The notes under the pieces: model-generated
The model's input: the letters and a program-made list of their open reading frames with translations, nothing else
What the model was told of the DNA's origin: nothing
Databases searched by the model: none
Position numbers and translations under genes: made by a program
Source: Pristiophorus japonicus
Lineage: Eukaryota
Direction: 5' to 3'
Assembly (NCBI RefSeq): GCF_044704955.1
Contig: NC_091995.1
Location: 76,508,001 to 76,572,000 of the forward strand
DNA: 64,000 nt
Shown: positions 1 to 64,000 of the stretch, piece by piece
Layout of the letters: every line of letters starts with the position of its first letter
How positions within the stretch are numbered: the first letter of the stretch is position 1

Positions 1-59
1 TTAGAGACTGGGAAACTGTTCACTCTCATTCAATAACACAAGACCATTCAGGCAAGAAG

Positions 60-497
60 TAGTAACCAACTTATTGGCCTACATTGGCTCCCAGTTAAGC
101 AACGCCTCGGTTTTAAAATTCTCATCTTTATTTTCAAATCCCTCCATGGCCTCACCCTTCCCCATCTCTATAATCTCCTCCAGCCCCACAATCCCTGCGC
201 TCCTCTAACTCTGCCCTCCTGAGCATCCCTGATTGTAATCGTTCAACCATTGATGGCCGTGCATTCTGTTGCCTCGGCCCCAAGGTTTGGAACTCCCTGG
301 CTAAACCCCTCTGTCTCTCTTTCCTCCTTCAAGACGCTCCTTAAATCACACCTCTTTGACCAAGCTTCTGGTCACTTGCACTAATTTCTACTTATGCTGC
401 TCGGTGTAAAATTTTTATCGAATAATACTCCTGTGAAGCGCCTTGGGATGGTTCACTATGTTAAAGGCGCTATATAAATACAAGTTGTGGTTGTTGT
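60..497 (+). mobile_element. L2-clade LINE 3' end
   Basis: Ends ...gttaaaggcgctatataaatacaagttgtggttgttg; homologous to copies at 19178-19760, 21655-22013 and 51001-51604. Confidence 0.75.
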
Positions 498-556
498 TTT
501 CTTCCTCTAAAATACCAACAGTGCAATTCTAATTTGCTCTTTCTTCCCCTGGGTTC

Positions 557-850
557 ATAGAATGATACAGCACAGAGGGAGGCTATTCGGCTCATCGTGC
601 CTGTGTCAGCTTTTTGAAAGAACGATCCAATTAGTACCACTCCCTCTGCTCCTTCCCCGTAACCCTGCAAATTTTGCCTTTTTAAGTGTATATCGAATTC
701 CCTTAAAAAGGCAAAATTTGCAGGGTTACGGGGAAGGAGCAGAGGGAGTGGGACTAATTGTATATCCAATTCCTTATTGAAAGTTACTATTGAATCTGCT
801 TCTGCCGCCCTTTCAGGCAATGCATTCCAGATCGTAACAACTTGCTGCGA
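557..850 (-). mobile_element. CR1 LINE 3' fragment containing a fold-back inversion
   Basis: Minus strand reads VVTIWNALPERAAEADSIVTFNKELD...QGYGEGAE, the CR1 ORF2 C-terminus. Confidence 0.8.
628..760. repeat. 59-bp near-perfect inverted repeat (arms 628-686 and 702-760, 15-nt spacer)
   Basis: caattagtaccactccc...gcctttttaag pairs with cttaaaaaggc...gggagtgggactaattg with 1 mismatch. Confidence 0.95.
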
Positions 851-1065
851 ATTCAAATCTTAAAATCAAATTAAATCTTGGTTAAATCAAAACTCACTGC
901 ACCAGCTCTCACAGGACCTCAAACCAGTGGAACACTTTACAGCCTTCAATCTTTCTTTCCTCCTCAATCTATAAACTCTTAAAACCCAATCTCCAGGTCA
1001 CCTAATCAGGGCGTTGGTGAGACCACACCTGGAGGACTGCGTCTCCGTATTTAAGGAAGGATATA

Positions 1066-1728
1066 TGCAGCCCCTGTTTCATTATTTGAAGGGGCTGCTC
1101 CTCAATTTCTGGTTGCACTTCAGTCCCACACTCCTGATCTTTGGGCACCCTGTGCGGAGGGGAGCGGGTAGGTCCGAGGGCCTCCTCGTAGGACTGCTCC
1201 TGGGCACGTCCAAGGGGGCCATCAGCCGGTCCAGGCAGCGGGCGGTCGAGGGGGTCGTTCAGCCTGACTGCCTGCCTCTCTTCCGCGCGTACATCCGGGC
1301 CAGGGTGTCCTTGGAGATGGAGCACGCGGTGTCCACCGGTACGCTCGCGGCCTTCTGTGAGAGGTGGGCGCCGGAGGGACTGGAGTGCATTATTACCCCC
1401 GGCAACCAAATTTTAATTTGATATAAACTTGAGCAGCATTTGGTATGCCTGTTCATACAATCCTTCCAGCTCGTACTCAAAAGCTATGTTGTCGATGGTG
1501 GGATCCCGAAGACCAAATTAAAGTTTAATTTGTTTATTGCCGGATTTTTAGTGTCCCCCTCCCCTTTTATAGGGGGCACTTGTAAATTATATGATTTTAA
1601 TGCCCCAAAAAAAAATCACAAAAAGGAAAAAAAAAACAAAAAAAAAGAGGGCAGGTATAAGTGTCTGGAGTGTCCCCCAGATTGGAGGGCACTCGATCTA
1701 ATGTTTGTTTTGTACTCCCTAAAAGAGT
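1066..1728 (+). mobile_element. 5'-truncated Tx1-clade LINE (ORF2 C-terminus and 3'UTR) with 16-bp TSD
   Basis: QPLFHYLKGLLLNFWLHFSPTLLIFGHPV...RARVSLEMEHAVSTGTLAAFCERW resembles the Tx1 ORF2 end; stop at 1419-1421; TSD tttaaggaaggatata (1050-1065) / tttagggaaggatata (1729-1744). Confidence 0.8.
1422..1514 (-). pseudogene. TRADD: Captured fragment resembling the TRADD death domain
   Basis: Minus-strand translation [31 protein letters not shown] resembles recalled human TRADD [31 protein letters not shown]; frame bounded by TAA stops, no splice sites. Confidence 0.8.
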
Positions 1729-2449
1729 TTTAGGGAAGGATATACTTGCATTGGAGGCAGTTCAGAGAAGGTTCACTAGGTTGATTCCTGAGATGAAGGG
1801 GTTGTCTTATGAAGAAAGGTTGAGCAGGTTGGACCTATACCCATTAGAGTTTAGAAGACCGAAAGGTGATCTTATTGAAACATCAACGATTCTGAGGGAG
1901 CTTAACAGGGTACTTGTCGAGAGTTTGTTTTTCCTCGTGGGGGAATCTGGAACTAGGGGGCATAGTTTCAGAATAAAGGGTTGACCATTTAAAATAGAAA
2001 TGAGGAGGAATTTCTTCTCTGTGTGGGTCGTGAATCTTTGGACTGGGGCATTGAATATATTTAAGGTAGAGATAGACAGATTTTTGAATGATATGGAAGT
2101 CGAGAGTAATGGGGAGCCCAAGATCAGATCGGCCATGGTCTTATTGAATGGCAGAGCAGGCTCGAGGGGTCAAATGGCCGACTCCTGCTCCTATTTCTTC
2201 AGTTCACTTGTACCAAATTTTCTCTCCCTATTCTTTGCAACTTTGGTGCTACCCTGCAGTGTGGGCCTTGAGGTTTCTCAATTATTTTCTTGCGGTACTG
2301 TGTGTGACAGCGAGTTGGCTGTGGCATTTGTGGAAACAGCTGATGAGGTTTATATTCCAGTCTCTAACCTTCCCAACTGGACCCCTGCTACCGACCCAGC
2401 TTCTGCCTCAGGCGGTGTGCAAGCTGCACAAGCATGTAGGGACAGGCAT

Positions 2450-2915
2450 GCAAAAACAGAAACAACTTTATATAGCACACTTCACATCTTCAGGATGTCC
2501 CGAATTTCTTCACAGCCAATGAATTACCACCGAAGTGTAGTCACTGTTATGTATGCAAACGAGGGAAACTATTTCCATACAGCAAGATCCCGTAAACAGC
2601 AATGAGATAAATGTCCAGCTCATATGTTTTTGTTATGCTGGCAGAGGGATGAATGGTGAGACAGACGACTAGATAATTCTCTCCTCCACTTTGAATCATG
2701 CCATGGGATCTACTGCATTGGCCTGAAAATGCAGATGGGGTCTTGGTTTATCATCTTATCCGAACCACAGCACCTCTGACAATGTAGCACTCGATCGGTG
2801 TTGCACTGAAGTGTCAGCCTTGATTATGTACTAAAGTTCTGGAGTGGGGGCTGAACTGAATCCACTACTTTATGACCTAAAGGCAATAGTGCCACCACTG
2901 AACAATCTCGACATG
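2450..2915 (-). mobile_element. Deu-domain tRNA-derived SINE (SacSINE1-like), diverged
   Basis: tgccatgggatc core plus L2-like tail; homologous to 26123-26525. Confidence 0.7.
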
Positions 2916-3804
2916 TGGAGTGAGTGGACGCGAGTTTATGCTGCTAATTCTCTACGCGGTGAATTCCCTGTCTCAACTGCATTACCAGGATGACACTGCC
3001 TGCAAAATAACTCTAGCTTGGGCCTGAACACTTCTTAGTAGCAGAGGCCTTGGAGCAGATCACCTACTTGTCCCTTTATCCAGAGAATAAAAGGGAGAAA
3101 GATTATAAAGAGATTACCAGAGATCAAACACTGCAACAATAGTTTCCTAACATTCCATGAGTCAGTTGAACAGTGTTTCTGAAGACTTTGATTACAATAA
3201 AAAAAAATCAAATATCAGCTCCTTCACCTAATTGTAGGTGGAATTTTCCATTATTACATCCCAAGGATTTCCACCGCTGGCCATAGACTACTGCTCCTTC
3301 CATCAGAACGCACAGGCACATCCTGCACAGAACTAGAGACGAGCTATTTTGCTTTTTAAAAAAAAGTAATGTTCCTTTTCAAAATGAATAAGAGCCAATT
3401 CTTCGGAAGAGGCGCTTCCCCCTTCCTGTGGTATTTCAAATGGAAATTGAGCACAAGATCGCGTAACCTTGTGCAAGCCCTCTGTCGGAACACTGAGTTG
3501 GCAAGCCCGCTCTGCACCCTTGGTGCCAACCTGTGTTGGCTGCTACAAAGCTCATGAAGCCTGCCCTCCTTTAACCAGTTGTTTGGTGCTGACATTTCTA
3601 CCTGACTCAGCCCTCATCTCCTTCAGGTATTCAGACGTTCTCCGTCTCGTAGATGTCCTTTATTTCTACCGTTTATTGCCTTCTATGGTCTTGCGCTAAA
3701 TCACGGCTGCCATTTAACCATCTCCTGCTATCAACTTAAGCACTTTACAGGTCATTCCATTTTTTAGCGTTCAGAGCGAGAGACACGTTACATGCAAGAG
3801 TACA

Positions 3805-3822
3805 TGTGTGTGTGTGTGTGTG
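3805..3822. repeat. (TG)n microsatellite
   Basis: tgtgtgtgtgtgtgtg run. Confidence 0.9.
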
Positions 3823-4039
3823 CTGTGTTTCTTACCCTCCCTTTTCCATTTTTTCCTGTTCACTTCTTAAATGTTGCGCGTTTGCAATACTCTCTAATTT
3901 GGATGAAGGGTTCACAGCATACATTATGTCATCTGTTCTTTCTGTAGATGCTGCTGAGCGCTTCCAGCATCTGAAGTCTTTTGTTTGTTTCCTTGCACAA
4001 GCCCCTTTTTTCCCCTTCTCCACCCCCGCGTTGTTGGAT

Positions 4040-4325
4040 GTGCTACCTTTCAGACGAGAGGTTAAACCGAGGCCCTGTCTGCCTGTTCAGGGGAATGTAC
4101 AAGATCAAATGACACTATTCAAAGAGAAGCAGAGGAGTTGCCCATTGTCCTGGCCGATATTCTTCCCTCAACCAAAACAAATCAAATGGTCATTCATCGC
4201 ATGACATTTGTGGGACCTTGCTGAATGCAAAGTGGCTGCCATGTTTATCTACACAACAGTTCAAAAAGCAATTGGCTGTGAAGCACTCTGAGGCACCCTG
4301 AAGATGTGAAAAGCACTACAGAAGC
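4040..4325 (+). mobile_element. Deu-domain SINE fragment
   Basis: gttaaaccgaggccctgtctgcc...cactattcaaagagaagcagaggagtt core. Confidence 0.65.
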
Positions 4326-5839
4326 ACATTTTCCCCCACTGAAATCTGCCCTGGAGGGGTGCAGACAGCTGTAATTTCAGCATACTTTATTTTCGTGAGC
4401 TGTGCTTCCAGAAATCCATTACATGTACATTTTGAAAATCCACAAAAGTTTGAAATTTAAAACCAATGCTTCTCTGTTCAGTGCACAATTAGCACAAACG
4501 AGGAACCAGAGAAACAGCCGACTCCACCCATGGCCTGCGCCACTTAAGTTCCACACAAGAAGTTAAGATGGTGCACCTGTTGTTCCAAGTCTCTTGCAAT
4601 GGAATCTCATGAAAGCAAGGGACTCCACCCTAGGAGTGTGCATCTCAACTTTTCCCTTCCATTTTGAAGCCATTTTCATCTGATTTAGGTCCTTCATCCT
4701 TTCCTCCATCAAAAAAAAACCTGCAAGACAGACGACGTATGCAAGGGGGCACAATTTGTCCTCCAATTTTCCCTTCCTTTGTAAACTTGCCTCTGCCGTG
4801 AGCCACTGGTTGACAGAGAAAGCTGCACTCAGCGAGGTTAACGGCTCCTACATTGATCAGAAGGTTGATGCAGACTGGACCAGAGACTGCTGCATTGAAG
4901 TCAAAGCTGCACGATTTCTTACTCATGTGTGAAAACACTCGGGTTCACAGAGCCGGTTTCCCTACACTGGAGCGCACGGGTAACGGTTAACTGCTATTAG
5001 CTGAAAAATTGAACAAAACAGTTGACAAATACAGACAGTGCGAGGGAAAAGATTAAGAGGGATAAAAAGAGAAAGGAGAATGGGGTGTGGCAGTGCAGGC
5101 TACAAAAATAAAAGTGACCTTGAGCCTGACAGTCAGAAAGCTGTATCTGCATCAGTAGTTTGACAGGTCAGGGGGTTGCAGCACAAGATGGGAGTGAAGC
5201 CAATGGTTGATAGAAGATAAAAGGGATGTAGAGGAAATGCTACAGTCTGATCCAACTAAGGTCAGCTCTTTTCTTTTGCAGCTACAAAAAACAGAAAAGC
5301 CTGCCTGTATCCTTGGCCCGTGGGACCGGCTTTATAGCCTGGATTCCCATGGTGCAGATACCCCCAGTGCCAGGCAGACTGTGTGCCAGCCAATGCCAAT
5401 GCTTATTTCTAAACAGGAACATTTACTCGGGGATGGACTCAATCCCCACAGATTTATGTTGCAACCGTGGAATGCAGCCCAGCTTTTCCACAAAGTCAGC
5501 CTGAGCTTCAATTGCATCTTTAGAGGGAAATGATAATCTATCTGGCTGTGGTACAGGAAGCAGTGAATCGGGCTTTCTGTGTAGTAATTAGATGAAGGAA
5601 CTTAGAAAAATAAGAACATTGCGGGCTTGAATAAAGTTTTGTTTTCATTCACTGAACTCTAGCGACTTGTAATACTTCACCAAACCTTTCTGGTCCAATT
5701 TTCAATGTTTCCCTCCCTCTCAGCCCCACACAATAAGGAAACTAGAACACTCACTCACCATCGAATAGTCAAATAGAGAAGCTAAACCAGTTTGCCAATC
5801 TATTGCCTTAGACAATGTGGGGAGGAAGGAAGGAAGGAC

Positions 5840-6210
5840 AAATTTACATTTATATAGCGCCGTTCACATCCTCATGACGTCCCAAAGTGCTTCACAGCCA
5901 ATTAATTACTTTAAACTGTGAACATAGCAAGCAATTTGCACATAGTAAGGTGCTTCAAACAGCAATATGATGAATGACCAGATAATCTGTATTTTTTTTT
6001 TTAAAAGTGGTGTTGGTTGAGGCATAACTGTTGGCCAGGACACCAGGGAGAACTCCCGTGCTCTTCTTTGAATGGAGGCATGGGTTCTTTTATGTCCATC
6101 CGAGAGGATAAATGGGATCTCGGTTTAACGTCTCATCCGAAGACGGCACCTCCAACAGTACAGCGCTCCCTCAGCATTGCACTGAAAAGTTACCCTCGTC
6201 TACGTGCTCC
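5840..6210 (-). mobile_element. Deu-domain SINE
   Basis: Core ggccaggacaccagggagaactcc...ggtttaacgtctcatccgaagacggcacctcc, L2-like tail. Confidence 0.7.
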
Positions 6211-6633
6211 AGACTGGATACAGACTCTATGACATTATAAGGCTACTTGGATATGGTTAGTAAAAAGGAATGTCTCGGTTACTATCGATCATCCTTGCTA
6301 AAGCACTGAATCGGAAACACATGAACTCCAGGAACGTTCTGAGCTTGGCCTTCCCCCCGTGTTGAGTTAGCTGGGATGGTGGGATTGGTACTACAGCTGG
6401 GATCAATACTGGGAATGGGAGGAAAAAAACAGCAAACAAGCCAATCGCTCTTCAATCATGATCCAGTGACTTCAACTCAAGACAGGATTGAGTACGGATG
6501 CAATGCCTTCCACAGGCCACCAAAACCCATCTCGGCTCACACTTTGAAGAATGGGCACTTGGCTGAGGCACTGGAGAGTGGCTAGTGCATCCTAGTGGGA
6601 GCCCATGTCTTCACGGGTATGGTAGCATAGTGG

Positions 6634-7392
6634 AGTAGTTAAAGGTCCTGCCATTGGATTAATTTCTTTGTAGAGAAGATCTTAAGTTTTACAAAGAAGT
6701 CCCCGGAGAACTCGTCTGACCTAATGGTGAAAACTTTTCCAGGTTCTGCTGCTGATATTTACAAAATGTTAGAAATTTGAAGCGGACTGGCGTTCATATT
6801 AGTCAGCAGAGCTTCCCTGATGTGCAGGTTTTGGTGCAGTATGCCAAGTTGGCCACTCAGCCTTTGAGAGGAGTGAGTGGATAATGATAAAATGTGGCTT
6901 GAAAGAATGGGTTATTTTTGTCAAATTAAGACTGGTTTAAGCTCGGCTGTTGTGCTCTCTGGACATAGCCAATGACTTGCACAATGTACTGGTGGGCTGT
7001 TGGTGCCCATAGTTCTGGAATTTCCAACAGAGGTTAGACCCAGATCGTGGCAGAGGTGCGGCGAATGAGGGTACGGGGCCCAGAAGAGCCGAGGGCCCAG
7101 GGGCAGCACGGGCCAGCCCACACTGCGATATGTGCGCACTAGGTCTGTGCAGCAGAGCAAGTCTCCAGTCGTCCATGTTAACCCTTGCCACTGGATAAAG
7201 ACCTAAGCTCTGTCGAGCCCGTGTGTTGGCTGATGTGCAACGGTCACCACACGTTAAAAAAATCCACGCACAGGCATCTTCCACCCCCTCAATTGGAGTT
7301 CAGGACTGGAACATCGAGTCCTTCATTGAAACATCTGTGAACTCATGTGGAAACAAGTCATCCTCGTTCGAGGGGCCGCCTATGATGATGAT
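6634..7392 (+). mobile_element. Non-autonomous bipartite RTE derivative (5'UTR and ORF start fused to 3' tail)
   Basis: 7161-7330 is homologous to the RTE 5'UTR/EN start at 34930-35095; ends with RTE tail caagtcatcctcgttcgaggggccgcctatgatgatgatg. Confidence 0.65.
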
Positions 7393-7538
7393 GGTTATGT
7401 TACTGGACTAGTAATCCAGAGACCTGTACCAATGATTTAGAGACATGGGTTCAAATCCCACCACAGCTGGTGGGAAATTTAAATTCAGTTAATTAAATAA
7501 ATCTGGAATAAAAAGCTAGTATTGTTAATGGTGACAAT

Positions 7539-10500
7539 GGGCCTAACTTTGAAGGTATGAGACGTGAATTGGCTAGGATAGATTGGCGAATGATATTTAA
7601 GGGGTTGCCTGTGGATGGGCAATGGCAGACATTTAGAGACCGCATGGATGAAAAAATACAACAATTGTACATCCCTGTCTGGCGTAAAAATAAAAAAGGG
7701 AAGGTGGCTCAACCGTGGCTATCAATGGAAATCAGGGATAGTATTAAAGCCAAGGAAGTGGCATACAAATTGGCCAGAAATAGCAGTGAACCCGGGGACT
7801 GGGAGAAATTTAGAACTCAGCAGAGGAGGACAAAGGGTTTGATTAGGGCAGGGAAAATGGAGTACGAGAAGAAGCTTGCAGGGAACATTAAGACGGACTG
7901 CAAAAGTTTCTATAGATATGTAAAGAGATAAAGGTTAGTAAAGACAAACGTAGGTCCCCTGCAGTCAGAATCAGGGGAAGTCATAACAGGGAACAAAGAA
8001 ATGGCGGACCAATTGAACAAGTACTTTGGTTCGATATTCACTGAGGAGGACACAAACAACCTTCCGGATATAAAAGGGGTCAGAGGGTCTAGTAAGGAGG
8101 AGGAACTGAGGGAAATCCTTATTAGTCGGGAAATTGTGTTGGGGAAATTGATGGGATTGAAGGCCGATAAATCCCCAGGGCCTGATGGACTGCATCCCAG
8201 AGTACTTAAGGAGGTGGCCTTGGAAATAGTGGATGCATTGACAGTCATTTTCCAACATTCCATTGACTCTGGATCAGTTCCTATGGAGTGGAGGGTAGCC
8301 AATGTAACCACACTTTTTAAAAAAGGAGGGAGCGAGAAAACAGGGAATTATAGACCGGTCAGCCTGACATCAGTAGTGGGTAAAATGATGGAATCAATTA
8401 CTAAGGATGTCATAGCAGTGCAGTTGGAAAGAGGTGACATGATAGGTCCAAGTCAGCATGGATTTGTGAAAGGGAAATCATGCTTGACAAATCTTCTGGA
8501 ATTTTTTGAGGATGTTTCCAGTAGAGTGGACAAGGGAGAACCAGTTGATGTGGTATATTTGGACTTTCAGAAGGCTTTCGACAAGGTCCCACACAAGAGA
8601 TTAATGTGCAAAGTTAAAGCACATGGGATTGGGGGTAGCGTGCTGACATGGATTGAGAACTGGTTGTCAGACAGGAAGCAAAGAGTAGGAGTAAATGGGG
8701 ACTTTTCAGAATGGCAGGCAGTGACTAGTGGGGTACCGCAAGGTTCTGTGCTGGGGCCCCAGCTGTTTACACTGTACATTAATGATTTAGACGAGGGGAT
8801 TAAATGTAGTATCTCCAAATTTGCGGATGACACTAAGTTGGGTGACAGTGTGAGCTGCGAGGAGGATGCTATGAAGCTGCAGAGCGACTTGGATAGGTTA
8901 GGTGAGTGGGCATGGCAGATGAAGTATAATGTGGATAAATGTGAGGTTATCCACTTTGGTGGTAAAAACAGAGAGACAGACTATTATCTGAATGGTGACA
9001 GATTAGGAAAAGGGGAGGTGCAACGAGACCTGGGTGTCATGGTACATCAGTCATTGAAGGTTGGCATGCAGGTACAGCAGGCGGTTAAGAAAGCAAATGG
9101 CATGTTGGCCTTCATAGCGAGGGGATTTCAGTACAGGGGCAGGGAGGTGTTGCTACAGTTGTACAGGGCCTTGGTGAGGCCACACCTGGAGTATTGTGTA
9201 CAGTTTTGGTCTCCTAACCTGAGGAAGGACATTCTTGCTATTGAGGGAGTGCAGTGAAGGTTCACCAGACTGATTCCCGGGATGGCAGGACTGACCTATC
9301 AAGAAAGACTAAATCAACTGAGCTTGTATTCACTGGAGTTCAGAAGAATGAGAGGGGACCTCATAGAAACGTTTAAAATTCTGATGGGTTTAGACAGGTT
9401 AGATGCAGGATGAATGTTCCCAATGTTGGGGAAGTCCAGAACCAGGGGTCACAGTCTAAGGATAAGGGATAAGCCATTTAGGACCGAGATGAGGAGAAAC
9501 TTCTTCACCCAGAGTGGTGAACCTGTGGAATTCTCTACCACAGAAAGTTGTTGAGGCCAATTCACTAAATATATTCAAAAAGGAGTAAGATGAAGTCCTT
9601 ACTACTAGGGGGATCAAGGGGAATGGCGAGAAAGCAGGAATGGGGTACTGAAGTTGCATGTTCAACCATGAACTCATTGAATGGCGGTGCAGGCTAGATG
9701 GGCCGAATGGCCTACTCCTGCACCTATTTTCTATGTTTCTATGTTTGCCCAACCCCATTTTGTGGCGCACTTACCTTAAGTGCGCTGACTTTGCGCGCTG
9801 GAAACGGCGCTGGAAAAAAGGGGCCCCATCCTGGCCGCTCTCCGAGTCCCCGGAGTCCCGGCGTGGTGTGCATTCTGAAGTGGGGGGGGGGGGGGGGGGG
9901 GGGGGGGCGGAGCAACAGGCCAGCACCAAAAACATTGCCGGCACCTGCGCGCATGCGCAGTGAAGTCTGCGCGCATGCTCCTGCCCTCTCAGCGTGTCCT
10001 GCGGGGCGTGAGCAGGACCCGATGCTCGCAGCCTCTATCACTGGCCAAAGGGACGCCCCAACCTTCGTCGCACTCTATCCATGGCCGAGTGGCCTCCTGC
10101 ACCTGCCGGCCGCTGAGTTCGTGGGCGAAGTAGGACTTCGGTTTTATTTCTTATTTATTGATTGTGCTTGAAAGTTTTGATTGGGGGGGGGGGGGGGGGG
10201 AGGAGGAGAAGAGTTTTTCTAGCCGCCGCCCCCCCCCCCCGGATGACATCGCGGCCAGCAGCTCGCATTTCTCTGGTTGCTCTGCGTAGCTGCCCGCCCC
10301 CGGTGACATCATGGTAGGATTTACTTCATTTTTATTAGCATTTTAATTGTTTGAGCTTTTCCTTGCAATGTTTGGTGCTTGGTTGTTGAGGTCCTCTCCA
10401 GTTCCCTTCCCTCCCCTATCCCTGCCCAAATGTGCGCTGCTTTTTCTTCACTGCCCGCAAGATTTTTCAGAGCTGGCCACATACGCTGACCTAAATCGAG

Positions 10501-10706
10501 TTGGAGTAAGTTTTAGCTGGCCAAAGTGGTACAAATGGCCAAAACTGACCCCTTTTGAAAAAAAACTGACCTAAAAAAAAAAATCACACCTATCTGACTT
10601 ACTCTGGAGCAAATTCTTTGGGGGGAAATGGCATTTTTTTTAAACTTACGCCAGAAAAAACAACTTATCCAAAAAATTGATGCAAGTCATGGCCAAAGTT
10701 GGGCCC
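7539..10706. mobile_element. PIF/Harbinger-like MITE, left part largely replaced by a CR1 insertion
   Basis: TIRs gggcctaactttg (7539-7551) / caaagttgggccc (10694-10706); 3-bp TSD AAT at 7536-7538 and 10707-10709; GC-rich body with poly-G/poly-C at 9746-10706. Confidence 0.7.
7544..9745 (+). mobile_element. Young 5'-truncated CR1 LINE (family with (TTCTATGT)n tail), RT domain
   Basis: ORFs 7557-7931 and 8001-9257 carry YRPVSLTS, YLDFQKAFDKV, GVPQGSVLGP, KFADD; premature stops at 7929-7931 and 9255-9257. Confidence 0.95.
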
Positions 10707-11783
10707 AATGAAATTGGTTTGTTGTAAAAACCCACCTGGTTCACTAATGTCCTTTAGGGAAGGTTACCTGGTCTGGCCTATAGGTGATTCCACACCCACA
10801 GCAATGTGCTTGACTCTTAACTGCCCTCTGAACTGGCCACTCAGTTGCCCACTTCAAAATACTGCAGCAGTTCAAGACGGCGGCTCACCACCACCTTCTC
10901 AAGGGCAATAAATTCTGGCCAGTGACGACCACATCCCGTAAAGGAATAAATAAAAGAGCAAGCTTCTATGCAAACTATTGTGGATCTGCGGTTATCTGAG
11001 CTTCACTAGTCCAATTACGTGACAAAGCTCACACTGAAGAGTACACATGCAGAGAATAACTATGAAAACACAAACTAATTCACATAAAAACAACAGCTCG
11101 GACACAAAAGCAAATCAAAATTCATCTCCTGTTAAAAATATAGTGTTGTCTCCCTCCATTTAAGCTTGGACCCTGGTCAGTCCCCAACTGGACAACCTGA
11201 GTCTTTTCCCATCACTAAGGAGCCAGTTGCTAACAAGTGTGAGGCGAACAGTGTGCCAATTTTTCCCTCTTCCTGTTCTGGCAGTCAGAAAAAATGATGG
11301 AGGGATAAGGCCATTGTTACCGATCCCTGTTCAGTATGTATTACCAGTGTTTGGGATGGTCGGCCTAGGGAGGTATTTGAGGCTGGTAACACCAGTAATT
11401 CTATAAGGAAGTTGGGCAAGAAAATCAATTGAGAGATATAGGGAGTGAACAGTGTACTGTATTCTGTTTTTGAACCATGGGTCTAGTCAGATGTGCCAAA
11501 ATGGTCATTTCTGGTCCGATCCACTGAGAGGGGACAGAAAAGAAAGTATACAAGAAAAAGAAAAACAACATGAAAGTTTGATGAACAGTTCCTTTACTTT
11601 CTTGTGAGATTATGCTGTAGGTGCTGGGAAAGTCCTTGGCTGTTTTTTCTGCAACAGAACAGTGTTGTGAAAATGTGGCATCACAGGTAAAATAACATAA
11701 CCCTGTAAACCACATCCAGCTGTATAAATCAGGGCGGTGAGGAATTTAGTCAAGTTCCAAGCTTGTGGGAAATGTTCAACAAC

Positions 11784-12000
11784 AACTTGCATTTATATAG
11801 CACCGTCAATTTAGTAAAACATTCCTCGGCACTTCACAGGAGCATCCTCAGATAACATTCGACACCAAGCCACAAAAGGAAATATTGGGACAAGCGACCA
11901 AAAGCTTGGTGAAAGAGGTAGGGTTTAAGGAGCGCCTTAAAGGAGGAGAGAGAGGTAGATAGGTTTAGGGAGGGAATTCCAGAGCTTACAACCTAGACAT
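11784..12000 (-). mobile_element. L2 LINE 3' end
   Basis: caacaacaacttgcatttatatagcacc...tttaaggagcgccttaaaggaggagagag is the reverse of the L2 tail. Confidence 0.7.
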
Positions 12001-12004
12001 CCAA

Positions 12005-12367
12005 AGGGACTGAACAGGTTAGATGCAGGAAGAATGTTCCCGATGTTGGGGAAGTCCAGAACCAGGGGTCACAGTCTAAGGATAAGGGGTAAGCCATTTA
12101 GGACCGAGATGAGGAGAAACTTCTTCACTCAGAGAGTTGTGAGCATGTGGAATTCTCTACCACAGAAAGTTGTTGATGCCAGTTCGTTAGATATATTCAA
12201 GAGGGAGTTAGATATGGCCCTTATGGCTAAAGGGATCAAGGGGTATGGAGAGAAAGCAGGAAAGGGGTACTGAGGTGAATGATCAGCCATGATCTTATTG
12301 AATGGTGGTGCAGGCTCGAAGGGCCGAATGGCCTACTCCTGCACCTATTTTCTATGTTTCTATGTTT
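12005..12367 (+). mobile_element. CR1 LINE 3' end
   Basis: MFPMLGKSRTRGHSLRIRGKPFRTEMRRNFF...; tail ttctatgtttctatgtttc. Confidence 0.9.
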
Positions 12368-13097
12368 CACGATATCCACTTGAATTGTGAAAAATAGTTG
12401 TACAGTTAAGAGTTCAGATTTTGTTCTTCCAATCTTGGGTTGTATTTTTGAACTACTGTGAGGTACAGGTGCTTACAGGATGATCACTGGTGACAAGGAA
12501 TTAAGAGTGCTGCACAATAACTACAGGTTTGACTTTTACCACGGCATATTGGTACCAAACTATACAATATTAAATATCTTGTATCTGCAGGCACTGCCCG
12601 TCACCTTTCTCCATGATAAATTTGTGCCTGTGTAAACTTGTCAATGTTGTCAATACATCCTGCCTCACTGTGGAGGTGCTGCAGCATCACAACTGGCAGG
12701 AGGGCGTCATTACCAGTTCACACAGACAATTTCAAGGATATATTGTGGAGATAGGAAACTTCTAATAGAAATATTAAAACAATGGTAAGAATGCACGACT
12801 GCTTCGCCTGAAGTCTACATTTGGCTTGACTCAAGTGTGAAACACCACAGGAGATCGACTAGTACAAATCCAAGTACAATAATTTGCTTCTCCGGTCACA
12901 GCGAGAGCATTAACAGAGTGCTAACTCCTGGCCACATTCCAGTAAACCCGGATGGAAAGTGTGCATCCGTATACGGAGAAGGGGGCAGGAAGAAGGGGCA
13001 GGTTGGGTTTAGCTATGTCCCTCTGTGGTCGAATCACATGCCAACTGTCAGGATTCAACAATCACTTCAGAGGTAGCAGAGAAATTAAAAAAAAAGA

Positions 13098-13532
13098 GAA
13101 ACTCTGACATTTCTATAGCGCCTTTTACAACCTCAGGACGCTTTACAGCCAATGAAGTACTTTTTGAAGTATAGTCACTGTTGTAATGTGGGAAACGCGG
13201 CAGCCAATTTGCACACACCAAGCTCCCACAAACAGCAATGTGATGATAATCAGATAATCTGTTTTAGTGATGTTGATTGGCCAATATTTATTCCTCAGAG
13301 AACCAAGGAGAATACTGCTGCTCTTTGAATTAGCGCCATGGGATCTTTTACCGCCACCCGAGAGAGCAGACGATGCCTCAGTTTAAGGTCGCATCTGAAG
13401 GCACTTCTGACAGAGCAGCACTCCATTGTAGTGTCAGCTTAGATTTTTGTGCCCAAGTCTCTGGAGTGGGACTTGAACCCACAACCTTCTGACTCAGAGG
13501 GGAGAATGCTGCCCACTGAGCCACGGCTGACA
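13098..13532 (-). mobile_element. Full-length Deu-domain tRNA SINE
   Basis: Head (reverse) ggacttgaaccc (B box) and ccactgagcca (A box), Deu core, L2-like tail. Confidence 0.8.
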
Positions 13533-13729
13533 TTATCTGTGAAACTGTACTCGGCAAGAACCAATGCAGTTAGATGACATTCTTTTTTTTAAAAAAAAAA
13601 GCAAAATGCAATGCAGGATTAAGTCCGAAGAAGAAAGACTTGCACTTATACAACACCATCTCACATTTCTCAGAAACTTCCCAACTTACCACACAGCGAA
13701 TTACTTTGAAGTCCAGTCACTGTTACATG

Positions 13730-15415
13730 GGAACAGGAGGAGCCCCTCAAGCCTGTTCCGCTATTCAAGGAGATCATGGCTGATCTGCAACCTGACTCCA
13801 TATACCTGCCTTTGCCCCATATCCCGAATACCTTTGGTTAACAAAAAGCTATCAATCTCAGATTTAAAATTACAAACTGATCCAGCATCAATTGCTGTTT
13901 ACGGAAGGGAGTTCAAAACTTCTACCATCCTTTGGGCTAGATTTTCCAGTTTTTGCGAAAACGGTAGTTTTACTCCAAAATTACCGGTTTCGCTGCGCTA
14001 CCGTTTTTAGGCCAAACTTTCGGCCTTTACATCTGCGCCACATCGGTTAAGATCGGCGCTGCACGAGGATTCGCGGCGCAAACTGCGAGTTTCGGCAACT
14101 TTAGTCCGGGGCCGGTAGCGCTGCAAGAGGCACCTTTGGGGGGGGGGGTAAACATTCACAAAACATAAAAAAAACCCTTACCTACTAAATCGCTGCAAAA
14201 TAATTAAAAAATAAAAACTTTAACTTACCCGTTTGCAGGTCTTCATACTGCCCGCTGCTGGCAGGGCTGCAGCGACAGGTTTGACCATGTCGGTATTCTG
14301 GGCATGGCGTACGGGTCCAGAGAGAGCCGAAAGAGTGATTCAATCTGCATCGTTGCACGTTGACGCACCTCACCCCGGCGGTATGTGGAAGCGCCACCGC
14401 AAGGAGGTCACAGAGGATCCCGTCGACTGGGTTTTTGCTGCGGTGGGTCAAATCGCGGCAAAAACCTGGTCGCAAAGTCGGTGAAAATCCAGCCCTTTGA
14501 GTGTAGAAGTGTTTCCTAATCTCACTCCAGAAAGGTCTGGCCCCAAGTTTTAGACTTTGCCCCCTAGTCCTAGACTCCCCAACCAGCAGAAATAGTCTCT
14601 CTATCTACTGTATCTGTTCCCCTTAATATCTTGAAAACTTAAGATTAGATCATCCCTTAACCTTCTGAATTCCAGGGAATCCAACCCTAATTTGTGTAAC
14701 CTCTCCTCGTAACTTAACCCTTGAAGTCCAGGTATCATTCTCGTAAATCTACGCTGCAGTCCCTCCACGGTCAATATATCCTTCCTAAGGTGTGGTGCCC
14801 AGAACGGCTCACAGTGCTCCAGGTGTGGTCTAACCAGGGTTCTGTACAGCTGCAGCATAACATCTACCACCCCCTTATATTCTAGCCCGCTATATTCTAG
14901 CCTTTGTGATTACTTTCTGTACCAGTTCGTAACATTTTAATGATCTGTGTATCTGGACCCCCAAGTTTCTTTGGACCTCTACTGTTTTTAAACATTTCAC
15001 CATTTAGAAAGTACCCTGTTCTATCCTTTTTAGGTCCAAAGTGGATGACCTCACCTTTGATTACTTTGAAATCCAGCTTTACAGTTTTGCCCATCTATCA
15101 ATATCACTTTGTAACTTCATGCTTCCATCTGCACTGCCTACAATGCTGCCTATCTTTGTGTCATCTGCAAATTTGGATCTGTGGCTCTCTATCCCATCAT
15201 CTAAGTTGTTAATAAATACTGTGAATAGTTGAGGCCCCACCACAGATCCCTGTGGGCACCACTAGTCACGTCCTGCCAATTTGAGAACCTACCCATTATC
15301 CCTACTGCCTGTCTCCTGCCACTCAGCCAATTTCCTGACCAGGTCAATAATTTGCCCTCAATTCCATGGACTTCTACCGTAGTTAACAGTCTCTTATGTG
15401 GGACTTTATCAAAAG
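13730..15415 (-). mobile_element. Degenerate CR1 LINE inserted in a SINE and itself interrupted by a MITE
   Basis: Minus ORFs FDKVPHKRLL, EVIHFGPK, LVRPHLEHC; SINE pieces at ~13630-13730 and ~15420-15700 flank it. Confidence 0.8.
13934..14495. mobile_element. PIF/Harbinger-like MITE
   Basis: TIRs gggctagattttc / gaaaatccagccc; 3-bp TSD TTT (13931-13933, 14496-14498); CR1 sequence rejoins across it. Confidence 0.8.
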
Positions 15416-15749
15416 TAGCAGTCACATATTGCACAGCAGATTTAATAACCAGTTAATCTGTTTTTCGGTATTGATTGATGGAATTTGGCCAGCATGCCAG
15501 CTTAGCACCCTGTTCGACTACAAATAGTGCAGTAGAATCTTCAACATTCACCTAAACAACTGGAACAGGCGGATTGGGTCTCTGTTTAACATCTCATCTG
15601 GAGCACAGCACCTCCAACACTACTGAAGCACTGCACGGAAATGTCAGGATAAATTATTCGTTCTAGTCCTGGAGTGGGAATCTGGTTCAGGAGGTAAGAG
15701 TAACTCTGAGACCGCCCTGCCCCCCGCCACCCCCCCCTCCCCCAGCCCA

Positions 15750-16570
15750 TAGGAGCAAGGAGGAGGCTATTCAGCCCCTCGAGCCTGTTCTACCATTCTA
15801 TTAGATCATAACCTCAACTCGTTTACTCGCCTTAGCTCCATATCCCTCAACATCCTTACCTAACAAAACTTTTACCGATCCCAGTCTTGAAAGGAAAGCT
15901 ACAATTCACCCAACATCCACAGGCTTTTGGGGGAGAGAGTTCCAGATTCCCACCACCCTTTATATGAAAAGTGCTTCCTGATTTCCTGCCAAATGGCCGA
16001 GCTCTAATTTTAAGATTATGTCCCCTCGTTATTAGTTCCCCCACCAGGGGAAATAGTTTTGTTGTAGCTACCCACTCAAATCCGGGTAACATTTTCATCA
16101 CCTCAATCAGATCACCTCTCAGTCGCATATACTCAAGGGAATACAAGTCAAGTTTATACAACCTGTCCTCACAATTTACCCTTCGAAGCCATGGTATCGT
16201 TCCGGTGAATCTGTGATGCACCCCCTCCAAGGTCTATATACCCTTCCTAAGGTGCGGTGCCCGAAACTGAATGCCTGACCAAGGCTCTAAACTGAAGCAT
16301 AACCTCCTCCCCATTGTAATCCAGCCCCCTTGAGGTAATTCCATTATTTGATTGCTTTTTGTACGTGTGCACTAACTTTAAATGATGTGCGTACTTGGAT
16401 TCCCAAATCTCTTTGCTCCTCTACAGTTCCTAGTTTCTCACCATTTAGATGTATCTTTCTTGGGTCCAAAGTAGTTGACTGCATACGTGCCCACATTAAA
16501 CTGCATCTACCATAGATTCAGTGAGTGGGCAAAACTATGTCCCTTTGCAACTTCCTGCTCCCATCTGTAC
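15750..16570 (-). mobile_element. Degenerate CR1 LINE 3' part
   Basis: LYSLEYMRLRGDLIEV...TRGHNLKIR and CR1 tail. Confidence 0.8.
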
Positions 16571-17832
16571 GACTTACTCTCCCCTCCTGGCAACTAGCTC
16601 CCAGTGTCATTTTATCTGATCAAATGACATGTCCCAGATTGCAAAAAGGTGCCAGATGGACCAAGCAGGGCTGAAAGGAGCCGATACTGAAGTCCCAGGA
16701 AACCCCTTAAAAATGTCAAGAAACATGACAAATAAGGAAGCTGCTCCATAGAGAGTTTGAAGTGCTGGTGGTAAATAAGCAATCATCGCCCTGTGCTGTT
16801 TTTTTTGTTGAAACATTAACCATGCAGCTCTGGTCATCATATTTCTCCTGAAAAATAAACGATGGGACTTCACAAAATATTCCCAAAAAAGTTAATTAAT
16901 GCCAGAGCTGCAACTCACCGTGGAGAAAAAAAGAGACAGGATGAGCAAAGTCAGCTCTTTGCAGCTCCAGCCAAAATGCAGTGTGCACATTATACAACAA
17001 CTGTAATTAACGCTGCAAACCAAGAACTATCACCATAAACAACCTTTATAGGACTTCATTAAAATGGAGAATGTTAAATCTCATTGAGGTGCTAAATTAT
17101 TTTTGAAGGGTTTTGATAGGTAAATCAAGAAAATCTATTTCCATTGGTTGGTTAGTTGGTATTAAGGTATATAAATTTAAAACCATCTAAAAGGATGCAA
17201 TATATTTTTTAGTAAATATATTGTGAAAGCTCCAAGAAGTTTCACCTGGACAGAAGAGTAAGGGGGTGGGGGTGGAGAAAGAAACAAGGCGACAGTCACT
17301 GAGCAATATTAGCAAGTATTGGGGGAGGTGACTGAAAGCACGATTAGGCAGGTTGGTTTTGAGGAAGCTTTTGAAGATGGTGAAAGATGCAATAGAGGGG
17401 TTTAGGAAGAGAGTTACAGAGTGCTGGGCCTAATGGCTGTCGGCACTGCCACCGATGGCAGAGTGGAAGGAGGGCCATGGGGAATGGACAGCAGAGCAGA
17501 CATGGAAAAGCAAAGCATGCGAACTAATGTGTTATCTTGGAGCTCCTGTTGTGGACTTGTAGTTTTATGTTTGAATATTGAATCAATTGAAGGCCGAAGC
17601 CACTGTTTTCGGTCCCCAACACAAACTCCGTCCCCTAGCCACTGACTTCATCCCTCTCCCCAACTCCTATCTGAGGCTGAACCAGACTGTTCGCAACCTT
17701 GGTGGCATATTTGACCCTGAAATGAACTTTTGAGCACATATCTGCAGCATAACTAAGACCGCCTATTTCCACCTCTGTTACATCACCCGTCTCCGCTCTT
17801 GCCTCAGTTCATCCGCTGCTGAAGCCCTCAGT

Positions 17833-19177
17833 CATAAGAAAGAGGAACAGGAGAGTAGGACATATGGCTCTTCGAGCCTGCTCCGCCATTCAATAAGATC
17901 ATGGCTGATCTGATCATGGACTCAGCTCCACTTCCCCGCCCGCTCCCCATAACCCCTTATCCCCTCATCGTTTAAGAAACTGTCTATTTCTGTCTTAAAT
18001 TTATTCAATGTCCCAGCTTCTACAGCTCTCTGAGGCAGCGAATTCCACAGATTTACAACCCTCGGAGAGAAGAAATTTCTCCCCATCTCTGTTTTAAATG
18101 GGCGGCCCCTTATTCTAAGATTATATCCTCTAGTTCTAGTCTCCCCAATTAGTAGAAACATCCTCTCTGCATCCACCTTGTCAAGCACCCTCATAACCTT
18201 ATACGTTTCGATAAGATCACCTCTCATTCTTCTGAATTCCAATGAATAGAGGCCCAACCTACTCAACCTTTCCTCATAAGTCAACCCCTTCATCCCCGGA
18301 ATCAACCTAGTGAACCTTCTCTGAACTGCCTCCAAAGCAAGTACCGTATATACTCGCGTATCATGCGACTTTTGAAGACCTAAATTGTAACCTAAATTTG
18401 GGGGGTCGCATGATACGCGAGATACAAAATTTGCGGGTGTGAAGTGCTGGCCAAGATTAGGCTGTTAGGCTGTTAAGCAGACCGTATCCACGCTGAATCT
18501 CGGCAGGTATCTCCTGGGCTGGATTGCAGCCTCTATTGTCACTTGTACTGTATCTTTGCTGTGGTATATCCTTTCGTAAATATGGAAACCAAAACTGCAC
18601 GCAGTATTCCAGGTGTGGCCTCACCAATACCTTATATAGCTGTAGCAAGACTTCCCTGCTTTTATACTCCATCCCCTTTGCAATAAAGGCCAAGATACCA
18701 TTGTCCTTACTGAACTTGCTGTACCTGCATACTATCCTTTTGTGTTTCATGCACAAGTACCTCCAGGTCCCGCTGTACTGCAGCATTTTGCAATCTTTCT
18801 CCATTTAAAGAATAGCTTGCTCTTTGATTTTTTTCTGACACTTTCCAACATATACTCCATCTGCCAAATTTTTGCCCACTCACTTAGCCTGTCTATGTCC
18901 TTTTGCAGATTTTTGTGTCCTCCTCACACATTGCTTTTCCTCCCATCTTTGTGTCATCAGCAAACTTGGCTACGTTACACTCAGTCCCTTCTTCCAAGTC
19001 GTTAATATAGATTGTAAACAGTTGGGGTCCCAGCACTGATCCCTGCAGCACCCCATTTGTTACTGGTTGCCAACCGGAGAATGAACCATTTATCCCGACT
19101 CTCTATTTTCTGTTTGTTAGACAATCCTCTATCCGTGCTAATATATTACCCTCAATCTCGTGATCTTTTATCTTGTG
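17833..19177 (-). mobile_element. CR1 LINE 3' portion
   Basis: Minus ORFs 17922-18335 and 18457-18804 (LVRPHLEYCVQFW, RGDLIETYK). Confidence 0.9.
18344..18564. mobile_element. Tc1/mariner-superfamily (Tc2/pogo-like) non-autonomous insertion at a TA site
   Basis: Flanked by TA (18342-18343, 18565-18566) inside CR1 gcaag|ta|tatcc; left end CCGTATATACTCG; perfect 17-bp internal inverted repeat 18353-18369/18405-18421; right TIR not evident. Confidence 0.6.
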
Positions 19178-21339
19178 CCTTTGTTATCTCTAGAATTGAC
19201 GACTCCAACGCACTCCTGGCTGGCATCCCACATCCTACGTAAACTTGAGGTGATTCAAAACTCGGCTGCCCGTGTCCTAACTCGCACCAAATCCTGCTCA
19301 CCCATCACCCGTGCTCGCTGATGTACATTAAAACAACGCCTCGATTTCAAAAGTGTCATCCTTCTTTTCAAGTCCCTCCATGGCCTCGCCCCTCCCGATC
19401 TCTGTAACTTCCTTCAGCCCCACAACTACCCCCCCCACCCCCACTCCGAGATATCTGCGCTCCTCTAATTCTGCCCACCTGAGCATCCCTGATTATAATC
19501 GCTCAATCATTGGTGGCCGTGCCTTCTGTTGCCGAGGCTCCGAGCTCTGGAACTCCCTGCCTAAACCTCTCTATTTCTCTTTCCTCTTTCAAGACACTCC
19601 ATAAAACATACCGCTTTGACCATTTTTTGGTTCACCTGCGCTAATTTCTACTTATGCGGCTGGGTGTCAAATTTATAATCGCATAATACTCCTGTGAGGC
19701 GCCTTGGGACGTTTCACTACGTTAAAGGTGCTATATAAATACAAGTTGTTGTTGTTGTTGTAGGCCACAGTGGTGCAGAACTTTCCTAGCCCAAAGCCAA
19801 CCACTTCGTGCCCCTGAATACCTTGCTTCTCTGGTCCTGTGCTCTTGTACCCTACATTCTTGCTCTCCCCCCACCCAGCACAACGGGAGAGAGTCAATAT
19901 AAAGACGGAAACTGCAACACCAAAATCACTGGGAATTAGGCACGAAGCAGAGAAACAGTTACAGGAAGAGAGCCATTACCACGACTACTTATTTCTACCT
20001 CATCAAAAGGGATCATGCAGAGGTCGGGCAGAGAGAAGAAAATAAAGATTTGTAAACAAGGATGAGCATTTTGAGGTCAACGTGCAGAAACACGAGAGTC
20101 AACGGATGAGGAGCAAAAGGGCGACAGTTGAGCAGAGCTTGGTACAGGCTAGGGTATGGGCACCAATGCTCTGGGTTAGTTGGCGCTTGTAAGGGGTAGA
20201 ACTCAAGAAGCTAGAAAGCAGAGTGCTGGAAAAGGAGGAGAGTTTTAGCCAGCCATACTGCATGGAAGGGGGTGGGGGAGAAGATCACAACTGGCACACA
20301 TTATGTGACTAAGGTAGAAATAAGTAGTCATCTTCATGGCTCTCCTCCTGTAACTGTTGCTTCGTGCCCACTTCCCAATTATTTTGGTGTTGCAATCCCC
20401 ATCTTTGTTTGTATTGAGCCTCTCCCATTATATTGGGAGGAAGGAGTGTTGGAAAATAGGAAACGGGGTCAGAGGACCAGAGAATCAAGGAGAACTAAAT
20501 GGTTGGCTTTGGGTTAGGAGAATCGTGTACCGCAGTGGCCTCAGACACAGCACAGTAAGTCAACGACTGCAACTCTGGGAATGGAAGGCAAGGCCGGAGC
20601 TGGTGAGGATGACAGGGTTATGGAGGAGCAGTGAAGGCTCCTTGAAAAATACACACAGCAGCAGAGACAGGGGGTGGGGGCGTCTCGGAGAATTAAAAGA
20701 GGGGACACAGAAAACTGGCATGGTGTTCAAAGGCCTTTAGCCCTTTTTGTTTTGAAAGTTGGAACTTGTTTTTGTGACAATGTGGAATTTGAGAGATAAT
20801 TAAATACGCTGCATACTTGAGAGTGTTTAAGTGTTTCTTTGATTGTAAAATTGGAGCCACTCATTAAAAAGCAACACATCAGCACATTCCCCTCCCTAAG
20901 GACATGTTGGACATGTTCCCACATCCCACAGACTTGTGACAAATTCAAAAGATAAATGTCTCCCATTTTTCTAAAGGGATATATAGACCAATAATGAGAC
21001 TTTATGTGGCTGTTTTCCGTACCTTCCTTCCCTTTAATGCACAATAAAACCCCACATTTGAGAACAAACTGAACGGTTACAGCTCAATAGTTGGATCACC
21101 AATGGCTGTACTAAACTTTCCAGCGAGTTTATGCCAGATCAGGGACCTTGAACACGGAGCTGTGCCTTGTGCTTTAATCAGCACTTTGCCCTCGACCGCA
21201 GTTTGAAAAACACTCATTAGAACCATAAAGATCCAGTGACCTAGTTGCCAACTCTTTTAATTAGGAGCAAATATGCAGGGAAGTAACAGACTGCAAAGAG
21301 AGATGGTTACAAAAATAATCAAGACACAAAAATACTTAC

Positions 21340-21363
21340 ATTTCTCACACAATCGCCCAATAG
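21340..21363 (-). CDS. PHF5A: PHF5A (SF3b subunit, PHD finger protein 5A) coding exon 2, 24 nt
   Basis: Minus: ttttttatgttacag|CT ATT GGG CGA TTG TGT GAG AAA T|gtaagt = (A)IGRLCEK(C); phase matches exon 1. Confidence 0.93.
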
Positions 21364-21654
21364 CTGTAACATAAAAAAAGAACTCAAGTCAGATGAGGAT
21401 TGACGTTTTGCAATGAAGTCTGATTTATTTTTTGCTGAGATATAAGTAGTATTTGTGAAATGCATGAGAGAAACTTTCTAACAGGCACAGGTTCAGTCAG
21501 GCAACGGAGGGTGTGGGGAGAGTAGACAAAGAGAACAATTTCTGACATTCACTTATTTACAGCAATACGAGTGAACAGTGAAAATTTCCCCCTGGGCGTG
21601 GTGCCCTGCTTGCATTGTACACTCTCTTGAAACAGTGATCTACAGGGAGCACGA

Positions 21655-22013
21655 TCGCCCCTCCCTATCTCTGTAGTCTCCTTCAGCCTCACAATTTCCC
21701 CCCTCGCCCCTGGATGTCTGCGCTCCTCAAATTCTGCCTTCTTGAGAATCCCCGATTACAATCGCTCAACCATCGGTGGTCGTGCCTTCAGCTGCCTGGG
21801 CCCCAGGCTCTGGAATTCCCTCCCTAAACCTCTCTGTTTCTCTTTCCTCCTTTAAGATGCTCCTTAAAATCTACCTCTCTGACCAAGCTTTTGGCCATCT
21901 GGCGTAATTTTTTATGCGACTCGGTGTCAAATTAATTTTTGTGTGTCTTATAACACTCATGTGAAATGCCTTGGGACATGTTACTACTGCTATATAAATA
22001 CAAGTTGTTGTTG
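21655..22013 (+). mobile_element. L2 LINE 3' end
   Basis: Homologous to 60-497; tail gctatataaatacaagttgttgttg. Confidence 0.75.
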
Positions 22014-23319
22014 TACTAACGGACTATATTCAACAGCAGCAGGGTGAGACTTTTACGAATGAACCTTTGTGCACTGCACAAACAAATAGATACATGGCAC
22101 TGCCCAAGAAAAGGGGGAAAGAAAAGTTCAGGCAGAGCGATCCATCTGGGTCTGCCCTGCCCATGTCCCGATGACCAGTTCGGAACAGTACTGATGACAC
22201 TATGGGAGCAGGATGGTGCTTGGCGGAAGAAATTACAAACAGTGGGAATTTTAGTTTCAGCAACAAGCTAGAGTGGCATGGCTAAGTAGGGACTTGGAAT
22301 CAGGTCACCGGCTGAGCTCACGGAAAAAACAGTTACCTTTAGGTGAGCTTCTGGTTCTTTAACCTTGTCCTGCCAGGTACAGCCATAAAACTTCCAAGGC
22401 AGAATGGAGTCTGTCACATTTCTCTCAACCATTTTGTAGCTCATCACCCGCTTCCTGTAGTTATCGAATGCAGACACAGCAGTTATACTGCCGGCTACCC
22501 GCAGGCAAGCACAGATTATTATATAGAACTGTTTCAAGTATACTGTATACCAGTGGTCTGACATTAGTCATTAGAGCATAGTTGGAGTACTGTGTTCAGT
22601 TTTGGAATCCACACTATAGGAGGAAAGAGAAAGGGCAAGTGCAGACTCACGAGGATGATGCCTGGCATAAAAACAGATGATTTCATTCGAACAGAGCAGA
22701 TTGAGGTGTAATTTGATAGAGGCATTTAAAATTATAACGGGAGCAGACACAGAGTAGACAGAATTAATTCCACTAATTAAATCCCATCATGGCTTGCCCC
22801 TCCCCATCTTGGTTCCTTCCTCCAGCCTTACAATGCTCAGAACACTTTATTCCTCTGACTCGCAGCTCTTGTGCAACACCTCCCCTTCACCCCACCGTCG
22901 GCAGTTATGCCTTCAGCTGTCTGCTCCCCACATTCAGGAATCCCCACCCCCCCCCACCCCGAACACATCTGCCCCCTCCTGCAAGACTCTCCTTAAAGCC
23001 CATCTCTTCCACCAAGTTTTTAGTTACCCCTCTTAGGATGTCCTCCTTTGGCTTGACATCTATGTTCATCTGATTATGCCTACATTAAAAGCACTATATT
23101 AAGACAAGCTGGTGTTGATTTAGGGGTCTAGAAGAAGGGGACATAGATACAAGATTAAATGCAAGAGATTTAGGACAGAGAGCAGGAGAAACTTTACAAA
23201 AAGTGTTGTGAGGCTGTGGAATTCATTGCCAGAGTTAGTGACTGAAGCAGCAACCAGGCCAATGTTTCAAGAATAAGTTAAGGGAATAAATGGATATACG
23301 AACAGAGAAAGACAAATGA

Positions 23320-23598
23320 AAGACTTGGATTTATATAGAGCCTTTTATGACCACCAGACATCTCAAAGCGCTTTACTGCCAATGAAGTACTTCTGAAGTG
23401 TAGTCACTTTGGTATGTAGGAAACGTGGTAACCAATTTGCGTACAAACAGCAATGTGATAATGACCAGTTAGTATTTTTTGGTTTTGTTATGTTGATTGA
23501 GGGATAAATATTGGCCAAGACACTGGGGATAACTCCCCTGCTCTTCTTCAAAATACTGCCATGGGATCTTTTACGTCAACTTGAGAGAGCAGACGGAG

Positions 23599-23629
<31 letters not shown>

Positions 23630-23762
23630 ACCTCCGACAGTGCAGCACTGCACTGGCGTGTTAGCCGATATTTATATGCTCAAGTTCCTGGAGTGGGACT
23701 TGAACCCACAACCTTGTGACTCAGAGTCGAGAGAGTGCTAACCACTGAGCCACAGGTGACAC
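23320..23762 (-). mobile_element. Full-length Deu-domain tRNA SINE
   Basis: A/B-box head, tgccatgggatctttt core, L2-like tail. Confidence 0.8.
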
Positions 23763-24229
23763 AGAGCCGGAACATGGGATGAAAACCATTGCTTACAAGG
23801 AAAGCAGTTAGTGGAGACTTGGCACTTCCCAGCGAGAGAAAAAAATCCTGAGGAAGAATGCATCTCCAGAAGCCCCACAGGTTTGGCTCCTTGCAGCAAA
23901 CTCTATCAGTCCTGGGAAGGGGTCTTGGCCAAGGAATGGACTTGATACTCAAGCACCCCCATGGTTAATTTATGGACCAAGCTACAACCAGATACAGACT
24001 TTTAAAAAGGAAAGGCACCCTTTTTAATGTCAAAATGACCAGGTGTGTCCAAAAATCAGCCGCACAGAGCCCCGGCAACTGTGGTCCATTTGTGCTTCTA
24101 TTTCTTATGGATTGGTTTGCCCAGTTTGAATTTCATGGTATTGTCGCATTGGTGAATTAAATCTAAATGAGAACAAAATCATCGATTAGCATCACCGACT
24201 TGACATCTATGCAAATTAATGGAAACATT

Positions 24230-24957
24230 GGCCCAGATTTTCTTGCAGTGGTGAGATCGGATATGTAGCTGCCTGGCACGCTGATGAGAAGCTCCTCCAT
24301 ATTTTCCTGCAATCTAATTAGAATACGCTGCAGCGAAGGTGGCGGAAAGTCGGGAGCGGCGAGGACATGTTACTCCCAGCGACTCACCGAACATATAAAC
24401 AGGGCGCCACAGTAAAGTCTGAAGACTGGCATTTATGTGAAGCCGAGTTGTGGCACTCATCAAATGCGCTGCTTCCACCAGGCAGATCTCTTTCTTCTCA
24501 GTGGAATCGGCCGGCCAGCTTCTGGTTTAGACAACGCTGTCAAAGCATCACGAATTTGAGCATGGAGATTTCAAGGGTGTGCGAAGCCCGTTCTCCAGCC
24601 TCAGAGTGGCTCATGTTTAACCGTGCAAGCAATTAAAAACACAAATCAGCTATAAGTCATGCCACTAGAGCCATTATTGACGTGTGAGTGGCAGCGGCGT
24701 GCAAACTGGCGACAATCCAGCAAAATCGCGATCATCGTGGTTCGGGGAGGGGGGGGGGGGGTGTGGGGCGGAGAGAGAGAGAGAGAGAGGGAGGGGGAGC
24801 TATGAAAATTTGTCACCAGTTGCTTTTGACAAGAGGAAAATGTAGAGCGCCACAAGTTATTTACTCCACGATATCCTCTTTCTTTTGCACCGCTCAAGGG
24901 TCCTGATGATATAGATGGCCAATTAAAATGCCGCAAGTCCCCGGGAAAATACGGACC
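24230..24957. mobile_element. Old Harbinger-like MITE
   Basis: Imperfect termini ggcccagattttc / gaaaatacggacc resemble the TIRs of 13934-14495; no clear TSD. Confidence 0.35.
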
Positions 24958-25337
24958 AGCGATTTAAACTAGATATGTAGCTCCTGAAGCTACACAGCGC
25001 ACACCTATGTGGCCAAAGACAAAAAGCTTGGACATCCGTGAACTAGAGAGTGAGTGATCAAAGGATCACAATTTTATACAGCGGTTGATTCCAATCCTAA
25101 TATTCTCAACAAAACACTAACTGTTGTTAGTTTTACAGCTATAAGTAAAATACTGAAGGTTACAGCTAAAACATCAACCTTCCTTTCAGATGCTTATCAG
25201 TAGTTCCAGCATTCTATTTGTTTACGTTCCAACAATTAAGCATTTTCTTTCCAGCTCCACAAATCAAATACCTTTGCCACATTTTCTCTCCTTCATATGG
25301 TTTTAGAGGATCAATCTGTCAATGCTACTGTCCTGTC

Positions 25338-25922
25338 ATCATCATCATAGGCAGTCCCTCGAAATCGAGGAAGACTTGCTTCCACTCTAAAAGTGAGTTC
25401 TCAGGTGACTGTACAGTCCAATACAGGAATTACAGTCTCTGTCACAGGTGGGACAGACAGTGGTTGAAGGAAAGGGTGGGTGGGGAGTCTGGTTTGCCGT
25501 ATGCTCCTTCCGCTGCCTGCGCTTGTTTTCTGCATGTTCTCGGCGACGAGACTCGAGGTGCCCAGTGCCCTCCCGGATGCTCTTCCTCTACTTAGGGTGA
25601 TCTTTGGCCAGGGATACCCAGGTGTCGGTGGGGAGGCTTTGAGGGGGTCCTTCAAATGTTTCCTCTGGCCACTTGGGGCTCGCTTGCCGTGTAAGAGTTC
25701 CAAGTAGAGCGCTTGCTTTGGGAATCTTGTGTCGGGCATGCGAACAATGTGGCCCGCCCAACGGAGCGTGCGGCAAACCAGATTCCCCGCCCACCCTTTC
25801 CTTCAACAACTGTCTGTCCCACCTGTGAGAGAGACTGTAATTTCAGTATTGGACCGTACAGTCACTTGAGAGCTCACTTTGAGTGGAAGCAAGTCTTCCT
25901 CCATTTCAAGGGACTGCCGATG
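25338..25922. mobile_element. Two RTE LINE 3' ends joined head-to-head (minus 25338-25760, plus 25762-25922)
   Basis: MPDTRFPKQALYLELLHGKR on minus; both ends carry the ggaagcaagtcttcctc...gggactgcc tail. Confidence 0.8.
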
Positions 25923-26122
25923 AGTTATCTCATTTCTCTCTCCTACCATTCTTAAATAATGTAGTGTCGTTAGCAATTTTCCAATCTAACAAGCACAATT
26001 CTCAATTCAAGAGAGCTTTGAAAGATTCTAACTAATGTACAGATACTTATTCAAATATAGTGGGTATCTATACATTAATAGATGAAAGATCTTACAGCTG
26101 AATGCACTTCCTGACAACCTTA

Positions 26123-26525
26123 GGTCAGCTGTGGCTCAGTGGGTAGCACACTCGCCTCAGAATCAGCAGGTTGTGGGTTCAAGTCCCACTCGAGAGACTT
26201 GAGGACTAGGCTGACACTCAAGTGCTGCACTGTTGGAGGTGCCGTCTTTCGGATGAGACGTGAAACCGAGGCCCGTCTGCTCTCTCAGGTGGACGTAAAA
26301 GATCCCATGGCACTATTTCAAAGAAGAGCAGGGGAGTTATCCCCGGTGTCCTGGGATAATATTTATCCCTCAATCAACATAGCAGAAAAAGATTGTCTGG
26401 TAATTATCACATTGCTGTTTGTGGGAGTTTGCTGTGTGCAAATTGGCTGCTACATTTCCCACATTACAACAGTGACTACACTCCAAAAGTACTTCATTGG
26501 CTGTAAAGCGCTTTGAGACATCTAA
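26123..26525 (+). mobile_element. Full-length Deu-domain tRNA SINE (SacSINE1-like)
   Basis: A box tggctcagtggg, B box ggttcaagtcc, Deu core aaagatcccatggcactatttcaaagaagagcaggggagttatccccggtgtcctgg, L2-like tail. Confidence 0.8.
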
Positions 26526-26789
26526 AAATGTTCTTATGCTCATGATCTTATTGAATGGAGGAGCAGGCCCGAGAGGTCGTATGGCCTACTCCTTATTCTT
26601 ATGTTCTCACCTTGCCTTACCAACTTCAAAAGATTATAGATCTGGTGAATAGGAATCAAAAAGTAAAGATACATTTCACAATTTAAAATGGGGAGACTAA
26701 ATTATACCTACACACTCTGGTCTAATTATTCCTCCGCAGCAACCCCCCCCTCCCCACACAAACATGCTCTAAATGCACTTCACCTGAAC

Positions 26790-27220
26790 ACAAGAATTAG
26801 GAGCAGGAGTAGGCCCCTCGAGCCTACTCCGCCATTCAGTGAGATCATGGCTGATCTTCTACCTCAACTCCACTTTCTTGCACTATCCCCATATCCCTTG
26901 ATTTCCTTAATATTCAAGAATCTAGCGATGTCTGTCTTGAATATATTCAAAGTCTGAGCCTCTACAGCCTTCTGGGATAGAGAATTCCAAAGATTCACCA
27001 CCCTCTGAATGAAGAAATGCCTCGTTATTTCATTCCTAAATGGCCAACCCCTTATTCTGAGACTGTAAGCCCTGGTTCGAGGCTCCCCAGCTGGGGGAAA
27101 CATCCTCTCTGCATAAGTATTTTGCATGTTTCAATGAGATCACCTCTCATTCTTCTAAACTCTAAAGAGAATATGAGTCTAGTCTACTCAATCTCTCCTC
27201 AGCCCAGGAATCAGTCTACA
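26790..27220 (-). mobile_element. CR1 LINE 3' end
   Basis: ERMFPPAGEPRTRAYSLRIRG...IKGYGDSARKWS. Confidence 0.85.
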
Positions 27221-27239
27221 TACAAGTCTGCCCTCCATG

Positions 27240-27663
27240 GGCCTGTGTTGACTGGAGTATAGAAGAATGAGAGGGGTTCTCAGAGAAACATATAAAATAC
27301 TGATAGGACTGGATAGGTTAGGTGCAGGAAGAATGTTCCCGATGTTGGGGAAGTCCAGAACCAGGGGTCACAGTCTAAGGACGAGGGGTAAGCCATTTAA
27401 GACCGAGAGGAGGAGAAACTTCTTCATCAGAGAGTTGTTAACCTGTGGAATTCTCTACCACAGAGAGTTGTTGATGCCAAGTCATTGGATATATTCAAGA
27501 GGGAGTTAGATGTGGCCCTTACGGCTAAAGGGATCAAGGGGTATGGAGAGAAAGCAGGAAAGGGGTGCTGAGGTGAATGATCAGCCATGATCTTATTGAA
27601 TGGCGGTGCAGGCTCGAAGGGCCGAAGGGCCTACTCCTGCACCTATTTTCTATGTTTCTATGT
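27240..27663 (+). mobile_element. CR1 LINE 3' end, about 290 bp inside PHF5A intron 1
   Basis: MRGVLRETYKIL...MFPMLGKSRTRGHS; (TTCTATGT)n tail. Confidence 0.9.
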
Positions 27664-27955
27664 GTGAGGGCGATTGACTTTCACACGTGCAGACTGGATT
27701 CAGCGCAAGGGCCAAAGTGGGGCTAGTTATGGATCAGTTTGGGGGATATGTGGGGTGGGTATTCCCAGCTATTCCCTGCTGGCTGATTTTTATGTCCTAG
27801 CTCTTTATGAAACTCGACAAGAACTCGCTGCAACTTCTCGCGGCCGAGCTCAGGGGCCTGGCCCGGCCCGGCCCCACCGGTAGAATGGACAGTCGCGGTG
27901 CTCCGTGTGTAGTTATATCCCGGGGAAGGGGTTCTCGCTCCCCTCGCTCACTCAC

Positions 27956-28007
27956 CCACTCCGGCCTGTTTCCGACAGAAGATCAAGTCAGGATGATGCT
28001 TCGCCAT
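27956..28007 (-). CDS. PHF5A: PHF5A coding exon 1 (52 nt from ATG)
   Basis: Minus: ATG GCG AAG CAT CAT CCT GAC TTG ATC TTC TGT CGG AAA CAG GCC GGA GTG G|gtgagt = [17 protein letters not shown], the conserved PHF5A N-terminus. Confidence 0.97.
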
Positions 28008-28484
28008 CACGCCGCCTAACCGCCACCAGCAGCCGGAAGCACCATCTGCGCGACCTCTGACCTCTGCTCACCTCAGTCCAAAAAAAACAACAAATTCAAC
28101 GTTCAGAGCGGGGGGGGGGGAAGTAATATCAAATTATATTTGAAAGAATAATCTGCAAAGAAATCTATATATCAGCGTAAAAGTGAGTTATATTACGAGG
28201 ACGCTGGACGCCAGAGAGCGGGCACTTCCGGTGGCAGGAACTAGAAGTGTGAAGTTGCAAGAAAATACAATTTCGGCTACAAGCGTTACAAGCTGCTCGC
28301 TGTACAGGTTAGGTTTTATAACTATTTTAATTTATGTTCTCCAACGTGGTTGCTGACATTTGTTGTTGGCCAGGAGGGGTGATTTTAAGCGATGGTTTTA
28401 CCTCAGCGGATAGGACCTGGCGGTGGCTATATAATGCCGGCTCTGTGACGTCACCGGCAGGCGGCATCTTTGTCAGTGAACAAA
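28008..28484. promoter_or_regulatory. PHF5A/ACO2 bidirectional CpG-rich promoter (477 bp between start codons)
   Basis: ETS/GABP-type CCGGAAG 28033-28039 and CACTTCCGG 28223-28231; TATATAA 28428-28434; CRE TGACGTCA 28446-28453; YY1-type AAAATGGCGGC 28482-28492; CpG-rich from ~27830 to ~28760. Confidence 0.85.
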
Positions 28485-28520
28485 ATGGCGGCGCGCGTCC
28501 TGACTGCCCGCGGACTGCAG
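28485..28520 (+). CDS. ACO2: ACO2 mitochondrial aconitase coding exon 1 (36 nt)
   Basis: caaaATGG Kozak context; MAARVLTARGLQ|gtaccg; Arg-rich, acid-free presequence; length equals recalled human exon 1. Confidence 0.88.
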
Positions 28521-29781
28521 GTACCGAGCGCGGCCCGAGGGGCCTTTAAACCGGGGGCACAGTAAGGCGAGGAGCCGCGCCGGCCACCGGCCACCGGACT
28601 TCCTAGCTCCATCTGCTCTTTGCCACCTTTTTTTTGTTTGAAATATTAAAGCGCTGGCGGCCGCCGCCAACCGGTCACTGCGGATCCCTCCAACAACCTG
28701 TGCCAGGGCAGCCGAATTTCCATGGCAACCGGTTCAGCGGTCAGGATAATACCCGGTTTAAGATTTCGGTTCTTGGTGGTTTGGGTGGTGGGGGGACAAG
28801 ATTTAGGTTTGAAATATAAGAATAAAGGTTATGGAGGGGTGCAGGAGGGAGTCCAAGGGCACTGGAAAACTCCTTGAGGGCCAAGGTGACAGCAAGGTTA
28901 CACCAGTCCTGCTCTATTCTGGCACAGTAGACACTAATTAGCTGGCATTGCACTGTTATCAACTGAATAATCTGTTTTCGCCCCCCCCCCCACCTTTTCC
29001 TATCGTTACTTCAACAACACTAATGACAAAAGAAGAACTGCAAGTGTTGACTGCATCACTGGAAATCCATCAACACAGCAAAGGACACGTGAATGTCTTT
29101 TGGGGGGGGGGGAGATCCCTTTACCAGAACTGGGAAGGGAATGGCTAGATTGTCTGATCTGTCAAAGGTGTTGCACTGAACGTGTCCTCAGTGAATAAAT
29201 CCGAACAATTAAAATTTAAAAAAAGGTTTGATTCACTCCAGGATCTGCATTTTGCAGTAGCATCTCTAGGGCTTGATGAGTCTTTGGGTCCTCTGGTTAA
29301 GCATCCATGTTGATTATATGATTTTTGTTTCTTTATGGACTTGTGACTAACTTTTATTTGGTTTCTTTACCCCACCCCTCCAATGATTTGAAATGAGATT
29401 GGGGATTATGGAAGAGGAAGATTTTCCTTGTGCTATGTTGGAGTGCCTTTTAAGGTGCACTAGGCACAGCAGGAAAGAGGTACTGAGGGAATGATCAGCC
29501 ATGATCATATTGAATGGTGGTGCAGGCTTGAAGGGCCGAATGGCCTACTCCTGACCTATTTTCTATGTTTCTATAAGAAAGCCTATAGTATAAACCTTCA
29601 CCCTGATTAGTATGTTATTACTGGGATGCAGAACTCTGACCATTGAATAAATGCCAGGGTATCTGTGTACAAATATAATGCATGACCTGTTTTGTAGTAG
29701 AGAAAGTTGGCAAAATTCCAAACTGGCCACGAGATTGAAACTGAGCATTTAAGGTGATACCAAGGACAAAGAGCAGTACAA

Positions 29782-29785
<4 letters not shown>

Positions 29786-29821
<36 letters not shown>
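29786..29821. repeat. (CT)n microsatellite
   Basis: About 18 CT units. Confidence 0.95.
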
Positions 29822-29825
<4 letters not shown>

Positions 29826-30649
29826 GCCCTACTACAGGGTGAGAAGGTGTAACAGTCTGCAGCTCAGACTCACTTATCAAAAGATGGTAAATTTCACTGA
29901 ACTTTGGCATAACTGACCTGTCATATGTCAATCACCTGAGTGGTTTGTGATAATCATGGAGTATGGGCCACAGCTTCTGCTTGGATGGCTGAGACTGCAA
30001 TGTCGCATGTAATTTCATTTTAATCTGTATACTATACATTTTTTATTATTTGAGGTTTGAGTGTGTCGCTGTAATTTTATTTCTTTAGACTTGGTTTCTC
30101 TGTTGGACATTTTTATTATTCGTTCCTGGGATGTGGGCAAGGCCAGCAATTATTGCCCATCCCTAATTGCCCTTGAGAAGGGCAATGGTGTTCAGAGGGA
30201 CCTGGGTGTCCTTGTACAAGTATCACTGAAAGTTAACATGCAGGTACAGCAAGCAGTTAAGAAATCAAATGCTTTGTTGGCCTTTATTACAAGAGGATTT
30301 GAGTATAAGAGTAAAGACGTCGGGTGCCGCCTTGAACCGCTGCAGTCCGTGTGGTGAAGGTACTCCCGCAGTCCTGTTTTGGAAGGAATTCCAGGGTTTT
30401 GACTCCATGATGATGAAGGAACAGCAGTTATATTTCCAAGTCAGAATGGTGTGTGACTTGGAGGGGAACCTGGAGGTTGTGGCGTTCCCAATCGCCTACT
30501 GTCTGTGTCCTTCTAGGTGAGAGGTCTTGGATTTGGAAAGTGTTGCTGAAGAAGCCTTAGCGGGTTGCTGCAGTGCAATTCAAATATATCAATTTAAAAA
30601 TGTGGAAGCTGGCTGGCTGGCTCCAGTGATACAAAAAAAAGCGGGCGTT

Positions 30650-31372
30650 GAAACATTTCTTTGACAAATCTGTTTGAGGTTACAACTAGTAGAATAGATA
30701 AGGGGGGAACCAGTGGATGTGGTGTATTTGGATTTTCAGAAGGTATTCGATAAGGTGCCACACAAGGTTATTAAACAAAATTAGGGCTCATGGGATTGGG
30801 GATAATACATTAGCATGGATTAAGGATTGGTTAACTGACAGAAAACAGAGAGTAGGAATAAACGGGTCATTTTTGGGTTGGCAGAGGCTTCAAGGCAGGC
30901 TAAATGAGTGGTCAAGAACATGGCAAATGGAATAAAGTGTGGAGAAATGTGAAGTTATCCAATTTGGTAGGAAAATTAGAAAAGCAGAGTATTTTTTAAA
31001 CTGTGCAAGATTGGGAAATGTTGGTGTCCTTGTACACGTATCACTGAAAGTTAACATGCAGGTACAGCAAGCAATTAAGAAAGCAAATGGTATGTTGGCA
31101 TTTATTACAAGAGGATTTGAGTATGAGTAAAGACATCTTTCTGCAATTATATAGAGCCCAGGTGAGGGCCCTTACAGGGCTTGACGGGGTAGATGCAAGG
31201 AGGATGTTTCCTCTGGCTGGGGAGTTTAGAACCAGGGGGCACAGTCTCAGCATAAGAGGTTGGCCATTTAGGACTGAGATGAGGAGAAACTTCTGCGCTT
31301 AGGATAGTGAATCTTTGTAATTCTCTACCCCAGAGGGCTGTGGATGCTCAGTTGTTCAATATATTCAAGACA
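30650..31372 (+). mobile_element. CR1 LINE with several internal deletions
   Basis: VDVVYLDFQK, KQRVGINGSF, EKCEVIQFG, RTRGHSL segments joined with large gaps. Confidence 0.8.
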
Positions 31373-31679
31373 GAGCTATCCAATTAGTCCCATAACCCTG
31401 AGAATTTTTCTTTTGCAAATATTTATCCAATTTGTCCTTTTGAAAGTTATTATTGAATCTGCTTCCACCACCCTTTTGAGGAAGTGCATTCCAGATCATC
31501 ATAACTCCCTATGTTTTTTAAAAAAAACCCACCTCATCATCTCCGCCCCCCTCGTTCTTTTTTTTGGTGCAGGCTCGAAGGGCCGAATGGCCTACTCCTG
31601 CACCTATTTTCTATGTTTCTATGTTTTGCCACTCCTTTATCAGTGTCAAGGGATCCAGAGATCAACTGTCTTCAGAAGA

Positions 31680-32025
31680 TGAGAATTAGGAGCAGGAATA
31701 GGCCCCTCGAGCCTGCACCACTATTCAATAAGATCATTGCTGATCTTCGACTTCAACTCCACTTTCTCGCCCGATCCTCATATCACTTGATTTCGCCTAG
31801 AGTCCGATAATATATCGATCTCAGCCTTGAATATACTCAACAATTCAGCATCCCCAGCTCTTTGGGGTAGAGAATTCCAAAGATTCACAACCCTCCTGAG
31901 TGAAGAAATTCCTCCTCATCTCAGTCTTAAATGGCTGACCCCTTATCCTGGGACAATGCCCTCTAGTTCTAGGCACTCCAGCCAGGAGAAACAACCTCTT
32001 GGCATCTAACCTGTCGATCCCCTTA
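31680..32025 (-). mobile_element. CR1 LINE 3' end
   Basis: YKGIDRLDAKRLFLLAGVPRTRGH... Confidence 0.85.
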
Positions 32026-32343
32026 TATGTCATGCTCCAACTGCTGCCACAGTTAACTCAGCACAGAACTGGAATTAGGTGACGATCTTGTATAGTTTGA
32101 CTGTACTCCAGAGACCCGTAGTGATAAATACTGTTCTAATTCTAATTGACCTTGGCTCTTGACTTCCCTGATGCTTGACTTTTTTTTTGTTGCCTGTGTA
32201 GTGACACGTTTACTATGACTCCCATGGAATGTGTGTCATCAAGGTGGGAATTCATTCGTAATCGACCCACTGGGCTTTTGCAGTTCAAATAAAACATGTC
32301 TTTTTCTGTGCCTTTCATAATCTGCTCTTTTCACTTGTTGCAG

Positions 32344-32483
32344 CAAGCCCTGGGCCATGGTGCCCGGAGGTACCACCTCTCCGCCGTGTGCCGGCGAGCC
32401 AAAGTGTCCATGAGCCGCTTCGAGCCCCTCGAGTATGTCAATTATGAGATGCTGCGGAAGAACATTGACATCGTTTACAAAAG
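32344..32483 (+). CDS. ACO2: ACO2 coding exon 2 (140 nt)
   Basis: ttgttgcag|[46 protein letters not shown](R)|gtacat. Confidence 0.93.
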
Positions 32484-32544
32484 GTACATGGAAAGGATGT
32501 TCAGAGATCTTCCTGGTCACCACATTACAGGAAAGATGTGGTTG

Positions 32545-33640
32545 GACTAGATAGCATACAGAGGAGATTCACGAGGATGTTGCCAGGACTGGAGAATTTT
32601 AGTTATGAGGAAAGATTGGATAGGCTGGGGTTGTTTTCTTTGGAACAGAGGAGGCTGAGGGGATACTTAATTGAGGTGTATAAAATTATTAGGGGACTAG
32701 ATAGAGTAGATAGGAAGGACCTATTTCAGTAGTGATACCCACCCTCCTATATGGCTGAGACGGGGACTATATACAGCAGACATTTCAAAACACTGGAGAA
32801 GTACCACCGGTGCTGCCTGCACAAGATCCACAAACCCCCTGGGAGGACAGACGCACCAACGTCAGTGTTCTCGCTCAGGCCAGCATCGAAGCACTGACCA
32901 CGCTTGATCAGCTCCGTTGGGCAGGCCACATTGTCCGCATGCCCGATACGACACTCTCAAAGCAAGCGCTCTACTCGGAGTTTTGTCACGGCAAGCGAGC
33001 CCCAGGTGGGCAAAGGAAATGCTTCAAGGCCACCCTCAAAGCCTCCTTGATAAAGTGCAACATCCCCACTGGCACCTGGGAATCCCTGGCCCAAGACTGC
33101 CCAAAATGGTGGACGAGCATCCGGGAGGGCACTGAGGACCTCGAGTCTCATCGCCGAGAGCATGCAGAAATCAAGTGCAGGCAGCAGAAAGAGCGTGCAG
33201 CAAATCTGTCCCACGCCCTTTCCTTCAACCATTGTCTGTCCCACCTGTGACAGAGACTGTAGGTCTTGCATTGGACTCCTCAGTCACTTGAGAACTCACT
33301 TTTAGAGTAGAAGCAAGTCATCCTCGACTCCCGAGGGACTGCCTGTGATGATGATGATGATGTGTAAAATTATGAGGGGACTAGATAATGTATAGGAAGG
33401 AACTATTTCCCCTACCAGAGGGGTCAATAACCAGGGGGCATAGATTTAAAGTAATTGGTAGAGGATTAGAGGGGAGTTGAGGAGAACGTTTTTCACCCAG
33501 AGGGTGGTGGGGAACTAGAACTCACTGCCTGAAAGGATGGTAGAGGCAGAAACCCTCATCACCTTTTTAAAAAGTACTTCGGTTATGGCACTACAAGTGC
33601 ATATCCACCAGGCAGGGATAGCTCTTTTTCGGCCGACAGT
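32545..33640 (+). mobile_element. CR1 3' portion interrupted by an RTE insertion
   Basis: IQRRFTRMLPGLENFSYEERLDRLGLFSLE; resumes at 33361. Confidence 0.8.
32728..33360 (+). mobile_element. 5'-truncated RTE LINE with ~50-bp TSD
   Basis: QLRWAGHIVRMPDTTLSKQALYSEFCHGKR; (GAT)n tail; TSD 32677-32727 / 33361-33409. Confidence 0.85.
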
Positions 33641-34442
33641 CCTGAAGGTCTGATGGTGACTTCCTGTTAAGAGTTTACTGATTTTAGAAGGCTATGTTGA
33701 TGGTGTTAGATGAAGTAGGTGGGAGGAGGCTCGTGTGGAGCATAAACACCGGCATAGACTTGTTGGGCCAAATGGCCTGTTTCATTGCTGTAAATTCTAC
33801 TGTGCTTTATGTTCCAACAGACTGGAACCTGAGATCCAAAAGCCTGTATTTCACCCCTCCTATGCACTTTCCCTGGTCGTGCTTCCAGTTTCAGCTGTGT
33901 GGGCGGACGCTGGGAATGAACTGGGATACTCAGCGTTTCTTTTAGCCTCTTTATCTACCTGTGGTATCCTAATCGTTCCTCAGTACCTTGCCACCTCACT
34001 GCCATGAAGTCTTCACTGGGATAGTTGCAGGGAAGACACCCTGTCCTCCCTCGTCACAGCGGAGAGGGGCCTTCCCAATGCTAAACTTGCACCCCTAACA
34101 TTGTTGCTTAACACTCTTAGTAGTTGGTTGCAGACTGCCGCTGGCAGAAGCCTCATCACATCTCTCGAATGTCTCTGGCCGGACATACAGTGAATTACTT
34201 GGACAGCTTTGGTATCGGCAGCAGCCCTTTTGCGCACAGCAAGTTCTCTCAAACAATGAGACCAATGCCCAGTTAATCTTTTGGTGCTGAGAGTTGAGGG
34301 AGGAATGTTGCTTAGGACAGTAAGAGAACGTCCTGCTTTTCAACTATAACCACAAAATCTTTAATATCCACCTGAGCCACTGAAACAGGCAGGTGGGAAT
34401 CTTGGTTTAACATCTGAAGGACAGCCCCATATCCAGTGCAAC

Positions 34443-35440
34443 ATCATCATCATCATCATAGGCAGTCCCTCGGAATCGAGGAAGACTTGCTTCCACTCTT
34501 AACATGAGTCCTTAGGTGGCTGAACAGTCCAATACGAAAGCCACGGTCCTTGCCACAGGTGGGACAGACAGTCGTTGAGGGAAAGGGAGGGTGGGACAGG
34601 TTTGCCGCACGTTCCTTCTGCTCCCTGCGCTTGTTTTCTGCATGCGCTCAGCGCCCTCCCGGATGCACTTGCTCCACTTAGGGCGGTCTTTGGCCAGGGC
34701 CCAGGTGTCGGTGGGGATGTTGCACTTTATTAGGGAGGCTTTGAGTATGTCCTTGTAACGTTTCCTCTTTCCACCTTTGGCTCGTTTTCCATGAAGGAGT
34801 TCCGAGTAGAGCGCTTGCTTTGGGAGTCTCGTGTCTGACATGCGGACCGATGTCTATGTCAAAGCGTCTTAAGTTTTCGGGCAACTATGGCGGTGCGGTG
34901 TCCCGGCCTGTTGCTGTTGGAGTTGTCCATGAGGGTCCTGATGTTTCAGGCCCCGAACTTCATGTTAACGGAGTGGAAGATGCCTGTGCGTGAGTTCTTT
35001 TAACATGGGGTGGCTGTTACACATCGTCTACCACACGGGCTTAGCTGAGCAAGGTCTTGTCCAGTGGCAAGGGGGTCCAAGACGACTGGAGACTAGGCAC
35101 TGCAGTATGAGCCTAATTGCTTATGGCGAGATGTTGGCCGCAAGCTCGGCGCCGAGTAGCACCCTTGATGGTAGGTGGTCCAAGGCTTGGTTGGGGGCAG
35201 GCATTGGGAGGGTCATTGGTCTGCTGGAGCTCCGTGTGGGAGTTCAGTAAGGAGTGGAAGAGTCACAGTCATGATGCCCACCAGTTAGGCCAGATCATTA
35301 GTGAGGAAGGAGAGGTCCAGCCGTCGAGGAGGAGAGGCCCGATCCTGCTGGAGGGATGTAGGCCTGTCGCTGGAGGGAAGAAGGCCCGTCGCTGGAGGGT
35401 GGGGTGATGCCCCGGTCGCCTGGTCAGAGACTCATCTGCT
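34443..35440 (-). mobile_element. Internally deleted RTE LINE (5'UTR and EN N-terminus fused to the 3' end), inside a Deu SINE
   Basis: ATG at 34963 gives MKFGA*NIRTLMDNSNSNRPGHRTAIVAR...FDIDI joined near 34847 to RMSDTRLPKQALYSELLHGKR; (ATG)n tail; 5' boundary approximate. Confidence 0.75.
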
Positions 35441-35599
35441 TGCCCCTTAGTATTTCACTGCTCAAGCCTTGGCTTGGGTCTTCAATCCACAATGTTGGAG
35501 GCAAGAGTGTTACCAACTGAGCTAATATGGCACTTGCCTGCCTGCCCCAACAGTCTGGACATGTCATGGAGGAAGAAAAATATTGCCACAGCTGAAACT

Positions 35600-35990
35600 T
35601 ACCAGGTACTGACATTGATTGTGAGTTCCGAGATTCACTCCAGAACTTGATCACATAATATAGGCTGACACTCCTAATGCAGTATTAAGGGAGTGCTACA
35701 TTGTCAGAGGTGATGTTTTTCAGACAGACGTTAAACCAAGACCACTGTTGCCTGTTCAGGTGGATGCAAAATGTCCCATGGCACTATTTGAAAAGGAGCA
35801 GAGGAGTTACCCTGGTGTCTCTTAACCAAAATGCCACCAAAATATTTATTATTTATCTGATTTACTGTTTGTGGAATCTTGTGTGCAAATTGGCTACCTT
35901 GTTTGGCTGCGTAACCATAGTGGCTACACTTGCACTTCTTGGCTGGGAAGCACTGTGGGATGTACGAAGGATGTGAAAGATGCTGCACAA
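35600..35990 (+). mobile_element. Deu-domain SINE, diverged
   Basis: tcccatggcactatttgaaaaggagcagaggagtt core. Confidence 0.65.
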
Positions 35991-36043
35991 AGGCTGGTGC
36001 CACTGCCAGTCCTTGCAATTGGTCCTTGATGCAATGCCATGGT

Positions 36044-37168
36044 GTTAGGGTTTTTGCACCCTTTCCCAATTATTCGACGTGACTCCAATATAGTACAATA
36101 GTATTTTATTAGGTATTACACAAAAGTCAGTATTTATAGGTGCCATAGCAGTAGTTTACAGTACAGAACGAGAATGGTATCACCCGTGCTGTCCTGGGTA
36201 GAATTCGTGCCCTCTTGATAGGAGACTTGAAAGAAGTTTCCACCCCACCTGGGGTCTCTTCAGCCTCGCCCCTTGTCTTGGTCTCGCCCTGCCTGAGGTA
36301 TCCTCTGTTGGCCCTGGTCTTGTCTTCATACCGCCTGGTGTAACCTCTATCTGGATCCTCCTCCTCATGGGCCACTGCTGCCTGGTTCCTCTCGAGGGTC
36401 AGCCCTTGCTCCTGGTGCTCTACAGCCTTTTATGTCACTTTTGAGGGTGGTTGCAGGGGTCGATATTGACACAGGTATCTACCCTACTGAGGCCTTTCCA
36501 AAGGGTGGGCTGGCCAATTCAGCCCATTCCCCATTCCTACCTTTGATGGACAAAGAGTGACTGGTCCTCAAGATGTCATACCTTCATGGCTGACCAATCA
36601 TTGGCTTACAACAGATCTGGCTCTTGCTTTTTCTCAAGGCCTTAGCCAGCAACTTCAGGAACTGTTATCTCCTGTTCTACAGACAGTGTCTGGTCCCAGG
36701 CCTGATAATTCTTCGATACTATTGTAAAGACTGTCTTATCTAGTCCCAAGACCAGTTAGTTGATTTGCACACTGTGTTAATTGTGTGAAGACAGAATGCG
36801 TCTTTCTCTTAGTTTTGAAAAGCTTGACAAACTTTTGGCTTTATGACTACTGTATACTTGTTTCATATGAAAAAGGTGATTGTATAACGAACTGTAAAAG
36901 TTGCATATCAAAAATACATGTGGTACAATGAATCAAGGTGCATGTGTGAGGTTAGAACAAGTGTTTACAATCTGTTGGTAGTGATCAGGTACATTTCTGG
37001 TTAATAAAGGTGATTTCACAAAATACATATCCAGTACAGATTTAACATGTAGAATAGTTTTTCAGTGGTATGATTGGTTGGTCATGTATATTTAAAAACA
37101 AACATGTTCCCCATGTCAACCATTATAAATGGAGACTAGCAGTGTAAACATGTCACATTGTAATTACA
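36044..37168 (-). mobile_element. Putative solo LTR, antisense to ACO2
   Basis: Left end tgttaggg; on minus, CCAAT-like boxes, CATAAAA near 36430 and AATAAA near 36105 in LTR-like order; right boundary and TSD not established. Confidence 0.35.
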
Positions 37169-37542
37169 CCCTTCTGCCAGTGGCGGGGCAGGATAGGCAG
37201 AGTTTTATTTCGGGTGAGGATATACGAATTTATAATGGCAACGTATCAAAATAAGGATAGAATATATATGGAGTGGATTATGTTTGCATACCTTGGTCCC
37301 ATTCCCTCCTGCTTCCAATCCCACTTAGCTGATGACCATTCTTGGTCTTGGGTGCCTTTGTGCAATGCCACGGGAGAATGGTGTATTCTATAAATGTAAT
37401 AAACGCTGGTGTGTTATAACCACAAAATACTTGTACTTCAAAAGCACAAGTGTTGCATTAATTAGGGATACTTATTGGTTTGGTTTTCATCTACACATAT
37501 TCACAACTCATTTGTAACATTTAGTTTTGCCTTCTACGATAG

Positions 37543-37801
37543 ATTGGACAAACCACTGACCTTGTCAGAAAAGATCGTGTATGGTCATCTCGATGACCCT
37601 GTCAACCAGGCGATTGGTCGTGGGGAGACCTATCTGCGCCTCCGACCTGACCGGGTGGCCATGCAGGATGCCACAGCTCAGATGGCCATGCTTCAGTTCA
37701 TCAGCAGCGGGTTGCCCAGAGTTGCCGTGCCATCTACAATCCACTGTGATCACTTAATCGAGGCTCAGATTGGTGGAGACAAAGATCTGGCAAGAGCCAA
37801 G
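37543..37801 (+). CDS. ACO2: ACO2 coding exon 3 (259 nt)
   Basis: gatag|(R)[19 protein letters not shown]...[13 protein letters not shown]...[23 protein letters not shown]|gtaatc; active-site QDAT and DH motifs. Confidence 0.97.
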
Positions 37802-37877
37802 GTAATCTATTGTGTGCAGCACTTTGCTGTGTTTTGATGGTGTGATGAAATGCTATTTAAATGCAAATATTCTCCGA

Positions 37878-39545
37878 TCATCATCACAGGCGGTCCCTCG
37901 AGGAAGACTTGCTTCCATTCCAAAAGTGAGTTCTCAGGTGACTGTACAGTCCAATATAGGAATTACAGTCTTTGTCACAGGTGAGACAGACAGTGGTTGA
38001 AGGAAAGGGTGGGTGGGGGAGTCTGGTTTGTCGCACACTCCTTCCGCTGTCTGCGCTTGATTTCTGCATGCTCTCGGCGACGAGACTCGAGGTGCTCAGC
38101 GCCCTCCCGGATGCTCTTCCTCCACTTAGGGCGGTCTTTGGCCAGGGATTCCCAGGTGCCGGTGGGGATGTTGCACTTTATCAAGGAGGTTTTAAGGGTG
38201 TCCTTGAAATGTTTCCTCTGCCCACCTGGGACTCGCTTGACGTGTCGGAGTTCCGACTAGAATGCTTGCTTGGGGCATCTCGTGTTGGGCATACGGACAA
38301 TGTGGCCCGCCCAATGGAGCTGGTCGAGTGTGGTCAGTACTTCAATGCTGGGGATGTTAGCCTGATCGAGAACACTGATGTTGGTGCGTCTATCCTCCCA
38401 GAATCTTGCAGAGCAGCGCTGGTGGTACTTCTCCAGCGCTTTGAGGTGTCTAGTGTATATAGTCCATGTCTCTGAGCCATAAAGGAAGGCAGGTATCACT
38501 ATAGGCCATAAGCTTGGTGCCAGATTTGAGGTCCTGGTCTTCAAACACTCTCTTCCTTAGGTGACCGAAGGCTGCGCTGGCACACTGGATGCGGTGTTGG
38601 ACCTCGTCATCGATGTCTGCCCTTGCTGATAGTAGGCTCCCGAGATATGGAAAATGGTCCACATTGTCCAAGGGAACGCTGTGGATTTTGATGACTGTGG
38701 GGCAGCGCTGTGTGGCTGGGTCAGGTTTGTGGAGGAGCTTTGTCTTACGAATATTTAGTGTAAGACGCATGCTTTCGTACGTCTCGGTGGAGATGTTGAC
38801 GATGGCTTGGAGTTCGGCCTCTGTGCGCAGACGCAAGCGTTGTCCACATACTGTAGTTCGATGACTGGAGCAGATGGAATCCCCACCGATGCACTAAATA
38901 TGACCTCATCTCTCATCTGCAAGGAGGAGAGCATGCCAGGGGAACTCGGATGCCGTAACCGTGACAAAAAAAGGGGACAAGTCCGACTGCGGCACCTACA
39001 GAGGAATCTCCTTGCTGTCAGCCACTGGGATAATCATTGCAAGAATTCTCCTCAACCATCTTCCCCCTGTGGCTGGAGGGATCCTCCCAGAGTCACAATG
39101 CAAATTCCGTCCACTAAGAGGTACAACGAACATGATCTTCTCCGCGTGACAACTACAAAAGAAATGCAGGGAACAGCACCAACCATTGTACATGCATGGC
39201 CTCCTTTGACCTCACAAAGGCCTTTGACACTGTCAACCGTGAGGGTCTGTGGAGCGTCCTCCTCTGTTTCGGCTGCCCCCAAAAGTTGTCACCATCCTCC
39301 GCCTGCTCCACGGTGACATGCAAGCCGTGATCCTGACCAACGGACCCACCACCAACCCAATCCACGTCCAGACCGGGGTCGAGCAGTGTGTCATCGCACC
39401 AACGCTGTTCTCAATCTTCCTCGCTGCAATGCTCCATCTCATTCTCAACCAACTCCCCGCTGGAATAAAACCAGTGGGAACCTGCTCAACCTTCGCCGTC
39501 TCCAGGCTCGATCCAAAGTCGGCCCATCCTCTGTCATCGAACCTC
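37878..39545 (-). mobile_element. RTE LINE with inverted 5' segment and 48-bp TSD
   Basis: 3' part on minus 37878-~38866; upstream RT part on plus ~38867-39545 (ADGIP, YRGISLLS, GVEQCVIAPTLF); TSD 37830-37877 / 39546-39593. Confidence 0.88.
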
Positions 39546-40224
39546 TGTTTTGATGGTGTAATGAGATGTTATTTAAATACAAATATTCTCCGAGCATACA
39601 ACCGTGGTGTTGTGCACCACATAATATGGTCTCTCTCGCATGTCTCTATTGTTCTTATGTTGCTTGTTTCTCTCTGCATCTCCTCTTCAGCTTCTTAACT
39701 TCTCCTTTGTCTCTGTCTCTTCTGTTTCTCTCTCTCTGCTCTTTTCTTTGGATTGTGGGTATCCACTGAGCATTCTCTTGCCATCACCTTAATCCCATCG
39801 CACTTCTATCTCATCGCACCTCTGACGTACACCTCTCATCCTCAAATTACTTGCTTCATCTGTTTCCCCCAAGGAGGCATTGTTGCTTTCAGAATGCAAT
39901 TTGTTCTTGAAATAAATCCAATTGGAATGAGGACTCCCCTCTCTCCTCTGTCTCCCCCCCGCCCCCTTCCCCACGTTACAAGTTATTTTAGGGATTGATT
40001 TCTATATTCTAAAAATGTTAAACATTGAACATGGCAAATTATAGCTGCAGATTACAAATGAACTAAAGTGTGCCGAAAGATTTTCCTCATTCGTTAGTAT
40101 ATTTGTGACATAACCTCTGACCAAGCGACAGAAGCAAATATTGAGCAAATGATTAGTCTGAGCTGATCTCAGTAACTTGCTTTTCACACTGATCACTTAA
40201 CTGTCTTTTTTTTTTACTTTGTAG

Positions 40225-40317
40225 GAAATGAACGAAGAAGTTTATAATTTCTTGGCGACGGCGGGAGCAAAATATGGAGTTGGCTTCTGGAAACCCGGCT
40301 CTGGTATCATCCACCAG
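40225..40317 (+). CDS. ACO2: ACO2 coding exon 4 (93 nt)
   Basis: tttgtag|[31 protein letters not shown]|gtgacg. Confidence 0.97.
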
Positions 40318-40506
40318 GTGACGTGTCAAAAATCAATCCTCCCTCGCTCGCTCTTTAAAGTTTTCTCCACAGCCCCTTCCTCTCGGCCTCTCCTTACCCT
40401 CCCGTCTTCCCCCTCCCCACCCACCCAAGAGCGACCGCATTAATTAACAATTTTGGTTTCCTATTGCGTACACCAAACGGCGCTCAGCAGGGTCTCTGAG
40501 ACTGTA

Positions 40507-40962
40507 ACAACATAAGAAATAGGAACAGGAGTAGGCCATCTGGCCCTTCGAGCCTGGTCCGCCATTCAGTAAGATTATGGCTGATCTGATCTTGAGCTTA
40601 GCTCTACTTCCCTGCCCTCTCCCCATAAGCCTTGACTCCCTTTATCTTTCAAAAATCTGTCTGTCTATCCACTTTAAATATATTCAATGATCCAGCCTCC
40701 ACAGCTCTCTGGGGTAGAGAATTCCACAGATTCATGACCCTCAGAAGAAATTCCTCCTCATTTCCGTTTTAAATGGGCGACCCCTTATTCTGAAACTATG
40801 TCCCTAGTTCTAGATTCCCCCACATCCTCTCTGCATCTATCCTGTCGAGCCCCCTCAGAATCTTATACCTTTCAATAAGATCACCTCTCATTCTTCTAAA
40901 CTCCAATGAGTATAGGCCCAGTCTGCTCAAACTTTCTTTATAAGACAACCCCTTTATCCCGG
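40507..40962 (-). mobile_element. CR1 LINE 3' end
   Basis: PGIKGLSYKESLSRLGLYSLEFRRMRGDLIE; tail cataagaaataggaacaggagtaggcc (reverse). Confidence 0.85.
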
Positions 40963-43434
40963 GCTCCTCTTTACCTCTTTTACTCTTTCCAAATGCAGCT
41001 GTGAGCAGAAGCAATTGCCAAGCAGTTCCCACTTCGGATGAAATCCCTGACCGCCGTCGCAAAGCTGCTAGCGTAGCAGCGCAGAGGGTTTTGGCTGACT
41101 CTTGCACATGCCAGCCATGAGCGGTTAACGCTCGCCGCTTACTCAGTGCCATTTTACAAATGAACGCGTAGCTGTTACGAATTGGATCTCACCACTGGAA
41201 TTTGAGGCTGAATAGGATGCATCGATGGCAGCTTTGATCACAGCAGGGTGAATGGCAGCACAGCCTCAGCAGCTTTGCCTGTCCCGCCTGCTTCAATTAA
41301 CAGCCTTTAATTTATTCCCCCCCCCCCCGCCCCCCCCTAGAGGGGCTGACTCGCTTCGGCTTAGTTCCTCTGTCTGGCAGTCCAGCCGTGACTGGGAATT
41401 CGCATTGTAGGGAACTGCAGGTGAGACCCTACATCCCCTGAATCCACAGAGCAAGGAGTAAAAGGCTGGATTCCCAGAAGCTTTAGCCTGCCAAGCTAAG
41501 GATTCCTAATTACAAACATTTCAGATGTACACCGCATTCCAGATGGTGTTGGGACCATTTGCTCCAAAGTGCTGTGACCAGGCACCTTTCCACAGAGTCT
41601 GTTCGAGTGGTTGGGCTATCAGGAATTTCAGACTTGCAAACGGAATATTCATGTATATAAATATTCAAATGTGCAAAGCTTTAGGTGTAACTGCACAGCC
41701 AGATCAAGTTCACAGCCTACTGATCATTTTCATTTGTGGAATGTTAATGTTGCGAACATGCGAACAATGACTGACAGGTAAAGACCCTCTGGTCCATCGA
41801 GCCTGTCCCACACAATTGCGATACCTTGTGTATTCCAATATATACAGTCCACCCCACCCGAAACCATGTGATCTCCTGGGAGAGGCAAAAAAACATTTAA
41901 AAAAAAATCCCCAGAAAAATCTGGGAAATTCCCCTCTGACCCATCTAGGCGATTGAAACTAGTCCAGGAGATCACTCTGGCCATTAAATTCCTGCAGTAC
42001 CTACCTTCTGTAAGCGGTGATCGCCGCCGCAGCCAGAAACAAATCCAGCTATCGCTTGAAGGAATTCAGCAAGTCTGCATCCACCACATGAAACAGCAGC
42101 TTGTTCCAGAGGTCTACTGTTCTCTGGGAAAAGGACCACCTCCTGACGTCTAACCTAGATCTAGCCTTATACCCCTGGTGCTGCCTAACTTATTTAATTG
42201 AAATAAACTGTCAGCTGGAACACTGTCTTATCAACTATCTTATAAAGGTCAATCATATCTTTCCCTCCCCCTCCCCCCCCCCCCCCCCCCCCCCCCAGCC
42301 CCCATAGTCTACACTGCTCTAAGGTATAGAGTCCAAACGTTCTTAGCCTAGGTGCAGCGACTAGCTCCTCTCGAGGCTCTGAACATCATTGTGTGATCGC
42401 TCACTGAGCTGTGTGAGAGCAATGACTGGCTTATCTATTTAGTTTCTATTTCTTACGGTGGTCTGCTTTAGTTTTGCATGGTGTTCCTTCTACTTCCCAG
42501 ATAGCCCAACTGAAAAGGGAACATGAGGCCATTCAGCCCCTCAAGCCTGTTCCACCATTTCAGTTCGATCATGCCAGATCTGTTAATTTCAATTGCCCAC
42601 ATTGGTTCCATTATCCCTTAATACCCTTGCCTTACAAAAATATATTAATCTCAGTTCTGGAATTTTCAATCAACTGCTTTTTGGGGGAAGAGTTCCAGAT
42701 TTCTACTATCTTGTGTGTGTGAAGTGCTTCCTGACATCACCTCTGGCTCTAATTTTAAGGTTAAGCCCCGTTATTCGAGACTTTCCCATAGCCAGCAATA
42801 TTTTTGGTTTTATAAATGGGGTATATAAGAGTGTCAGAGTAAAGTCGTAATGAATTTACGGAATGCATTGGTTAAGCCACAGATTGGGTACTCTGTGCAG
42901 TTTTGGTCACCCTATTATACACAGGATATTAAAACCAGAGAGAGTGTAGGAGATTCACTGGGATAACACCAGCAATGGGAATCTATAGTTATGAGGAGGG
43001 ACTATTTCTACTCAAACAGAGAAGGCTAAGAGAAGATTTAATAGAGGCCTTAAATTTGTATGGGGTATTATAGAATGAATAGAAGATTTTTCCTCTGGGA
43101 GTCAGTACTGAGGGGTTATCAATTTAAACGTTTGAGGCGGAGGAATGTAGTCAGAAGCAATTTCTTCAACGGATTGCTTTGCAGCGAATGGTTGAGACAG
43201 AGATCGTTTCATTTTGTTAGGAAAATTGGATAAATGTGGGAGAGAGCAGGGCCATGGGATTAGGTTTACCTTGCTCTAGGAAAGAGCCAGCACGCATACG
43301 ATGGCCTCCTGTGTTGTACATTACTGTGGTTCTATGGGCCAGGCTCGACAGCGATGTTAACTAGTCTGCCAGCACTCGCTGTATAAATTCATAGAGCGAT
43401 AATAGAGGGTGATCAGCTCCTGTGGAACTGTAAA

Positions 43435-43840
43435 GAAAGACTTGCATTTCTGCAGCGTCTTTCGCGACCACCGATCGTTTCAAAGCACTTTACAGCCAAT
43501 GAAGTACTTTTTGAGGTGCAGTCACTGTTGTAATGTGGGAAACGCGGCAACAAATTTGCGCACAGCAAGTCCCCATAAACAGCAATGTGATGATCAGATA
43601 AACTGTTTTTATGTTGATTGAGGAATAAATATTACCCAGGACACCGGGGGGTGACTCCCCTGCTCTTCTTCGAAATAGTGCCGTGAGATCTTTTACATCC
43701 ACCTGAGAGAGCAGACGGGGCCTCAGTTTAACGTCTCATCCGAAAGACGGCACCTCTGGCACTGTAGCACTCTCTCAGCACTGCACTGGAGTGTCGGTCC
43801 AGATATATATGCTCAAGTCACTGGAGTGGGACTTGAAACT
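43435..43840 (-). mobile_element. Deu-domain SINE
   Basis: B box, Deu core and L2-like tail; ends ~100 bp before exon 5. Confidence 0.8.
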
Positions 43841-43925
43841 CCAGCAAGAGATTGTCATGCTGCGGAGAAGAAAGTAAAAGTTGCACTGAGACGGCAGCCT
43901 CCACTGTGTACTGACAAACATGTGA

Positions 43926-44120
<195 letters not shown>

Positions 44121-45518
44121 TAAAATTACAGTTGCCTTGACCAATAACGCTCATAACTGCCAGTCAGCCAGGTGCATGGACCTGCCTGCGATCAATACTG
44201 AAGGGAACGAAATGTGGTCGGGCTCCATCTGGGTTCTTGTGTTGTGCACCTTGCCAGATGAAGGCAACAACTGACGGGCTAACTTGCAAAGGCACCGCAT
44301 GTTGTCATTGACAGCATTGTGTCGCTGATGGTGAAAACTGTTTTACGCTCTCCCATTTAAGAAAACTGAACGGCAGGTGGAGCCAAGAATACAGCAACTT
44401 ACATTTACATAGCGCCTATAACGTAGTAAAACATCCCAAGGCGTTGCACAGGAGCGTTACACTGAAATATCAGCACACAGTTATATCACTGTTGCAGCTT
44501 CTGTGCTGCTGAGCTATCCTATCTGAATTACAACTCAGTGGTGAGAGAAATTCAAATTGTGTGTGTCTTAATTGTCCATCACTGGGCCCCTCCTAACCCT
44601 GATTGTGCCTGGTTAGCTAGATATTGGCAGAGACCAGGACTGGGATAACAGATTTTTTTTTGTAGTCACAAGATTTGACTATACTTCACAATGAGCAAGG
44701 CTGTTGATTTAAATTTTAACAGCTACCTGACAATTTGGTGGGTCAGTGGGCTGCCCGATGTGCTTCTGAGCCATACAGCAGATGCCACATTCCAGATCTG
44801 GTCTGTGTTGGATCAACTGATCTTAACCAGCACAGCGGCAGAGATGTTGCAGTTGGCCACGTTGCGTTAAGCTTTTTAAAATTCACTTTTATGGGATGTG
44901 GACATCGCTGGCAAGGGCAACATTAATTGCCCTTGAGATGATGGTGGTAAGCCACCATTTCAGAGGGCAGGTAAGGGTCAACCACATTGCTGTAGGTCAG
45001 GAGTCACATATGGACCGGACCGGGTAAGGCCGGCAGATTTCATTCGAGGACATTAGTGAACCAGATGGGTTTTTACGACAATCTGGTAGTTACATGGTCA
45101 CCATTACCAATACTGGCGCTTTATTGCAGATTTATTTAATTAACTGAATTTTAATTCCCCAGCTGCCATGGTGGGATTTGAAAACTCATCCCCGGATCAT
45201 TAGGGAATTAAGGGTTGCGGGGAGCGGGCGGGTAAGTGGAGCTGAGTCCACAGCCAGATCAGCCATGATCTTATTGAATGGCGGAACAGGCTCGAGGGGC
45301 TAGATGGCCTACTCCTGTTCCTAATTCTTATGTTAGTCCAGTAACATGAGCACTGTGCCACTGTACCTGAAGCGAGGGAGGATTGATTCCTGCTCCTGAT
45401 CACGATCCACTGGAATGGTCACGTGTGTGATTGTTGGGTGAGGACCGGTTCGGGCTTTCCCTCCCACACACTCTCACTGTCTTGGCCAACACAACAAGGC
45501 TGGCCATTTTGCCAACAC

Positions 45519-46200
45519 TCCTGAAAGTTGTTGGTACTTTGACGGTTAAAGACAAACCCCTAGTTAAACCACACCTGGAGTACTGCGTTTCAGTTCTGGG
45601 CTCCACACCTTAGGAAAGATATATTGGCATGCAGCATGAAGGGAGTGCAGCGTAGATTTGCCAAAAAGTTAGCAGGACTCGAGGTTAAATTACGAGGAGT
45701 GATTACACAAAGGAGTGTTGTATTCCTTGGAATTTAGAAGATTAAGGGGTGATTTGATTGCTGTTCAGGGGAACAGATAGGGCCGATAGAGAGCAACTAT
45801 TTCCACTGGTTGGGGAATCTAGGACTAAGGGACATAGTCTAAAAATTATAGCGAGGGCTTTCAGGAAAGAACGACTTGCATTTATATAGCACATTCCATG
45901 ACCACCAGACGTCTCAAAGCGCTTCACAGCCAATGAAGTACATTCTTGGAGTGCAGTCACTGTTGTAATGGAGTAAAGTTAGGAAACACTTCGACATGCA
46001 AAGGGTGGTAGAAGTTTTGAACTGTCTTCCACAAACAGCAGTTGATGCTGGGTCAGTTGTTAACTTTAATTCTGAGATTGATAGATTTTCGTTAACCAAA
46101 GATATTAAGGGATATGGGGCAAAGGCAGAACAGGCTGGAGGAGCTAAATATTCCTACAAAGGGGCCACAGATGCAGTTGTAGAATATCTCTGGCCTGGTG
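45519..46200 (+). pseudogene. ACO2: Decayed duplicate of ACO2 exon 6 (pieces 45519-45551 and 46158-46200) split by a CR1 fragment
   Basis: LKVVGTLTVK and KGATDAVVEYLWPG versus real exon 6 [23 protein letters not shown]; 28/33 and 34/43 nt identity by hand alignment. Confidence 0.75.
45552..46157 (+). mobile_element. CR1 3' fragment with a nested SINE tail (~45868-45968, minus)
   Basis: LVKPHLEYCV...TKGHSLKI...QRVVEVLNCLPQ...IKGYGAKA. Confidence 0.8.
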
Positions 46201-46804
46201 ATTGCTCACTATTCCAGAATGATTCTGGAATGTAAAGATAAATCCCGGCTCCACTGCTAACTGTCTTTTTAAACCCCTCTCCCCAGTCGCCACCTTCACC
46301 TCCAACAATAAGTGTGAGGAGCTCATGGGCTTCTTTGTCTCGAAGATCCGTTCGGCCACCTCTGCTTCTTCCCTTCCTTCTCCTAAGGATTCCCCCTGCC
46401 CCAGCCCTGACCTCACATCTTTCTCCAGTTTCTCTCCGATCTCCACTCGTGACCTTTCCGAGCTCATCCTGTCTGAGGCCCACTTCCTGCTCCCTTGACC
46501 CTATTCCCACCAAACCGCTGACCACCCAACTTCCTTTTCTGGCTCCCATGTTAGCTGACATTGTTAACGCTTCTCTCTCCTCAGGTACTGTCCCCCTTCT
46601 TCAAATCTGCTGTCATCTCCCTTCTCCTCAAAAATCATCCCCCGATCCCTCCGTCCTTGCAAACTTACCGCTCCATCTCCAACATCCCTTTCCTCTTCAA
46701 AGTACTTGAACGTGTTGTCGCCTCCCAAATCCGTGCCCCTCTTTCCCACAATTCCAGTTTGAATCCCTCCAATCAGGTTTCTGCCCCAGTCACCGTGCCG
46801 AAAC

Positions 46805-49800
46805 ATAAGAACATAAGAATTAGGAACAGGAGTAGGCCATCTAGCCCCTCGAGCCTGCTCCGCCATTCAATAAGATCATGGCTGATCTGGTCGTGGACTC
46901 AGCTCCACTTACCCGCCCTCTCCCCATAACCCTTAAAAATCTATCTATCTTTGACTTGAAAACATTCAATGACCTAGCCTCAACTGCTTCCTTGGGCAGA
47001 GAATTCCACAGATTCACAACCCTCTGGGAGAAGAAATTCTTTCTCAACTCGGTTTTAAATTGGCTCCTCTGTATTTTGAGGCTGTGCCCCCTAGTTCTAG
47101 TCTCCCCGACCAATGGAAACAAACTCTCTGCCTCTATCTTGTCTATCCCTTTCATGATTTTAAATGTTTCTATAAGATCACCCCTCATCCTTCTGAACTC
47201 CAAGGAGTAAAGACCCAGTCTACTCAATCTATCATCATAAGGTAACCCCCTCATTTCTGGAATCAGCCTAGTGAATCGTCTCTGTACCCCTTCCAAAGCC
47301 AGAATATCCTTCCTTAAGTACTTCAGGTGCGGCCTTACCAATAACTTATACAGTTGCAGCAACACCTCCCTGCTTTTGTACTCCATCCCTTTCGCAATGA
47401 AGGCCAACATTCCATTTGCCTTCCTGATTTCCTGATTACCTGCTGCACCTGCAAACTAACCTTTTGGGATTCATGTACAAGGACCCCCAGGTCCCTCTGC
47501 ACCACAGCATGTTGTAATTTCTCCCCATTCAAATAATATTCCCTTTTACTGTTTTTTTTTTTCCCAAGGTGGATGACCTCACACTTTCCGACATTGTATT
47601 CCATCTGCCAAACCTTAGCCCATTCGCTTAACCTATCCAAATCTCCTTGCAGCCTCTCTGAGTCCTCTACACAACCCGCTTTCCCACTAATCTTAGTGTC
47701 ATCTGCAAATTTTGTTGCACTACACTCTGTCCCCTCTTCTAGGTCATCTATGTATATTGTAAACAGTTGTGGTCCCAGTACTGATCCCTGTGGCACACCA
47801 CTAACCACTGATTTCCAACCCGAAAAGGACCCATTTATCCCGACTCTCTGCTTTCTGTTCGCCAGCCAATTCTCTATCCATGCTAATACATTTCCTCTGA
47901 CTCCGTGTACCTTTATCTTCTGCAGTAACCTTTTGTGTGGCACCTTATCGAATGCCTTTTGGAAATCTAAATACACCACATCCATCGGTACACCTCTATC
48001 CACCATGCTCGTTATATCCTCAAAGAATTCCAGTAAGTTAGTTAAACATGATTTCCCCTTCATGAATCCATGCTGCGTCTGCTTGATTGCACTATTCCTA
48101 TCCAGATGTCCCGCTATTTCTTCCTTGATGATAGTTTCAAGCATTTTCCCCACTACAGATGTTAAACTAACTGGCCTATAGTTACCTGCCTTTTGCCTGC
48201 CCCCTTTTTTAAACAGAGGCGTTACATTAGCTGCTCTCCAATCCGCTGGTACCTCCCCAGAATCCAGAGAATTTTGGTAGATTATAAACAAATGCATCTG
48301 CTATAACTTCCGCCATCTCTTTTAATACCCTGGGATGCATTTCATCAGGACCAGGGGACTTGTCTACCTTCAGTCCCATTAGTCTGTCCAGCACTACCTC
48401 CCTAGTGATAGTGATCATCTCAAGGTCCTCCCTTCCCACATTCCTATGACCAGCAATTTTTGGCATGGTTTTTGTGTCTTCCACTGTGAAGACGGAAGCA
48501 AAATAATTGTTTAAGGTCTCAGCCATTTCCACATTTCCCATTATTAAATCCCCCTTTTCATCTTCTAAGGGACCAACATTTACTTTAGTCACTCTTTTCC
48601 GTTTTATATATCTGTAAAAGCTTTTACTATCTGTTTTTATGTTTTGCGCAAGTTTACCTTCGTAATCTATCTTCCCTTTCTTTATTGCTTTTTTAGTCAT
48701 TCTTTGCTGTTGCTTAAAATTTTCCCAATCCTCTAGTTTCCCACTAACCTTGGCCACCTTATACGCATTGGTCTTTGATTTGATACTTTCCTTTATTTCC
48801 TTGGTTATCCACGGCTAGTTATCTCTTCTCTTGCCGCCCTTCTTTTTCACTGGAATATATTTTTGTTGCGCATTATGAAAGAGCTCCTTAAAAGTCCTCC
48901 ACTGTTCCTCAATTGTGCCACCGTTTAGTCCTTGTTTCCAGTCTACTTTAGCCAACTCTGCCCTCATCCCACTGTCGTCCCCTTTGTTTAAGCATAGTAC
49001 GCTCGTTTCTGACACAACTTCCTCATCCTCAATCTGTATTACAAATTCAACCATATTGTGATCACTCATTCCGAGAGGATATTTTACGAGGAGATCGTTT
49101 ATTTTTCCTGTCTCGTTACACAGGACCAGATCCAAAATGGCTTGCTCCCTTGTAGGCTCTGTTACATACTGTTCTAAGAAACAATCCCGTATGCATTCTA
49201 TGAATTCCTCCTCCAGGCTACCCCCTGCGATTTGATTTGACCAATCGATATGTAAAATCCCCCATAACTACTGCCGTTCCTTTTTCACATGCCTCCATTA
49301 TTCCCTTGATTATTGACTGTCCCACCATGAAGTTATTATTTGGGGGCCTATAAACTACGCCGACCAGTGACTTTTTCCCCTTACTATCTCTATCTCCACC
49401 CACAATGTTTCAACATTTTGTTCATTGGAGCCAATATCATCCCTCACAACTGCCCTGATATCATCCTTTATTAACAGAGCTACCCCACCTCCTTTCCCTT
49501 CTTGCCTATCTTTCTGAATCGTCAGATACCCCTGTATGTTTAATTCCCAGTCTTGGCCACCTTGCAACCATGTTTCTGTAATGTCCACCAAATCATACCC
49601 GTTTGTAATGATTTGTGCCGTCCACTCATTTACTTTATTTCGAATGCTGCGTGCATTTAGGTAGAGTGTTTTCATCCTAGTTTTTAAACCATGATTTTTA
49701 GTTTTTACCCCTCCTGCAGCCCTTTTAATATTCAGTGGCCCTTTTTGTTTCTTGCCTTTGGTTTCTCTGCCCTCCACTTTTACTCATCTCTTTTCTGTCT

Positions 49801-51000
49801 TTTGTTTTTGTCTCCTTTTTGTTTCCCTCTGTCTCCCTGTATTGGTTCCCATCCCCCTGCCATATTAGTTTAACTCCTCACCAACAGCACTAGCAAACAC
49901 TCCCCCTAGGACATTGGTTCCGTTCCTGCCCAAGTGCAGACCGTCCGGTTTGTACTGGTCCCACCTCCCCCAGAACCTGTTCCAATGCCCCACGAATTTG
50001 AATTCCCTCCCTGCTGCACCACTGCTCAAGCCACGTATTCATCTGTGCTATCCTGCGATTCCTACTCTGACTAGCACGTGGCACTGGTAGCAATCCAGAG
50101 ATTACTACTTTTGAGGTCCTACTTTTTAATTTAACTCCTAGCTCCTTAAATTCGTCTCGTAGGACCTTATCCCTTTTTTTTTTTTACCTATGTCGTTGGT
50201 ACCAATGTTCACCACAACAACTGGCTGTTCTCCCTCCCTTTTCAGAATGTCCTGCACTCGCTCGGAGACATCCTTGACCCTTACACCAGGGAGGCAACAT
50301 ACCAACCTGGAGTCTCGATTGCGGCCGCAGAAACACCTATCTATTCCCCTTATGATTGAATCCCCTATCACTATCGCTCTCCCACTCTTTTTTATGCCCT
50401 CCTGTACAACAGAGCCAGCCACGGTGCCATGAACTTGGCTGCTGTTGCTCTCCCCTGATGAGTCATCTCCCTCAACAGCACTCAAAACAGTGTATCTGTT
50501 TTGCAGGGGGATGACCAGATGGGACCCCTGCACTACCTTCTTTGTACTACTCTTCCTGCTGGTCTTCCATTCCCTAGCTGGCTGTGGATCCTTCTCATGC
50601 GGTAAGACCAACTCACTACACGTGCCACTTATGTCATTCTCAGCATCGTGGATGCTCCAGAGTGAATCCACCCTCAGCTCCAATTCCGCAACGCGGTCCA
50701 TCAGGAGATGGAGGCGGATACACTTCTTACACACGTAGTCGTCAGGGACACCGGAAGCGTCCCTGAGTTCCCACATGGCACAGGAGGAGCATATCACGTG
50801 ACCGAGCTCTCCTGCCATGCCTTAACCCTTAGATACCCTTAAATTGGTAATAACAATGTTACAGTTTACTTACTGATATAAAAATAAAAAGAAAAGCTAC
50901 ACACCAATCACTTACCCCATTGGCTGTGACGTCACCTTTTGATTCCTTTCTACTTTTTTGCTTTCTCTCCCGCTGTAGCTGCACCGGTACGCCTTTTATA
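46805..51000 (-). mobile_element. Essentially full-length CR1 LINE (4.2 kb; (GTTCTTAT)n tail family), frameshifted
   Basis: 5'UTR, ORF1 from 50818, ORF2 endonuclease (LYLNARSIRNK, ITETWL, VVYRPP, MGDF, SDHN) and RT (YRPVSLTS, PQGSVLGP, KFADD). Confidence 0.95.
49890..50818 (-). pseudogene. CR1 ORF1 (Cys-rich zinc finger plus SGNH esterase-like domain), frameshifted near 50170
   Basis: CSSC...CKKC zinc finger; VIGDSIIRG, CLPG, VVVNIGTND esterase blocks; continuation LPVPRAS in ORF 49890-50093. Confidence 0.85.
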
Positions 51001-52015
51001 GGCTCTCATCAAAGTCACAAATGACATCCTCTATGACTGGGACAAAGGCAAATTATCCCTCCTTGTCTTTCTTGACTTGTCTGCAGCCTTTGACACAGTT
51101 GACCACTCTATCCTTCTCCAACACCTCTCCACCACCGTCCAACTGGGTGGGACTGCACTCGCCTGGTTCCATTCCTATCCATCTAATCATAGCCAGAGAA
51201 TCACCTGCAACAGCTTCTCTTCCTTGGCGACATCCTCCGAAAACACTCAGTTTCCACATGTACACTGATGATACCCAGCTCTACCTCACTACCACTTCTC
51301 TCAGCTCAACAATCCCCGCCCCTCCCCCACCCCGAGATGTCTGCGCTCCTCTAATTCTGCCCTCTTGAGCATCACTGATTATAATCGCTCCACCATTGGT
51401 GGGCGCGCCTTCTGTTGCCTAGGAACTCCCTCCCTAAACCTCTCCGCCTCGCTTTCCTTCTTCAGGATGCTCCTTAAAACCCACCTCTTTCACCTGCCCT
51501 AATTTCTCCTTATGCAGCTCGGTGTCAAATTTTTCTCCCTACTCCTATAGTGCCTTGGGATGTTTCACTACATTAAAGGCGCTATATAAATGCAAGTTGT
51601 TGTGGTGTGGAATTCGGGTCCTGCACAGATACATAAATGGAGCTGAACCGTAATCAGATCACTGGTGTTCGTGGAACCACATCACGGAAAATCAGTGCTT
51701 TTGTAGAAAGGGGGCGGGAGAGAAGAAACACAGCTCTTTATGTTTGAGGGATTTTAGAATCCACATCAATTGCTGTTCGTATATTTCCCTGTGTGGTACA
51801 TGCAAACTACAAAACCGGTTAAAATTCCATCCTTAAAGTGGGTCTCCTTCATACCAGCATTGAATCAGTGTGCAAAAAATTGGATTGTTTTACAGTAATA
51901 AGCAATGGTTCATTCAGACTGCTCCTACCTCTGTTTCTGGTCATTCTGGCGCAAGCTGGTTTCACCTCGAGGTGTTTGGAATATTGTGAAGTAAAACACT
52001 TTGTTTGCTGTTTAG

Positions 52016-52171
<156 letters not shown>

Positions 52172-52424
52172 TAAGATAGAGCTGTACTGCAAGGTCACTC
52201 TAGACAATCATAATGGTATGTTTACAATATTGCTTTCCTTCCTACAATCTGCAGGCTATTAAAGTTTATCCTCGCCTAATCACTGCCCTAGTTTACCTTG
52301 TCTTCTGTCCTGTTTTTTTTTCAACCTTGAACCATCTGGCTGTGGTTCTTCAGCTTACCTTATGCTTTGGTTTGTTTTGCTCCTTGTGCTGTTTTAGCCG
52401 ATAGTGGGGATACTGTAATCAATG

Positions 52425-52882
52425 TTCCTGAACTGCGAACAGTTTTGGTCTTTAAGGAGGGATATCCTTGCATTGGAGACGTTTCACTAGATTGATTCCT
52501 GGGATGAAGAAAGATTGAGCAGGTTGGGCCTATACGCACTGGATTTTAGAAGAATGAGAGGTGATCTTATTGAAACATACAAGATTCTGAGTTGGCTTGA
52601 CAGGGTCGATGCAGAGAGGATGTTTCCCCTCGTCGGGGAATCTAGAACTAGGGGCCATAGTTTCAGAATAAAACAGAGATGAGGAGGAATTTCTTCTCTC
52701 CGGGTTGTGAATCTTTGGAATTCTCTACTTCAGAGAGTTGTGGAGACTGGGTCGTTGACTATATTTAAAGCGGAGATAGAGAAATTTGAGGTTATGCGAG
52801 CGGGCAGGAAAGTGGAGTTGAGGCCACGATCTTATTGAATGGCAGAGCAGGCTCGAGGGGCCAAATGGCCTACTCCTATTAT
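52425..52882 (+). mobile_element. CR1 LINE 3' end with deletions
   Basis: agaagaatgagaggtgatcttattgaaac...aaatggcctactcct. Confidence 0.8.
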
Positions 52883-53171
52883 TGTGTTAAGCCGTGCGGT
52901 GGTTTGGAGGTGGAGGTACTGCACAGGCCGGTCACCGGCTTTTGAATGGAAAAACTGCACATTTGTGGAAATTTGAATGGGCCATACATCATTAAAGGGG
53001 CCATGTACCCCCCCACCCCCCCAAAAAAAATGAGGAAACATTGAATATAATTACTCTTGGCATCCCTAAGGGAGAGGGGAAAGTTAGCCAGAGGTCCTGT
53101 TGCTCATCACAATCAGTTAACGCCTGCAGGAATTGGGTGCATGTGTGGTGACGCATTTGGGTGCGTTATAA

Positions 53172-56100
53172 CATAGAAACATAGAAAATAGGTGCAGGAG
53201 TAGGCCATTCGGCCCTTCTAGCCTGCACCGCCATTCAATGAGTTCATGGCTGAACATGCAACTTCAGTACCCCATTCCTGCTTTCTCACCATACCCCTTG
53301 ATTCCCCTAGTAGTAAGGACTTCATCTAACTCCTTTTTGAATATATTTAGTGAATTGGCCTCAACAACTTTCTGTGGTAGAGAATTCCACAGGTTCACCA
53401 CTCTCTGGGTGAAGAAATTCCTCCTCATCTCGGTCCTAAATGGCTTCCCCCTTATCCTTAGACTGTGACCCCTGGTTCTGGACTTCCCCAACATTGGGAA
53501 CATTCTTCCTACATCTAACCTGTCGAACCCCATCAGAATTTTAAACTTTTCTATGAGGTCCCCTCTCATTCTTCTGAACTCCAGTGAATACAAGCCCAGT
53601 TGATCCAGTCTTTCTTGATAGGTCAGTCCCGCCATCCCGGGAATCAGTCTGGTGAACCTTCGCTGCACTCCCTCAATAGCAAGAATGACCTTCCTCAGGT
53701 TAGGAGACCAAAACTGTACACAATACTCCAGGTGTGGCCTCACCAAGGCCCTGTACAATTGTAGCAACACCTCCCTGCCCCTGTACTCAAATCCCCTCGC
53801 TATGAAGGCCAACATGCCATTTGCTTTCTTAACCGCCTGCTGTACCTGCATGCCAACCTTCAATGACTGATGTACCATGACACCCAGGTCTCTTTGCACC
53901 TCCCCTTTTCCTAATCTGTCACCATTCAGATAATAGTCTGTCTCTCTGTTTTTACCACCAAAGTGGATAACCTCACATTTATCCACATTATACTTCATCT
54001 GCCATGCATTTGCCCACTCACCTAACCTATCCAAGTCACTCTGCAGCCTCATAGCATCCTCCTCGCAGCTCACACTGCCACCCAACTTAGTGTCATCCGC
54101 AAATTTGGAGATACTACATTTAATCCCCTCGTCTAAATCATTAATGTACAGTGTAAACAGCTGGGGCCCCAGCACAGAACCTTGCGGTACCCCACTAGTC
54201 ACTGCCTGCCATTCTGAAAAGTCCCCATTTACTCCTACTCTTTGCTTCCTGTCTGACAACCAGTTCTCAATCCATGTCAGCACACTACCCCCAATCCCAT
54301 GTGCTTTAACTTTGCACATTAATCTCTTGTGTGGGACCTTGTCGAAAGCCTTCTGAAAGTCCAAATATACCACATCAACTGGTTCTCCCTTGTCCACTCT
54401 ACTGGAAACATCCTCAAAAAATTCCAGAAGATTTGTCAAGCATGATTTCCCTTTCACAAATCCATGCTGACTTGGACCTATCATATTACCTCTTTCCAAA
54501 TGCACTGCTATGACATCCTTAATAATTGATTCCATCATTTTACCCACTACCGATGTCAGGCTGACCGGTCTGTAATTCCCTGTTTTCTCTCTCCCTCCTT
54601 TTTTTAAAAAGTGGGGTTACATTGGCTACCCTCCACTCCATAGGAACTGATCCAGAGTCAATGGAATGTTGGAAAATGACTGTCAATGCATCCACTATTT
54701 CCAAGGCCACCTCCTTAAGTACTCTCGGATGCAGTCCATCAGGCCCTGGGGATTTAACGGCCTTCAATCCCATCAATTTCCCCAACACAATTTCCCGACT
54801 AATAAGGATTTCCCTCAGTTCCTCCTCCTTACTAGACCCTCCGACCCCTTTTATATCCGGAAGGTTGTTTGTGTCCTCCTCAGTGAATACTGAACCAAAG
54901 TACTTGTTCAATTGGTCCGCCATTTCTTTGTTCCCCGTTATGACTTCCCCTGATTCTGACTGCAGGGGACCTACGTTTGTCTTTATTAACCTTTTTCTCT
55001 TTACATACCTATAGAAACTTTTGCAATCTGTCTTAAAGTTCCCTGCAAGCTTCTTCTCGTACTCCATTTTCCCTGCCCTAATCAAACCCTTTGTCCTCCT
55101 CTGCTGAGTTCTAAATTTCTCCCAGTCCCCAGGTTCGCTGCTATTTCTGGCCAATTTGTATACCACTTCCTTGGCTTTAATGCTATCCCTGATTTCCCTT
55201 GATAGCCACGGTTGAGCCACCTTCCCTTTTTTATTTTTACGCCAGACTGGAATGTACAATTGTTGTAGTTCATCCATGCGGTCTCTAAATGTCTGCCATT
55301 GCCCATCCACAGTCAACCACTTCAGTATCATTCGCCAATCTATCCTAGCCAATTCACGCCTCGTACCTTCAAAGTTACCCTTCTTTAAGTTCTGGACCAT
55401 GGTCTCTGAATTAACTGTTTCATTCTCCATCCTAATGCAGAATTCCACCATATTATGGTCACTCTTCCCCAAGGGGCCTCGCACAACGAGATTGCTAATT
55501 AATCCTCTCTCATTATGCAACACCCAGTCTAAGATGGCCTCCCCCCTAGTTGGTTCCTCGACATATTGGTCTAAAAATCCATCCCTTATGCACTCCAGGA
55601 AATCCTCCTCCACCGTATTGCTTCCAGTTTGGTTAACCCAATCTATGTGCATATTAAAGTCACCCATTATAACTGCTGCACCTTTATTGCACGCACCCCT
55701 AATTTCATGTTTGATGCCCTCCCCAACATCACTACCACTGTTTGGAGGTCTGTACACAACTCCCACTAAACGTTTTTTGCCCTTTGGTATTCTGCAGCTC
55801 TACCCATATAGGTTCCACATCATCCAAGCTAATGTCCTTCTGAACTATTGCATTAATCTCCTCTTTAACCAGCAATGCTATCCCACCTCCTTTTCCTTTT
55901 ATTCTATCCTTCCGAAATGTTGAATACCCCTGGATGTTGAGTTCCCAGCCCTGATCATCCTAGAGCCACGTCTCTGTAATCCCAATCACATCATATTTGT
56001 TAACATCTATTTTCACAGTTAATTCATCCACCTTATTGCGGATACTCCTTGCATTAAGACACAAAGCCTTCAGGTTTGTTTTTTTAACACCCTTTGTCCT

Positions 56101-56361
56101 TTTAGAATTTTGCTGTACAGTGGCCCTTTTTGTTCTTTGCCTTGGGTTTCTCTGCCCTCCACTTTTCCTCATCTCCTTTCTGTCTTTTGCTTTTGCCTCC
56201 TTTTTGTTTCCCTCTGTCTCCCTGCATTGGTTTCCATCCCCCTGCCATATTAGTTTAAATCCTCCCCAACAGCACTAGCAAACACTCCCCCTAGGACATT
56301 GGTTCTGGTCCTGCCCAGGTGCAGACCGTCCGGTTTGTACTGGTCCCACCTCCCCCAGAAC
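53172..56361 (-). mobile_element. Young CR1 LINE with near-complete ORF2 (same family as 7544-9745)
   Basis: ORFs 55960-56172, 54540-55766 and 53264-54547 together cover EN and RT; (TTCTATGT)n tail; truncated within the ORF1 3' end. Confidence 0.95.
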
Positions 56362-57092
56362 GCCCTCTCCTGGTTCATTGGCAGCTATCATTCCCTGTCA
56401 CGCATGGATAATGGCCTCTTAGATGAGGTATCAGAGGGCTACTGCCTCTGGACACATACTCCAGCTGGGAGACAATGCCTTCAGGAGACAAAGGAAAACG
56501 AATAAGGAGAGAAGGCTAATTGTAATGCCTGCAATTTCTCACACATTGGGAACAGGGAGACAATCTCACATCAGAAGGTGGGAATGCTAAATCCTCATGG
56601 CTTCTCATGCATCTTTCGTTGGCCAATTGAGCAGCAGGGGCCTAGTCCAGTCTAGAAGTAAGAAAAGGCATGGAGAAGGGTTGGGTTTCAGCAGCAGATA
56701 AGCTGGGGCAAGAACAGGCGATGTTTTATTGAACCACAGCAACCGGCAAATGGAGCCTCCGATTAACAGTGGATAGTATCTATGCCATTTGCAGCGCTCC
56801 CTCAGTTGAGCACCGGAGTGTCGACAAGATTATGGAACTCAAAACCATTACCTTCTGCTCAAGCGGCATGCAAGTCTATCAATAAAATTGGGACTACTGT
56901 GCCCTATCAAACTAATTCTGATCTCGCCTGCATGGTTATTTAATATACTCCCAGTTCCTGCAGCTTTTGTTTACCGTCTCCCAACAACTGCTAGATTTTG
57001 TTACCGGAGGGCGCTGGTAGAATTATGCTGCTACCTGAGCAACAATGGGAAATTCCAGTTTGAGCTATAACCGAACCTTTTTCCCCTTCCAG

Positions 57093-57197
57093 GCATGGCG
57101 ACCATCTGCAACATGGGGGCCGAGATCGGAGCGACCACCTCCGTTTTCCCCTACAATTCCAGGATGAAGACATACATGGACAAGACCGGCAGAGAAG
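57093..57197 (+). CDS. ACO2: ACO2 coding exon 7 (105 nt)
   Basis: ccttccag|(G)[34 protein letters not shown]|gtgggt. Confidence 0.97.
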
Positions 57198-57540
57198 GTG
57201 GGTCCGAGGAGAATGGCTGACTTACTTACTTGTTGATAATTGCACCTAGAGGGTAGATGAGAATTTATTCGATAGTATTTCAAAGTGTGGTTCAAAATGA
57301 ACAAGTGATGGGACATGAGTGACGAAGGAAGACTGGAGTAAGTTGGTCTCGTTTAGCTTGAAAAGAGGTGACTGAGATGTTACATTATATAGCTTGCATT
57401 GTAGAAATATGTAGACTGTAATGTATGGATGAGTTAAATCCAAAGTATGTCTTCAGCATTTTCAGCCTTGTTCTTAATTTGAACGGTCAGTATGTCAGAA
57501 AGAGCTTCTTTATGTAACAGTGATGGAATGGCCTTCTGAG

Positions 57541-57712
57541 CAACGTTTCCTGCAGGCTGCACTATGTTGCACAGCCTGTTTCTTTCAAAGCGCAATCCCT
57601 TTAAATTTCTGCGCATGCGCAGTATTCCAATATAAAAGCTTGTGAGCGAACAGGGAGGGAAGTTGGAGATTACTGCGCGGCCGCACACGCGCACAGCTTA
57701 GAGGGAACATTG
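57541..57712. mobile_element. hAT-like MITE (172 bp)
   Basis: Imperfect TIRs caacgtttcctgcaggctg / cagcttagagggaacattg; 8-bp TSD cttctgag (57533-57540) / cttctgaa (57713-57720). Confidence 0.7.
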
Positions 57713-58669
57713 CTTCTGAATATATCGATACAGGCGGAAACCTTTGTCCGTTCAAGATTTGTGAAGCTTTTTCCCTCCGCGACTGCACTAAGTTGAGGCG
57801 GCCACCTCTGTATTTACCTCGTGCTCACATTATCGGTGCATTACAGAGATTCTCTTCCATCATTAAGGCTACTAAGTCTTTAAGTCACAGCTCCTTTGAA
57901 GATTCAGTTGCTAAATTCACCGCCCAGCGTGGACCAAATTAATAATGCTTTGGGTTTGGGGCTGGGTCTGCGCTGCTAAGACTAGAGCAACAGTCGGGGA
58001 GGGACTGTAATTGGCCTCGGTGTGGGCTGAGGTGGATTGCTATCATTTCAATTCAGCGGCCTCCTACTGCTGACCTCAGCAACTCCACCAAGCCCGTTTC
58101 TGTGCTGCGCATTCTTCATCCGCCCCCACCCCACCCCCAAGATGAGGGGAATCGGCATTCTGCATTTATGTCCAAATATTAAGACCGAGGGAGAGGCCAG
58201 TATTCCTCATTTGCTGGTGTGCTCCACGCATTGTTCCACTCTGCCAGCTACTGAGATGAACTGAATCTGTTTCGGGCACACATTTCGGAAACATGAAAAT
58301 AATTCTCTAAACCTTCTTCTATCAAGCAGGAATCAGCAGTGAGTTACTGCTTCAGTTTTGTTCTTGGCTTTCGGACACCGCCTAAGTCTAGTAACACTAC
58401 AAGCGCACTGCAAATTCCACATTTTGTCTTTAGAATAATGTGGGAGGGGGAGGGAGAAGGGAAGGCAGTAACTGGCCATTGATTACACTGTCCTCAGCCA
58501 GCAAGCAGCGAGGCATTTTTATGTATGCAATTATTCAAAATATTACACTATAAATTGAGCGGTGGGACTTCTCTATGTAGCCTGGAATACTGTGACTCTG
58601 TTTGAATTTCCACCCCTTTCACATGGAATTTTACCCCCTCTCCTGAAGTCGCCATCTATTCTGCATATC

Positions 58670-61565
58670 CCCAGGGTATTTATCCCAGAGCACTAAAGGA
58701 GACTAGGAAGATTAGCGCGGTATCGACCGTTATTGTGAGGGAGTTATTGGAGAGGAACCAGGAGCTGGGCATTAGGCCAACATAATGCCCATATTCAAAG
58801 AAGACGACAACTCAGATACAGATCACTACAGACCCATTAGTATTACTTCAATCCCATGTGAAATAATGGCATCGATTATCGGCTGTAATACTAAATTAGT
58901 AAACAGCAGTTAACAGCCCATATAAGAGCTGAGATGCTGGCTATCGCTGACCAGCCTCTTTGACTTTATTGAGGAAGTGACCTCTTAAGGGGACATTACA
59001 ACAAAGCATGCCTAGATTTCCGAAGGCATTTATAAGAACATAAGAATTAGGAACAGGAGTAGGCCATCTAGCCCCTCGAGCCTGCTCCGCCATTCAACAA
59101 GATCATGGCTGATCGGCTGTGGACTCAGCTCCACTTACCCGCCCACTCCCCATAACCCTTAATTCCCTTATTGGTTAAAAAATCTATCTATCTGATTTGA
59201 ATACATTCAATGAGCTAACCTCAACTGCTTCCCTGGGCAGAGAATTCCACAGATTCACAACCCTCTGGGAGAAGAAATTCTTTCTCAACCTGGTTTTAAA
59301 TTGGCTCCCCCGTATTTTGAGGCTGTGCCCTCTCGTTCTAGTCTCCCCGACCAGTGGAAACAATCTCTCTGCCTCTATCATGTCTATCCCTTTCATTATT
59401 TTAAATGTTTCTATAAGATCACCCCTCATCCTTCTGAACTCCAACGAGTAAAGACCCAGTCTGCTCCCATCTATCATCATAAGGTAACCCCCTCATCTCC
59501 GGAATCAGCCTCGTGAATTGTCTCTGTACCCCCTCCAAAGCTAGTATATCCTTCCTTAAGTAAGGTGACCAAAACTGCACGCAGTACTCCAGATGCGGCC
59601 TCACCAATACCCTATGCAGTTGTAGCAGGACCTCCCTGCTTTTGTACTCCATCCCTCGCAATGAAGGCCAACATTCCATTCGCCTTCCTGATTACCTGCT
59701 GCACCTGCAAACTAACTTTTTGGGATTCATGCACAAGGACCCCCAGGTCTCTCTGCACCTCAGCATGTTGTAATTTCTCCCCAATCAAATAATATTCCCT
59801 TTTACTGTTTTTTTTTTTTTCCCCAAGGTGGATGACCTCACATTTTCCGACATTATATTCCATCTGCTAAACCTTAGCCCATTCGCTTAACCTATCTAAA
59901 TCTCTTTGCAGCCTCTGTGTCCTCTACACAACCCGCTTTCCCACTAATCTTTGTGTCATCTGCAAATTTTGTTACACTACACTCTGTCCCCTCTTCCAGG
60001 TCATCTATATATATTGTAAACAGTTGTGTTCCAGCACCGATCCCTGTGGCACACCACTAACCACCGATTTCCAACCCGAAAAGGACCCACTTATCCCGAC
60101 TCGCTGCTTTTTGTTAGCCAGCCAATTCTCTATCCATGCTAATACATTTCCTCTGACTCCGCGTACCTTTATCTTCTGCAGTAACCTTTTGTGTGGCACC
60201 TTATCGAATGCCTTTTGGAAATCTAAATACACCACATCCATCGGTACACCTCTATCCACCATGCTCGTTATATCCTCAAAGAATTCCAATAAATTAGTTA
60301 AACATGATTTCCCTTTCATGAATCCATGTTGCGTCTGCTTGATTGCACTATTCCTATCCAGATGTCCCGCTATTTCTTCCTTAATGATAGCTTCAAGCAT
60401 TTTCCCCACTACAGATATTAAACTAACTGGCCTATAGTTACCTGCCTTTTGTCTGCCCCCTATTTTAAACAGAGGTGTTATATTAGCTGCTTTCCAATCC
60501 GCTGGTACCTCCCCAGAGTCCAGAGAATTTTGGTAGATTATAACGAATGCATCTGCTATAACTTCCGCCATCTCTTTTAATACCCTGGGATGCATTTCAT
60601 CATGACCAGGGGACTTGTCTACCTTGAGATCCATTAGCCTGTCCAGCATTACCCCCCTAGTGATAGTGATTGTCTCAAGGTCCTCCCTTCCCATATTCCC
60701 GTGACCAGCAATTTTTGGCATGGTTTGGCTTTTGTGTCTTCCACTGTGAAGACCGAAGCAAAATAATTATTTTAGGTCTCAGCCATTTCGACATTTCCCA
60801 TTATTAAATCCCCCTTCTCATCTTCTAAGGGACCAACATTTACTTTAGTCACTCTTTTCCGTTTTATATATCGGTAAAAGCTTTTACTATCTGTTTTTAT
60901 GTTTTGCGCAAGTTTACTTTCGTAATCTATCTTTCCTTTATTGCTTTCTTAGTCATTCTTTGCTGTCGTTTAAAATTTTCCCAATCCTCTAGTTTCCCAT
61001 TAACCTTGGCCACCTTATACGCATTAGTTTTTAATTTGATACTCTCCTTTATTTCTTTGGTTATCCACGGCTGGTTATCTCTTCTCTTACCACCCTTCTT
61101 TTTCACTGGAATATATTTTTGTTGAGCACTATGAAAAGCTAAAGTTAAACTCCAAGGTGTGGGATGAGACCGAGGTATGAATAAGAGACTGGCTGTGAAG
61201 GGTGAGAAAACCAGAGTTACATCTGGGTGGGGGGGGGGGGTACTGTGTAGTGAGTGAATCGGTGTTGGAACCACTAATTCCATCAGAAATCAAATGCAAA
61301 TTGGTTAAAAATGCAGATTATATCAATCTAGGAGGTGCAATGCATTTGGAGGAGGCAGTACAGAAAGTACAGAATTGGTTGGACAAAATATACAAGTGGG
61401 CAGAACAAAGGTAGCAAACTATTCTGATTGTAATGGTTCTCTGGTCAAACATGACCTTGCATACTTTGTCTAGTTCTGGTCATGGGGACATGCAGTTTTA
61501 AAGGCAGTGCAGAGAAGAGCCATAGATTATTGATCTAAGTTACAAATAAAAGCTGGAGAAACTTG
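58670..61565 (+). mobile_element. Old CR1 remnant split by a younger CR1 (pieces ~58670-59031 and ~61135-61565)
   Basis: YPRALKE, ANIMPIFK, YRPISITSIPC on the left; degenerate downstream RT on the right. Confidence 0.55.
59032..61135 (-). mobile_element. 5'-truncated CR1 LINE (same family as 46805-51000)
   Basis: ORF 60005-60721 RT motifs nearly identical to 47335-48757; (GTTCTTAT)n tail. Confidence 0.95.
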
Positions 61566-61566
61566 G

Positions 61567-62525
61567 GGCTGGACCTTCCACTATGGTTGTTATCGCCCAA
61601 AAATGGACGATATTTCCAGCCTTAGTGTTTTTTTTCAGGATCGCTGGAATGTCGCCCATTTTAAAAACCACTAGCTTCGCCTTTTTAATTTGGGCGATGG
61701 CCTTAGTGATGTGAAGTGGGCCTTAGCGATGTATTCAGTCGTGCAAGGCTGGCATCCATAGCAACAGCCGTTCTGCGCATTTGTGCTTTTTTTCAGGCAA
61801 AGAGCTTTTCCCACAGGAGTTGACAGAAAGAACAGCGACCTAGTCCCCATCAATAACATAAAAACCTTTCTTTTATTCTAGCCCCTGTTGCTTTATAAAA
61901 TGAAATCTATCAGCCAACTGAGGTGAACTCCATTTCCTTCCTTAAGGGATAACATACTCTAGTTCTGCTTCTACTTGTACTGTGGACAAGATGGGGAAAA
62001 AAATCCATGATTAAAATTAAACCCTGACATTACAGCAATGCACTTGTATGCAACTTTTCTCATTTTATTCTACCATCTCTATTCTGCAGCATGTGATTAG
62101 TGATCAATACTAGTTGAGAAATTACAACCCCCCCCCCCCCCCCCCACATCACTATAAATACCCTTAATTTGTCCTCAATAAATACAAAGTGATTAGATGA
62201 TTGGCAAGAGTTAAAAAAGCCCTTAAGATCACTCTCAAATTGATTCTCCTGACAGCCTTTTAGTACAGATCTCCCCGTAGTGCCGAGTTATTGCAGCTTT
62301 TCTTCAGCCTATTTTTGGGCAAATTGTGGGCGAAATGCTGATAATCTGGGCCATAATGGGGCGCAAGTTTCCGTTATGAGCACTATTCTCGTCCTTGAAT
62401 GAGGATGACTGCATTTTTATTTTAAGTAGGCCGGGCGATGCAGCTCGTTCAGCAGTGCCGAAAGTTGGGCCGGCAATAATCGGGTGCTCGTTTCCACTTT
62501 TCAGCAAAAATATGGGCGATAGCCT
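61567..62525. mobile_element. Degenerate Harbinger-like MITE
   Basis: Left end gggctggaccttcc; repeated inverted tcgccca/tgggcga motifs; no clear right TIR or TSD. Confidence 0.35.
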
Positions 62526-62649
62526 GCATCTCAGCTCTTACATGGGTGATGATGTGCCAAACAAGGCATCAGAGAGTTGGTCTAGAGATATTCAAGACTG
62601 TAAATAGCACAGAAATGGTAAAGTCAGAAAACTATTACATTAAATTTTA

Positions 62650-63095
62650 AGAGGATGTAACCAGAACTGAAGAATTTTAGTTGTGAGGAAAGATTGGATA
62701 GACTGGGGTTTTCTTTGGAACAGAGGATGCTGAGGGGAGCTATATAAAATTCAGTTGTATAAAATTGAGGGGCCCAGATAGAGTGGATAGAAAGGACCTA
62801 TTTCCCTCAGCAGAGAGGACAACAACCAGGGGGAGCATAGATTTAAAGTAGTTGGTAGGAGGTTTAGAGGCGAGTTGAGAATTTTTTCACCAGAGGGTGG
62901 TGGGGGTCTGGAACTCGCTGCCTGAAAGGGTGGTAGAGGTACATTTCAAAAGTACTTGGATGTGCACTTGAAGTGCCGTAATCTGCAAGACAACAGACCA
63001 AGAGCTGGAAAGTGGGATTAGGCTGGATAGCTCTTTCGGCTGACGCAGACACGATGGGCTGAATGGCGGTCTCCTGTGCCGTAAATTTCTATGAT
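62650..63095 (+). mobile_element. CR1 3' end (same family as 32545-33640)
   Basis: gaattttagttgtgaggaaagattggatagactgggg...acgatgggctgaatgg. Confidence 0.75.
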
Positions 63096-63331
63096 ACTAA
63101 GTTAAACCTGAAGCTCCAACTGCAAGATGCCATTGTAATCACCGAGAATAGAACAAGGGGACATGGGTTCAAACTAGTAACGGGTAAATTTAGTACAGAT
63201 ACCAAGGTTTTTCCTTCACCGTGATCAGACGGAATGGACTCCTGGATAGAACCAGTTGAATGCTGTTCTAGGAGAGACGGAGTGTTACAATGAGCAGTTC
63301 TTTAAAGGTTTTTTCCTTCCACAATTTTCAG

Positions 63332-63423
63332 AGGTCGCTGCCTTAGCTGACGAGTTCCAAGACCTGCTGGTTCCTGACGAGGGCTGTGAATACGATCAGC
63401 TGATTGAAATCAACCTCAGTAAG
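63332..63423 (+). CDS. ACO2: ACO2 coding exon 8 (92 nt); gene continues beyond the window
   Basis: ttttcag|(E)VAALADEFQDLLVPDEGCEYDQLIEINLSK|gtaagg. Confidence 0.95.
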
Positions 63424-63546
63424 GTAAGGAAGCCTCGACAGCTTCTGGTAGTAACTTTCAGTCAGAACCTCATAGCGTCTAGCCCACATTGTTTTAAAAC
63501 TGGATTCAGCCCTCCTCAGTTTATTTCATGAGTCATTCACTAGAGA

Positions 63547-63912
63547 AAGAAAGACTTGCATTTATATAACAACCTCAGGGTGTCCCAAAGCAATTTACAG
63601 CCAATGAAGTACTTTAGAAGTGCAGTCACTTTTGGGAAAGGCTGCAGCCAATTTGCGCAAGCTCCAGCAAACAGCAATGGGATAAATGACCAGATAAACT
63701 TTTGCTTTATGTCACCTGAGGGATAAATGTTGGCGAGTATACCGGGAAGAACTCTTCCATGGGATCTTTCAGGTCCACCAGAGAGGGCTTGAATGTCACT
63801 GACCTCTGACAGTGTAGCACTCCCTTAGTACTGCACTGGAGTGTCAGTGTAGATTGTGTCAAGTCTCGAGTGGGGCTTGAACCAAAAACCTTCTGACTTG
63901 AAGGCAAGAGTA
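63547..63912 (-). mobile_element. Deu-domain SINE
   Basis: ccatgggatcttt core, ggcttgaacc B-box-like sequence, L2-like tail. Confidence 0.75.
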
Positions 63913-64000
63913 GGAATAAAAGGGTCCTTTTCAGAATTGTAGGCAGTGACTAGTGGGGTGCCGCAAGATTCAGTGTTGGGACCCCAGCTATTTACAATGT

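Follow-up and report, generated by a model that had tools for sequence, protein, structure and literature searches.

A 93-nt stretch of the death-domain coding sequence of TRADD is present in the 3′ end of a 5′-truncated LINE, in opposite orientation to the LINE and immediately after the stop codon of its ORF2. The fragment fills the apex of a hairpin that the LINE sequence is predicted to form across that stop codon, and the LINE is bounded by a target-site duplication. Protein comparison indicates that the fragment was copied recently from the TRADD gene of the host shark itself. A one-off templated insertion of a known kind, without function and at a structured site of the LINE 3′ end, is the reading that we favour somewhat over all others together, and on the best reading the site within the LINE was not random. 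The window referred to below is the whole 64-kb stretch of DNA that was analysed. Its features are as follows.

1007..1049, plus strand: left part of an old CR1-like element (blastn to other CR1-like copies in the window)
1050..1065, plus strand: target-site duplication, 5′ copy (sequence comparison)
1066..1421, plus strand: 3′ end of ORF2 of a 5′-truncated L1/Tx1-like LINE (tblastn with P0155)
1399..1420, plus strand: left hairpin arm, consisting of the last ORF2 codons and the stop and holding the 9-mer 1412-1420 (folding computation)
1422..1514, minus strand: TRADD death-domain fragment, 93 nt (protein comparison; left boundary uncertain by 1 nt)
1514..1543, plus strand: right hairpin arm, holding the palindrome 1514-1532 (folding computation)
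1544..1728, plus strand: rest of the LINE 3′ UTR, with predicted hairpins near 1550-1580 and 1651-1712, an A-rich tract and a terminus ending in T
1729..1744, plus strand: target-site duplication, 3′ copy (15/16 identical to the 5′ copy)
1745..2179, plus strand: the same CR1-like element, resumed right of the LINE (68-76% to other copies in the window)
21340..21363, minus strand: PHF5A second coding exon (context)
27956..28007, minus strand: PHF5A first coding exon (context)
near 37466-37834, plus strand: aconitase (ACO2) exon (context)

Identity and boundaries of the TRADD fragment

The minus strand of window positions 1422-1514 reads as 31 uninterrupted codons, flanked in frame by one stop two codons upstream and another three codons downstream, and the 31-residue translation without frameshift given in the first-pass annotation was reproduced exactly. 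When the 31-mer was searched with phmmer against 177,635 distinct PDB sequences, nine matches were obtained at E ≤ 10. The four best, with E values between 3.7e-9 and 4.8e-9, were the human TRADD death domain, to which 19 of 30 residues were identical when counted from the printed alignment, and the next match after TRADD was RIPK1 at E 0.013. With RIPK1 this far behind TRADD (E 4e-9), the TRADD identity proposed for the fragment in the first-pass annotation holds. A Pfam search with the 31-mer matched no family. Among 1.84 billion cluster representatives, 23 matched the fragment at E 0.001, and the best of these (90%) was a cluster containing TRADD of the skate Amblyraja radiata.

The fragment was also compared with 19 TRADDs, comprising all 14 named chondrichthyan sequences at hand and five others, from at least 120 listed. 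The result showed that 25-30 of the 31 residues were identical in the chondrichthyan TRADDs (14/14 tested) and 22-25 in those of bony vertebrates (5/5 tested); Gly at fragment position 1 was found in every chondrichthyan sequence but in none of the five from bony vertebrates. Mustelus TRADD (P0043) and a shark TRADD (P0045), the latter probably from Pristiophorus, each matched at 30 of 31 positions. This match to two shark TRADDs and the shark-type Gly at position 1 bear out the earlier proposal that the fragment came from a host gene. It corresponds to residues 264-294 of P0045, which in a tree of 15 TRADD proteins falls outside the batoid clade, among unresolved shark branches. Full-length TRADD was found in related sharks. 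The sole amino-acid change is Arg to Leu at codon 16, one base away from one Arg codon; Leu at this position is absent from all 14 chondrichthyan TRADDs tested. Nonsynonymous divergence is about 1.4% (95% interval 0.04-7.9%, on an assumed ~71 sites). A single amino-acid change, no stop and no frameshift imply that the capture was recent. When 13 sequences were compared with P0045 over four regions of chondrichthyan TRADD, conservation was highest in the captured stretch (0.94 versus 0.76-0.84 identity), and thus no faster evolution of the captured region is seen at the protein level.

TRADD homology stops sharply at both ends of the fragment. The TRADD residues that lie outside it are Cys-Arg before and Gln-Cys after, where the window instead has Phe and Ser-Asn-stop. 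Whatever codons are used, the window could have no more than one further base in common with TRADD past the Gly end; past the Ile end there is none in register. At the stop-codon end, 2-3 nt match the next TRADD codon (Gln) one base out of register; this match sits at the end that would prime on TRADD mRNA and provides a weak lead. At the other end, the TRADD Gly codon begins with base 1514, which is at the same time the innermost base of a 9-bp repeat described below. The matches of two partial TRADDs begin at P0045 residues 229-231, which is what a start of the last TRADD exon at this point would produce, and the fragment (264-294) seems from these alignments to be internal to one exon, in which case RNA and DNA donors would be indistinguishable. 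The fragment has no target-site duplication, poly(A), polyadenylation signal or terminal structure of its own, a pattern that it shares with the class 2 templated insertions discussed below.

The host LINE, its stop-codon hairpin and the surrounding locus

The LINE spans approximately 1066-1728 and is a 5′-truncated piece of ~660 nt, not a whole element; no RT region lies in the window. An ORF2-like frame on the plus strand (975-1421) terminates in TGA at 1419-1421, exactly where the stop had been placed. The C-terminal 118 residues (505-622) of P0155, a protein relative of the LINE with 66-68% identity to the window piece, matched 1065-1418 by tblastn (66%, E 1e-39). P0155 is similar to LINE-1 ORF2p (E 1e-6) and gave RVT_1 and zf-RVT matches, both below the Pfam cut-off; its Atlas matches scored 0.96-0.97 to RVT_1/zf-RVT clusters, whereas an Atlas search with the window's own ORF2 piece was uninformative, with a best score of 0.87. 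A Pfam search with the window's piece alone gave no match. Judged through P0155, and by its target-site duplication and 5′ truncation, the LINE belongs with the L1-group non-LTR retrotransposons; the tools place the family no finer than L1-like, and Tx1 is a putative label. Six proteins among 814 candidates matched the ORF2 C-terminus, four of which were included in an alignment of its relatives. None of the six is a named Tx1 reference, and inspection found none that reads through from the stop into the 3′ UTR. Gene models from Rhincodon and Pristiophorus (P0157-P0160) contain pieces of this ORF2 C-terminus, probably through annotation artefacts or exonisation. Pieces of the LINE family in two Pristiophorus proteins support Pristiophorus japonicus as the probable host.

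The target-site duplication is 16 nt long, and the LINE was inserted into an older CR1-like element, splitting that copy in two. According to PMC4494074, some Tx1 families target transposons; the Tx1 features described in PMC3747384 and PMC4494074 are target preference and snRNA-derived heads, not the capture of coding fragments. The A-rich tract (1607-1647) is internal to the LINE, bracketed by a short GC stem and followed by ~80 nt of structured sequence, and the 3′ terminus ends in T residues without poly(A). At window positions 1716-1736, the LINE 3′ end and the 3′ duplication copy together make up a hairpin with a perfect 9-bp stem and a loop of 3 nt, the arms of which hold a telomere-type hexamer and its complement. 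Base 1733, the only mismatch between the duplication copies, is the change that perfects this hairpin, and the 5′ copy has at this position a base shared with two of the five other CR1 sites listed; the mismatch possibly arose by hairpin-templated correction. Inside ORF2, a perfect inverted repeat of 9 bp (1067-1075 / 1090-1098) has its foot at the 5′ truncation point, as if reverse transcription had ended on a cDNA snap-back.

The TRADD fragment is bracketed by a perfect 9-bp inverted repeat (1412-1420 / 1514-1522). Shuffling of the same flanks gave a bracketing repeat of at least 9 bp in 69 of 200,000 trials, and shuffling of the 14-15-nt AT-rich cores did so in 515 of 200,000, indicating that the repeat is not due to chance under a naive null. 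The positions given for it in the first-pass annotation were correct, but the repeat does not belong to the insert and instead forms the inner portion of a longer LINE hairpin. The LINE flanks alone (1399-1420 with 1515-1543) are predicted to form this hairpin, no base of the insert being needed. The flank duplex has a predicted energy of −16.6 kcal/mol as RNA (1 of 5000 shuffles equally stable) and −13.6 kcal/mol as DNA (0 of 5000). In the whole 3′ end, the outer GC stem (1399-1404 with 1538-1543) has a pair probability of 0.95-1.0 and the inner stem ~0.55. The left arm consists of ORF2 coding sequence, so that the hairpin is a feature of the LINE. The 9-mer is present again at 1524-1532, so that 1514-1522 can pair with either copy, and 1514-1532 is a perfect 9-bp palindrome with a 1-nt loop; the inner right arm could partly have been made by snap-back synthesis in the insertion event. 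The insert fills the hairpin apex exactly and leaves both arms intact. By post hoc arithmetic, a random site would lie within 5 nt of the apex in ~2% of cases, or of any of three apexes in ~6%. A search of Rfam gave four matches (E 1.4-3.8), all far below the gathering scores, and thus no known RNA family. The inverted repeat was also considered as the ends of a DNA transposon and rejected, because the arms include ORF2 codons and no duplication lies outside them.

PHF5A and ACO2 exons were found in the window as the first-pass annotation had reported, the two genes lying head to head (PHF5A, minus strand, 21340-28007; ACO2, plus strand, 37466-44050). A search with short motifs presumed to represent the later PHF5A exons found none between exon 2 and window base 1, which would make the LINE intronic; it is probably located in PHF5A intron 2, which would exceed 21 kb. 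A host PHF5A transcript, if made across the LINE, would read the fragment in the TRADD sense. The LINE copy itself lacks a 5′ end and a promoter. Antisense RNA against TRADD, which had been suggested as a possible product, is thus unlikely from this copy. Exonisation of the fragment was rejected: the minus strand between 1381 and 1600 has no AG preceded by at least 14 pyrimidines in 20 bases, and the frame is flanked by stops. Elsewhere in the window, a 67-bp fold-back inverted duplication (625-763; 94%, 5 nt between the arms) lies 300 bases left of the LINE. Three CR1-like open frames are long and nearly intact (7512-9254, 47338-50821 and 53267-55799), and two of them are near-identical in protein, suggesting a recently active CR1-like family.

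Origin of the insertion

For the favoured one-off templated insertion, the following course is proposed. The LINE 3′ end forms the AT-rich hairpin computed across the stop codon, and at its tip a DNA 3′ end of the LINE sense strand would be exposed, either by a polymerase stall in second-strand synthesis of the present integration or by a later break at the palindrome. This end would then be elongated by 93 nt on TRADD sequence. The simplest template is TRADD mRNA, copied by a LINE reverse transcriptase; extension of this kind would place antisense TRADD on the LINE sense strand, in keeping with the opposite orientations of ORF2 (plus) and the fragment (minus). Genomic TRADD DNA may have served as the donor instead. 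The new end would be rejoined to the right arm via end joining, perhaps with a few snap-back bases, since 1514-1532 is a perfect palindrome. Several points weigh against a one-off event. It rests on a prior and not on a copy count, and an insert placed exactly at the apex, between undamaged arms, would equally be expected from a recurrent stall site or from survival in an active master copy. The LINE parts on both sides are sense and colinear, so that simple twin priming fails, and two jumps would be required if the capture happened during the present integration. Known L1 templated insertions come mostly from DNA adjoining the target, unlike the TRADD fragment.

The best placed of the alternatives, although unlikely, is that an active LINE took up the fragment in its hairpin loop, the insert being tolerated since both arms survived, and that the present copy is a daughter of a TRADD-bearing subfamily. 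Colinear sense LINE parts are expected if the RNA template already carried the insert, which spared ORF2, the stop and both arms. CpG observed/expected is 0.67 in the ORF2 piece versus 0.44 in the window, like a young family, and family-level uptake of 140-235-bp host fragments is described for Drosophila telomeric LINEs (PMC13534243). However, no second copy of either the LINE or the TRADD fragment was found within the 64-kb window by blastn and tblastn. When proteins 40-130 residues long were searched with a 74-residue antisense frame across the left junction, no candidate emerged, a weak negative since frames of this kind are seldom predicted. At the protein level there is no sign of escape like that of nxf2/aub, the captured region being the most conserved part of chondrichthyan TRADD. 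TRADD is not known to act in transposon silencing, which also speaks against this reading. If it were true, sense transcripts of the subfamily would be antisense to TRADD mRNA.

Next in likelihood, and doubtful, is a LINE family with a cargo slot, in which the stop-codon hairpin loop would repeatedly load antisense fragments of host mRNAs, taken up via sense-strand priming on cellular RNA, and master copies would spread them. Likewise doubtful, and placed third, is recurrent capture as such, in which the hairpin repeatedly stalls a polymerase or is cut and varied antisense pieces of host mRNAs come to lie between its arms. The insertion exactly at the apex with the arms intact is consistent with this. 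The window contains six distinct perfect short-loop palindromes (seven rows, two overlapping), and two of the six are at the 3′ UTR and 3′ junction of the LINE; structure-linked, non-random switch sites have been proposed for a fungal LINE (PMC2104539). Against this, the capture is a single case with no other cargo, and a snap-back origin of the inner arms, if so, weakens the argument from the apex. Searches of open-licence PubMed Central and bioRxiv literature, at the level of titles and abstract openings for the most part, turned up no description of a coding fragment captured at the stop codon of a Tx1 element. A scan of bacterial and archaeal genomes gave one locus from 236 pattern matches; it is 30% identical without DNA similarity to the element and was rejected as a LINE relative, being a chance match.

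The first-pass annotation had proposed RT template switching or break repair. Templated capture agrees with this, and break repair or a second-strand jump fits; a first-strand switch, in which target-primed reverse transcription leaves the LINE RNA for a foreign RNA and then returns to it, does not, as TRADD is antisense, and is very improbable. Double jumps have been described (PMC2104539), and an RNA hairpin could pause the enzyme. However, first-strand switching joins both RNAs in the same orientation according to that paper, and with LINE and TRADD opposed, the donor would have to be an antisense transcript of TRADD or else the genomic template strand. An assembly chimera is scarcely credible: the surroundings are repeat-rich, but the tip of a hairpin would have to hold two false joins separated by 93 nt, the LINE has kept an intact target-site duplication, none of the 14 chondrichthyan TRADDs tested has the substitution found in the fragment, and the window is without any N.

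As a one-off, the insertion is a clean germline example of a LINE that acquired, at a hairpin, part of a distant mRNA in inverted orientation; it is relevant to second-strand synthesis in retrotransposition, a step that is poorly understood, but changes little. If many copies proved to be loaded, a vertebrate LINE would have a mechanism for site-specific gene capture, and this would be a candidate route for a retrotransposon to dampen TNF-receptor death signalling. A cargo slot, if true, would provide vertebrate LINE transcripts antisense to host genes such as that of the death-receptor adaptor TRADD.

Comparison with known systems

The class 2 templated sequence insertions (TSI/TSIP) described in PMC5110952 lack a duplication or poly(A) of their own. 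Like these, the TRADD fragment is a short copy of a distant transcribed sequence, and its junctions may likewise be of the end-joining type. The recipient here is the tip of a LINE 3′ hairpin after the stop codon, unlike theirs, which seemed random.

Non-canonical L1 insertions provide a second comparison. In long-read studies, 22 templated insertions were found among 3,611 solo L1s, mostly from near-target DNA (10.1101/2024.08.27.596794), and nine two-RNA L1 insertions, some opposite in orientation, were reported (PMC11702581). The present case resembles those of both studies in carrying less than 250 bp of foreign sequence within a LINE copy, opposite orientation being known among them. Their donors mostly adjoin the target or form one end of the insertion, whereas here a distant coding exon is internal, between colinear sense LINE parts, and the TRADD-bearing LINE copy differs from theirs in being germline-fixed in a shark.

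In Drosophila, telomeric LINEs have captured nxf2, piwi and aub fragments (20 families, at least nine events), from which piRNAs are made and with which host gene evolution accelerated (PMC13534243). Similar to the TART-nxf2 and piwi/aub captures, a short host coding fragment lies here in a LINE UTR with small-RNA potential. As that source describes them, the Drosophila captures are in the family consensus, concern piRNA-pathway genes, yield piRNAs and show a faster captured region; here, in contrast, one promoterless copy holds the region that is most conserved among those compared in chondrichthyan TRADD.

Finally, chimeric retrocopies of the U6/L1 type and MINE, as described in PMC2104539, share with the present case a LINE and a copy of a cellular RNA within one target-site duplication, and they also have structure-linked switch points. 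In those retrocopies the partners are in the same orientation with the cellular part in 5′ position, whereas the TRADD fragment is antisense and internal.

Follow-up and report, generated by a model that had tools for sequence, protein, structure and literature searches.

Insertions of at least 50 bp that interrupt a transposable element (TE) and have one donor sequence less than 5 kb away have been described as repair-mediated duplications (Pace et al. 2009, PMC2671141). In the available part of that paper, the donor lies more than 50 bp away, the length is at most 619 bp (median 147 bp), no poly(A) is present, and the junctions show 2-9 nt of microhomology, small deletions or filler. The same part reports 824 such events in human, 4 of them with partial exon/intron donors, and 80 in zebrafish, as well as two duplicated full exons without coding constraint; its ten species include no cartilaginous fish. 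A related process is germ-line microhomology-mediated templated insertion (MMB-TI) which, in the accessible text of PMC8421209, proceeds by a local template switch with 2-12 bp of microhomology and persists as a germ-line variant. For exon-like sequences within introns, the accessible portion of the Exonize paper (PMC12343006) states that fewer genes have full-exon duplications (4-7% of vertebrate genes) than have intronic or partial matches. Our literature search yielded no paper on the ACO2 locus described below or on exon duplication in shark ACO2.

In the window (the whole stretch of 64,000 nucleotides from Pristiophorus japonicus that was analysed), the + strand carries ACO2, whose exon map was established by tblastn. 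Exon 6 (52016-52166) matches mitochondrial aconitase in PDB and the Pfam Aconitase family. In spliced contigs from three runs, it is joined to exon 5 and to exon 7 at GT..AG borders; these runs correspond to three samples of the same organism in one study which are not on record as RNA, yet are spliced. The Pristiophorus japonicus ACO2 protein corresponds to the exon translations of this gene outside the alignment overhangs. Intron 5 contains one decayed copy of part of exon 6 lying inside an old SINE-like repeat, and we consider it very probable that this copy arose by a single repair-mediated duplication and was never an exon. The elements of the locus are the following.

44778-44865, + strand: host SINE-like repeat, 5' part (profile positions 3-90, E 4e-14)
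45375-45524, + strand: host SINE-like repeat, middle part, which is the left flank of the copy (E 1.4e-15, profile built with 45331-45560 masked)
45519-45551, + strand: copy piece 1 (source 52074-52106; 28/33 identical; score reached by 0/300 shuffles)
45552-46157, + strand: CR1-type LINE, 5'-truncated, with a nested repeat at 45866-45977 and AAAG on both sides
46158-46200, + strand: copy piece 2 (source 52103-52145; 34/43 identical; score reached by 0/300 shuffles; GCA where the exon has TCA)
46201-51603, + strand: L2-type LINE, 5'-truncated, in two parts (46201-46804 and 51001-51603), with GGTG on both sides
about 46805-51000, reverse strand: younger CR1-type element nested in the L2, which it interrupts at 46804/51001
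51604-51663, + strand: copy piece 3 (source 52142-52199), which holds 21 nt from the exon end, the donor position and 33 nt of intron 6
51656-51705, + strand: host SINE-like repeat, 3' part, which is the right flank of the copy (profile positions 57-103, E 1.6e-5)
52016-52166, + strand: working ACO2 exon 6 (151 nt, AG..GT), which together with 52167-52199 is the donor (source) of the copy

The sequence-only reading had taken pieces 1 and 2 for a fossil duplicate of exon 6 split by a CR1 insertion. Its match counts were reproduced exactly, and the two pieces are collinear and in the orientation of the gene, the intervening CR1 being flanked by AAAG in the manner of a target-site duplication. 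When one AAAG was removed, pieces 1 and 2 aligned to the exon at 58/72 positions, without a gap and in frame, and each of them scored above all its controls (dinucleotide shuffles, 300 each, against all of intron 5). The duplicate was real, but its description in two pieces was incomplete, as a third piece (51608-51663) beyond the L2 had been missed. When this piece was compared with the whole of intron 5, its score was reached by 0/500 shuffles, and a second comparison gave 0/2000; its exon part is 15/21 identical. With the CR1 and the L2 removed, the three pieces are identical to their source at 98 of the 125 aligned positions, and the exon part is gapless. The copy covers the 3' 93 nt of the 151-nt exon 6 (62%) and 33 nt of intron 6, and its donor position (51629-51630) reads AT, not GT. 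An earlier emphasis on third codon positions was not borne out: the 14 differences in the 72 nt are split 4/5/5 over codon positions 1, 2 and 3, without enrichment. The three pieces are a decayed, same-orientation, local DNA-level copy of part of exon 6.

That the pieces might be repeats, or a processed retrocopy, had already been envisaged. Whole-genome DNA searches with piece 1, piece 3 and exon 6 each retrieved the query itself only, and with piece 2 the remaining matches start at 46201 or later; these searches are word-based, skip common words and are not exhaustive. Furthermore, a 30-letter pattern common to exon and copy has two occurrences in 5.9 Gb, at exactly those two places. The pieces are non-repeat sequence with one donor found in the genome. 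When 18 exons were compared with the introns of the gene, matches below E 0.1 were obtained for exon 6 only, and 873 kb of DNA on the flanks contained no further exon-6 copy at E < 1. Weak tblastn matches downstream (E 0.18-0.9) were judged to be due to chance, and a search of Rfam over 44100-52500 gave 0 matches at E 0.5.

Concerning the retrocopy, neither the end of exon 5 nor the start of exon 7 matched at the copy above shuffles, and no poly(A/T) was found at its junctions (45519, 51663). Because the exon part is followed by intron 6, not by exon 7, the copy is not a processed retrocopy and its template was unspliced. A search of intron 5, covering both strands, for the acceptor, the first 58 nt of the exon and the 410 nt upstream found none of them. 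On the plus strand, no score for the missing 5' part exceeded its shuffles; on the minus strand, a single score was higher (35, compared with at most 34 among 30 shuffles), and it fell within a repeat. A weak match between 44517-44607 and 51849-51939 was set aside as chance (191/300 shuffles equal it), and an apparent leftward extension of the copy at 45497 belongs to the SINE.

The flanks of the copy belong to a SINE-like family with 67-68 matches in 873 kb of neighbouring DNA, which we take to resemble SacSINE1 / Deu-SINE, whose consensus has a tRNA head, a Deu domain and an L2-like tail. The 5' part of the host SINE is set apart from the middle part by other repeats; it was among the 28 matches behind an early family profile and does not constitute an independent test. 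A refined family profile was built on an 873 kb library in which 44701-52300 was masked, with 42 and then 67 members. On this profile, the left flank occupies positions 2 to about 55. The right flank was unmatched by the first 3'-extended profile (22 members), and its match came with 42, then 67 members.

When the two flanks were rejoined, they scored 21.3 bits versus 7.5 for the left flank alone, a score reached by 0/300 shuffled and by 2/300 random genomic right flanks. Among 660 possible joins, 10 of the best 11 fall on a single gapless diagonal, and the gapless rejoin scores 29-31 bits; the grid of joins was optimised, and its top score lacks a separate control. An insert of 112-126 nt thus separates position 55 or so from position 57 on the profile of one repeat family; the two halves of the repeat are collinear, and with the later LINEs set aside the distance from donor to acceptor site is 410 nt (51663 to 52074). 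Since the flanks rejoin gaplessly, we conclude that a segment was inserted into a repeat. The tandem exon duplication proposed by the sequence-only reading does not fit this arrangement: the acceptor and the first 58 nt are missing, and the copy sits in a SINE. The state before insertion is deduced from a noisy family profile, because both relatives described below carry the copy and no empty site was seen. Successive insertions have spread the single old SINE-like host element over about 7 kb.

At the junctions, copy and source share 8/9 letters on the left and 7/8 on the right; the SINE consensus has part of this similarity too, and the first 6-8 letters of piece 1 resemble SINE and exon alike. 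This similarity is compatible with microhomology, the borders being blurred after about 20-22% decay; given the age of the SINE and its loose match close to the junctions, microhomology and copied letters look the same here.

The following course of events would account for this layout. A germ-line break would have occurred in the SINE, at a point about 410 nt upstream of the later template. One broken end would have been primed on a few similar letters within exon 6, and synthesis of 112-126 nt would have proceeded past the donor site. The new strand would then have re-annealed to the other end, leaving the SINE without net loss. A copy devoid of an acceptor would escape the splicing machinery and decay neutrally, and the working exon likely switched from Ala to Ser after copying.

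An identical final layout, also in direct orientation, could result if about 540 nt, from the SINE interior to intron 6, had been duplicated in tandem and a separate deletion had then taken the acceptor and the first 58 nt from the upstream copy; in this case, too, the copy would never have functioned. The loss of the acceptor might then have been favoured, given that a transcript with two full 151-nt exons would be out of frame. However, this scheme requires two events and would be less parsimonious, as the deletion must begin within a few bases of the duplication's own start to leave a gapless SINE. In addition, intron 5 yielded no remnant of the 410 nt. We regard this route as unlikely.

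The CR1 and the L2 which split the copy each inserted later with a 4-nt target-site duplication (AAAG and GGTG, respectively). The element at 45552-46157, which we take to be a CR1 from a motif in its translation, is 75-88% identical to other local copies; it is truncated at 45552, since family members extend further upstream. The element at 46201-51603, presumably an L2, begins in mid-element at 46201, the base after piece 2, resumes at 51001 and ends with its tail at 51603; matches to RVT_1 (Pfam) are found in this LINE region. A chimera of ACO2 RNA and truncated L2 was also considered as the origin of the copy and was dropped in view of piece 3, of the GGTG duplication and of relatives devoid of the L2. 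The element at about 46805-51000 retains reverse-transcriptase frames of up to 321 aa. Two pairs of young LINE copies of about 2.1-2.2 kb are present in the window: 7544-9745 and 53170-55377, an inverted pair, are 96.7% identical, and 46805-48885 and 59032-61140 are 91.4% identical.

Two relatives, B and C, are represented by contigs from one study (runs X8 and X11), with 92-93 letter differences from this genome over 51657-52429. Both carry the copy, in the form of a stretch which aligns to 52115-52169 with 8/55 differences from the exon. Over the same interval, the copy in this genome differs from its own exon at 14/55 positions, a contrast that may reflect faster change in this lineage or slower change in B and C. 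In both relatives, the 25 letters equivalent to 51632-51656 come after the copy stretch and are followed by the intron. The L2 is absent from B and C, whose contigs run across its site. As the alignment ends on GTA, the donor GT is likely intact in both. The CR1 is likely shared with them, because the letters before the copy resemble the 3' tail of the CR1 family when compared by eye, and a few bases beside the CR1 were likely lost in B and C. The intron 6 stretches 52229-52263 and 52294-52330 also match separate contigs of the relatives (X8, X11) and may therefore be pieces of low-copy repeats.

In the relatives which keep GT, the donor of the copy could pair up with a cryptic acceptor that the SINE or the CR1 supplies and so provide a poison exon which would tune aconitase via nonsense-mediated decay. 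We think this very unlikely; if true, a splicing switch in a core TCA-cycle gene would have been born from a repair scar.

The codon 52118-52120 of the working exon is TCA (Ser), where the copy has GCA (Ala), as pointed out by the sequence-only reading, which noted Ala in human ACO2 as well (KGGTGAIVEY). Ala is found at this position in 127/128 homologues with the full motif (which was present in 128/132 proteins of the set) and in three solved-structure alignments. The Ser codon is real, since the spliced contigs of other samples show no other letters across exon 6. Ala-to-Ser in the working exon is a lineage-specific change at a near-invariant aconitase position. Among named proteins, Ser occurs here in Pristiophorus japonicus only; therefore, the earlier state is likely retained in the GCA of the copy, with a probability of a few percent that GCA arose there by chance back-mutation. 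B and C likely have Ser as well, since the six T>G differences all precede 51862, a placement deduced from totals with 47 differences lying outside those listed. The likely order of events is the SINE, the copy, Ala-to-Ser and the CR1 (in either order), the split from B and C, and then the L2, the loss of the donor and the nested CR1.

The copy had also been proposed to represent a former mutually exclusive exon 6a, paired with the present exon 6 and later killed by a deletion and the CR1 insertion. Its 30 codons are in frame and its 90 coding nt contain no stop and no indel, as this reading would have it; however, the absence of stops is expected in 69% of neutral simulations, and that of indels has a chance of roughly 0.1-0.2 by hand estimate. 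Between copy and exon, 8.7 synonymous and 11.3 non-synonymous differences were counted, giving a dN/dS of 0.41. This value is below 1, but a value near 0.5 is expected when the working exon alone is constrained, and 0.41 falls inside the dead-on-arrival simulation (P(sim<=obs) 0.25), which fits neutral decay from birth. Constraint during 75% of the time was rejected by simulation (P 0.039), as was constraint during 90% (0/256), and constraint for 0-50% of the life of the copy was accepted (P 0.24 at up to half). The Ala codon was kept and the relatives likely still have the donor GT, features which would suit an exon; against this, the replacements in the copy fall on near-invariant positions, 9/10 of its changed residues are seen in 0/128 homologues, no acceptor is present and the flank is a SINE. 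Furthermore, distant branch points need a long AG-free zone, and the last AG ahead of the exon 6 acceptor is just 24 nt upstream, so that no such zone exists.

The lack of a second exon 6 in related species had been named as an argument against a former functional pair. The 23 named shark and ray proteins (19 species) have one exon 6 version, and the named shark and ray ACO2 isoforms differ at the N or C terminus. In the accessible supplements of two human catalogues (PMC8373072, PMC5740500), ACO2 gave 0 matches and the control OGDH was present; the main text of PMC9013439 has 0 mentions of ACO2. In the three runs, all from one study, the 5-6-7 joints are among the best 15 of 1456 contig joints, and joints into the copy are not among these 15 of 1456, which is not evidence of absence. 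As there is no acceptor, the replacements are odd, dN/dS is 0.41 and 5-6-7 contigs span the copy, the former pair is unlikely. We give the exon 6a reading hardly any credence, and the copy probably never worked as an alternative exon.

Finally, a patch that a LINE reverse transcriptase copied at the break from a nascent, still unspliced ACO2 transcript (class 2 templated sequence insertion) would agree with the sense orientation, the inclusion of intron, the lack of poly(A) and of a long duplication and the abundance of LINEs with reverse transcriptase in this region, but class 2 insertions come from distant and not nearby sites as far as the accessible text of PMC5110952 describes them, and a donor at a distance of 410 nt agrees with the proximal class in the available part of PMC2671141, which makes this origin exceedingly improbable. 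At this locus as such, a DNA template and a nascent pre-mRNA template cannot be told apart.

Returning to repair-mediated duplication as the preferred origin, it is well supported that the copy is a real fossil of a known, ordinary kind of scar, and on its own the finding matters little. It demonstrates that a stretch resembling an exon within an intron may be a scar of repair instead of an alternative exon that was lost, a choice decided by reading the flanking repeat, and it extends repair-mediated duplication to a shark lineage. The SINE, the copy, the Ala-to-Ser change, the CR1 and the L2, as nested events, can serve as presence/absence markers in shark phylogeny, and the copy likely keeps the ancestral codon at an otherwise almost invariant position.

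Compared with the systems described at the outset, the copy resembles tandem mutually exclusive exons such as those of OGDH in being a homologous exon-like stretch that adjoins an exon in the same orientation and frame. It differs from them by the lack of an acceptor, by its extent of 93/151 nt, by the AT at its donor position and by its radical replacements. With the class reported by Exonize, it shares the character of a degenerate intronic match to a neighbouring exon; this class is descriptive and without mechanism in the accessible part of PMC12343006, whereas the flanks of the ACO2 copy point to one. The MMB-TI events in the accessible part of PMC8421209 are recent, human and mostly with inverted templates, in contrast to the single direct stretch of about 120 nt found here. 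The closest likeness is to the proximal repair-mediated duplications: the copy is longer than 50 bp, lies inside a TE, has one donor less than 5 kb away and a length near their median, is devoid of poly(A) and has at its junctions short similar stretches that may be microhomology. It departs from the set presented in the available part of PMC2671141 in coming from a cartilaginous fish, in being far older (about 22% diverged) and split by two LINEs, and in that no empty site was seen. The interruption of a TE, the single donor, its distance and the lack of poly(A) are all observed at this locus, which fits a repair-mediated duplication.
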